The notes beneath the pieces are model-generated. The model was not told where the DNA came from, did no database searches, and saw only the letters and a program-made list of their open reading frames with translations. DNA of 64,000 nt. Origin: Owenia fusiformis. Its lineage: Eukaryota. The stretch is taken from the NCBI GenBank assembly GCA_903813345.2, contig CAIIXF020000001.1:17174001-17238000 (forward strand), given 5' to 3'. Below are positions 1 through 64,000 of the stretch, one piece after another (position 1 is the stretch's first letter; each line of letters starts with the position of its first letter). A program made the translations under genes and the position numbers.

Positions 1-434
1 ATCAGGTAGCTTGACCCAAAGATACAGCAAATGAAAAGCATTATGACCTGTCACTTTTACCATGTATAGACTTCCATTTTAACCTTGTTTTTTAATAAGA
101 ACATGTATAAACATTGCTCACTCAATAAGCAGCATAGTCAAAAATAAGTCTAAAAGATATACAAAACTTGTATATGAATAAAAATGATTCATTTACTGGG
201 TGAACCTTTTTTAGACGTCGATATTTTCATTAACAAAGGTTTGTGGCATTGGCTGTTCATGGTACAAGTCTGAGGTCATTTTCATTTTTTTTTATCAATT
301 TTGGCATATTTAAGTTTTAACTCCAGCTTCGTATAATATCTCAGGTAGCTACTGTAGTTTAAGTGTTGGAATTGAAATGTTAATTCAATCTTTACTATAT
401 TTTGCTGTTCGCTTTTAAGTCCTTTTATTATTTA

Positions 435-651
435 CAGTAAAACTGTTGATGTGTATGATACTAAAATCTGGTGTTGGTATGTGAAAGGGGAAGTACAGAA
501 AAACATTCTTTAGTGAACATATGAGTTATAGTGAACATGACTTTAACACACCTCGTACATTGACACCTATCCCCTTTGTGTAGTAAACACCTACCTACTA
601 CAGTGAACACTTTTTGTGGCTCTAGGTGTTCACTATATACAGGTTTTACTG
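435..651. mobile_element. pogo/Tigger-like MITE (degenerate)
   Basis: TA|CAGTAAAACTGT...ACAGGTTTTACTG|TA. Confidence 0.55.
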
Positions 652-757
652 TACTTTCTTGTTGCAGTTTGCAAGACTGTTGTCGACCATCACTGTCAGC
701 CAAAGTGACATGTTTTACTGTAAATTTGATAATTTATAATCATTACATACATGTATA

Positions 758-1801
758 CAGGGTGATCAATAAATAAGGTAAACGTATCTGGTATTTCTTC
801 AGATTTTACCCAATCCTCATAAAATTTGCACAGAATAATGTTCAAACATTATTGAATTGAAATATTAAGTAACAGATCAAAGTGATGTGATTGGTTGAAG
901 TTATGGTTGCCATAGCAACAGAAAGCATGAAGACCCGGGGCAACTATCAAAGAACTAAATTTTCAGTCGAAGCGCTTTTGATAATATATTTCAAATCACA
1001 ATTGAAATGACATATCATATTCTTATTTTATACTTCATAACTTCTCTACCTAAATGTCCTTTATTTTTACCATGTAGTTCATGTCTTCTACTCCAGTCTT
1101 TGAACACCTTTTTAAACCCATTTTCCCATAGCCTGCTGCAAATTTTTAAGATAGCTGACTTTAAGTCTTCCCATGAGAAACTACCTCAACTCCCTCTCCA
1201 GGTTGCCATGAAGGTAAAATGGCGAGCAGGAGAAAGTCAGGAGAGCATAGAACATGACCTAACAGTAGGAAACCCAGTGCTTCAATGTCTTGTACCGTGA
1301 GAATAGCATTGTGAGATGAAGCATTATCCCAGTGCAATGTGAAACGTTTTACGGCCTCTTCTTTCTCTTTGCCCTCATCAAATCTCTTCAGTATCGTTTT
1401 TCATCATTGACCTGTGTCATAGACTTTCTATGATCAAATCAGTTTATATTATATATTTATATTTTCCTGACATGAAAGACCAAATTTGCAAGTGAGTATG
1501 TAACAATGGTAATTAAGTATTAAAACAATAAATGCTGGCACCCATGTTTATTTCTTTTCAGTTTGAAAAAGAGGTGCTTTTTATCATTTTTCTTTCAAAT
1601 TGGACGCAATTAAATTGCCCCGGGTACCTCTGACTCCAGTTGCCATGGTAACTATAATATTAACCAATCAGATGACAGAATTTATGTATTTATATGTTTT
1701 AATTCAGAAATGTACAAGGTATATTCTGACCAAATTTCAGGATGTTTGGACCAATATTTACAAAATACCAGATACTTTTACCTTATTTATTGATCACCCT
1801 G
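758..1801 (-). mobile_element. Internally deleted mariner (Tc1/mariner) element
   Basis: TA|CAGGGTGATCAATAAATAAGGTAAA...TTTACCTTATTTATTGATCACCCTG|TA with long imperfect inverted arms. Confidence 0.9.
1037..1410 (-). pseudogene. Degenerate mariner transposase C-terminal fragment
   Basis: Minus strand gives FTLHWDNASSHNAILTVQDIEALGFLLLGHVLCSPD (cf. LHDNAxxH...HPPYSPDL) and, after frameshifting, EDLKSAILKI...GFKKVFKDWSRRHE. Confidence 0.8.
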
Positions 1802-3384
1802 TATACAGTGTTCTGCTCATCTTTGAAGAGACTGCTCGATTGAGAATTTAATGATGTTTCAATTATTGAAAATCCATTGTATTTCATTTGAATTTTGGAA
1901 AATTATGAAAATTGGTTATTTTATGCAGTTCTGGACATTTCTTGGTCAGAATGGGTAAACAAGACATTTTGACTAATTGGGATATGTTTTCTGGGAAGAA
2001 CACTAGATTAGAGGTCTTTTAACACTTTCCTTTGTAGTATGCTGCATGGAACTTTAGTTTTCTTATACCAAGCATGTTACCCTGCCCAAAAATCCTCTCT
2101 CAATACTCTTAAATACAAAACTTGTGTCTTTTACTTCACAGAAATACTTCACAAAAATCAATTTCACTTTTAAAAAATCCTAATCAATGCATAAATTCTA
2201 GATGTTGCACATTTAATTCACTGATAAGTGGATAAGAAATACTAACATTTTATAATTTTGATTATTTAAAAAATGTTAATGTTGTACAATATAAAGCACA
2301 ATTGAAATATTTTTCTTTCATCACCTGTCAATTATCATATAAAATAAATATTATTTGTCAAACATACTAATAAATAAAGTACATTTTTTTCAAAAACCCT
2401 TTTTCATCATTTCTTCTCTGGTCGTTTGCATGTAGGTATTATCCTCTAAGGTGGCTGTATTTGCTTTTGTTTATGAAAGATGGTGTAAGAACACAGGAGG
2501 ATCAGTCATCCCATATACAAACTCAATGTTTATGGGATTGTTGTCCTCCTGTGTTTAATAGATATGATAACATGCACAGGTGTCTTGGTAATTGAAACAT
2601 TATTGTTAAAGGTACAATCTGGTATAGAAACAACATTTGCTAGCAACGTAGTCATTGAACCAACCAATATGATTCTAACCCACCAAATAAAAATATCCGG
2701 TTAAAGAGGATGTATGATGTCTTTTATGACTTACAGTTATCCTCTTTGTGAGCCAGATTGTCTCTTTAACATCCAAGACTGTAACTGGCAGATATGATTT
2801 ACCTTACTACCTGTGTATATTAGATTACATTAGAATTGGTCTTGCATTGATTCCCTCCCACACTTCATATTCCCTTGCTTATATTGAGGGAGGAGAATAT
2901 AAGGGGAGGGGGGGGGGGTGATGCAAGGCTTATGCCAAAGATATACAGTGTAGTCTTGTATAGTCTCTCACTCTTTCTGTATATGGGGAATGTGAATGAG
3001 AATAATAGAATATTCCAATTTTTTTTGGGGGGTGGGGTTGAATCAAGACAAGACTACATGTATAGTACAACATCGCAGGTAGAACTTTAAAACCACTTTG
3101 AATTTTGATTACAGTATTTAGTATGCATCAAAATCACAGGCTAAATACTTCATCTGAATTACGAGAAATCTTTCCAACACGACCAATATTTTCTTCTGCT
3201 TTTCCTTTGAGTTGCCTCTGCTTGACAAATCCACATGTAGATTACCAATTGCTTTAAATGATTTTCTTATTATTTGATTTTGTATATGTTATATTTTATT
3301 TATTTATGTTGCAATGTTTGATGATCAAGTAGGTTAGCCTGTCCATATGTATTGCTATCGTTATGCTTAGCTTGCTAGAGACAT

Positions 3385-3685
3385 GGGGATTGATCATCTT
3401 GGTATTTGGTAGACAAACACAGTGATTGATCATCTTAGTAACAAATATGGGGATCAGTCATTTTAGAATTTGAGAGTAACACAGGGATTGATCATCTTGG
3501 TAGAAAAATAAAATATTGGGATTGATCATCTTGGTAATTGGTAGAGGAATAAATTGTAGGGATGCTAACCATTTTACATGAAAAACTCTGAAATTGGGAT
3601 TGGTCATCTTGGGAAAGAAACAAATGACTGATTATTTTGATGGGGACTGATTATTTTGGGAGTGAAATACAGGGATTATCATCTT
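3385..3685. repeat. Degenerate minisatellite
   Basis: Recurrent GGGATTGATCATCTTGG core. Confidence 0.7.
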
Positions 3686-4259
3686 GTTTTTGTAAAAATG
3701 CACCTTGGTTGTGGTTCTAAAAGGAAGTGATTTACAGGTTTGGGTAAACTGGTGGTTTATTGGTGGTATACTGGTGGTATATTGGTGGTGCACTGGTGAG
3801 GTGGCTGTATGTTTCTCAAATTAACATTTCCTTTAACTTGACACAAAGCCATTGGTTACCTTTAAAACTATTAAATTTATTTTTGATTTTGTAGGAATAT
3901 TTCATTTGCTTCTTTGGTGATTGTTTGTGTTGGAGACGTGATTTTGTTTTTTCTTCAGATTTTTAATTTAATTTAGTTTTATAGTTTGTGTTTTTAGGTG
4001 GGATTTCATGATCATTTTGTTCGATTCAATTTTAGGTGGTCACCTAATGCTACACTATCTGTTGGAAAGATATTCAGTGTTTGTTAAAATTTGCATAAAA
4101 TCCTTAAGCCACCTAAGGGAAGATACCATATCTTCCCAGAGGATATATCCTATATCCAAAAACTGAGAGGATAACCTGTATGTTTAATCTTTAAATACTT
4201 GTATTAATTTCAATGCATTTATAGACATATAAGTTTATAAGCTAGCATATATTCCGCAG

Positions 4260-4347
4260 GTTCGAACTGTCAGAAGAGGCACAGAAAGCATGTCAGGTTT
4301 ATGCTAACTACCTTGAAGACTCCACTAATGTTACCACTAAGGAACTG
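4260..4347 (+). CDS. KANK: KANK-like internal exon (pre-ankyrin region)
   Basis: ccgcag|G TTC GAA...GAA CTG|gtaagt; encodes (R)FELSEEAQKACQVYANYLEDSTNVTTKEL, resembling the KANK1 segment RYELSEKMLSAC; phase 0 to the next exon. Confidence 0.85.
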
Positions 4348-4921
4348 GTAAGTCTTAGCAATAACAAATGTTTGCCTCAATGGTAGTTTAAAAGACCTCA
4401 TATAAGCATACTGTTCATCATTTCCTCAAATTATGGGGAGAGAACACCAGATATGGCATATAAATACTTTGGAATTGAACAGTTCATGATTGTGCTATGA
4501 ACCCTTAGTGAATGCTATTTACAAAAACATTATGAGTCTGAATAAGCTAGACCCAGGCCAAATAAAAGATCAACATTGCATAATTGCCTGTATGTTTCTT
4601 ATAGAGCCTTTACTAGTGTTTGCTGTATGTTTAAAACACAATTTAGTGAAAAATAGCAAACCACAACTTCAGTTCCAGTGAGATGGTCAAGAGTTCAAAG
4701 AGTTCATAAAATCAAATGAACAAAGTTAGTCCAGCTATAAGTATAAACCACTGTGACCCCCTCCCACTACTTGACTACACACCTTCTCACACTTGTTGGG
4801 AGGTGTTTAGGTGGGAGGGGGGCTCACAAGGGCTTGTAGCTTTTGTAGTAAGACTAGAATAAAGTGTGGGCATGTGGGCATGTATTTATTTATTGAATCT
4901 TAATGTTGAATATGATTTCAG

Positions 4922-5071
4922 AATTCCAGTTTGAATGCTATACAGCAAGAGTGGTTCAAGGCCTCCAGTCACAAACTTTCGAACCCCTCCATGGTAGAGG
5001 ACTTTTTATCCTGTTTTAGCGAGTACTCAAAGTCCCTGCTAGATAAGGTGGTCAATATGGCTGATGCTAAC
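4922..5071 (+). CDS. KANK: KANK-like exon (QxEWF helical region before the ankyrin repeats)
   Basis: tttcag|AAT...GCT AAC|gtaagt, 150 nt; NSSLNAIQQEWFKASSHKLSNPSMVEDFLSCFSEYSKSLLDKVVNMADAN matches the KANK motif QHEWFRVSS...VINLADGN. Confidence 0.93.
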
Positions 5072-5280
5072 GTAAGTGTATTGATAGAAAGCATATAGAG
5101 GTAGATACGAGAAAGGTTTTGCATTTGTATAAGTAACCTGAATATTTGTTATGTTAGACCTACCAGATTACTGATATCTACATTTAATAGTTTTGTAAAC
5201 ACATTGAATGTAAATGATGAATTTTAGCTACAAGCCACAAAACATATGTACATGTACATGATTCTGCATTTACTTTGTAG

Positions 5281-5493
5281 GGGAACACAGCAATACACTA
5301 TGCAGTATCTCACTGCAATTTTGAGATCGTCACCTTGCTTTTGGACACAGGTTTGTGTAACGTGAATAAGCCAAACAAGGCAGGTTACACCGCAATCATG
5401 CTGGCCTCATTGGCTGTTATACAAACAGAGCTGCAGAAAACTGTTGTAAGGCATCTCTTTGAGGCTGGGGATGTCAATGCCAGGGCTTCACAG
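5281..5493 (+). CDS. KANK: KANK-like ankyrin-repeat exon
   Basis: ttgtag|GGG AAC...TCA CAG|gtgggt, 213 nt; GNTAIHYAVSHCNFEIVTLLLDTGLCNVNKPNKAGYTAIMLASLA...GDVNARASQ. Confidence 0.95.
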
Positions 5494-5818
5494 GTGGGTG
5501 GAAACATCTGTATTCTGTATACTACATTGAAAATAGTAGTTTAAACATGGATTATTGCGTATTTGAAACAACTACGCATTAGGTAAATCACATTTCAATG
5601 TATTGAAGACTGGTATACCTGTTATTAGTAAACATTAATGCTCTGATAATGATCATGTATATTTTTATCATACAGAATATTGAAAATGAATGAAGATCTA
5701 AAATAATGTGTTTTATTATGGTTCGTATACATTTTATGTAACTGAAATATTGATTGTATTGTCCACTTTACTGTACTTGCAATCCTTATAATATCCGACA
5801 TGTCTTCTGTGTATCTAG

Positions 5819-7720
<1,902 letters not shown>

Positions 7721-10700
7721 TAAGATCAACACTCTATTTCATTTTTCATTTTTAGTATTTTGACTTCTAATGTAAATATATATAGCTGTATACCTTGATT
7801 TGTATATTTTACCCTTTACCCTCTGCTCAATAAAAGTAAAAATTAATTGTCTCTGTGAACTAATCAAAAGTAATTTGTGTTATTAAAGGGTCTTGTTTAG
7901 GTAACATGCGAAATGCTGGGATATGTTGCTTATACATATGTGCTGGTGCATTTACGTTGATGGATTTTAATACAATATATTTGAGATGAAAAATTAAGAT
8001 AAAATTAAGTCTGTTTTCTGTGTATATTTCTCCTCATAAATATTCCACACTCTGTGCCGAAAACAAGATCCTTTAAAATTTTATTTGTAAGATAAGTATT
8101 TATTTTTATATGTAGCTTTAAGAATACTTTATTATTTTATTCATATACAGTTGATTAATTTATTAATAATTTTGCCAAAGATGAATTTTCACATTTTAGT
8201 TTCTGTGATTTTTAATTTGTCTCACAATTTAACATTACAATGCTCGAGTGTAAAGTATATTTTTGTAAGAAAATTGCAGTGGAGTAGAATCTGTAACTGT
8301 TATTGTTAAGTAAGATTATAAGCTAGATTATCAATGTAAAATCTGGATTACACCAGTCAAGCAGCAGAGTTTGTGTCAGGTCTGATAAAAGAAAGAACAA
8401 CAAAATGAATTGTTGATAATTTTTGATTTAACTGAAAAATGTAGAATGCTCCGAGCAAAAAAGCTTTAATTAGTGTTATAATTATGGCAGCATATAACTC
8501 AAATAATATCATAATTATATTCATGTATTGATTAAACTGATTAATTAATTAATTTGATATGGTATGTCAACTGATGTTGTATAGAAATTCAAACACTTAA
8601 CAGCATGCTTGCGTCCTTGTAGATCATACATGAGTGTGTAAATATGTTCATCAAATTTGGTACAAAAATTGTATTACTACTTGTTAATATAATTTTGTAT
8701 GCAAAACAAGGTGAAAAATTGAATTAGTGATTATATAGTTTAGTTTTGAAGTGACCTAAGAATGTTCTAATGTTTCACCTGTAATAAGTTGACTCAAAAT
8801 ACATGTGAAAAATTAAAACATTTGTTCTACATATCAACTCTTAAAGGCTTGTGGCACACATTTTCCAAAAAGTCAAAAGTTAGTTAAAATGCAGTATAGC
8901 TATTGTCTGTCTGTCTGTCTGTCTGTAAGCAATAATATATGTTTTATGTCATAACCAAAGATTATAGTGCTTAGTAATGTAGAAATCTATTCTATGTACT
9001 AACCATATTTTGAGCAATGCAAGTAGAAATTACGAATCATATCATCAACAAGGAGTGGAGACATGTCAATGTACTAGTAAGTTTTGCTTCGCATTTGTTT
9101 GCAGTGACCCTTGTGTACAGTTTTACTCTGAATTTAAAAACATTTTTTGAGATTATTTTGTGATTATTAAAAATGGCGTTCCATTTCTAGTTGTTTTTCT
9201 GATGTATGCTTTAGATTGGTACAATAAGTTTTGGATTGATTTTATTTTGATGGTACACCATTCTCATTGATAATTTTAAGATATTTGTGTGGAAATGAAC
9301 TTTAGCGTTATTGGTTAACTGAAGAACATGTGTACACGAAATTGGTTGCATTTGATGAAGTTTATTTTGAAATGTTTTGTGTGTTATTTCAATTTATAGG
9401 TAATTTATGTTACCCTTCTATGATTTATAAAGATACATGCCTTATAAATCAAACATATATTGGGTACTTAAAGCAGATGGTTTTCTGTGGTATGATGCTG
9501 CACCATCTTTTGAACATTAAAGGTGATATTTCTGCATTTCATGTTGGAAAAAGTTTCATTTTTGTAACTTGAATGCTGAAATTAGAGAAAAGTGTTACAA
9601 AAAACAAAAGTTAGATGTTGATATGGGGAAATTATGTTCACTTGGCACTTATTGGGCATAATTCCCAAACTTGGAACTTTAACTTGCCTTACTGTATCAC
9701 CCTGTATGCCACTCATGCTAAAGATTAGCAAAGTGACTAAGTGGTCATCTGCCCTGACTTATGGACACTCTGTACCTGTACCACCCTGTAATCTGTGTAC
9801 GCTGCTCTTGTGACATCCTGTATTTGGTGACATGCTGTAATCTGACCCTGTAAGTGTCCTTAGCCTGATTTATAGCTGCTGCTGCACATATGCTGAAGGT
9901 TACCTGGGAAAACACTTCCTCCATTGGTTAGGGTCTTCAGTGCAATAGTTCAAGTGCAGGGGTTCATGGGAAAATCCTCCATTGAAGGGAAGTGTTAAAA
10001 AGGAGGGCCCAGTAAATATGGTTACTGGAACATCCTGCTTGGCTTGCCTGGGAGCTAGGCATGTAATAGTATCTGAAATAAGCTATTTATATTTTCTTTG
10101 TTTAAATCTTTTGTACTATTCCCTTTTCTGTTATGGGTAAAGATATAGGAATAAACTGTTATAAAGTTTATATATTGGATATGTACAGATAGGCCTTTAT
10201 TATAGTTCTTTCACAATTATTGTATTTGTCATAATTGGACTCTGATCGATTTAGATGCTAAGAACTGGAGGTATTGTACATAAGGCATATCAAAGAGGCA
10301 TTTGGAAATAAAATCTTTAACAATAAGGTGTGCATGCAATTTAATTTTGTTTCATCGTTCATTTTTTTACATTAATTTTTCACAATGCTGTTGTTATCTG
10401 ATTTTCAAGACTGCTTGTTGATAAGATCTTCACAGTTTGCTTTGTAGTGTTGCTATATTTTGTTTTTGTTTTCACTTTTTTCTTCTCATCATGGATACCT
10501 GTCATGCCATTATTATAGATAAAGACTGCTGTAGCTCAGATTAAGCATTTTTTTGTATTCCACCATATAACTTGTTTTTCAGTGTTTAATAATTTAATAA
10601 TTCTCATGTTGCATTTGTTGATTTCATCAACAGGAAAGCTTAGAATTTCAATTCAGTTACAAGAAAGGGTGAAATTTCAAGTAATGTAATGTGATTGTAT

Positions 10701-10912
10701 GAACAATGTTATTGTATTTCTAACTACATGTATTGTATGTCCAGTGCGCAGTAAAAATGAAGGTTGGGTGATTGGCCCATATATTATTAATAAGTCATTG
10801 CTATCAGGGTCAATCATCAAATACTTCAGCCCTACCCTAGAATATATAATATGAATACCTTCAAACCTTAACGATTATTTCTTGAAACTGTGTAGACTGA
10901 CTGTTCCTTTTA

Positions 10913-11028
10913 TTATGTCATCACTTCTTTTTGTGGACAGTGTTTGGTGTTTGGCATTCGGGGGAATGGCAGTTGGTGTTTGGTGTCTGTAACAAATAGT
11001 AGGTGGTGACATTTTGCAAGTGAATGCC
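10913..11028 (+). mobile_element. Short copy of the ATGTCACCAC HINE family
   Basis: TTATGTCATCAC...TTTGGTGTTTGG...TGTAACAAAT...GGTGGTGACATTTTGCAAGTGAATGCC. Confidence 0.65.
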
Positions 11029-11099
11029 AATGTATATTTATGCTATATTTATGCTATGTGTCATTTTTTATAAATAAATATTTTGATATTTATCTGCAG

Positions 11100-11198
11100 G
11101 ATGGTAGCACAGCATTGTCAATAGCGATGGAGGCCAACCACAGAGATATTGGTGTTCTAATTTATGCACATGTCAACTATCGATCAAAAGGATCACCG
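11100..11198 (+). CDS. KANK: KANK-like exon encoding the last ankyrin repeat
   Basis: ctgcag|GAT GGT...TCA CCG|gtatgt, 99 nt; [33 protein letters not shown], resembling KANK1 [27 protein letters not shown]. Confidence 0.95.
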
Positions 11199-11902
11199 GT
11201 ATGTATCACCTACCAGTTCAAACATAATTGAAGTTGATAACGTTATAACAAATTGTGATGTTTCAATTGGTCGCATTGTTTGTTGATAGCAAAAATATAA
11301 GTTGAATTAAATCAATGCTAACCACCTACTACATTTTATAATAATCGATATATTTGTCGAGTGTCTGAATTTTTTGCCTGATTTAATCCGCTAATTTTAC
11401 AGGAGTCAAAGAAGAAACATAAGTAGTTAGTAAGATAGATTGTAAATCCCTTGTAGAGTCTCTCATGTTCAGTAAAGTGAATTCACATTGAACTTTGTTT
11501 TACAAACATGAACGTTTTATAAGGGAAGGAAGTTAAGTTGGCATGGATGTACATATCGGCTTTCACTGGGATACGGTCTCAGGTTTCATACATTTTGACA
11601 GTTTTCAAATTTAATTACAAATCATGCGCAAAATGTATTGTTGTCGGTATTAAAAGCTGTGGATAAAGAATGAGGGTGCAACTAATAGAGCTAAAAACAC
11701 TGATTTGCCAATTAGAGTGATTTTCTTGGAGTTAATGCATGGAAAATTGTGTAAATTTTAAAAGCATGGCCAAAAATTTGAGGTCTTATCTTGAAATCAG
11801 TTAAAATTGAAATGACAAATGAGCTTTTACTAATTCTCTATACTGGTATACTTTTGAAGAAACCTGTCTTCACTAATACAGGGTGTTCTGTATTTCTTTT
11901 AG

Positions 11903-12745
11903 CAAACTAGCTCCAGCTCTGTGAATCAACAACATGGTGAATCTGTTCAATTGAGCTCATTGAGTGAAAAACATGAAACATCTAGTGGCTCAAGCTCATT
12001 GGGTCAATCCGGTGGCTCAAGCTCATTTGGGCAATCTAGCGGCTCAAGCTCATTGGGTCAATCTGGAGGCTCAAGGTCATTTGGGCAATCTAGCGGCTCA
12101 AGCTCATTGGGTCAATCTGGAGGCTCAAGCTCATTTGGGCAATCTAGTGGCTCAAGCTTAATGAGTAAATCTAGTGGCTCAAGCTCATTGGGTCAGTCTA
12201 GTGGCTCAAGCTCATTTGGCCAATCAAGTGGCTCAAGCTCATTTGGCCAATCTAGCGGTGCAAGTTCATTTGGGCAATCAAGTGGCTCAGGCTCATTTGG
12301 TCAATCTAGTGGCTCAAGCTCAGTTGGTCGATTTAGCAGCTCATTGGGTTCATCCAGTGGCTCAAGCTCATTGAAATCTGGGTACAAATCATTGCTGAGT
12401 TCAAACCTAGGTTCAGGTTCTGGATATCAGTCAATGATGAGCTCAAGCTCAATGGGCCCAAGTTCACTGAATGAATCATCTATGGGTTCAAGCTCAATGA
12501 GTTCTGGCTACAGATCCTTATCCAGTTCAAGTTCAATGAGCCCTAGGTCAGTTAGAAGATCAAGTAAGGAACCAACCACAGGCTCAAGCTCATTTAGGTC
12601 TGCTTACAAGTCTATACTGAGCTCAAGCCCCATGGGAAGCTCCTCGGCGACCTCCAGTTCAATGAGCTCTAGCCCAATGAGCTCAAGGCGTTATACTTCA
12701 ATGAGCTCAACTTCGTCAGGTTCAACTCGTCATAAGCCTCAATAG
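11903..12745 (+). CDS. Putative alternative terminal exon of KANK: 280-aa Ser/Gly-rich region with 13 x 9-aa SSGSSS(F/L)GQ repeats
   Basis: Acceptor tatttcttttag|CAA is in phase 0 with exon 11100..11198 and in frame with ORF 11921..12745; AATAAA at 12812-12817. Confidence 0.7.
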   Translation, partial: QTSSSSVNQQHGESVQLSSLSEKHETSSGSSSLGQSGGSSSFGQSSGSSSLGQSGGSRSFGQSSGSSSLGQSGGSSSFGQSSGSSLMSKSSGSSSLGQSSGSSSFGQSSGSSSFGQSSGASSFGQSSGSGSFGQSSGSSSVGRFSSSLGSSSGSSSLKSGYKSLLSSNLGSGSGYQSMMSSSSMGPSSLNESSMGSSSMSSGYRSLSSSSSMSPRSVRRSSKEPTTGSSSFRSAYKSILSSSPMGSSSATSSSMSSSPMSSRRYTSMSSTSSGSTRHKPQ

Positions 12746-13302
12746 TGGGCCAACTTCAAGCAGTGGAGATATAATTTGGGTGACTGTTTATATCCAATCG
12801 CTTAAATGTTCAATAAAATATAACAAAACGCAATTTTTTCATTACTAACTTTGCTGTATGCGGGAGGTGGTTAGTCCTCAACAATGTAGGAGCATCATGC
12901 TATTAAAACATATCATATTTAATTTGAATAACATATTTCTATACATGTATATGTATTTATGTAAAGCAGAGAGCTTTGAAATGAATCAAGAATATACAGC
13001 AAGATGTCTTAACATTGTTGGCTTTTCAAATGCCTATAAATGCTGGAATACTTCAACGTGGAAACAAGAAAATTCATCTCAATCAGGAACTACTGTAATG
13101 TGATAAAGTTATACAACATCATATTGCTCTCAGAACTGAAATTTCTATCATCAGTTACTCAATAGGATAGTTTCTAAATAGCAGAAAAATCAATGAAATC
13201 TCGTGCTGCCATCTTTTATTCAGCTTTTAACTCTGGCTAGAGCTCCATTCACTTACATGCTAAAATCTTGGAAAAGTGGCTTAATTTCATGATTTATCAG
13301 AG

Positions 13303-14162
13303 CACCCTATGCAGACAGAGCCTGTGGGAAATATTGGGTGCGGAGCAAATGAGCGGAGGGTGCGGAGCTAACGGTCATTTTTGAATTTAAATTTGGGATA
13401 TTTCTGAAACTAAGCCGTTTTCGGACTTCAAATATACCAAGATATGTGTATTTGACACCAAATATCAATACAATTGTGAAAATAGTAGCGCAATTCATTC
13501 TATAGCAACGCAGTGTGCCTTAAAACTTTCCCAGACCTATATATTTTGAAATTATCCTGTTAATACTGAGTCCCCAGCATTCATAAAAAATGGTGTTCAA
13601 GGTACACTATCTATACAAATTATTTTTGCATCTTGGAACCCAGGCAGTATCTGTGTGATTTTATAAAAATTCGGAAATGTTCTTCAGATATGAGCCCCCT
13701 CTAAATATTGGGTGCGGAGCTACGTTTGTGGAGCTATAAACGTAGCTCCGCACCCAATATTTAGAGGGGGCTCATATCTGAAGAACATTTCCGAATTTTT
13801 ATAAAATCACACAGATATTGCCTGGCTTCCAAGATGCAAAAATAATTTGCATGGGTAGTGTATCTTGAACACCATTTTTTATGAATGCTGGGGACGCAGT
13901 ATTAAAAGGATAGTCTCAAAATATATAGGTCTGGGAAATATTTAAGGCATACTGCGTCGCTATAAAATGAATTGCACTACTATTTTCACAATTTTATTGA
14001 TATTTGGTGTCAAATACACATATCTTGGTATATTTGAAGTCCCAAAACGGCTTAGTTTCAGAAATATCCCAATTTTAAATTCAAAAATGACCGTTAGCTC
14101 CGCACCCTCCGCTCATTTGCGCCGCACCCAATATTTCCCACAGGCTCTGTCTGCATAGGGTG
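13303..14162. mobile_element. 860-bp foldback element with CAC...GTG ends and 5-bp TSD (Transib-like, non-autonomous)
   Basis: CAGAG|CACCCTATGCAGACAGAGCC...GGCTCTGTCTGCATAGGGTG|CAGAG; arms pair along almost the whole length, centre near 13735. Confidence 0.85.
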
Positions 14163-14869
14163 CAGAGTGTGTTTGTTGAATCTGTATAAAACTTGAATGA
14201 TATACCACATGATGACCCTGTTTATGAACATGTTGTGATTAAACATGCTAATGTTGATTGACATACAAATAATCCACGGTTTTAAAGAATTTTAGCATTG
14301 CATCTATGGACATTTGGCCCAACTTTTTTTAAATTGTCATAGAAAATTATTCAAATTACATAACTGTGTAAATCAAAGCTATTTTAGGAGAAAACATTCC
14401 ACTGAATTCAAATATACCATTTAAAAGAAGGTAATGTAAGTCATTAGAGGTCTAATATGCAAGTCTCTTAAAATCTCACGAAAAACGAGATTTAGCGAGA
14501 TTTCAAAAGCTATATGGAAACTATACTATTATGTGCATCTTTTTGCCCCATAAGTTCTTTCAGTAACTCATTTATATGCCCAAGTATCATGTATAACAGT
14601 TCCCTTGGTTCCTTATTTCTATGCCCTGTTTCCCCTCATGTCCCCTCATGCATATGCCTCATCAGCCATGTCATCCGTTGGTTCCTCTTTTATATGGCCT
14701 TTGTGTATTGTATGTTCCCAATATCCTTGACCCTCCTGTTTACTTCATCAATTCTCTCAGTTTAATTGTTCTCACTCTGTTTATTGTTCACTTGTGCTGC
14801 ACAGGACCCTGTCCTAGAAACTGAATTGTAGAGTGAGTATTTGAGAGTTCTATGTTGTGATCCAGGTTT

Positions 14870-15070
14870 AATTTTGTGACCACCCTTTCCATGGTTGATA
14901 TTATGACCACCCTTTTGATGGTAAATATTATAACCACCCTTATGATGATAAATATTATGACCACCCATTAACGATAAATATTGCAACAACCATTTTGATT
15001 GTCAAAATTAGGACCACCATTTTATGATGAATATTGTGACCAGCATTTTCAGTAATAAATGTTGTAACCA
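14870..15070. repeat. About 30-bp minisatellite
   Basis: Recurrent ATATTATGACCACCCTTT core. Confidence 0.75.
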
Positions 15071-15691
15071 GCTTAATCGTATTATAATTTTTTCATTTGG
15101 ATTGTATCATTTTTTGTTGGAATAATATTAGAGTGTCCTGAAATAGGGTCCTAAAAAGTTTGGTACCAGTACACTGTAATCTGCCTACCAACACTATTAA
15201 GTTCATCTGTCGTAGTTTCTTTTTTTGTTATGAATTATTTTTAGTTCTGTTTTAGATGCCATTCATTTTGTATTATTGTAGAATTGTGCTTGTACAGTAT
15301 ATGTTTTGCTGTCCGTTCTAAACAGAGGTGTTTGGAGACAAAAAACCCTTCACATTTGTTTTCACATTTTCACATTTATTTTCACATTTCATTTATTTTG
15401 CTTCAGTGTCACATGCTTGGATGAACGCACTGTGTAGATGATTAGATCCATCAAAAATACCATTTTTATTTGGAATGTTTTAGCTAGATTTGTTGTAATG
15501 TGATACCAAATTATTATATAGCATTACATGTAAATAGAAAGCTTGTATTGAAAATGTATTGATAACTAATAAAATGAATGATAGATGACTAGTATGCATT
15601 TTAAATAAATGAATTAATAACCATTTGGAATGTTATAATATGCATGTGGCCTGCATGGAACTTACGGTATGTGTTTGTCTTTTCACTTTAG

Positions 15692-15726
15692 GCCTTCAAA
15701 AGACGCAAGATGCCACCTTCTCCCAG
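15692..15726 (+). CDS. KANK: KANK-like penultimate mini-exon (short basic tail)
   Basis: ttttcactttag|GCC TTC AAA AGA CGC AAG ATG CCA CCT TCT CCC AG|gtatgc = AFKRRKMPPSP(S); phase 0 in, phase 2 out. Confidence 0.7.
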
Positions 15727-16620
15727 GTATGCATGTACTCATCATTATGAAATAATACAACATATATATTGCACATAAAGCCTCATGGTCGTGATGTTTT
15801 TGAAGGTCTTAGATATAATTCCCAACTTTGATATGATATTATTTCTGTGATTGAGAAAATAAGATGGTTTCATATATGAATTGAATGTGCTATATAAAAT
15901 GTAAAAGGAGAATCCTTAATGATCCTTATTCAGCACATTTAGTGTACTCGTATCATCTTGTATGTGATGCAACATTTGACATGTTATACACTGTAGAACT
16001 AGAATATTTCATACTGTGCATGTATATTCAATAAATATGCTATCCCATGAGGTTTTATCAAATGCAATATTACTAACTCAAATTCATTAGCATAGTTTAT
16101 ATTCTTAACTGTGATTTATAGAATTGAGAGTCATTTGAAATAGAATACATCTAAAGTAGAATAAATGTTGCACGTGCATTTTGCAAATAATAGAAAAAAA
16201 GATTCTAATTTTGAGATTATTTGGTTTGATTTGATTTGATAATACTGTGATGCATTAATCTGTGTGTAATCTTGTCTCCTACATCCTTTGTCCTCAAATC
16301 ATTCTGGAAATGTGACCAATGTGATCAAGTACTTAATTACTTTCTGTCCTCATTGGTTTCTCCTCTTTCTAAATTAAAGACTTCCCTCCCCTCCTATTCT
16401 GTAACAATACTAATGAGTCACATCTTGATCCGTCAAGATATTTCTTATGACTGAAGGAATACACTGTTTTAACAGTATGAATGAGAACCATCTAGTACAT
16501 GTAGTAAGCTTGCATTATCAAAATGGTTTTACAGGACAAAGATATGCATTTTATTTGCATTTCATTTTGTACATTTTGTATTGAGTCATGAAATATGATT
16601 GTTATATTCATCTCTTTCAG

Positions 16621-16636
16621 CCCAATTAGGAGGTAG
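16621..16636 (+). CDS. KANK: KANK-like final coding exon (short isoform)
   Basis: tctctttcag|C CCA ATT AGG AGG TAG completes ...PSPSPIRR*; phase fits the 15692..15726 exon. Confidence 0.65.
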
Positions 16637-16895
16637 CACAATCAATGATGAGCAGCTATAAATATGATGCAAGATGACTGGGCTCTTCTTGATGTGAAGG
16701 CTCTATTAGGAGAGAAGGCTCTGGTTGAAGAATGGGCTCTATCAAAAGAAAAGGGCTCTGTTAAAAGAAAGACATTTGATTTAGACCTGGAATCCTAAAT
16801 CAATGTTCAAAAGAGACCAATATGAAAGAACGGGGCCCTAAACACGGACACATTGATTACAAGGGTCATTTTTGGCTCATATTCAAATCACAATA

Positions 16896-17015
16896 CAGTA
16901 AAACCTGTCTGAAGGGAACACCTGTTGACACAGGAGTCCACAGAACATCCATTTCCTTAGAAATAGGAATAAATATCTCACTATAAAAAGGTGTTCACTG
17001 ATACAGGTTTTACTG
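16896..17015. mobile_element. pogo/Tigger-like MITE in the probable KANK 3'UTR
   Basis: TA|CAGTAAAACCTGT...ACAGGTTTTACTG|TA. Confidence 0.8.
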
Positions 17016-19386
17016 TATTGAATGCACAACATGAAATATTGATATATCGCATTGCGTTGTTGAACACACACACACACACACAGACATATGTAAGTTACAC
17101 TGCTGAAACGTTTCAGAACATACAAATATTTATAGAAATTGCCTTAATAAATCACTGCTAAGAATGCACAATTACTTTTTGAAAATTAAAAAAAAATCAG
17201 ATATGTTTACAAATAGCTGTGGCTCTGGTATCAAACGTGAAATTAACATTGAGATATGGTCTGAAGTGATATGCTCTAGAATGATATGGTCTGTGATTGT
17301 GCAGTAAAAGAAGGTTAGGGTATGACTAAAACCAGATACAACTTATTCATTGCAAATATTATTATATCATTTTATTAAAATCTTATGATGTATATTATTA
17401 TTATCATATGGTAAAAGGGATAATGTAAATATGAGCATGAATGCTCGAAATGCTTGATTTGTAAAAATTGTTTATTTAAAACACCAAGCAAATCATTTAG
17501 ATTTGAAATACACTGTTGTTCAATGTTATTCACTCATATATACTCTGGGTCTATTGGATAAAAGACAAAGTATTCATTATGTTGATTGATATAAGTGTTT
17601 TCCTTCAGTTACGTTTGATTACAATTATTGACAAGAGGTGGAGCTTTCCCAGAAGTCATTACTAGCTTAGGGTTAATGAATCATGGGATTGAAATTCTCA
17701 CTTGGTGCAATTCTGTGTTTTACTGTAGATACACCAGAGATTAAGAGTGTTTTAAGACAGATAAGAAAGAAAGTTTGTTTGAGTCTGTTCTTGAACTCAA
17801 GTTGAAATATACCTCTAGTCAAATAGAAGATATCGAGATATCATCAACATGTGCCTTTTTGATACAATTGTTTTTGACAATAATGCCATCCATTGTACCT
17901 GCTGATCACTAGAATACACCATTTCTAGTGTTGCTCAAATAAATTGTCAATATCTTTTGATATTATGTTTTTCAATGGTGAAGTCAAGCAGTCACCAGCA
18001 TTTAACGACTTCAATATGATCAAAGCAGTTAATTTTTCTTGAATTTCCCAGCTTAAGGCTATTGCATTGATCATTGTTGCGAGCATGCTATATATAAAAA
18101 AATAATTTGCTAGCTTGACGTAGTCTGCTTTTACATTTTCAAAAGCTAAAGATAGGCAATGTGCAGGAAAGTGTTACATCACCAATGTTCTATGCCCCGT
18201 GAATTGTTCAGGGGGAGGGGGCACAGGGGAATTGAATCGACTGTACAGGTGTGAGTTGAGTATTGGGGGCCTTGATATCAAAAGTTTTACAGACAATAAA
18301 TTGTACCATTGCAATAAAAAGATCAGTTGAATGTTTAAATCAGAGAGAATATCTTTTGGGAAATGAGTCTTCAGATACATGTAGCATATATTTAGTGTTA
18401 TTCGTTGTATCCCACTAATGTTACGCATTAAGTCTGAGAATTATTATGGATGGTAATGTGACACTTTATCCTTATTGCTTTCACATCTAAAATATGGCAT
18501 ATGGGAAAATTGATAGACAGCGCAGTTTTCTCATTATTGAGGAATACTTTGAAGAGTTGGATATTTGGAAGAGCTAAAAAAGGAAGAGCTTCGGTAGAGC
18601 TTCTGTAGCTTGAATGTTAAGATGTCCTTGTTGGATATTGAACACCATTATGGCATCTTATTTCTGAGCTGGCGAGATACATTTGATTTCAAAAGGTGCT
18701 TTAAAATGTTAAAATATATATATGTAAATAATAAAACTTGTATATATGCATGTACATGTAGACACTTATTTCACTTTGTAGTCTTGGGATCAGAATTATA
18801 ATGTACATTTACGTCCATCTTTATTTGTCATTTATAAATAGCACATGTTAAATTTTAAATTGTGTAAATTCATATTATTGACAATAAATCTATTTTGATT
18901 TTCGCAAACATTTTAGATTCACTTTTATTTTATTTTATTTAAAAAATGTGAAATTTAAAGAGCCAAAATTAAATCTGTCTGTTTTTTAATGTTATATGTG
19001 AATAATGGTGTAAGCATTATTTTTTCTTATTTATTATTGTGTATAGTATAACTGTTGCTTGTCATGTATGCAAACATATATTGTCAAGGCCATCTCAAAT
19101 TAATTCTCTGATTAGAAGTCATTGGACTGAGAATTCTGTAAAAGATGAAACATTAAACAGAGAATTAATTTTGGTGGTCTATGTCCTAGCATAATGTTGT
19201 ATTTTAGCTTGACTGCTTACAAATTCTTAGTTGAAAATTGAATTAAACTCAATGTTTTTTAGAACAATAGAAGATTAGAGACATTCTGAAGTTTTTTAAC
19301 TGTTTCAACCAAATTGCATTTTAATTGAATGATGGATTCAGCATTCTGCAATATTATGTACCAAATTAATAGGCATTTAATGTGTA

Positions 19387-19587
19387 CAGTGATCTCCCCA
19401 GCATTAAAGCAAGTGGGTGCGGCACCCACCTGAGATTTTGAAAATAGGCTTGCACCCACCTGAAAATCCAAATGCACCCACTTGAAAATGAGAAAAATCA
19501 TGAAGCATATTTTGAGCATATTTTGGTCTGAATTGTGAAAATGAGAATTTTGCACCCTCTTGAGAAAAAATCCTGTGGAGATCACTG
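19387..19587. mobile_element. hAT-like MITE with a 5-bp flanking duplication
   Basis: GTGTA|CAGTGATCTCC...GGAGATCACTG|GTGTA; internal GCACCCAC repeats. Confidence 0.75.
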
Positions 19588-20540
19588 GTGTATTTTCTGT
19601 TGGTATTTTGCCGTCTTCTCATAAAAAACATATGCAGTGAGTATCAATTTCTTATTTATACCAAAAGGTTTACCAGTGTAATTGTAATATTCATTTACTC
19701 AACAGGGATTTGGAGGCTATGCAAATATACATTTTGTAACAACCAACGAATGAAGTTTTGTTTTTTGAATATTCATGTAAAAGGTAGATGATTTTCAGGA
19801 CTACCAACTACCACCTGTCATTTGTTACAGATGTCAAACACTGGACACCATCTTGAAAATCTTGTCTTGAAGTATCAGCATATAAAATCCGTTTACTGGC
19901 GTTTGAGTTATCAAAGATTACCACTGAGCTATAGGACAAGTGAGTGAGCTAAAGAAACAAGTCTCTTCCTCTTATATCCAACCCTCTCTACATCAACAGC
20001 TTATAAGCTATATATGGAGGGAGAGATACACAGACCGACATAATGCTTGATACCTGAAATTGCAGTTTATTATGTGAAATAGGCAGTATACACACACTAA
20101 CATAACATTAACTTTACATTTTTTAAACTTTTTTTTTATTTATTTCTGGTCCTCGCTCCAAGCAGTATAAATATCATCTTGTGAACAGTGTGGCATCAAC
20201 ACTTTGATTATATTGAATGAAAGCACTTTTTGAATATCACAATTCTGAGTCATTTCAACCCAGTTATCTTGCTTCTATGTATAAAACACCAACGTGCCAA
20301 TAAATAATTATAATTAACTGTCAACTAAAATCAATTATCCTCAAATCACAAGGCTCCAAAATCCAGAATACCTGAATGAGGAACACATTTTGTAGCCTTG
20401 TGTTTAGAGGATGAAATAAATATAATATACTAAATAAACTCTGTGAGTTCCTTTTTAGGAACCAATGCAACTCTAGATTTGATCATTTTTTCATATTCGA
20501 GAAAACAATGACTCAATTGGTTTCTAGAAATCATAAGTTA

Positions 20541-20680
20541 TGCCTGGGTCACATTTTCTCCGATCCATCGGGCGGCGCCCGGCCGATTGAGTGTTTTGTT
20601 CAATATTGTATTCAATTTTGAACGAAATACTCAATTGGCCGGGCGCTGTAGTGAAAATTGGAGAAAATGTGACCAAGGCA
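20541..20680. mobile_element. Harbinger/Tourist-like MITE, copy 1
   Basis: TTA|TGCCTGGGTCACAT...ATGTGACCAAGGCA|TTG; GC-rich palindromic body; near-identical to 31642..31780. Confidence 0.85.
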
Positions 20681-23071
20681 TTGCTCATACCAAAAATGGA
20701 CCCCTGGATAACAAATACAGCAGCAGTAAGCATGTATTGTACATGTAGCATACACATTGTATATGTAAGCATACAAATATTGTATATGGAAGCATACATA
20801 TTGTACATGTCCATTCTCTAAATGTGAGCCTATAACATTCCAAGGTTGCCATATTGTAAATGTATACCTCAATATTGTACAAATTATACACAAAGAAAGA
20901 GTACATGTAAGGAAAATGTTTTACATGTTCTTGCTTTCTCAGATGTAGATACCTATACCGAATCTGAAAAACAAATATAATATCACTCAAAGGTATTTAA
21001 ATATCAGACTCGTGTGTTAAGCACACTGCATGCAATAAACTATAAACATAAACAAAATAAAATGGGTTTCAAATATTTTCCAAAAAGTATCTAGTAATTT
21101 CAAACAAATTAACTCACTTGGTTAAATCCAAAATGAGAAATAACATTTATAAATGTAAATAAAAAGAAAATCAATCATCAAATTGTCAAGTTTCATTTGA
21201 CGAAAATACTTAAAAATCAACGAAAAACTATTTTGATTACAAATGTAAAAATAATCTCAAGTGAAACTCGTAATTACCATATTTGGGCATCCTTTAAGTT
21301 GAAAGTCCCAGCCCTAAATGTCTCTAACTTAATTATTAAATCCATTTTTGTATCTTCCAGGGTGAATAAATATTTGGTGGGCATCCCTGAGAATTGACCA
21401 GTTAAATATTGTTGCACTGTGGGAACCATTAATAATAAGATGATACCAAGTAAAACAATATAATTTTACTGCATTTGACTATACAAGTAAACTACAAGTA
21501 GTAGTTATTTACAAAACTTATCACAGAGAGCAGTCTTGGCAGTTAAATAAGTTGAAATGATGTACAAAACATAAACATATATTTAGAAGGCTTATGAACT
21601 TGGCAATACCAGTGTCCTTCTCTTTTCTCAACTTTTAGGGGGAGGGGGGGGGGGGTAGAGTACAATGGATACAGCTGAGTTGAGAGTAATGGCTCAGTCA
21701 AATTTGATCTATGGCAACCATTTGGATTTGCAGCTGTAGCTTTCAAAAATCAAGAGAAATATGCAGCATAAAATATAGGGATAAGCAGTACGAAGTAGAT
21801 TTATTGAAGTACATGTAGATCTATAGAAGTAGATCTATATCAATTTTGTGAAGTTACAGCCGCCATATGCTGGCCGTAGAGCAAATGTGACAGAGGCTTA
21901 AGTTTTGAACAATATATACTAATACAGGTATATATTTTTCGCGCTCTTCTATTCATTAATGCCTATTTTCTAAAAAGTTCAAATGTGCCAACTTTATTTC
22001 AGGATAAATGGAATTTATAATATCCTGTTTTTTCCATTCTCATGAATTTGAATAATTTAAAACAGATTAATAACAAATTAATACACACGTTACTACATCA
22101 CACTTCTGCACTTTAAGAACCAACTGTGTAGTCTAATTTAGAGACACTACTCTTTGTCTTAGCTGTGCTTTCCCTATTACTGAAACAGAATGAAATCACC
22201 TGTTCTTTTATCAGATTCTATTTATAACTTGTTTTTATCTAAGATGAAGAAGATTTCATATAAAACTACACTACATGTTATACCATTTGCAAACTTAACA
22301 AAATAATATATAATATTTACTATTTAAATACTTTATATTCATTGAACATTGATTTCTTCATCACAGGTATTTTTGTTGCATGGCACAGTACTGCTTCTCA
22401 AATGTATCAAAACAAATAATCCACTTGAGTGCTTGTCATTTACAGTGTATAAAAACAAAAAGCAAATAATATCAAAGTGGTTAACAACTGCACATGACTC
22501 TAACATCTGTACAATACATGTATCCATACAAAATATAAAATATGATTTGAACATTGTATGGGTCTTACATATACGTTTTGCAACCAGTTGTCTGATATTT
22601 CATTGTTCATTGATGCTGATAGTTTAAACAGAATAGTGGCTATGTGGAACACCCTGACTTCACAGCTCAAACCATTTATAACACTTGTCTTATACAAATG
22701 TTTGGGTCATGTGGAAATATAAAACTAAAAAAATTATATCAACACTACAGAATGGTCCAATACTAATATCATGGTTTGTTCAGATGATATGTTTTCCCAT
22801 AATCAGTGGTCATTGTGTATTAAATCTAAAGCAGGTAACTAGTAGGGTTAGGAAAGCTTCATTTCTACTGGTTTATATATGATGTGTCAATCCCCATTGT
22901 AATTAGAACTAATTTGGACATGTAAATCATTTCACAGCAATACTATTTTAGCAGGGACACAGAAAGGCCAACTCTTCTTCTAAAATTTTCTAGTTTTCTA
23001 CCATCCTTCCAGTGACTATGAAGGCTATTTTCTCAGGCCTTAAATTGGGTTTGCCTTTATACTATGGTTTC

Positions 23072-23290
23072 CTACGCAAGGGTTCCTCCATATACATCAT
23101 TACTGTAGTCTCTCACTTCTCTCCGTCCTTCATCATTTGAGCTACTATTCAACTGCCTGTTGTGAAGATATTTCAACTGTTTCTTTGTAAGGTTCAGAGG
23201 GTTTGCCTGTTGGGTCTGATCCTCCTCTGCTGTAGGAGTGGTTGCGTCAGAGACGGGTCCCCTGCCATTTCCTGCAGTGCTATCAACAGC
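23072..23290 (-). CDS. SLCO5A1: SLCO/OATP terminal coding exon (cytosolic tail)
   Basis: tcttttccag|GCT GTT GAT...CTT GCG TAG, 73 codons, phase 0 as required; total spliced CDS is 2559 nt (about 852 aa). Confidence 0.75.
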   Translation of the reverse strand, partial: AVDSTAGNGRGPVSDATTPTAEEDQTQQANPLNLTKKQLKYLHNRQLNSSSNDEGRREVRDYSNDVYGGTLA

Positions 23291-23944
23291 CTGGAAAAGA
23301 TATATACTATGAGATTATATTGTATTTTATTTGTAGTATTGGTTCCCCTCTCCACCATCCATCCAAAATCAGAATGTGACCGAGTCTGTTATGGGAAGGG
23401 GGTAAAACAAGACTTATTATTAGAGGAGTTTCGCACAGTGTTTTTTGCTCAACACATTTACAATCTGCAGCACATTCACCAGATTTATGTGTACAGTAGT
23501 AGTTCAATTAAAACAAGATGCTATTGTGAATATATTTTAGCCCATTATAACTTGTATAAAACCTCTCTAATGTAATGTGTGATGTTATGTTATATATGTG
23601 TTATTGTCAAATTACCATATGTTTCTTTACTAATATGGAAATGAATGGCACTGTCGATAAATTATAGATAAAATGTGAATGATGATAATTAGGGCATGAT
23701 AACTCAATATTATATTAACTTGTCAAGATGTGCAAAATATGGATGAGATCAAAGGGGTTTACTAATTTGCCCTTGATTGTCTTTTTGTACCAAAACATAA
23801 ATAAAAACATAAATGAGCCTGTGTTAAAGATGAGATTTCAAGAGAACATTGAAAATGGTGAACATAGGTTGACTAGATACTATGGCAACACATACAATGA
23901 ATGTGCGTAGTTATATTTTGTGCAACAAAATCTTGGCAAAATCT

Positions 23945-25402
23945 ACAAGGCATTAACATGACAAAATGTCACCACCTCAAACAATTTGGTCAATTTAAAG
24001 CAAGTTGGAAAATACCTTTTGACCTTAAGAAGAACTTCTGAGAACATGTAGATGATTTTGAAAAAAAAATTAGTCAATTTGAAGCAAGTTGAAAAAAGAC
24101 CTTTTTGACCTTGAGAAGGTCATTGAAGGTCAAAGGTCAAATCTTAAGTCAGATATGAACTTCTGAGAACTTGTAAAGTCAAATTTGAACTTCTGAAAAG
24201 ATGTAGATGATTTTGAAAAAACAAATTTGGTCAATTTGAAGCAAGTTGAAAAAAGACCTTTTTGACCTTTTTTGACCTTGAGAAGGTCATTGAAGGTCAA
24301 ATGTCAAATCTAAAGTCAAATCTAAAGTCATATTTGAATTTCTGAGAACATGTAGATGATTTTGAAAAATTTTTTTAGTCAATTTGAAGCAAGTTGAAAA
24401 AAGACCTTTTTGACCTTTTTTGACCTTGAGAAGGTCATTGAAGGTCAAATGTCAAATCTAAAGTCAAATCTAAAGTCATATTTGAATTTCTGAGAACATG
24501 TAGATGATTTTGAAAATTTTTTTTAGTCAATTTGAAGCAAGATGAAAAAATACATTTTTGACCTTTTTTGACATTGAGAAGGTCATTGAAGGTCAAATGT
24601 CAAATCTAAAGTCAGATTTGAATTTCTGAGAACGTGTAGATGATTTTGAAAAAAAAATTTAGTCAATTTGAAGCAAGTTGAAAAAAGACCTTTTTGACCT
24701 TTTTTGACTTTGAGAAGGTCATTGAAGGTCAAATGTCAAATCTTAAGTCAAATCTTAAGTCAAATCTAAAGTCAGATTTGAATTTCTGAGAACACGTAGA
24801 TGATTTTGAAAATTTTTTTTAGTCAATTTGAAGCAAGTTGAAAACAGACCTTTTTTGACCTTGAGAAGGTCATTGAAGGTCAAATGTCAAATCTTGAGTC
24901 AAATCTTAAGTCAGATTTGAATTTCTGAGAACACGTAGATGATTTTGAAAAAAAAATTCAGTCAATTTGAAGCAAGTTGAAAACAGACCTTTTTGACCTT
25001 TTTTGACCTTGAGAAGGTCATTGAAGGTCAAATGTCAAATCTAAAGTCAGATTTGAAGGTCAAATGTCAAATCTAAAGTCAGATTTGAATTTCTGAGAAC
25101 ATGTAGATGATTTTGAAAAAAAATTTAGTCAATGTGAAGCAAGTTGAAAAAAGACCTTTTTGACCTTGAGAAGGTCATTGAAGGTCAAATGTCAAATCTA
25201 AAGTCAGATTTGAACTTCTGAGAACATGTAGATGATTTAGAAAAAAATTGAAGTCAGTCTAAACAGTATTTGTTAAGTTATAGGAAGTTGTAAGAAATTG
25301 TTACAGACGCCGGACGCCAACCTCCAACCGCCGGACGCCAACCGCCGTCGCAAAAAAAACGGAGACCATAACAATATGTCACCACTTTTGGTGGTGACAT
25401 AA
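23945..25402 (-). mobile_element. Helentron-type non-autonomous element (HINE/DINE-like) with a central satellite array
   Basis: On -: TT, ATGTCACCAC-caaaa-GTGGTGACAT stem-loop, GGCGTCC-type microrepeat, central tandem array, GTGGTGACAT subterminal repeat, then ...TAATGCCTTGT end. Confidence 0.8.
23985..25260. repeat. Satellite-like tandem array, about 9 units of roughly 130-170 bp
   Basis: Repeats of TAGTCAATTTGAAGCAAGTTGAAAAAAGACCTTTTTGACCTTGAGAAGGTCATTGAAGGTCAAATGTCAAATCTAAAGTCAGATTTG... Confidence 0.95.
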
Positions 25403-25473
25403 TAATAAGACATATGCGCAGCATATCCAATTGCCTCATGGGACAGGGTTGAGAATTATAACATGTTATTTAC

Positions 25474-25571
25474 CATAGCTCCGTCAGAGTTATTTTTAAG
25501 TTGTGTCTTCACAATGATCCAGACACTGAGGAAGAACATCATGGCAACAAACTTCAGGCCAGCTGTAACAC
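25474..25571 (-). CDS. SLCO5A1: SLCO/OATP exon, last transmembrane helix
   Basis: tttttatag|GT GTT ACA...GCT ATG|gtaaat; GVTAGLKFVAMMFFLSVWIIVKTQLKNNSDGAM. Confidence 0.88.
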
Positions 25572-25943
25572 CTATAAAAACAAAGCATAAACTGCACTAC
25601 CATGGCAACAAACTCCAAGCCACATGTTACACCTGCAATAATAAACCACATGTACACTACCATGGCAACAAACTTCAGGCCACTTGTAACACCTACAATA
25701 ATAAAGCACATACTGCACCAGCATGGCATTACAAACTCCAAGCCACATGTTACACCTGCAATAATAAACCACATGTACAATACCATGGCAACAATCTCCA
25801 AGCCACATGTTACACCTGCAATAATAAACCACAAGTAAAATACCATGGCAACAAAATTCAGACCACCTGTTACACATGCAATAATAAACCACATGCACCA
25901 TGGCAACAAAATTCAGACCACCTGTTACACCTGCAATAATAAA
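25540..25943. repeat. About 60-bp tandem repeat (7 units) derived from an SLCO intron/exon boundary
   Basis: Units CATGGCAACAAA(C)TCCAAGCCACATGTTACACCTGCAATAATAAA...; spacings 61, 60, 63, 60, 60, 55. Confidence 0.95.
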
Positions 25944-26183
25944 GTACCTAAGGCCACATCATATGGCTGTAAAAAATACATACTGTTACAGCAACAAACA
26001 TAATGCAAATACCTAATTTATAATGGATTTTCTATTGAATATATTGACAACCTTGGTAGTACGTATAATGACTGACTGCGAAGAATTTCTTGTATGAAGC
26101 AGTTCAACAAAATAGTGGGACAAAACTCTTTTAGAATAACAAAAAATTATTACTATTAAAGTAAAGTAAAGTTTTCGACATAC

Positions 26184-26312
26184 CTAAATATTTGTATCTA
26201 AAGTTGACAATGTCATACATCAGGCAGTTTCCATTAATGTTACACTGTTTACGCCATAGGAGGCATGTAGTGTCGATGACATTACCAAACATGATAGGAG
26301 CAGGAATGTAGC
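26184..26312 (-). CDS. SLCO5A1: SLCO/OATP exon (after the 19.5-kb intron)
   Basis: ttccag|GC TAC...TTA G|gtatgt; GYIPAPIMFGNVIDTTCLLWRKQCNINGNCLMYDIVNFRYKYL. Confidence 0.95.
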
Positions 26313-29300
26313 CTGGAAATACAAGACAATAAATGGTTACCAATTATGATAAAATTGTAGCCTGAATATACATGATGAGGACACATATTATGAGGACATA
26401 ACATACAGCATCCTCCTAAGCAGGTATCCAGAATCCATACCTCCTTCTTCCCCCTGCTATAACATGTATAACCAATTTAGAAGCGCCCGATTAAACTGAA
26501 TCATGTGATCTAATTATGCGCAATGACTTATACATGATTTCTGTTGCAGTGTTGCGATAGCCAATCAGATTGCGAGTTCTTAATCGGGGAAATGCTAACT
26601 GCTTATAGCAGGGTGTAAAAAGAAAGAAGATATTCTGGATTTTGAAGCCCTGTGATCGGAGGATGAACATAGAGAAATATGAACTTTTGCACCATAGCAT
26701 ATAATATGGCCACATAGCACAGTATTTTGTACAACAGTCAAAAGTAGTTGTAGAGAATGTCAATGGGTGTTCATTTGGGAAATTGAGTGGAGCAAATTTG
26801 AGACTTTCTGCAAGATATGATGCTATCTAATCATAAACTGCTGCTTCAAGAAATTCTCAGGTGATGGTGACCTGAGTTTCTCGCATTCAAAGTGAAATAT
26901 TGCATAACCAATTAGTTTTTGACATTTTACAATTTTTCATAGTAACTGTATTTATTAAACAGAGATACATAATATGTTAAACCTAATAAGTCCTTAGAGC
27001 TATTACAAAGCATCTTGTGTAGAACTAATTCTTTGAAATTTATCTATTTAATATCTACTTTATCTATTTATGATTAAAAAGAACTGGACAATATTTGATT
27101 GAAACATCCACTAATCTGCCTACAAGCATGCCTAGCTGTCTATGTTGTCATGCTTAAACAATTGAAGCCTCAGAGATGAGGTCACAACCCTAGAAACCAG
27201 ATATGTTTTGAAATCAATTTTTTATTAATCCATCTTCCCACTATTTTTCCACAGCTGAAGCATCAAACTGCTACCAACTAGGGCTCTTGACATTTTCATG
27301 TTGTACAAAGATTAGTGTGTTTATAATGAGGGAGAACTAGAAAATAGAAGCCTTTATTTTTCATATGCTTTATACAATAAAGAGAAAGAATGATAGCTTG
27401 TACAGATAATTCTAAAACTGTAAAAGTGAAGAATGAATATTATCTGTTGGACTTTAAGCATGTATATTTTATAAACTTAAATCCAATAAAAAGGCCATGT
27501 CAAATTATTAAATGTTTGCCTTTTTCCTACTATATGTAAAATCAACGTGGATATACCATTATTTACCTTCATTCAGATAGCCATAAATCATGAACCACAT
27601 TGCAGTACTTCGAACAAGCCTCATATATTATAAAGTATTGTTGAACTACAACATGATATCCATCATACTCATACATGCATGTATATGAATATTGATGATA
27701 ATATTGTTGTTTAATATAAATCATCTGATCTATCATGATTTCAAGGATTTCTCTCATTTCATCTATTTAACTAGATCACAATTATATATATAGCATTGTT
27801 CATGAGAAATAGTGTGTATATACTTAAAACATAGTTCATATGATTTACAGGGGTTTGTGTGGTGGTCTTTGTGCATTTTAATAATAATTTAGTAACTGAT
27901 ATAAAGTAGGCTTTAATCCAGCCTTTAATCGGACATGCTTTTCATAAATGTTATTTAATCAAAAGGCATATAGTTTCTGCTGTGTTCTACTTTTGATGAC
28001 CCTAGTAGTGTAATTGAGTTTTGTTGCTTGTGTAAATGAATTACCAGAAAGAAGGTCCAATCAATGCCATTTCAGCAACCACTCCCACTTAGATCCTAGT
28101 AATGTAATAAAAAGATGTATACTAGATTTGCATGTAAGCTGAATAATTGCAACCACTCCAAATTGACATACTTTGCTGTGTAACATTAATAATTGATGAC
28201 AAGTAATCAACTTACAGTTTTAATGAACTTACAAATTTAGAATCAATAATGGCAAATGGATATGATCACAACACTTAGTTAGCACCTATTTAATAAACAA
28301 CCACAAGAAAAATTGAAGACATCCGAAATGGCCAATCAAAATTCAAGATGGCTGCCAAAATATATTTCAGAAACACTGAAATGAAAAATTTGCTATATGA
28401 ACACAGAAATGTATTCATAAAAACACCTAGAAGGGACACGAGAATACACGATGATCGTAATAATGACCACATCATGACCATCCAACCAGCATAATATAAT
28501 ATCCTCCTACATAGTGACAAAAAACAACAAGAACCAGACTTCTACAAAACTTTCAAGGAGCTTGACAAGAAGGCTCAGACAATATTATTTTAGAATGTAT
28601 GATTATGAAGTGTCAGAGGTATATGTAGGGGTGTTATGATAGCTTGCATTTTATGAGAATGAGAAATGTATGTTTTGATACATTCTTGATACCCGCATCA
28701 ATAAAATAAAAAGATTAATTTCCCAGCATCAAACTGTATTCTGCAGATTCTACTCCTACTGACTCAGTGTTGAAGAGATGTTAATATTCTGAGAAATGCA
28801 ATCACGATTGTAAATTAGCATGATCAATGGCTTAAGCAAACAGTATTTCCCTAGACCCTACTGTTTCATCCTGAGAAAATTATATTCCAGTAGAGTTCAT
28901 TTTGGATTAATCAGTAACTGCTCTTGTGTAGGTGTAGTGCACTGGCAGAGGTTAGAAGAGAAGTGATTGGCACTGAAATCAATACATCTAAGCAGTATAT
29001 ACCTTTGACAGTGACTTCCTCAGGTACTCAATCAATTGTAATAAGAATCAAATCACCGACCAAAATTAGACTCAAAAATGTTCATCCATTATATACTGAA
29101 TATCAAAATCCAAACGAGAACAACATGTGTCTTTAATAAATTCTATAATAAGGATATGAAACTTGGTTTCGGTATTTTGAAATTTTGATTTAGGGCATTT
29201 GTGGAATAAACAAGTATACAATTACAATTAAAACTTATTGGGTCATTATATTTGAAGTAGAAATACTTTGCTATACAATGATGACATTTAGAAAATGTGA

Positions 29301-30379
29301 ATCAAATAGCAATGAATTCTGGTATGCCAATAAGTTAAGTGGTCTGAAACTTTATCACTTTATTATGCTCATTGTTGATTACCTTATGATAGATGATGTT
29401 GATAACAAATCTGCTTATATTACATATTGAGGCATAAAATGATATTGTATATTAAAGATCTCGTTTTTTACTTTGTAGCGAACAAATATCAGATATTCAA
29501 AAGGGCCTATGATAAATTTGTTTGCAAGGTGTCTGAAATCTTATTCTTAAAGTAACTTACAGGAATGGGAAAATTAACATGTTATACATTTTCTTTGTGA
29601 ACATTTCTTGTACTGTATATTTCATGTCAGTGCATGTATTAATAGTACTGTACTATTATGAGAATTGAAAACTGTAAAAAATCTAATGTGGCTTTGTACG
29701 ACAATGTCTGAGTGCTCATGATTGTTCACCACTGATTGCTGATTGTCTTTTAATGCTATAAACTGTCCATTTTAGAAGCTTTTAAAATGTAACATGATTC
29801 ATGTTAAATGGAACTGATTTGTATGAATCATACATAAAGAGGTACTGTGCTGTCGTCAATTGCTCAAAACAATGACTGCCATTCTGCAATAAGTACTGAT
29901 GCAAGTATGATTATGCTGTTGATCGAATGTTAAACCTTTTACCCATTTACCTATGGTTTGATAGAGTTTTTGCCACAAACAATTCTATAATACAATTCTA
30001 AGATAATCTGCGGGCTGTCGTATGATTCTTAGCTTTTTTCGTACAAAAACATTTTGTGGATTCCACTGGTTGTTTATTAAATTTTGTATTCCCCAGTGTC
30101 TCTCTCTATATTAGAGTTGTTTCAAACTCGCCGACTTCGACAACAGAGTCCCGACACCGACTTGGTTACTGTAAATCGATACTGTAATTATGCATTTTCA
30201 AAGTTTATTTTTGAGGTTAATATCTACCTAATTCAATTGGATTGTTTCAAGCTTCCGACTATGGAACACGAAATGATATTTGTTGACTATATAATCAGAG
30301 GGACATAATATTCTGTTATGTATTCACTGGGTTTTTATTATTAATATATAATAATAATGATCATACAAGTGTGGTAAAG

Positions 30380-31513
30380 CTAATCTGACGATTCTGAGGA
30401 GGAAATACTAATGCCAAGTCCTGTAATAATTTTGGGCATTTTTTTCAATAGAAATCTTTCTTGGGATTTTAAAACTCTTCTGTGGAGTTCAGTTAGTGTC
30501 TCTGTTTTCTTCTTCTTTTTCTTCTTTGTTGGAACTGCGAGTTCCTCATCATGACCACTCGACATATTATGTGCGATATTATCCCGGAAATCGTCCATCT
30601 GCTGATCGTCATCCTCATTAAAAATGGTGACGTTTTTGTCTTGAGTTGACGTACTTGCAGTTGCAGCTTGGGTCTGGGCTTTTGTAGACTTTGGGGTCGG
30701 GTTTTTTACAGGCTTTGGGGTTGGGGCTTCCACAGGATTGGGAGTCTTCGCTTTGGTAGGCTGGGGGCAGGGTTTTTCCGCAAACCTCATTTCCATTTTC
30801 TTAACATCATCAATAGCCAATCTGAAACACAAGTCGGATAAAATTTTTATAAATAAGCAAAATCAAACTGAAATTTGAAAGTCTAGTAAATAATAGTACT
30901 AAAAAGAATGAAAAAACCCTGAAATCTCTTACTGAATTTCTGTATCTTTGACAACTTCCTTTCCTGTAACCAACTTCCCAAGCTTTGTAGAAAGACGGGT
31001 CTGTAGCTGATCATAGCTTGTTTGTTTGTAGTAACTCGACGTGTCTTCTGTTAGAAGATGGAGATTGTCTTTGATGGTATCGACAATTTCTGTCCAACAA
31101 CATGGATGCACCAAGTAGCTTCTTAGTAAAAGTAAAACTTCTGGTTTCGAAAAGAAAACCTTTCGTTTTCTTTTTGTCAAGAGCGTAGGTTCTGAAACAG
31201 ATATAAATTCAGTAATAAGGCTGCTGTAAGGCGAACGCGTGCTTTGATTTGCACAGTGTCATGTTTATTCTTCACAGCTAACGTGCCATTCAAACCCTGT
31301 AAAATGTTAAGCCCCACAGAGTACGTAGTTTTTATAATATTGTGGGATATACATGTAGTTTCTGATTTCATTGAATAAATAAACGAAACAGTAAACACGT
31401 ACTGTTTTGAAATATTTAGAAAAAGCTGTACGATGCCTGTAAGTATATGAACGTACATATTTGTTTGCTAATTAGTCAAGTAACTTACCTTTGCTTACAG
31501 TTTTCGAAGCCAT
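30380..31513 (-). CDS. Three-exon gene (31489..31513, 30933..31191, 30380..30821), 241 aa, Myb/SANT-like N-terminus, poly-Lys NLS-like tract
   Basis: ATG GCT TCG...AAA G|gtaagt; tttcag|AA CCT...ATT CA|gtaaga; tttcag|A TTG GCT...; phases join with no stops; AATAAA about 40 nt after the stop (tttatt 30334-30339); KRKRKVFFSKPEVLLLLRSY...WTEIV resembles Myb/SANT helices 1-2. Confidence 0.75.
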
Positions 31514-31641
31514 GTTACTCGTGTACTATCGTAAGAAGGTTGTGACACACCAGTGCACAAGTCAAGTAAATATATGAACGCATACGCATAGACACGTGTC
31601 ACTGCCAAATACTCAGCGATGCACAAACTTGTCTCATGTTA

Positions 31642-31780
31642 TGCCTGGGTCACATAGGCTCCGATCCATCGGTGGCGCCCGGCGGATTGAGTGTTTTGTT
31701 CAATATTGTATTCAATTTTGAACAAAATACTCAACCGGCCGGGCGCCGTCGTGAAAATCAGAGCAAATGTGACCAAGGCA
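31642..31780. mobile_element. Harbinger/Tourist-like MITE, copy 2, nested in the 2-kb TIR element
   Basis: TTA|TGCCTGGGTCACAT...ATGTGACCAAGGCA|TTA, perfect 3-bp TTA TSD. Confidence 0.88.
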
Positions 31781-32914
31781 TTACTTGAAAAAATCGTAGT
31801 TATAGGACCGAATGAAGCGTATTGGCTCTGGGCTTAAACAATGCCGTTACTGTAAATCAATTGCAAATTAAATTAGACCTTATGTAAAACGTGTAGTCTA
31901 TCGTCTAATGATAAATGAAATAAACCTGAAAACCATTAAATGATGAATATTTGTCGAATATGCATTGGAATTTATCTAGAGATATTGCATGGTAAGTAAT
32001 CAGTTTATCCGCAAAAATAAACTTTGAAAATACATAATTACAGTATCGATTTACAGTAACCAAGTCGGTGTCGGGACTCTGTTGTCGAAGTCGGCGAGTT
32101 TGAAACAACTCTACTACTCAGGTTTCCTAACATGAAAACAAAAACTATTTCAAACATATCAGTTTCATTTTATTCATCATTCAAAATCAGTTTAGAAGCA
32201 TCTATAAATATAAGACCTGAATTACTATGTTTTGGAATACAAAAATAATTTCAAGAAATATAAATTACCCTATTTTGGTATAAACATTGAAGATGAGGTG
32301 TGGAAATCTTATGATTTGCAAAACAAAATAAGATCAATTAAGCTATTGATTTAGTTAAAATGATTACAAAACCATGACAACAGTTATTGTGACCTGAAAT
32401 AACATGAGCCAATTATTAAAACAACTAACTTCACCCTGTTGTGTCAAATCAATACAAAGATAGAAAATGAACACTTTGATTTATTTTACATTGATTGTCC
32501 ACACCTTTTGATTTCATTGTAGATGTTTCAGCTTAATAATTTCAGCACATACTATTGTATTGTATAAATAGCAATATGGAATTAACATAAACAAGACAGT
32601 TAACAAGTAAATTACAACAAATAGTCATTTAATTTGATTTACTAATGTTTGGAGATATGAATTGTGACATTAACAACTATTATTGGTGGTATTTAATGGT
32701 TGTAATACTGTGATAATACAATTACATGTAACTTTTGGTATTAAAAATAATCCCACAAGCTTGGAAATAAAATGTCTGTTTATTTTCATGGCGAAAAAAT
32801 GAAAATGTGTTTAACCTTACTATGCACTACAAAATCTGTGGCTCAAAAATAAACAGCAGCAAGAAACTAAATTTCTTCACAATGTTTTCAATTATCTCCC
32901 GTTGTTTTAAATGA

Positions 32915-33706
32915 TTACTTTTGAATAATAGCATGCTCATCTGTCATTTTCACTATTCCTTCTGGAGTAACAATAGATTCTTCTTTTTTCCTCTCAGGCT
33001 GCACAAACTTTTCATTCCCAGTTGCAGGTATAGCCATGTCCAAAGGACTTTTTGAAGGAAGATCATCCTTTAGGAGTCTAACCTTGAAAGATTCAGATCC
33101 TAGTTTCCGTTCCTCATCGCAGTAGTTATAAAGACAGCTGGGGAATATAAGGGCTATTGTAAGAGTCAACCCACCAATGCAGAATATGATGAGTCCAACA
33201 AGTTTACATATATCCAAATTGAAGTCGTATGTTATAGCATTTCTGTTGATGATTTCATTGCCTTGCTTGTCAATGTCAAGGATAACAGGCTGCTGTGGGA
33301 TGCTATACCCTACTATGATTCCTATGACACCAAACACCAGAAGATTAGCTCCAATCCAGACAAACACCTTCCACCATATAGGTGTACAACGTCGGCGACG
33401 AGGATTCGGATGAATCAGATATCGAAAATCATCCTCATCTTCATATATCGCAGGGTCCTTCACACCCTTTTCATAGAAATTATGTAAGTAAGATTTGACG
33501 CCAAAGTAATCAGGGCAGCTTGATCTCTCTTCACGTTTGGCTTCATGGGACTCTTTTGCAGTGGTGTCTGATTCAGAATACACTTCCCGTAATTTTTCCA
33601 AAGGTGGTTTAGAAGACTTTGCCTGAGATTTGGGATCAGCAGGATCTGAATCGCTGTCAGCTTGTTCACGTTCCTCTATTGCATCACCATCATCATTGTC
33701 AGCCAT
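32915..33706 (-). CDS. NRSN1: Neurensin-like two-transmembrane protein (263 aa), nested in an SLCO intron on the same strand
   Basis: YFGVKSYLHNFYE...IYEDEDDF...WWKVFVWIG...VGYSIP matches the neurensin motif YGVRSYLHQFYE...EDDF...FWKVG; two hydrophobic helices; acceptor ttgcag| at 33785. Confidence 0.88.
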   Translation of the reverse strand: MADNDDGDAIEEREQADSDSDPADPKSQAKSSKPPLEKLREVYSESDTTAKESHEAKREERSSCPDYFGVKSYLHNFYEKGVKDPAIYEDEDDFRYLIHPNPRRRRCTPIWWKVFVWIGANLLVFGVIGIIVGYSIPQQPVILDIDKQGNEIINRNAITYDFNLDICKLVGLIIFCIGGLTLTIALIFPSCLYNYCDEERKLGSESFKVRLLKDDLPSKSPLDMAIPATGNEKFVQPERKKEESIVTPEGIVKMTDEHAIIQK

Positions 33707-35371
33707 TGTGTGGACTTGTTCCAGGGGGTCACTCCATAGTACACGGTATCACCATTCAATATAGACCTCCTACCCGCATCATACCCTGCAATTAACAACC
33801 AGATTACTTTATAGATATTGATGTCACATGCAAAGCCCAACAAAGGTAAGAGACTTATTAAGCTGTACATCTTTAATATTACTTAAATCAATAAACATAT
33901 AACTTAGATAAGATATTGATATCATATGCAACATATTGTACTGTGAAGATAAAGAACTTATAAATATTTATATTGCATAACACGAAGTAATTGCACTAGA
34001 GAAAAAGATAACAGAAATTTTATGGCAAAATTAATTGAGAGTTTTCCCATGATGAACATGATTTCCGTCCATAATGATGGGGTATCAATATTAGAATTAG
34101 TTTGCTTCAATTCTAACCAAATCTTTTCTAACATTTTTTGAGATAATGACATTACTTGCTTTGAATTGATGAGTTCTGACATACATTTTCTATTTGGCAT
34201 GCTTTTTAACATCTATTAGCCCAGTGTTTTGCAGATTGTAATGTATGGTTTGCTTTAGTGCTTTTTTCTGATAAACATTTCTTAAAATTATGCAGAGATT
34301 TACTGGATCTAGGGGATTATAGTGAATAAGCATCAGAATATAGTGATGAATCTGAGAATGATAGGCTAGTAGGGTACTTATAATCAGCACAATTGAGTCA
34401 ATAAGACTTGTTTTTCAGAGACTCAGCTCAGCTGTATTTTATGAAGAATTGATTAGCTGCACTGTGAGGGTGTCTGCTTCTTGTTATCTCGGAGATGCAA
34501 GCCAGTGCAATATTGAATCCTTGCTTCCACTTAAGGCCATTCAACGTGTTTTTTGTTGTTCAATATAAGAGAAGCACTTTAGGAGGAATGTAGTAAATGG
34601 AACAAAACATTATAGGAAGGAAGTAGAACATATTCAGAGTAAATTCAGTAAAGGTATAAGGAACAATACACATCTGAAGAGCATAAAAGCATTAAATCTT
34701 AAACAACCACATCAACCAATCAAAGTACAGGCATAATGCAGCTTTACGCTAGCTGGAGATTTGTGGTGAACAGGAGATAATTTTGACATTAGGCTTTAGG
34801 CTAATTAGACTTTATGTAAAATGAGAACTTCTAATCAATTTGTGTGGTAAAAGGTGTCAATAATGCATTAATATATGTAATGGTCAGTTAGTTATGAAAG
34901 TAGATCTTATGGTATACTATATGTCAATAATTGTTGTACTTGTCTCTAAATGTTTCAACTGTTGAAATTATCAACCCACATACCATATTTGATAATGTAA
35001 TTCAATGCTTTTGGTCAAAACAAATACAGCATTTTATTGACATATTCATCAATATTTGTTAAACCATCGGGTTAATTCTTTGAACCTTGAAAAAAACAAT
35101 TTCATGAGAAAAATCAACTGGTGTATATGAAACTGCTATGGGGAAGGTAACATGTGTTATAATGGGAAGGTAATTTATGTGATTTATAACACTGGGTTTA
35201 GTTATTCTGCTTCACTGCACAGTATTTTTATACACCGGTCATTCTTGTAAATACGAGCACATACTTGGTCACTACTTGAAAGCATTTTAAAATTGCATAT
35301 GTAAAGATACTGTGACATTATACAAGTATATGTAAACTCTTAATAAAAGTGCCATCCTTGTTTTATCTTAA

Positions 35372-35750
35372 AGGCAGAATCAGATCGATAGGGGTGACAA
35401 AATTACAAGCACCATGTACAATTGACCTTCCAATCTATTCCTTACAATTAACAATCTCAAATACAATATCTCCCAAAAGATTCATGTTATGTTAAAATTG
35501 GTGAAGTTATAATGGATTCAAAGTGCAAAAATGCGTGAACATTTTTTTAATTCCCCCAAATAATAAGAATGGTTACCATTCTTATAGAAAAACAATAATA
35601 CATTATTGTAAAAATCTTTAGTTTTACTGAAATAAAATGTGCACTTTGGGGATTTTTAGAAAATAGACATGAAAAGGAATGACACCAGCCAGAAATATTC
35701 TAAAAATGAAACAATTTTTGTTAGGCTGCTTGTTAGATCTGATTCTCTCT
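35372..35750. mobile_element. Kolobok-like MITE
   Basis: TTAA|AGGCAGAATCAGATC...GATCTGATTCTCTCT|TTAA. Confidence 0.65.
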
Positions 35751-37005
35751 TTAATTTACTCCAATTTATTGTTCTCTAAAGATGAAACACATCTTTTTAT
35801 AAACAAAAAGTAAATTGCATACAATAGATCAAACATAAGATTATGATAACCTGTGTCACGTTCCCATGTTATATGTTAGGTAATAAATGTATGTCATCAT
35901 GTTTTGCCAAGGGGGAGTTAAACATTATAACTACTGGTATGAATTAAATTCTCCAGGGCATTCAACCATAAGTATACTGTACAGCTGAAGGCCCTTGCAG
36001 TGTGCAGATATATCATCATCATTATCATCATCAGGACCTCACTTCAAATACTGGCGCAAAGGATAATAGCTCTGCAGGGATGGATTGATTGATTGATGTA
36101 TGGATTGACTCTTTTTGTTTGTTGAGTGGAGTTTCTTTGTTTTCTTAGTGTGGTATCTAATTATTTCCATTAATATACATGTATGTAAAACAAACACAGC
36201 AAAACATTGTGATATATCAAAACTGTCACCTCAGATAACTAACAGATCAATAAAATAAATTCACTAAAAGCTGTCAAATTATTGATTATTTCAAATCTGC
36301 ATTATGTATCTCAAAAGTTTTACTTTTTGCACTAAGCCTGTGTTTCAAAGGTTTGATTGTTCCACTTGTAAATAGTGTACAAATAAAAATATTAAGTAAA
36401 ACTATTTCATAAACAATAACAACCCCTATTAATTATTCAACCCAGAAGCTCTGATCTTATCAATCGACTAATTCAATTTCCATGGCAAAGTCAATTGCAG
36501 AAATATCTTTTGTCCTGTTTATAGGTAGCTTATTATAAAGCCACTCTGTCAAAGAGGATAAATGACAAGATAAGTTGATCTTCAAATAACACCGAGAAAT
36601 CCTTCTGACAAAAACAAATCTCTCCAATTACCCCATTTCACATTGCATACACTATGAGCAACTGGGAATTACATACTTACTCTGCAAAACGCTTGATAAT
36701 ACTGGATTACATTATTGTTTTATTAGTAAATAAAACTATATATGCATTGTAAGACAGGATTGCATGCACTGATTTATACACGAGGCTATAATGTGAAACT
36801 TCCAAAGGAAATTCTCTGATGGACTTTTATCTTTCATCTTGCAAATTATTTAACAGTGTACAATTTTACATTGAACAGTTGCATATGAAGCCTACATCTT
36901 ATTTAAACAATGAAATAGATATGTATAATTCATATATGTAAAAAAATAATAAACGAATCTTGATGCATGAATGTTTACATACAAAAATAAATAAGATATC
37001 TTTAC

Positions 37006-37142
37006 CTGGTGTATTCACTTCTCACATCCTCCTAAGCCTTCTTCAATATGGCTTGCTACAGCAGCTATTGATCCTCTTGGTTAGCATAATATAATCTGAT
37101 TGGTCTCATCGTACAACCCACTCACGCTGTTGCCGTGGAAAC
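37006..37142 (-). promoter_or_regulatory. Candidate promoter and non-coding first exon of the neurensin-like gene
   Basis: RFX X-box GTTGCCGTGGAAAC (37129-37142), CCAAT box (CTGATTGG at 37096-37103 on +), donor ccag|gtaaag at 37006. Confidence 0.55.
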
Positions 37143-37670
37143 GCAGATGCAATGATGTCAATTTCAGCAATGAACTCAAGTAAAACACCAGTAGCTGCTA
37201 AGATTCTTAAGCCTCATACAAAATTCACTGAAATTGATTTCTTTCTTCTCAAAAACATTCGCGGCTTAAATCATTAGAACTGTCATCAATAAGAACTTCT
37301 TCAGATTAATTTACAATTGGAACCTTTAACAATGTGACTTCACTAAGAATGGTAAACACAGTTATTCCACAGCTGTATGTTCCTTATACTTCATTCATTT
37401 AACTATCAGAAACAATATCTTCATATAATTAGTAACACGTGCTGAATACTATCATGATTATGAAATCATTATTGGAATAAAGTTTATTAAGAAATTGTAA
37501 TGAAAGGCAGAAAATGAATGCACATGCATATCCTGCTAATATCTTCCTGGCCGCTACCTTATACATACAGTAGCCAATTAATTAGAAAAGTATCTCATAT
37601 GACAATAGCACGTACTGATGACTAAACATAGATGGACATTGCGGCAGGATGGACCATTTGATCTTACTGG

Positions 37671-38992
37671 TTAGCTCACATGGTGAGCTTTTGCAATCAC
37701 TCACATGTCCGTCTGTCTGTCCGTCTGTCCGTCTGTCCGTCCGTCTGTCCGTCAACAATAGTTGCACGTTTTAAAACCTCTGTCGATAGGATTCCTGTTT
37801 TAAGTTATTTCTGTTCAACATCAATACAGAAAACCCCCCTATGACTCCTGGTTCAAAAGCTCGCCTATTTTCAAAATGGCCGTCACTTTTGTCTCGCGAA
37901 ATTCACTTTTAGCCCATTTCCTAGCTAACCTCTGTCGATAGGATTCCTGTTTTAAGTTATTTCTGTTCAACATGAATTCAGAAAACTCCCCTATGACTCC
38001 TGGTTCAAAAGCTCGCCTATTTTCAAAATGGCCACCATTTTTGTCTCGCGAAATTCACTTTTGGCCCATTTCCTAGCTTTGCAAATAATTTCAGGTGTCC
38101 TACATTGTGAAAATCCATGTCAATGTAAAGGGTAGATATATGAAATAATTTTGTTACAAAAAATCAGCGAAAAATTGTATCCATTTTTTTATTTTCAGCC
38201 ATTTTAGTTAACATTGATTTGTCTATCTGACTCGCGAAATCCACTTTCTGTGGCACGTTTTAAAACCTCTGTCGATAGGATTCCTGTTTTAAGTTATTTC
38301 TGTTCAACATCAATACAAAAAACTCTCCTATGACTCTTGGTTCAAAAGCTCGCCTATTTTCAAAATGGTTGCCATTCTTGTTTCGCGAAATTCACTTTTG
38401 ACCCATTTCCTAGCTTTACAAATAATTTCAGCTGTCCTGCATTGTAAAAAGCCATGTCACTGTAAAAGGTAGTTGTATGAAATAATTTTGTTACAAAAAA
38501 TCGGCAAAATATTATATCCGTTTTTTTTTTATTTTCAGCCATTTTAGTTAACACTGATTTGTCCATCTGTCTCGCGAAATCCTCTTTTGGACCATTTGCT
38601 TAAAACCTCTGTCGATGCGATAGGATTCCAGTTTCAAGTTATTTTTGTTCAACATCAATACAAAAAACTCCCCTATGACTCCTGGTTCAAAAGCTTGCCT
38701 GATTTCAAAATGGTCGCCATTTTTGTCTCGCGAAATTCAATTTTGGCCCATTTCCTAGCTTTACAAATAATTTCAGGTGTCTTGCATTGCAAAAAGCCAT
38801 GTCACTGTAAAGAGTAGATGTATGAAATAATTTTGTTACAAATTATTGGCAAAAAATTATATCCGTTTTTTTTTCAGCCATTTTAATTGACTGAGAGACA
38901 GATGGCTTGAAATAATTTTGTAACAAAAAATCAGCATAAAATTATATCCATTTTTTCTGTCACCTTGTGAGCCCAGTACCCACGGTACTAAT
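37671..38992 (+). mobile_element. Second Helentron-type (HINE) family with GTCC/GTCT microsatellite and central tandem repeats
   Basis: TT-AGCTCAC-atg-GTGAGCT stem-loop, (GTCC/GTCT)n near 37707-37752, units starting AACCTCTGTCGAT at about 37775, 37927, 38264, 38604, terminal GTGAGC plus AGTACC-cac-GGTACT hairpin then T-run. Confidence 0.85.
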
Positions 38993-39341
38993 TTTTTTTT
39001 ATAGTTTTGTTAGGTAAATTGGAATATCTTGGATTCAGAATGTTTTCATTTTTCCTATTTTTCAAAAATATTCTTTTTTTGATTGTCATCCAAAGTAATT
39101 CTTGCAACATCATGTTCCCTGTTATATTCAGTCCCTTATGAAGCAACCAATTATTTATATTTATAACATGATACTCATTAACAATAAGTATTTACCTGTA
39201 TCTCATCAATTCTAACATTTCTATATTAACACTTCATGTATTATTGCATGTGCATGTAGATCGTTAATGATAAAAGATGACTTATCACAATATCACATAC
39301 ATATACTTGCAAAAAATGAAACAAAGCACTACACTAACATA

Positions 39342-39655
39342 CAAAATGTCACCACCAGCCATTTGTTACAGTTGCCAACCGACGAATGCCAAACACCAAC
39401 TGCCATTAGCACTGTCAAAAAAGTTGGAGACTATAAAAATATGACAATGAAAATGACACGACTCAGCGGTTTCACTAGAATTTCTCACAACAGGCTAAAT
39501 AAAAGAAAAACAACGGGCAAAATTAATGGAATCATAAATTAAACAGGGAAAAGTTGTAAAATCCCTAAAAACAACAGGCGATTTTGTGAAAACTGGTGAA
39601 AATCACTGGTTGCCTGCTGCTAATAAAACCACTGCCACCTCTGGTGGTGACATAA
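39342..39655 (-). mobile_element. Copy of the ATGTCACCAC HINE family
   Basis: AAAATGTCACCACC...TTTGTTACAG...CCAAACACCAAC...GGTGGTGACATAA. Confidence 0.6.
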
Positions 39656-40297
39656 CAAGACAATAAAAATAATGCACCAACATCCACAAATCAATGACCT
39701 CCATAACCCTCAAGGTATTTTTTTGTTTGCTAAACAAGCTTTCGAACAACTTGATATATAAAGTAGTAAATGATTGAAATAGCTACCAAAATATAAAATC
39801 CACTTTCAGTCACCGTATAAAATACAATAGCTCACCCGAATGAGCTAGTAAGAACAATGGTTGAATATACTATAATGAAACCAAACAATTCAAAAAATAT
39901 AGTCTATATTAATCGAGACATTTATTGTTTTTGACAGAATAATATAGAAGAAATATTTGTAATAAAAAATGAATAGATATTCTAGACAAAATTGACATGT
40001 AAAATAAGAATCTCAAAACACTATGATATTCTGTGGCCTTTTTAACAAGTTTCTTATTCATTCCTTATACAATAGAGAAGTGGATAAAATGGACTCAAAA
40101 CTATATATAACTTATTAGTCACATGTAGATAATGACTACTCTGATGAGTAACTATATATGTTTACATATACATACACGTACTTAATAAAAACATGTCAAT
40201 AACAACTACTCATTAAATATGACTTATCAAATACGTATTGTAGGCAAGAAATAAGATATTAACTAAGACAACATTAATTACAACTATGTACCTGTTT

Positions 40298-40432
40298 AAC
40301 AAGGCATTAACATGCAAAATGTCACCACCTGGCATTTGTTACAGATGTGGACCGCTGAGTGGTGAACACCAACCACCATCCAGAACAAAGATGGAGACCA
40401 TAACAATATGTCACTACTCATGTGGTGACATT
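40298..40432 (-). mobile_element. Array-less copy of the ATGTCACCAC HINE family
   Basis: AACAAGGCATTAACATGCAAAATGTCACCACC...GGAGACCATAACAATATGTCACTAC...GTGGTGACAT. Confidence 0.75.
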
Positions 40433-41029
40433 ACAAAAATATCAGATTTTCCTTACTTGATTATGAGATTGGATCTTGTGGATCTTTTAATCCAGAAGAT
40501 TTTGCATTTTACACAAGGTCTCAATTAAAGCAGTAACATATGTTTCAAGAACATGAAAAAGCTTTTTATGAACTTTCTTTTATTTAAGTACCAGGGGGCC
40601 ATTAACAGAAAGATTGAAAAGTTACAAATTAACAAGGGAGGGCCCAAATTTTAAGTCTGGTAAAAAATTTCCGCGCTTGCCCAGAAAAATGTTTTGGGCC
40701 CCTAAAACCCCAAATTGGTCCAAACTTTGAACAATTAAGGCCCATTCTTTGATAAACTGGCCAAAAAAGGCCAAATTATATAAGAAATGGTATCTAAATC
40801 ATAACCCAAGACATCAAAAAAGGCCATTTTTATAAGAACCTACAAAATTTTGGGGCCCAAAAACTAAATATTTCCTTGGTTCAGTTCGATGATCGTATTT
40901 TACAGTTCAGCTCCGTTCTGATTGTGGTTCTCACAGGTTACATGAAATGAGCAAACAGATATGAAATTGATCCAAAAATCAGAAAAAATACTGAGTGTAT
41001 CACAATGTTTTATTGTTGTTAGTAACCAG

Positions 41030-41155
41030 GGGGTCATTAACAGTAACTTCGTAAAGTTATGAATTCGTAAATCAATTGTTGTAACCATGGATATAATGAC
41101 ATCACAGTTAGAGAACAATGGATTTTAACTTTATAAAGTTTCTGTTAATGGCCCC
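41030..41155. mobile_element. Harbinger-group MITE with CAG TSD
   Basis: CAG|GGGGTCATTAACAG...CTGTTAATGGCCCC|CAG; a second left end of the family at 40595. Confidence 0.65.
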
Positions 41156-42023
41156 CAGTTTCACAAAATGACATACAGACAAATCTGTTAATCTGTCTTT
41201 AAATGTCTCTTACACTGCAAAACTGCAAATTGATCTAAAATGGTTAAGTAGTCCTACCACAAAAATGAGATGTATTTTAGTGAATTTATGTTCAATAACA
41301 TAAGTACTCCATGATATGTAACATGGTTTACCGAGTTCACAATTTTATTTTTTCTGAAAAATTTCATGGTTCTGAAAACTGCGGTTGTTTCAAGATTGTG
41401 TACGATAAAAAGATAAGAACCACTGTGAACGCAGGCTACAGTTAACAATTTGATTCTTAGTGCTTACCCAGCAAACTGAGTTTGCCCAAGAGTTGAGATG
41501 ATGTGCTACTGTGTAAAGATTTAATATTTTATAATTTATACACTACATACCCTTACATATAGAATACCACATGGTGGCATCATAACTCATTGGTATTTTC
41601 AGAAATAAGTTATCTTTATCCAAATAAGTTAACTTATCCTACATTTGTATTTTGGCTCAGGGATTGAGGATTATCTGAATAATGCTTGGATTGAATAATA
41701 TATGGTGAAGGCAATTACTTTACAGTACAGTAACGTTAATAGATTACATCTTAGGCAAGAAAGGCGAGTTAGTTTTTCTCATTGCTTCCTCTTACTAAAA
41801 TATTAGTTAATAAATACTGTGGTTATGATATAAGATATAAGATATAAGAAAATACAGCTGCATTAGGCTCATATTTAAAATCACACAATTTGTCAATTTC
41901 GCAATCACAGAAATATCTAGACTTCTATGCATATTATTGTTGATTATTCATTTCTTATAAATCCATCTGACATAAAAAATTACAGCCTCCAAAACATTTT
42001 GAGAAAAAAAGGTTGGTAACATT

Positions 42024-42232
42024 AAGTCATTAACATGAAAAAATTTCACCACCTAGTTGCTCACAATATCATTGGTTCAACCTTAAAGTCAGATTTGAAA
42101 AAGAATTTGTTACAGATGCAGTACTGCCAACCACCAACTGCCAACCACCAACCGCCACCCACTGGACACGAACGACCGTCACAAAAAACGGAGACCATAA
42201 CAACATGTCACAACTTTTTTGTGGTGACATAA
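42024..42232 (-). mobile_element. ATGTCACCAC HINE copy retaining a fragment of the satellite monomer
   Basis: CATTAACATG...TCACCACC...TAAAGTCAGATTTGAA...TTGTTACAGA...AAAAAACGGAGACCATAACAA...GTGGTGACATAA. Confidence 0.75.
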
Positions 42233-43893
42233 AAACTACTATTTTCACATAGCAGACAATGACCATGTCCATAGTAATAGTGGCATATCTAGGATTCCAA
42301 TTTCTTATAATATTCAAATCGTAAATCTGAGACTCCTAATTCGCTTACAGTATAACATGAACTGAAATCATTGCAAATAAAACTGGATGATTTTCAAAGT
42401 CCAATCTTCAAGAGTCTTCCTATCAAGTTAACAATTTTAAACAAATGGACATTATAGTAGAACCTGTTTATTCCCAAGCAAAACATCCTTTGGATCTCAA
42501 AAGGTGTTCCAAGTAAGACGCGTTCTTATAAAATGTCATTAACATGAAGCCATGAGATTTAAGAACTATTCAATTTGTGAAACAAATTACTCAATTCTCT
42601 AAGCTCGTATTGATTCCCCAGTAAATATCCTCAAACGATTAGATTATACCTACTAGTGTCATTTGCAGAACAGACACTGTTCTGCACTTTAAACAGGTTT
42701 ACCACGTATCTATTAACTAGTAGCTACTCTAATTAAATATGGTGTTATTCCCCTTGAGACTATCACATTATTGTTATTAATTTAACATGAGATTTCACAT
42801 GAAGTATAATAAATATAAAGTGAGTTACTAAACACTCTGAATGAAAATGATCAAAACAATGATGAAATACTATATTTATTCAATATAACAAAACTAAAAA
42901 TCTGCAACTCCATGGACCATTTTTAAAGTGGCAGCCATCTTGAAAAAAAATCTTTGAGTAAAACTATTTACCAATATCCATGTTGGCACAAAATATGAAG
43001 AAAATATATCTACTAGTATTCAAATTATAGATGGACGGATGGGTCAACGATGGAGGGCTTCAGTAATAAATACATATCCCTACCAAAATTTGTTCATTGG
43101 GTTGAAAACCAATACTGAGAAGCAAATGTTGCACGGGAAGAAATGGAAGGAGAATGACCATTAAATCAAAGAGGCGGTGTTAATTAAATGAATTCCTTAG
43201 CTCATATATTCTCCCATACAAATATAAAAATACACTATCAAATAGGCCTGTTAATTCATCTACTGAGATTCCTGCATAGCATCAGGTCAAAAGGACAAGG
43301 ATATTAGTAAGACACGCTTACTTACTACGATATTAACCTTTATCACATACTTTGTACAATTCCAGTAATCTGATCTAATAAAATTGTCATCACATGTTTC
43401 AGCTTTCGTGGTGATACAATTTTACTTTCGTGGAAGATTTCCAGTATCACACGCTCTGAAACATGTGATAATTGATAGTATCACCAATGTCATATTCAAT
43501 CACAAGTCAATTACATCTGAACAAATAAATAATATCTAAATCATAACCCAAGACATCAAAAATATAATCTATAAATTATATTTCCCAAAGAAATGGTATC
43601 TAAATCATAACCCTAGATTATACTTATATGTAATCTAAAAAATCTTAATATCATACCCAAGCCCGAGGACATCATATAGTCATATTATCTACATTGTACC
43701 CCCCTTGAGATCTCAATAATTCTCGAAATCATAACCTATTAGATCTAAATCAATCATATTCCAGGGCAACATTGTCTTCTACAGCATAATAATTTTATTT
43801 AATTTCTACTGCATTCTCAATCATAAATTCTTCTGAGAGAACTCTGGTTCAAATCAATACAGTGTTGTCTAAATGGAACTGCTTCATTACATA

Positions 43894-44025
43894 CAGTTAA
43901 ACCTGTAAGTGGAACACCTCTCTTAGTGGAACACTTTTCAGAGTCCCAAGACCAAGTGACTTAATGTTTAATGAACATCTATAAGTGGAACACCTCCCAA
44001 GTGGAACACATTTTAGAGGTTTTTA
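43894..44025. mobile_element. pogo/Tigger-like MITE (partial; reverse-complement homolog of 60406..60566)
   Basis: TA|CAGTTAAACCTGTAAGTGGAACACCTC with internal GTGGAACAC repeats. Confidence 0.7.
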
Positions 44026-45846
44026 ACACCAATTATAGTATTGATCCATGATAAGAATGATCAAAATAAATTTAGTTTTTGGCAAAAGTAATTGCTCAGT
44101 TTCTATATTAGAATAATGCATCGTAAAAATATCAGGGCAAGATAACATTAATATATCATAGTCATGTTTGCAATTTTACATGAAAGATCAGGTCATATTC
44201 ACTGGTAATGTGCAACTAATGTAATATATGACAAAATTCATAGAAAATGGAATAAAATCTAAGTGTAATGCTGAATAATTAGTATCTGGACTATCCAACA
44301 TAACAGGGGACTTATCAAAACATCATCAATCTGTACAATTTAAGACATTGAAATTAGTACAAACTAACTTCTGAATAGGGTAGACAGTTTTACAGTTTAG
44401 CAGCTCCCCCCACTACCAGTGGTCATCACATCCAAGGATTCAAACCCATTTTAATGACATTTTCTCAACCAATTAGCAAGCCGGAAGAAACATGTTTCAA
44501 TTATGTGTCGATATTAGTCACTATTGAGTCAATGATAATGGCAGACGAAATGACCATAAAAAATCACTCTTCGGGTGATTCCAAGCTCTGATTGGCAGCT
44601 CAGGGAGTTCTGACATTTCACTTCAATTTAAAGAATGCAGATGAAGCTATATTTTTAGAAGCTAAGTCAAACAGATACAAGGATATGTAAGATATAAGTG
44701 CAAGGGAAGATCAGTGACAATTTAATACATTCTTTCTCAATAAACCAAGATTTAATTTGAACCAGACCAGCATATATCATCAGAATGAATGGAAACCATT
44801 CAGATAAAACTGGTAGATTCATGGTGTAAATCAAGAATAAGCAATCATATGTACTAGAAAATGAATCTATAAAAAGCATATCATCATCATTTGAATACAC
44901 GCTTTGATCAATTTTACTGATCATTAAGTCACGGGTTAGTACGAAAAAATATCGAAACAATTCTGGTAGCTTAGAACATTCACTTTTTCTCTGATACATG
45001 ATGCATTATTAGAAAGTTCATCGTTTCATTTTTAACATAATGTTGTTTAGACAGAGTAGTAATACAGTGAGATCTTAGATGAGATGAACTTTTTTACTTT
45101 CTGATCCAATACAGTGAAATACACAAGATCACAGATTTGTTTTTATTCACGTATAGTCTTTCCCGACCAGATAAGTAATATCATAGACATCCCATTGCCC
45201 AATGGGTTATAGGATGTCAAATAGCAAAATGGTAGCCTCACAGGGCATGAAATATAATACAATAAGTATTAACTGTGCCTTATGAGGAAAAAAATAATGA
45301 GCAAATTAAGAGATAGACTTGGTTGTCAACATCAACGTCAAAATAACAACGCACATCAGGAACAACAACACTCTATATGGACATTCATAACAATCGTCTT
45401 TTATGAATATAAGCACTGGAGGCGGGAAATATCATCACAGAGGATATCCTGATTTATTAAAAAATAGTCCTCGTATAAAAAGAAAGCATTACGGATAAAG
45501 AGATTTAACTAAATGTTCTAACATAACATGTTATCATAATGGACTTTTAATCCATCCAAAATGTAATTAATTATCAATAATTAAGATGTAATACATGTAT
45601 ATCATGTTTGTATATATTGACATATCAAGAGTTTCTCTAAACATAACTTGGGAAGCTAGCTGGGAACAATGAAGTAAATACAATACTACACTAGCACCAT
45701 CTATTTACTATTAATAACATCAAATGCATAAATATAAATCTACCCAAGGCTCTTTCGTACCATTTTAAAATCACAACATAAAGCAGATGGCAAAAATCTC
45801 ATGGAATTTATGAAAAGATTTCTTGATGAATAAGAATGTTACTTAC

Positions 45847-45911
45847 CAAAGAATCTAAATATGATAAACTGCATACCAAGGGCAAATGATCTTTCCTCTT
45901 CATTGACTGAT
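45847..45911 (-). CDS. SLCO5A1: SLCO/OATP exon
   Basis: ttacag|A TCA GTC...TTT G|gtaagt; (R)SVNEEERSFALGMQFIIFRFF(G). Confidence 0.93.
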
Positions 45912-47731
45912 CTGTAAATATACAATTTAGTTCACTATACAGGGGGATACAAAATATTTAATCCTCTATTTTAGGAAAAATGCCCTCCATTACCATGAAA
46001 ACTTATAAATAATCATATGTAGAGGAACCACATTTTTCCATAAAATTGGGAAGATCAGATATGTTATTGATAAAGTTGTGGAAGCAATCCTGAATATTTT
46101 TAATTAGAGAGTTGCATTTTTGTTGGAGTATTAGCTTATAAAATTTGACCAAATTGGAAACATGGGCACACTAACGGATGAATGGCTTCTCTATACTCAA
46201 ATATCACTTGCTGGGATAATATAAGGTCACCTAAGATCAAGGTCACATTTGATAATTTGTCCCTTGAAAGGTTCAAAGACAATCACTTATTTGGAATCGA
46301 AAGCAAATTGATTATGAGGCCCATACCTATAGAATTTAATTAATGACCCAATTTGTCAAATGAATCACATACTCACTTCATATTCCTGCTCAAGCACTTA
46401 TCAAACATTTTATTAAACATTGATAAAAACTGTAAAATATGCCTTCCATGCAAATTTACGTATAATGATCAACCAATATCAGGAAATTATATGACAAAAT
46501 AGGCCCCTGAAATCCATCAAAATTCTCCTTTTTATGAAACACATTTTTTCATTAAAGTTCCTAATTGATCTGATATTGGATAACCAAAACTGGTTTGAAA
46601 GGTCATATTTTCTAGAAACGTGCTTCAGCTGAGAAATAGATAGAAATTGATCATTTTCAGCCAGAAATCAGTTTTTAAGTTGTCTTAATAAGTGACCAAG
46701 TCAACTTGACCTTCATCTGTCAGTATGCAAGCCATCAATTTCGTTCCATATATGGAAGATGTAAAAATAGAGCTGTCAATCAAATCTTAGAGTTTGCATC
46801 TAGAAATAGATGGTGTTTTGTTTTGACTGCTGATCTTATTTTCTGTACAAAGGTTGAAATATTTCAATTATGGAAAAATTGACATTAAAATAAAACAATT
46901 TGATGAAAATATGCACAGGTCATTATGACCTATAAACAAGAAAATATTGATTTTAATTTAATTCAATTTTAGCAGCCTACAAACAGTAAGCATTCCAAAT
47001 GGTAGCAATGCAGATTAAGGTTACATCAACATTAGGTAACATCAACGTTCAACAATATGAAGCAGTGAAATGTGAAACTCTTTTCCCTGACTTGTTTCAT
47101 TTCCTCCTATCATGACACATAAGATAATCATATTTAGTCAAATTTTACCGTAATAGTTTTTGTAATTTCAAATGTAGGGATATGACCCAGAGTGAAAAAA
47201 TTAAGTTGAAATAAATTAGTTGCCCTAAAAAACTGATATATACCCATAGTCTCAGTACCATAACCCTAGTTTCAAACAATTAGGGGATTTGAATCAAATA
47301 TATGCAGTAAGTAAACAAGGCATAATAATTATGGATTAGGACCCCACCTTCGCACTTTTTAAAAATGTAAGGTTCATTTTCTGAAAAGAGGATCTTGTTT
47401 TTCTCAATTTAAACATATCAACAGTTTCTTCTACACTATATTAACGATTTCTGAAAAGGGAATGCTGAGTAAATAGGTTCAACATTTTGAAAAAAATGTT
47501 GACATGGGGCCCCTATTCATAAATTTTCAAATTGTTCGGTTGATATTTTTTTCATCATGGGTATACTTTACTTGAAAGAAAACATATTGTTTTAGTAAAA
47601 ACCACTGTATTTATGCCCAGAAAGTATTCATGATTAAATATATGACTGTCTAAAATCACTTTCCATACTGCACATGGACCTTTGATAAATGTCAAACACC
47701 AACTCTGATTGGCAGTCACAAAAAGTGTTGC

Positions 47732-47879
47732 CATGAAAATAAATGTCAACATCTGCCATTTGTTACAAACACTGAACGCCAAACACCAACCACCCCACAC
47801 CAATTATTGAACCCATCCATTGAACACCATCCAAAAAAGAGACTATACCAATATGTCACCACTTTTGGTGTTGACATAA
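47732..47879 (-). mobile_element. Short copy of the ATGTCACCAC HINE family
   Basis: ATGTCAAC...TTTGTTACAA...CCAAACACCAACC...AATATGTCACCACTTTTGGTGTTGACATAA. Confidence 0.7.
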
Positions 47880-47907
47880 TAACAAAATAATACCAAAAAT
47901 TCTGTAC

Positions 47908-48101
47908 CTCATAGTGAGCATTAGAAGAGGGATCTGGGTGGCTGACACAGCTACAACCATAAAAAACAGAACAACCATAAAAGGAGCTAGAGTTCTACAG
48001 GACATCTTACATGGCCCGCTTCTGGCAAGGGGTGACATCAAAACCTCTGGGGTGGTTTCCTCTTCTGACAAATCTGATATGCACTTGCAATGACTATAAT
48101 T
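47908..48101 (-). CDS. SLCO5A1: SLCO/OATP exon
   Basis: tttcag|AAT TAT...ATG AG|gtacag; NYSHCKCI...GPCKMSCRTLAPFMVVLFF...PLLMLTMR. Confidence 0.93.
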
Positions 48102-48377
48102 CTGAAAATCAATACATCCAGTACATATTTTTGATTTATTGAAAAGTAAGAACTCATTAGTTTGTAGAACTTATGTTGTAGAATCTCATGTTACCATTGT
48201 ATCGGACAGTGACTTACTAGTGCTGTTTGAACTTAAAATAGATAGGAACAAATAATAAGTATTCATGTATTTATTACATCTAGTAGTTTCTATGGGCAAT
48301 TAAATTTTTTTTGAATACTTAATTGAGATAAACACTATTGTCAACCAAGTTGATAGAATAAGAACAAATCCTCTTAC

Positions 48378-48558
48378 TGTAAGTTTTTCTTTGTCATCAA
48401 AGTCTTCACTTCCAATAAACTGTTTGCAGCCTGCATGGCAAGGAGAGAAGTAGGTCATACCATTGATACCACAGATGGGCTCTATATCATTATGCGAACA
48501 ATCGCAGTCTATGTTACATGTGGAAGTCAGATTGGCTTCAAACTGTTGATGACCAGAG
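48378..48558 (-). CDS. SLCO5A1: SLCO/OATP exon, Kazal-like extracellular domain
   Basis: ttacag|C TCT...ACA|gtaaga; CNIDCDCSHNDIEPICGINGMTYFSPCHAGC. Confidence 0.95.
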
Positions 48559-48859
48559 CTGTAAAATATCCAAAATGTGTTATCCTTATATATCTTCAGA
48601 CATGTTGAACATGATTTTGGGGATTAAATCATGTTAGATAATGTACATACAAATACGTATTTGCTAAATGCATACATTTTGACTTTTTCAGAAGTTTTTT
48701 GTCAATGAGAAGAGACCCTGATTTTTTGTATGAAACTCTCAATTTTTGATCAATGAAAATCTAATCTATCACAAAAAATAGATTTTTTGAGGAGTCTCAG
48801 ATTTCTTAAGGGAATTTCTAAGAGATTACTCGTACTTTTCGGTGAGGGGGGTGACCTAC

Positions 48860-48977
48860 CTGTTGAAATATGGACGGGTGGCACCTGCAAACTTTGGGTT
48901 GTCACATCCAAGAAAAAAGAGCACTGCAAAGAGGGCCAAGGTGATGGACCCAAGAATTAATGTCATCTGTAAAGCAC
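48860..48977 (-). CDS. SLCO5A1: SLCO/OATP exon
   Basis: ttccag|GT GCT...AAC AG|gtaggt; GALQMTLILGSITLALFAVLFFLGCDNPKFAGATRPYFN. Confidence 0.92.
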
Positions 48978-49961
48978 CTGGAACAATAATGTATCACAGA
49001 AATGTGTTCCAATAACTGAATCCATCAGTAAAATATTTAGGATCCCAAGGTATAAAAAAATAAATCTTTATTTTGGCATCTAAGATGCAATGGAGTAAAA
49101 CGGTCAGTCATCATGGTAGCATCTGTCAATGTGGTTAAAAGGCAATAAAATAACACATTTATTGAAGCCACTTTCAAGCCAGAGTCGACCATTCATGAGC
49201 GCTAATACCTCGACCAAATCAGGTACATTTAATCTATTCTCCTCTATTCTTTAAAATGAATACACAACCACTCTACTGTACTCATATACACACAAACAAG
49301 TTACACAAATATTGATGCTATTCTGGCTGATGATATTGCTTATGTAAACAATGACATCTTTATGAAACATTTAGAACACATAACACACAGGGAATAACAT
49401 ATAATCTCAGTTCAAATAAAAAGTGTAACATGAGTTTCATGCCAAACCATCAAAAAATGTTTTTTATACCATATAATTTTCAACCTTTAAAGCCCAAATC
49501 ATAGACTTGGTCATTTGCTAATCATTAGATACTGTACTTACAATTTCAAGGAAATTGAGCAGTTCCAATTTTAAAATAGGTGTTTTATCAATATAAATGT
49601 CAACTGCATTTCAAATCAAACCCATAATTTATAGAAATTGAATGAACTTAATTAATTTACTTCAATTTGTGTCTCAGGGATATAATCAAAACAGCACGCT
49701 AAAGTAATCAACATGAAGCACGATAAAGGACGTAATTGATTAATATTTAAATATGGTTAACTTGACATGCAAACACGTCTACCTACAGCATAATATTCAT
49801 AGAACAGATGTATCTAGTCTACAAGTAATGATATACAAAGAGTCTTAACTGAGTCTTTCCATTCCTGGTCCAAGGGTATTTCACTTCTTTCCATAAAATA
49901 ATTTCAGCATAAATGAAGTCATTTGAAGAAGGATGGAGTCCTTCAAATTTATCGCATCCTA

Positions 49962-50492
49962 CGACCCCTTTAGATTGTGGTCGTACGCCCGTATCACTAG
50001 TAAGCCTGTGTTTCTACAATGTCGGAGAATGAACTATGCATTGCACACATAAATGACCTACCTCTATACATTCCTGAGTATTTTAGAATTCTTTTTATAT
50101 AGTTTAATCGCAAATTGTATTGGTTTATCGGCAGAACGAAGATATTTTCGTTTTTGATAGCAATATTTGCGTGTAATATTTAACTTATTTCAACCGTCAA
50201 ATTCCTCCATTCAGTTCCCGACATGCACCAGTCATAAGGGAAATCCCTGGGGAATTCCCCTTCCGACATTTTGAAAATTGCTGACATATTTCCGATGTAA
50301 AAACTAAAATCTCTTCGTTCTGCCGATAAACCCATACAATTGGTGATCTAACAACATAAAAAGAATTCTAAAATACTCTGGAATGTATCGAGGTAGGTCA
50401 TTTAATAGTGCAATGCGTAGTTCATTCTCCGACATTGTAGAAAGACAGGCTTACCAATGAATCGGGGGTACGACCACAATTTAAAGGGGTCG
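49962..50492. mobile_element. Foldback-type MITE with about 200-bp inverted arms, 22 bp from an SLCO donor
   Basis: CGACCCCTTTAGATTGTGGTCGTAC...GTACGACCACAATTTAAAGGGGTCG; superfamily and TSD unclear. Confidence 0.8.
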
Positions 50493-50514
50493 AAATATCT
50501 CTATTATCACTTAC

Positions 50515-50595
50515 CTTTGGTGGAAAAGTTAAATTTTTGATAGATGTATCCTCCAACAATTATACCAATAAATGCACCAGGAATAGCCACACATC
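50515..50595 (-). CDS. SLCO5A1: SLCO/OATP exon
   Basis: atatag|GA TGT...AAA G|gtaagt; GCVAIPGAFIGIIVGGYIYQKFNFSTK. Confidence 0.92.
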
Positions 50596-51605
50596 CTATA
50601 TAAAAAGAAGCACACATGTTATTTTAGTTTTGAAGCAAATATATACAAGACGAGACAAATAAATATGACTTCTGGGCACTAGAAATTATTCTGACACAAT
50701 GATTCAATTAAAATAGAACAAATGTTCTTAAAAATGGTCAAAAGTGATAAAAAACTGAAAAGTTCTGGATCATGTTTCAATATTATGGTTTTGAAACTGT
50801 TTTTTGTTATTTTCTAATAAAACCTGACTGTGAGGTAAGAACAATGTATTGATCACTTTATTGTCTCATAAGAGAGATTGAATTAATCACACTAAGTCAC
50901 CATGGAATAATAAAAGGCTAGTTAGAGGCTAACCACACCTTCATTCTCTTCCATTTCCTATTGTAAGTAATAACAATGATTCTTGTATAACAGAATGAAA
51001 ATATGAGGGTGACTTGTGTGTCTATTGTACAATATCATCATGATGTAGTTAAATTCACATTTTATAGTTTTTAAGATATCAACATGCATTAATATGTACA
51101 TTTACACACTATTTAAATTATACATGTCTTTACGATACCATAACATTTAAGCATGCAATGATTGAGCAATTTATTCATATTAACAGATTCTGAGAACAGA
51201 ACAAATACTAATAACAATCTTCAAATTACATCAAGATTTGAAAGGCTTGTCACTCTTAGGCTACCACAAACCACACCCTTTAAATATAGTGTTCTGATTG
51301 GTCAAGTGGGTCATTCTCTCATAAATAAATCATTATGTCATATCAGTAGAATAACACTATGCTTGGAAACAAATTAAGAATATGAATGAGCTTCAATCTG
51401 CCAGTTCACACATTTCTCTGTTATAAGCCTTCCTGTTCAAACATTTCTCCAATTTTTCAATTACAGTGTGTATATTCCGTAGCGAGGCAACGAGACCTAA
51501 GTTAACATTAAAAGTAGGTTCTATTACTAGGTAGCAATTGCTTCATCTAACAGGACGATGTTCTTCATTTCTCTTTCGGAGTCCTGCCCAAACCAAATAC
51601 AAGTA

Positions 51606-51776
51606 CAGTAAAACCTGTCTAACCTGAACACCTTGGGGACCGGATAAGAAAGTATTCACATTCCAGGTTTTTATAAACATGTAAGTTAACAAATGGGAGA
51701 ATTTGGGACCAAGAAAAAGTGTTCACTTTGAGAAGTATTTGGGTTAGAGAGGTGTTTGGATATACAGGTTTTACTA
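51606..51776. mobile_element. pogo/Tigger-like MITE
   Basis: TA|CAGTAAAACCTGT...ACAGGTTTTACTA. Confidence 0.75.
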
Positions 51777-52640
51777 TCATGTATATTGAATGTGATTTGA
51801 CTGAATACACTAGAATCTTTGTGAATTTATACATTTCAGGATTGTAGCATGCCAGGAGCCTTATATCTGCTTGTTTGTCCATTATTTATTTATATTACTC
51901 TCTATGGTTGGTCATATACTAGAGCCGATCCTTCTCCATGCTAGAATCAATAAAGTGGGGTGCCTCAACGAAATGGAACCTTGGTTCCCAATAAGATATA
52001 TTTAGCAATGGTAAGGGGTATTACCATGATGTACAAAGGAGATTTTGTGGTACATCCTCATGGTCAAAGTATCATTGTGATTGTTCATATTAACATCTAT
52101 ACATAGCTTTATAGACTAATGAGTTTATACAAGTTAAGTTCAAAATTCTGATAGAAAATTAATATTGAGGAATTGATGATAAAAATAATCATAATATCCT
52201 TGGGTTAAACACAATAATTACATAAATATTATTTTACCATCTAGCAAAATAATTCAATTATTCGTACAATCATTAAATTAACCCAATTAATATTGGAGTA
52301 GATAGGTGATGTACTTTCAGCACATATTAAATGCCACTAAAAGGGCTTAAATATTTATTTAATGTTCTTTCAGCATATTATAACAAATCTTGCTAAAAAG
52401 TGCATCTCAAGGATAATGCCTCTTTATGTACCTTTAGAAGGTAAGGTAAATTAATATTAAACAGTGCATGGGAGTCATGCATGCAATATACTTTCGACCT
52501 CAAGGTATAAATTGCTCAACATTGCATGCTAAAAAACATTCAATTAAAATTATGATCTAATTTTATCCAGACATGAATTAATATATGAATACCCAAACAA
52601 ACATATATATACAAATACTGCAATTTAAAATCTAACATAC

Positions 52641-52805
52641 CTGTGAAAAGATTTGCTTCATAATTTGAAATCCCGAACTGAGTTTCTAAATATTTTGACA
52701 AGAAGACCACAAAGCCACTAACGATGGCTATTTCGCAGGAGCTGCCAAGGCAGATAAGCATGTACACAGGGTTCTTGCATAACTTCCACATGGACTTAGG
52801 AATGT
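52641..52805 (-). CDS. SLCO5A1: SLCO/OATP exon
   Basis: ttgcag|AC ATT CCT...ACA G|gtatgt; DIPKSMWKLCKNPVY...FLSKYLETQFG...ANLFT. Confidence 0.95.
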
Positions 52806-53664
52806 CTGCAAAATCAAAGAAATCAAATTTAAAATTTTTATGACAGAATCAGATTGATGAGAATTTGTTTACATGTGTCATGATGTAATCAGTATCTTAA
52901 AATAAAAATGTTGAGTCTATTTTTGAGAGATTTTGTTTTCAATGGTTTTACAAATTCATTAGCTTGTTGTGCTGTAACCTGGTTAATTCTACAAATAAGT
53001 GTACATATCACTTCTTGATTTGAAATATTCAATTTTGTTTACTAAAGAAAAAAAGTTAATCATGGTCGTAATTCACACTGACATTGCATACAAATCTAAA
53101 AAACACATATTAGTAAATGTACCAAAATTCAATATTGAAAATGTAATAAAAAAAACTCAAGAGTAAATATACAAACAATAAAATTCTTTAAAGCCATTGT
53201 AAATCAAACATCAGAGAATCCAATTTATGAAGCGCGCATATAAAAGGTGAAATCACAATAAATCAATTTGAAGAACTTGCCATTAATTCAGTGATTGTAT
53301 TTTGGAGTAAATATTTTTCTCCAGGGGATGTTTTTTATTTGAGTTGTATTTAAGAAATTCTTAAATAGATTTTAAAATCAGAGTAACTATATTTCATTTT
53401 AGTTGTGTTTATGAGTTTATTTTCATGGCCTGTTCTTTTTGGTCACATCTTGAGTATGGAACTATAATAAGAGTTTTTGAAAGTATGTGTGCTCTGCCTA
53501 CCAACTCTCTCATTTTATTAGTACTTCAAAATAAGAAAAGTCCCCAAGAGTACCATGAAATATGATGTCCACATTACAAAATTTTATATGATAAGTAGAT
53601 ACATTATACATTAAATACAAATGAACATTATACATAATGGCATAGAAAAATAATGCAATTCTAC

Positions 53665-54000
53665 CTTTAATATTTTTTCCATATGGGGAAGCTGTTTGCT
53701 CAGGTTCTGCAAGAAGCTCGTGTACTTTCTCAGGCCTGTTAAGCTTTTCTCCAAGAGCCTTTTTTTCCAATTCCAGTTTCATTCGTTTTGGGAATGTAAA
53801 AAAAGGTATAGATACGAAAAAGAAGATGGTTCCACAAATGAGAAACCCTGTCCACCAGGCTCCTATCCACTGGGGGTCATTGGGGTTAATCTTCAACTTC
53901 ATGAAATCAATGGAGAAGATATCCACGTAGTATTGGAGGAGGACGGCACCAAGGACGAATCCAAGTACAGGACCAAGGGCACCCATGGCATACATTGGGG
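53665..54000 (-). CDS. SLCO5A1: SLCO/OATP exon with the OATP signature
   Basis: ttgcag|CC CCA ATG...AAA G|gtagaa; contains DPQWIGAWWTGFL (OATP signature DxRWxGAWWxGFL). Confidence 0.95.
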
Positions 54001-55041
54001 CTGCAAGAGCAAAAAATGCATCGGTGTTAGGAAAATGCTCCTTCTACCCACTGTTTACATATGGTACCTATACAAAATCAGGTATACATATTGAGTGATA
54101 TTTTATGATCTAATCTGATATATAAAAGCAATTTATAGCGTCATGTCTTGCAACAGTTATACAAGTCTAACTGAATCATTACAATGTTTTATGGGACCAT
54201 TTGGAAAAATATTTACGCGGATCAGGTAGTCTGACAGATTAATTTAGGCCTTTTACACAGACTGTTGTCATGCACAAACAGATCCAAATATTGAAGAGGT
54301 TTCGCACAATGGGTTAACAATCCACTATCGCACCTCGTTTTAATCAAACAGCTACGCATAAATCTGGTGAATGCGTTACAGATTTTGGATATTGTACTAA
54401 AAACATTGTGCGAAACCTCTTTGTTTATCAATTACTTGTGTTTTATGGTATTTCTAAAATAACTCAAGGAGGGATGGGCAATGAGATGAAACAAACCCTG
54501 TAAATCACTTTCATGTTTCAGGTATTGAATGCTGTATTGAATGATTGCCTATTTATGCCATTTACCAATATAAAGTGCACCATTTACCTCATAAAAATGA
54601 ATAATTCATCCAATATCACAAAGCAAAATTAAACCCTAGAGGTCACTTTAACCTAGTTCACTTATTAGAGACACCATAAAACAATCATCAAACGAAAATA
54701 GTAATGGGTATGCTCATTCACATTCAAGTTTGTGTAATAAATTGCTATATCTGCTCTGTCTATTTTCTGGAATGAGGTATGAATTTTATATCACTTCCAA
54801 TTGCCTTAATTGGATTTTATTAATCCGTTTGAATATAATTGATGAGGCCAAGGTAAGTTAATTAGGTGTTCAATATTACTTTGTGCCTTTATTTCTGGGA
54901 TCTTTCCAAAAATTGTTATGGACATTGTTCAAAGAATATGCACCACTTTTACCAATTTCTGCATCTGTTGCGAGTCTTACACTTATTTATGAACTAAGGC
55001 AGGCAGCAAAGCATGCACAATAAAAAATCATTTAAGCTCAC

Positions 55042-55970
55042 CTATATGAATTGGACTTTTTGCTTTTGTGACATGGTCATCAACGTATGTGGTCCCAAGA
55101 GTGTATATCGGTGTACTTCCACTGCCGATCATAATCTGAGCCGCAATGAGAATAAGTACATATACCCAGTTGCCACTTCCCTCGTCAACACACTTTGTTG
55201 CCAGGAGATCTTCTTGATTCTGAGAGGAAGCCCGGCAGATATTCTCCTCTGTTACATTGGATAGTAAGTCTGTGTTAAGCGTTGAATATTGTTTTGATAT
55301 AAAATGGGGTAATGCAAATAAATATGATCCTATTCCCATGAATATGACACCTACGCCTATGAATTTGGGAATATGGCGTGTACTTCCTAGATAACTTACA
55401 AAAATCACAGATATAAGGGAACCAAACTCATACGATGCTGCGATGAGTCCAGATATTGTACTTCCAATTTCAAATCTTTTCTCAATTGTCGTTATAACAC
55501 CATTTAGATATCCAACAGTTAGCGTAGATGATACTCCTGAGAGCACACATATGGCAAAAACAAACATTTTAATATTGGCGCATTGTTGAAGACACATAGG
55601 ACGACACCGCCCGATGCCACATTCACGTTTTTCAACATTTTCCAAATCAAGTCCAGCTTGACCTTGAATTTCAATCAGTTCATTCACCTCTGTTTTTCCT
55701 TTTACTAATTCATACTGACTATCTGTGGTACTGATATCACTTAAAGGGGTAGGGTTTGGGTCAGCTAACGCCAACATTGAACCATTTTGGACATTATCAG
55801 GAGCCAAAGTGGAGGTGACGGGTAGAGATAATCCATGCCCTAACGATGTCTCATTTTCCTTGTTTTGTCCAGCCATAACATTGTCATCCCCTACCTCCAG
55901 GGAGAAACCCACTTCAGGCTCCGGAGTGCTAGTCCTAAATCCCCCATTATCAACACCATTCCCCACAGTA
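55042..55970 (-). CDS. SLCO5A1: SLCO/OATP exon (N-terminus, first transmembrane helices)
   Basis: ctttcag|T ACT GTG...ATA G|gtgagc; GYLNGVITTIEKRFEIGSTISGLIAASYEFG...VSYLGSTRHIP...LGTTYVDD, most like the Oatp30B/SLCO5A1 group as recalled. Confidence 0.93.
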
Positions 55971-56506
55971 CTGAAAGCATAGAATAAAACATGAGTAAAA
56001 TAAGAACCTGTGTTTATCAAACATTCTTCGAATATTATATTCCATATTTTCATTCCAAGATTCATGGGCTATCATCATTTCACAGATATTATGTAATTTT
56101 CATATTCATATCTATATCTAATTGCTATTAAATTAAAAAAATTTCTTGCAACTAAATCTACTTTCAATAACATGATAAATAATTAATTAATTAAGTAAAT
56201 CTGGTGTTAAAGTATGTCACTAAGTATTAGTCAAAGCAGAACCCTACACATAGAGTTAAAGAATTCAAAGAAATATTCAAACAAATAAAGAATTCAAAGC
56301 CACATAGAATATATAAAATATAAACAAATAATAAAATTAAAAGCCACATAAAACAATAACTAACTATAAAAAGCAAAATATAAAACTGTGTTGTAACATA
56401 TCATAAAGAGCCAAGAATCACCAGTGTACCTCATTGATAACTAAAAAAGCAAACAAATTAAATAACAAATAAAAGCAATTCTATTTATAGCACCCACACC
56501 TCTTAC

Positions 56507-56550
56507 CTCAATGGTATCACAAATATATCCTCCTTTTCCTTCTCCGACAT
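56507..56550 (-). CDS. SLCO5A1: SLCO/OATP first coding exon
   Basis: Acceptor ctttacag| at 56576, ATG at 56550: MSEKEKEDIFVIPL(S)|gtaaga; phase 2 matches the next exon. Confidence 0.7.
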
Positions 56551-58854
56551 TATATCATTTGATATTTAATATATACCTGTAAAGAAAGTCATCAATTCAT
56601 AGAGAATATTCCAGCCATTGCTTTATGACTCATTCTTATGCTGGCTGAGCCGTGAATGTGCATGTACTTTATAGCGTATAGAACTTCCTGCACAGATCAA
56701 TTGTAACATAACGATTAGATCAAAATAGAACTTGTTGTCCACCGTTATTAACTCCATTGAATAAACATGTCTCCCAATAAAAGATTTTCCTATTTGTAAA
56801 GATCATCGTTTGATTTCAACTTCTGAGAAGCAATATTATAGTGTGATATTGTGTGCTCATGACCTAAAACTTTTGAGTCGTAACCCAAACACACTGTGTA
56901 AACAGAATCAAAATATTCAACACGAATCACCTGCATATATGAACTTTACTTTGTAGGTGTTATAATAACGGTTTAATATTTGATGATTGGTATACTGATC
57001 TAATTTATCATGAAAAAGTGGGTTTATTGATCATAATGTCTTCACGCAGGATGGATCAATATGTTATATAAAAGGTACAATGATTCTGTAATACCCCTCC
57101 AGCCTTCTTGAAAGTAAAATGTAGATTGTATCTCAAAACAAAAACAAATGTTGAACTCGTATAATATAACTCTCTATTTTTGGATTTCTAATTGGCATTA
57201 CCTCTAAAAATAAAGGTGCTTATATTCATCCAAACAAATGTTTCTTTCAAGTAGAAAATATATCTGAAATCTCTAAGATCGCACATTCCAACGTTGCTAC
57301 AAATAGATTCAAGTTATTCCCTTCCAATAGATTTCCTTTTACCCTTTGCATTCATTCGATTTCACTTCTTAAAAGAGAGCTTCGTCTTTTTAACTAGACT
57401 CTGCACACAGGGTAATTTTCTTTTAGGTTTTCCTGTTTTTCTCACTAATGATGCAGCAATCTGTATGCGAGGATATACAAATGTTTTACATTTCATACAT
57501 TTGAATGAATACAGTTAAATTATTTGATTACAAAAATTGTTGTTTTGGGGAAAATGAAGAGATGAAGAAAGTAAAATATCATTTATCCCCAATAAGTGGA
57601 TATATCATGATTAAACGCTTTTGTGAAGTTTGTGCCAGCTTAGACTGTCCCGGGCTAGTTCTTAGATCTACTCAATTGTACTTGTATATCCTCTCTTAAA
57701 GAGGAAATATTTTTATAGGCAATTCTCATAAAATACATGCATTGGTGTTAATAACATTCATCCAAGGGAAGAACTACAGCTATTAGATAATCATTACATA
57801 GTCTATACATGTAGTAATATCTGAGAACATCCTTGGTCAAGGTGATCACTGTATACAGTCTGTCATTCCATGTAATTTCATGGTTGATTGAAAAATGATC
57901 AAGGTAACTGTTTAACTACTGATGATTGATGACTGGGCCATTCTGACATCAATCAGGCAAAATAAAGCGATCTTTGAAGCATTTGATCATTGTGTAAAAT
58001 GATCAGTCCATTTGAAAATGGGACGACTTCAGGATATCAGCAGGCAGATGTTGAAAGTTATTACCCACGTAATCATCTAATATATCTGCATATTTGTGTA
58101 GGAATTGCAATACATGTATTTAAAAGAACAATATTGACTAACTTATGATCTTAAACAATGTGGGTATGAATTAAAGAAGTACAAAGACTTATACATGCTA
58201 AAGACTATGTAGATGCTTATACTCATGGGGTCATTTATAGTCTCTAGAAAATCTAGTTTTTTACTCTTTCGGATTATCTTAAAACAGGGAATGCAAGAAA
58301 TACTTTATACAGGTAGCATTTCTTCATCAAAGGTAGCACTTATTATTGCATTCTACATCCAAAAATAAACCCTTCCAGGAAGCGTTTTGAAAACAGCAAA
58401 ATTAAGAGGGAATCATGCAATTTATCATTATCATAGCCGTTATAATACAGCATTCAATGCTACATTGTTTACAGCATATGGATATTTTTGCATTTTCATT
58501 TGAACACATGAATAAATATACATGTAGTATTATCAATAGTCAATTACAAAGACTGTATAAGTGCACATTCACCTGCAACCTAGAGGCCAGTGTAAAAGTC
58601 TAGCTCTTCTTATAAGAGATATATACAAAGTCAAACTCTTAATGAAGATGGATTTCCAACAAATTAATTTAATGTTGAGCAACTTACCAATAATTATGTT
58701 TAAGTATGTTCTTTGATATCCATCATATTTTCCTTTCACTCTTTATGACATCTTAAGTCAACAGATTTAACATTTGTTCAGTTCACCAACAAGTTGTTTC
58801 TTCAATTGCTGCAAATACATGTTTAAAACAGATCAATGGGTGAAATCTCAAGTA

Positions 58855-59037
58855 CAGTAAAACCTGTATAAAAGGAATACCTTTGGTTACAGTAAAAATG
58901 TTCCCTTTAAGAGGTTTTCATGTACAGGGGTTCATTTAACATTAAGTCAATTGGTCATGTGAAAGTGTTCTACTTACAGAGGTGTTCCACTTACTGATTC
59001 CAATTTACAGAGGTGTTTCACTTTACAGGTTTTACTG
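58855..59037. mobile_element. pogo/Tigger-like MITE
   Basis: TA|CAGTAAAACCTGTA...TACAGGTTTTACTG|TA. Confidence 0.8.
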
Positions 59038-59055
59038 TACTGTTTATACATAATA

Positions 59056-59303
59056 CATGGGCAAATTATATCAGGGCCCGTACAAGGTTGTATGACCCAT
59101 GTTCACTCTATGTAAATTAACGTAATTGCTCGTACTATACGAGCCTCATAAGAGCTTGTGATTATGAGGCCTGTCAGAACCTGTGAAAATGAGCCCTGTA
59201 CCCATACAGACCCGTATGAGGGGTGTGCTATTTTTCTTTATACTGGCTCGTAATTTTCGAGCCTCGTTCAAGCTTTTACGGGGCTTGGTATAATTTACCT
59301 GTG
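59056..59303. mobile_element. Degenerate TIR element
   Basis: CATGGGCAAATTATATCAGGGCCCGTA versus reverse complement of the right end CACAGGTAAATTATACCAAGCCCCGTA. Confidence 0.45.
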
Positions 59304-60405
59304 TAGATACCCATCAATTTTGTATGACATCATCACCAAGTAGAAAATATGTCATGTCAAGGTGACCAAAATCCTGTTGTTTCCAAAGGATTGCAAAACG
59401 TTTTTAATATCACTCTTCTGCACATGAGCCTAATTTTGTCACAGTCATACAATAGCACTCATTTATTCTATTTTTTATCTATTGATTCATATTAATGTAA
59501 TAATAACTGATATGATGAACAATATTCATTATTTTATGTTGTTCACAATATAGTAAATGAATACACTGTAAAAGATTCATCCTTCATTGCATTCATTATT
59601 TTCTAATAGCATAATTATTACATTTGCAACCTTAAACTTGTTTGTAAAGTCATCCATGAAATATACTGACCATTCATGTAACCCTTTTTATAATATAAAT
59701 CATCTTATTTAGCCAAAAAAGAATTACTTCATCCCTTTAGGGGTCTTAACGCAATTAAAAAACATATATGTACAATAACTATACTACATAGTACATATGC
59801 ACTGTATTTATAGTGTATGAATTACATCAACCATTACATTGAATGCTCATCAAATTGCTGGTCATCTGCCATAAATTTATAACATTTTTAACATTAAATT
59901 GTTTATAAAGTAAGTAGTATCATTTCTATTTAATGTTCACATGGATATCTTTTTTTAATTTACAAGATTGGAGAACGTTTTCAGAATTTCAGATACTCAG
60001 CTCTATTCTTATTTGGCCTGAGCAGCCTTTCTTGCTTGAAGATCTTGATATAACCCTACAGGAAAACATGTTTACGGGGAATGCGTCCCATACTGGCTGA
60101 AACCATTCCTTGTAGAGGAGTGCTCCTTAAAGGTGTTCCCCAAAAAGGTTTATTGTGTTATATTAACTCTGACCTTGACAGTTGACACACAAATGATCCT
60201 ATAAAATGAAATTTAAGAATACATCCAAGATATAAAATAAGAGCTTGGACAAAGAAACATTTTGGTGGATTCCTTGAAAAACATTGTGATTCTGTATCAC
60301 ACCTTGTCAAAATGACCTGTATAATGAATAGCATAATTTATATAATTTTCATGATTTTAATTAGCCATATTTAATGAAATGTAATATTTTTCTTAGTCTC
60401 AAGTA

Positions 60406-60566
60406 GAGTAAAACCTGGCTAAGTGGAACACCTTTGGTTACCTCTAAAAATGTTTCACTTGGGAAGTGTTCCACTTACAGAGGTTCTTTTAACATTAAGT
60501 CAAATGGTCCGGAGACTCTGAAAAGTGGTCCACTAACAGAGGTGTTTCAGTTTACAGTTTCAACTG
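60406..60566. mobile_element. pogo/Tigger-like MITE
   Basis: TAGAGTAAAACCTG...CAGTTTCAACTG|TA; body similar to 58855..59037. Confidence 0.7.
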
Positions 60567-61656
60567 TATTTACATATTTACAAGATCAATTATTATAGAA
60601 TTATTCTGAAGGTGCAGCACAATCTTAGATATTTGAAAATCCACTGACGGAGTAAAACATCTAGTCATGCTCTGTATGCCTTTGTTCATCTCATAGCAGG
60701 GCTAGATTTAATTATTTGACATATTGAATTCCAATTTAGCGAAAGTGTTTTTCATCCTGAAGTCTATAGTAAATCAATCTACCCTAAAGTATATATGACC
60801 TCTCAATAAAATACAATAAAAAATGTCAAAATAAATCGGCAAACATGCTGTCTAACTGATTGAAAAATAACAATTTTGCAAGGTGTAAAATTGGTAAAAT
60901 CAGAAACAAACGATAAAAAACTGCAACTTGAGAATTGAGATACGACAATAAAAATTGTATTATGAGCTATTTATTGTCTAACTAATGGGTGACTGTTTAT
61001 ACAAAAATGATGGTGCATAAAGGTGCTTCCTTGTGCCTCATAAAGTATCGCTGAGTGTGATATTACTACAGAGAAAGGGCTTAATCCTCAATGAATAATA
61101 GATTTAATGCAATTCTCCCTTCCCTTACTTTGATGTAACTTTGGAGTCAATACTCTAGATAAATAGAAAATGATTGCATGCAGTCGGTCAACCACATACA
61201 TTTTGAGGTTTAAAAATGAACATGCCAGAAATGCATCAAAATACAAGAGGCTACACAGTTGTTAGCCAAACCCAAAGAATATACAATTACCTTAGGTCTC
61301 TAACATATTATATGTATTTTTAATTCAGTTCTTTTCTATAAAATCTTTAATGCATGATTATTGGAGTTAAATAGGAACATTTGAAAAAATCAACGACAGA
61401 TGCTGTCAAAAATTATTCTCTCTCTGAGGGAGAACTTTAGAAAACAACTTTTCAAATTGATAGCTATGATTTTTGCAGGTTTAAGCTACATTTGAGCTCC
61501 TGATAGCTCAAATTATTTAAATAAATAATTCAATGCTTCCAAAATGATTGATAAGATAAGGTTTGGGATAATATCTAAATTGCAATGATTGATATTAATG
61601 ATATTCTAAAACTGTAATGTTCAGACTCTGCTATAACAAAATTAGTGTTCTCTCAC

Positions 61657-61716
61657 CTTGATCTTGGAGCACTACAATTTGCCAACGACCCGACCTCGAC
61701 CTCCTCGCAAGTCAAA
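61657..61716 (-). other. Candidate upstream SLCO exon (5'UTR or alternative N-terminal coding exon)
   Basis: tgttgttcag|...caag|gtgaga, 60 nt, GC-richer than flanks; open in phase 2/2 (LTCEEVEVGSLANCSAPRS), compatible with the 55970 acceptor. Confidence 0.45.
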
Positions 61717-63950
61717 CTGAACAACACAACACAACAGAATACAATATTAAAACCATTACTTAACAATGGAAGATCACAATGAACACTTCTTAATACCTCT
61801 CCGAAACAAAGCAAAGAAAGTTTTAGAACATTTAAATAAACAGGTTTATTAAAGGGCTCCTATTCAAAGTTTACAGTTAAAGGAAATTCATAATTAGCTC
61901 ATTGTGGGTATCATTATATTCATAATCTAGATTATCCCTTTAGTGCATGAATAAAGTTTGAAAGGGTCATCTGTGTATAACAAGTACACTCGTACTTATT
62001 TTGAAAAATATACAGGCTGGGCCAAAAGTGGTAAAAAGGTTTTGATTTCCATTTTTATGCTTCTGAACAGACGTAATGCTAACTCGGGAGAAAAAATTCC
62101 AATAGTAGCAAATCCAAGAACAAAACATTTTTTCAAATCACTCATAATTTTGAACTCAACATGATAGCAATTTTGAAAATCAGTGGCTAATTTTACATCT
62201 AAAGTTCAAAATCCAAAATTTGTTTTGAATGTCCTAAACAAGGATGCAAGATTGTGTTTTATAACCACTTGGGCAAAGCAAAATTAACTTTTACTTATTC
62301 AGATTCAATGAAGGACCATTGACATTTTTATTAGGACAAGACAACCCCAAAAACAAATACATATAATTATGTCAAAATGCTTTTCTTACATTTTGTCTTA
62401 TAAGTGAAGTAGCTTCATCACAGTAAAAACAAGTTTTAACATCTGTTTGCTGATTTGAAGAGTATAAAGGTGTGTTTCTCGTATTTGTTAGCTCATATCC
62501 TTTGCCCTTCCTTAATCAATCAAATTCAATCTTTACAATTACATGTATTCCCTTTTGTTGAATTCATGAAATCAATTTTCTCAATTCAATTGACCCCCTT
62601 GCTAACCATTTATTTCCCCCCTCCGTCTCTGTTTCCCAATTCCCCATTGCTCAATTTCATCAATGTCAAGTATTTCGTAAATAGACTCTCCTCAATTTCA
62701 TCATTCCTTATTGTAAATTACACTATTTTATCACTTTCTATAATTAATTTTGTATACACCACATTGCTCAATCGTATCATTCCCCATTCTGATACTCACA
62801 GCATCTTTCTGTTTCACCAGAAACATGCATCTCAAGACAGAGAAGAAATGAGATACCATGGTTTATCATGATGATCATTCCCCATTAATACCCCAACCCT
62901 TAATTTCATATAATTGCCCATTGCTCCATTAATCCACATTCACTTAATTTAATAGAATTATTAAGCTAAATAATTCATTCAACTCAAATCGCTCTGCTCA
63001 ATCAATTCAACCAATCACACTATTTACTAAAGTAAAACTAATCCTAATAGCTCAAAGTATCTTTATCTCTCCTTCCCCTATTGAAACGGCATTGTATTTC
63101 ACATATGGCTAACCGCAATGAAAATGGCTCATCATTAAACAGTTTTATTAACACTTGCCAAGTTGGCTTGTTTTATATGAGTACAAATGTACTTAGATTT
63201 AACCAGTGGCTACTTACCAGTTCTATATTAATTTTTCTGTTTTAATGAGCATCCTTGTTGAAAGTACCATAATGAGCATTCCACATGTAAGTGTGAAATA
63301 TGTAAGACACATTACTACTTAGCTAACACTTTAAAACACTTCTTTCATGCATGATGATGATGCATGATGCAGGATCATTTCAATTGTTTTTCATTATCTA
63401 ATGATATACTATATTTTATAACGCTAGAATGCCATAAAGACTGAATCTAAAGGTACGAGAATACAGACCAGACCTGTTCATAATTTCTGCCAGTTGCGCA
63501 ATAGCAAGACAACCAAAAGTACAAATAACAAGTTTCTAATTATTGCTCGATGCAAGACAGTATGGGACAAGTAACATCAAAATAAAGAAAATTGACCATC
63601 CTAATCATATAGTACTAATGTATACCATATGTGTCTCAATTTATTGTATATGTATGTAGGTCTATTTCAAAGAAGACCAGAATCAAACTATTTTAAAGGG
63701 TAAAACAGATCTAGGTGAACTGAAGATAACCTGATATTTATTGTTCAGAATTTACAATTAAGAGATCCTGTTTAGTTGAAGGGGCTCACATCTAGGCTTG
63801 GACCTGGACCTGCCTAGTATAAGTACAATATGTACAGTATAACCTATATTTGTGGAACATGCTTGGTACCTCAATATAATCTTCCGCTTGGGAGGTGTTC
63901 CACTTTACATTAAGTTTTAAGTAACAGAACTTTTAGAAGTGGTCCACTTA

Positions 63951-64000
63951 TGCCTGGGTCACATTTGCTCCGATCCATCAGCCGGCACCTGGCCGAGTGA
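63951..64000. mobile_element. Harbinger/Tourist-like MITE, copy 3 (cut by window end), inserted in a pogo-like MITE starting near 63835
   Basis: TTA|TGCCTGGGTCACATTTGCTCCGATCCATC matches the left end of copies 1 and 2. Confidence 0.8.

Follow-up and report, generated by a model that had tools for sequence, protein, structure and literature searches.

The main mRNA of a KANK gene skips, in the RNA examined, a Ser/Gly-rich open reading frame of 280 codons (11903–12742, + strand, closed by a TAG stop at 12743–12745), which contains a 27-nt minisatellite and lies behind the last ankyrin-repeat exon of the gene. The Ser frame bears a signature of translated sequence that is real but modest. With somewhat less than even confidence, the repeat array and its degenerate flanks are read here as a young, lineage-specific, rare or tissue-specific alternative last exon of KANK, facultative or former; the frame would then presumably have been spliced in and translated at some time. 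Since its use is below detection in the RNA examined, such use must be confined to few transcripts, to particular tissues or stages, or to the recent past. The frame is not the normal tail of KANK and provides, at most, an alternative ending that is rare or tissue-specific.

The stretch of DNA analysed (64,000 nucleotides, referred to as the window) is AT-rich, with 33% G+C, and plainly eukaryotic, with spliced genes. The KANK exons delimited by RNA junctions are 4921–5070/5071, 5281–5493, 5819–6019, and 11100–11198, the one beginning at 4921 being the most upstream mapped. Pfam Ank is found on the frames 5281–5541 and 5819–7717, and exon 5819–6019 aligns with KANK1 structures end-to-end in one stretch (residues 1–67, 120 bits). 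The last ankyrin-repeat exon (11100–11198, + strand, 33 codons, phase 0 at both ends, donor CCG/gtatgt) has its best PDB matches in Kank1, KANK2, and KANK3; mouse Kank1 (5ybe_A) is aligned over residues 234–266 of 286 (E 3.5e-11), so that only 20 residues follow the equivalent point. It is this C-terminal ankyrin domain with KANK-specific sequence that identifies the host gene as KANK. The short basic Ser/Pro tail starts with a 35-nt exon (15692–15726, + strand, acceptor ctttag/G, donor CAG/gtatgc), while the end of the usual coding sequence (...PIRR, stop) is predicted, from the DNA and not from reads, at 16621–16636 on the + strand, behind an acceptor with 14 of 18 pyrimidines and in phase with the 35-nt exon. 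Together the two would give a basic Ser/Pro tail of ca. 16 residues ending in IRR, and the tail of one relative (locus L005), which likewise ends in IRR, resembles it. The host gene shares the ankyrin domain with KANK1 and KANK2 (PDB 5ybj, 5yay, 5ybe, 5ybv), and its usual tail, short, basic, and Ser/Pro-rich, is similar to those of the 20 cDNA-like relatives.

Four runs were used for RNA over 4800–13400: two assembled ones, X1 and X2, guessed to be RNA, none being recorded as such, and two stranded raw RNA runs, X13 and X14, chosen by species label. The table of joints is complete for this interval and includes joints seen in single contigs. It holds 5071 to 5281, 5493 to 5819, and 6019 to 11100, the last supported by 27 raw reads in X13, 34 in X14, and contigs in X1 and X2, as well as 9076 to 11100 in X2. 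No joint enters 11903 from any donor in 4800–13400 in any of the four runs, 11198 to 11903 included. Two X1 contigs and one X2 contig (114 nt unmatched) run off at 11198, and their continuation is found at 15693–15722, uniquely and with 0 mismatches; the support for the joint of 11198 to 15692 comes from X1 and X2 and was not among the loose ends displayed for the raw runs. As 11198 joins 15692 in RNA, the repeat frame lies inside the intron 11199–15691. The original prediction had the frame as the terminal exon of KANK and named a lack of splicing into 11903 as what would overturn it; for the four runs examined this claim is contradicted, since no 11198–11903 junction was found in any of them and 11198 joins 15692–15726 instead. 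A rough estimate puts the use of 11903 below ca. 10% of KANK transcripts per raw run (fewer than three reads vs. ca. 30 on the neighbouring junction). As regards the donor at 5071, it occurs in RNA beside a second form, a joint from 5070 with an intervening T, which is present in all four runs and is the sole form in X1 and X2; the second form probably reflects an allele at the last exon base and not a second donor.

The frame is preceded by an acceptor-like site (11882–11902, + strand) composed of a pyrimidine tract (14 of 18) and a TAG that doubles as the stop opening the frame. The site is equal to or better than the RNA-proven acceptors, which have 12–15 pyrimidines of 18, and only four other AG sites in 11220–15691, within the 4.5-kb intron, are as rich in pyrimidines. 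It is in phase 0, fitting the donors at 11198 and 6019. Downstream, an AATAAA (12812–12817, + strand) lies 67 nt after the stop of the frame, and an ATTAAA (12902–12907, + strand), possibly a second poly(A) signal, 157 nt after it; the end coordinate given in the original prediction, 12817, is the final base of the AATAAA. The acceptor, in-phase frame, stop, and poly(A) signal of an alternative 3'-terminal exon are thus all in place, and the junction reads are missing: the 11903 acceptor is used by no read or contig of the four runs.

RNA does cover the region, in an unspliced form. Contigs unspliced across 11198 are found in X1 (11187–11469) and X2 (11182–11645), at a depth of 28–33, and contigs unspliced across 11903 in X1 (11605–12009, depth 64) and X2 (11735–12009, depth 87). 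The X1/X2 word depth is 55–169 over the frame and 28–170 over 11199–12938 as a whole, in comparison with ca. 0–3 in the intron bins 9105–10826 and ca. 1500 in the spliced exons. Since the contigs crossing 11903 are similar in depth to the frame, the RNA covering the frame in X1/X2 is unspliced at that point. The coverage ends near the poly(A) signals: the X1 contig 12494–12938 ends 31 nt after the ATTAAA, and the X2 depth is 0 in the bin 12836–13122, past the AATAAA. Read-through of the 11198 donor (11199–11231, + strand) adds 10 codons before a TGA at 11229–11231, within an ORF spanning 11010–11231. The simplest reading of the X1/X2 RNA is a minor unspliced, intronically polyadenylated form, whose KANK reading ends 10 codons beyond 11198, leaving the repeat in the 3'UTR. 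In X13/X14 the depth over 11975–12835 is 0–2.8, vs. 0–2 in other intron bins and 9–27 in five KANK-exon bins of 4800–6234; the raw RNA over the frame is intron background, with every read on the same strand as KANK. A close paralogue elsewhere in the genome may have contributed some of the reads over the frame.

The array itself was delimited with Tandem Repeats Finder, which reports a single array at 11980–12372 (period 27, 14.8 copies, 79% matches, 3% indels, score 471), and its units were laid out in the frame starting at 11903. Thirteen clean 27-nt units follow one another in tandem (11981–12331, + strand) and encode S(S/G)GSSS(F/L)GQ, with the consensus TCT AGT GGC TCA AGC TCA TTT GGT CAA (SSGSSSFGQ), and FG is present in seven of them. 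In units 1–6 the order L, F, L, F, L, F is coupled to S/G at residue 2, giving a 54-nt higher-order unit. The array is followed by a degenerate S/M/Y/R tail of 137 codons (12332–12742, + strand), open and with motifs in phase 0. The tail contains a 45-nt module in three diverged copies (at 12359, 12485, and 12581; pattern GSSS-x-x-S-(G/A)-Y-(K/R)-S-x-x-S-S), all of which retain Tyr as well as one basic and one hydrophobic residue in constant positions. The product of the whole frame has 131 S, 42 G, 17 Q, 9 F, 5 Y, 11 M, and no Asp among its 280 residues (47% Ser, 15% Gly) and is net-basic; its first in-frame ATG does not occur before codon 87. The alternative AQAHW frame is interrupted twice in the array, by neighbouring stops of a single variant unit, and 12 times in the tail; for the third forward frame the counts are nine and eight, respectively. 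Over the whole of 11903–12742 the alternative forward frames contain 17 and 21 stops, and many stops close each of the three reverse frames. The description of the sequence in the original prediction (unit number, length, and coding, seven FG, the initial L/F alternation, the S/M/Y/R-rich tail, and the broken AQAHW frame) was correct in every particular checked.

The frame has the form expected of a coding minisatellite, with a unit length that is a multiple of 3 and the reading open through the array and its flanks. In dinucleotide shuffles of the whole 840 nt, none of 5000 was open in any of the three + frames. 11903–12742 ranks third by length among the stop-to-stop frames of the 64-kb window, and the remaining three of at least 200 codons match known families (KANK ankyrin, OATP, and Neurensin) and are all real exons. 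The G+C content of 11903–12745 is 0.467, vs. 0.317 and 0.34 in the flanking intron; RNA-proven exons have 0.43–0.54 and introns 0.31–0.34, which makes the Ser/Gly frame exon-like.

Tabulation by codon position, proposed with the original prediction, revealed a third-position bias. The 13 units hold 20 distinct variants, distributed 7, 2, and 11 over codon positions 1, 2, and 3 (P = 0.016 for at least 11 at position 3, P = 0.0065 for at most two at position 2; 50,000 random draws in which transitions and transversions kept their numbers). In the Ser frame eight of the variants are synonymous, 12 non-synonymous, and none creates a stop, as compared with 3/12/2 and 2/16/1 (synonymous/non-synonymous/stop) for the same variants in the alternative frames. 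The proposal that the unit variation favours the Ser frame was therefore borne out by codon position (P = 0.016) and not by the synonymous excess alone, which is not significant (P = 0.09). The lack of stops in the array (P = 0.28) is uninformative; the 27-nt period alone keeps any frame open. The tail repeats the pattern and carries more weight than the array, its modules having 16 variable columns distributed 3, 4, and 9 over the codon positions (P = 0.019) and a pN/pS of 0.35 in the Ser frame vs. 2.40 and 0.79 in the others. When its dinucleotides were shuffled, the 137-codon tail kept the Ser frame open in 0.18% of cases, and at least one of the three frames in 0.64%. All the recurring motifs outside the array are in phase 0, and the six register shifts against the 27-nt lattice, read by eye from motif positions (-6, -9, +12, +3, +15, and +12), are all multiples of 3. 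These coding tests are small and partly interdependent, and several statistics were examined. Among the 16 of 1370 contig pieces listed, those over the frame and its 3' flank show six differences in 1039 nt and no gaps, vs. 34 differences in 2307 nt and 20 gap letters in six intronic pieces; the lower divergence over the frame weakly favours the coding reading.

Relatives of the frame were sought in several ways. Word-indexed protein searches returned low-complexity matches only, one of them nucleoporin-like and one unnamed, while an exhaustive search gave 149 matches at E ≤ 0.001 and none at E ≤ 1e-30, with the best stretches nearly all in the array part and only two extending beyond query residue 185. 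Twelve matches scanned for domains carried Tudor, lectin, molybdopterin, zinc-finger, peptidase, collagen, or nucleoporin-FG domains, or none, and Ank was absent from all 12. A Pfam scan of the 280-codon frame found no family at E ≤ 1, the ESM Atlas gave no usable match, and in a metagenome scan with the tail 595 stretches matched the pattern and none was confirmed. KANK loci of other animals were collected with the 67-residue exon as a query, the 33-residue exon being too short; a word-indexed search with the former gave 4286 matches at E ≤ 1e-10 to multi-ankyrin proteins, and none of the 120 listed could be recognised as KANK. By tblastn, none of the 80 loci collected matches the frame. The last ankyrin exon is present in 54 of them, and a downstream Ser-rich frame of at least 60 residues in three of these 54, each of 63–71 residues; the 20 cDNA-like loci end 12–71 residues past the last repeat, with short basic Ser/Pro tails. 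As the 80 loci are only 61–78% identical in the most conserved exon, the absence of the frame from them says little about a young exon. Judged by these comparisons, the frame is lineage-specific, and the 80 loci do not show it to be unused. In the portions available of the literature on KANK phase separation, ankyrin repeats, and alternative last exons, no Ser/Gly tail of KANK was found.

The frame differs from KANK relatives in that a long Ser/Gly/FG repeat tail occurs in none of the 80 loci and none of the 12 scanned database matches. Like the SxFG nucleoporins, it is rich in Ser between FG dipeptides that recur at intervals of 9 or 18 residues, and the only database match of nearly its length is a 'Nucleoporin-like protein 2' (E 2e-10); Nucleoporin_FG2 is carried by one of the 12 scanned matches. 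However, the frame has only seven FG, no Pfam Nucleoporin_FG match at E ≤ 1, and no pore-anchoring domain, and its adjoining exons code for KANK ankyrin repeats. The nucleoporin likeness is compositional, given that the other scanned matches are Tudor, lectin, molybdopterin, and zinc-finger proteins. The lack of any Pfam family on the frame at E ≤ 1 and the KANK ankyrin neighbours speak against membership in the FG-nucleoporins. The proteins of the hornerin/filaggrin-2 type have tandem Ser/Gly coding repeats with scattered aromatics and an N-terminal S100 EF-hand ahead of the repeats. The frame shares with them the tandem Ser/Gly-rich coding repeats and scattered aromatic residues but has no S100/EF-hand, no family match, and no start of its own, and nothing indicates common descent; the absence of a Pfam family on the frame and the upstream ankyrin exons speak against membership in the S100-fused type. 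Both comparisons are compositional analogies only, and the condensate-forming or heavily modifiable tail put forward in the original prediction is conjectural. Alternative terminal exons combined with intronic polyadenylation are an established general mechanism, and the frame shares with it an acceptor, an ORF, a stop, and poly(A) signals in the intron before the usual last exons, with low-level RNA ends nearby; it differs in that the defining junction is not seen and the RNA is present unspliced at the acceptor.

In the reading preferred here, that of a rare or former alternative last exon, the Ser-frame stretch would have been shaped by protein-coding constraint within the intron 11199–15691, which separates the last ankyrin exon from the 35-nt exon. 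The layout (strong phase-0 acceptor at 11903, 280 codons, stop at 12743, signals at 12812 and 12902) would then be that of a facultative alternative 3'-terminal exon. Splicing of 11198 to 11903, if used, would keep the ankyrin domain intact, and the basic tail of ca. 16 residues would be swapped for a predicted 280-residue net-basic disordered tail with seven FG. A regular terminal exon spliced in this way, the form in which the original prediction had it, fits the phase-0 acceptor of good quality and the stop followed by AATAAA but is very improbable: RNA joins 11198 to 15692, the tail made up of 15692 and 16621 resembles the short basic Ser/Pro tails of the 20 cDNA-like relatives, and mouse Kank1 (5ybe) extends only 20 residues further. 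A sizeable minority share of the probability goes to a non-coding intronic minisatellite, transcribed only within a retained intron or in the 3'UTR of a minor isoform polyadenylated inside the intron. Its openness would be explained by the 27-nt unit together with decayed flanks descended from that stop-free unit, and an isoform ignoring the 11198 donor would stop at 11229–11231 and be cleaved after the 12812 and 12902 signals. The contigs unspliced over 11198 and 11903, at 28–170 vs. ca. 0–3 in the bins 9105–10826 and ending near the poly(A) signals, agree with this, as do the lack of junction reads and homologues (0 of 80 loci) and the P values of 0.09 for the synonymous excess and 0.28 for the absence of stops. 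For neutral DNA, however, the two position-3 biases (P = 0.016 and P = 0.019), the open tail (P = 0.002), the register shifts that are all multiples of 3, the pN/pS of 0.35 in the Ser frame only, and the exon-like G+C would be unexpected, even allowing for the small size and partial interdependence of the tests.

It is rather unlikely that the frame is coding sequence but not a current KANK tail, that is, a relic exon that recently went out of use or a part of another sense-strand transcript (a nested gene with a start of its own or an unseen upstream exon). This would reconcile the coding signatures with the absence of the KANK junction, and the X1/X2 depth, climbing from 28–33 to 64–87 (11605–12009) and then to 55–169, could reflect an extra source of RNA from ca. 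11470–11735. The climb is also explicable by 3' bias or by a word depth inflated by the repeat, and the raw reads there are all on the KANK strand; moreover, no ATG in frame precedes codon 87, and no start-codon exon with a phase-compatible donor was seen by eye in 11199–11902.

A further open frame extends from exon 5819–6019, which remains open past its donor for 566 more codons, to 7717 (+ strand). This extension is acidic (138 D+E), with a G+C content of 0.376. An X1 contig (6002–6354) is unspliced across the 6019 donor, and the X1/X2 depth is 35–90 to ca. 9100. The indels listed within the acidic frame (at 6245 and 6353) are both of 3 nt, vs. 7, 1, 1, 1, 1, and 2 nt beyond its stop, and the frame is open for at least 100 codons at the same point in only three of the 80 related KANK loci. 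The acidic extension is a second candidate for a lineage-specific alternative KANK C-terminus. That KANK gained switchable C-termini from newborn low-complexity coding sequence in its last introns, the Ser/Gly tail (11903–12742) and the acidic extension to 7717, is possible but less likely than not. Either alternative end would replace the conserved short basic tail, and the acidic one would replace the last ankyrin repeat as well; if real, such switchable ends could alter the self-association of KANK, a cortical adaptor.

If the Ser/Gly frame is included in a transcript anywhere, it would plainly exemplify a minisatellite that arose as coding sequence from the start, and a conserved cytoskeletal adaptor would have gained a long disordered tail. 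Should it never be spliced in, it calls for caution, as an in-phase acceptor, 280 codons, a stop, and a poly(A) signal made no exon in the RNA examined, and gene models built on sequence only would mis-annotate the C-terminus of KANK here.

Several other elements of the KANK introns are worth mentioning. A short element at 13160–13303, with a word depth of 22,000–37,000 in its bin and many reads breaking at both edges, looks like a high-copy repeat expressed from many loci. Just upstream of exon 11100, the sequence 10974–11018 (bin depth 7,700–11,400, loose ends on both sides, and a joint that 'goes back 12') is probably a dispersed repeat. Two inverted 70-residue frames with nearly the same translation, 13310–13519 (- strand) and 13946–14155 (+ strand), one of which was tested and has no Pfam match, may represent the two arms of a transposable element lying within the KANK intron. 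Another 27-nt tandem repeat, unrelated to the Ser/Gly array (14870–14966, 3.6 copies, 84% matches), lies in a 79-residue Gly/His/Lys-rich frame on the minus strand. Elsewhere in the window, a frame of the Neurensin/TMEM74 family is located at 32918–33748 on the minus strand (E 5.6e-25), and exons of an OATP-family transporter, including a Kazal domain, occupy 48303–56068 on the same strand (E 5e-50, 6.7e-29, 2.3e-17, and 9.9e-11).
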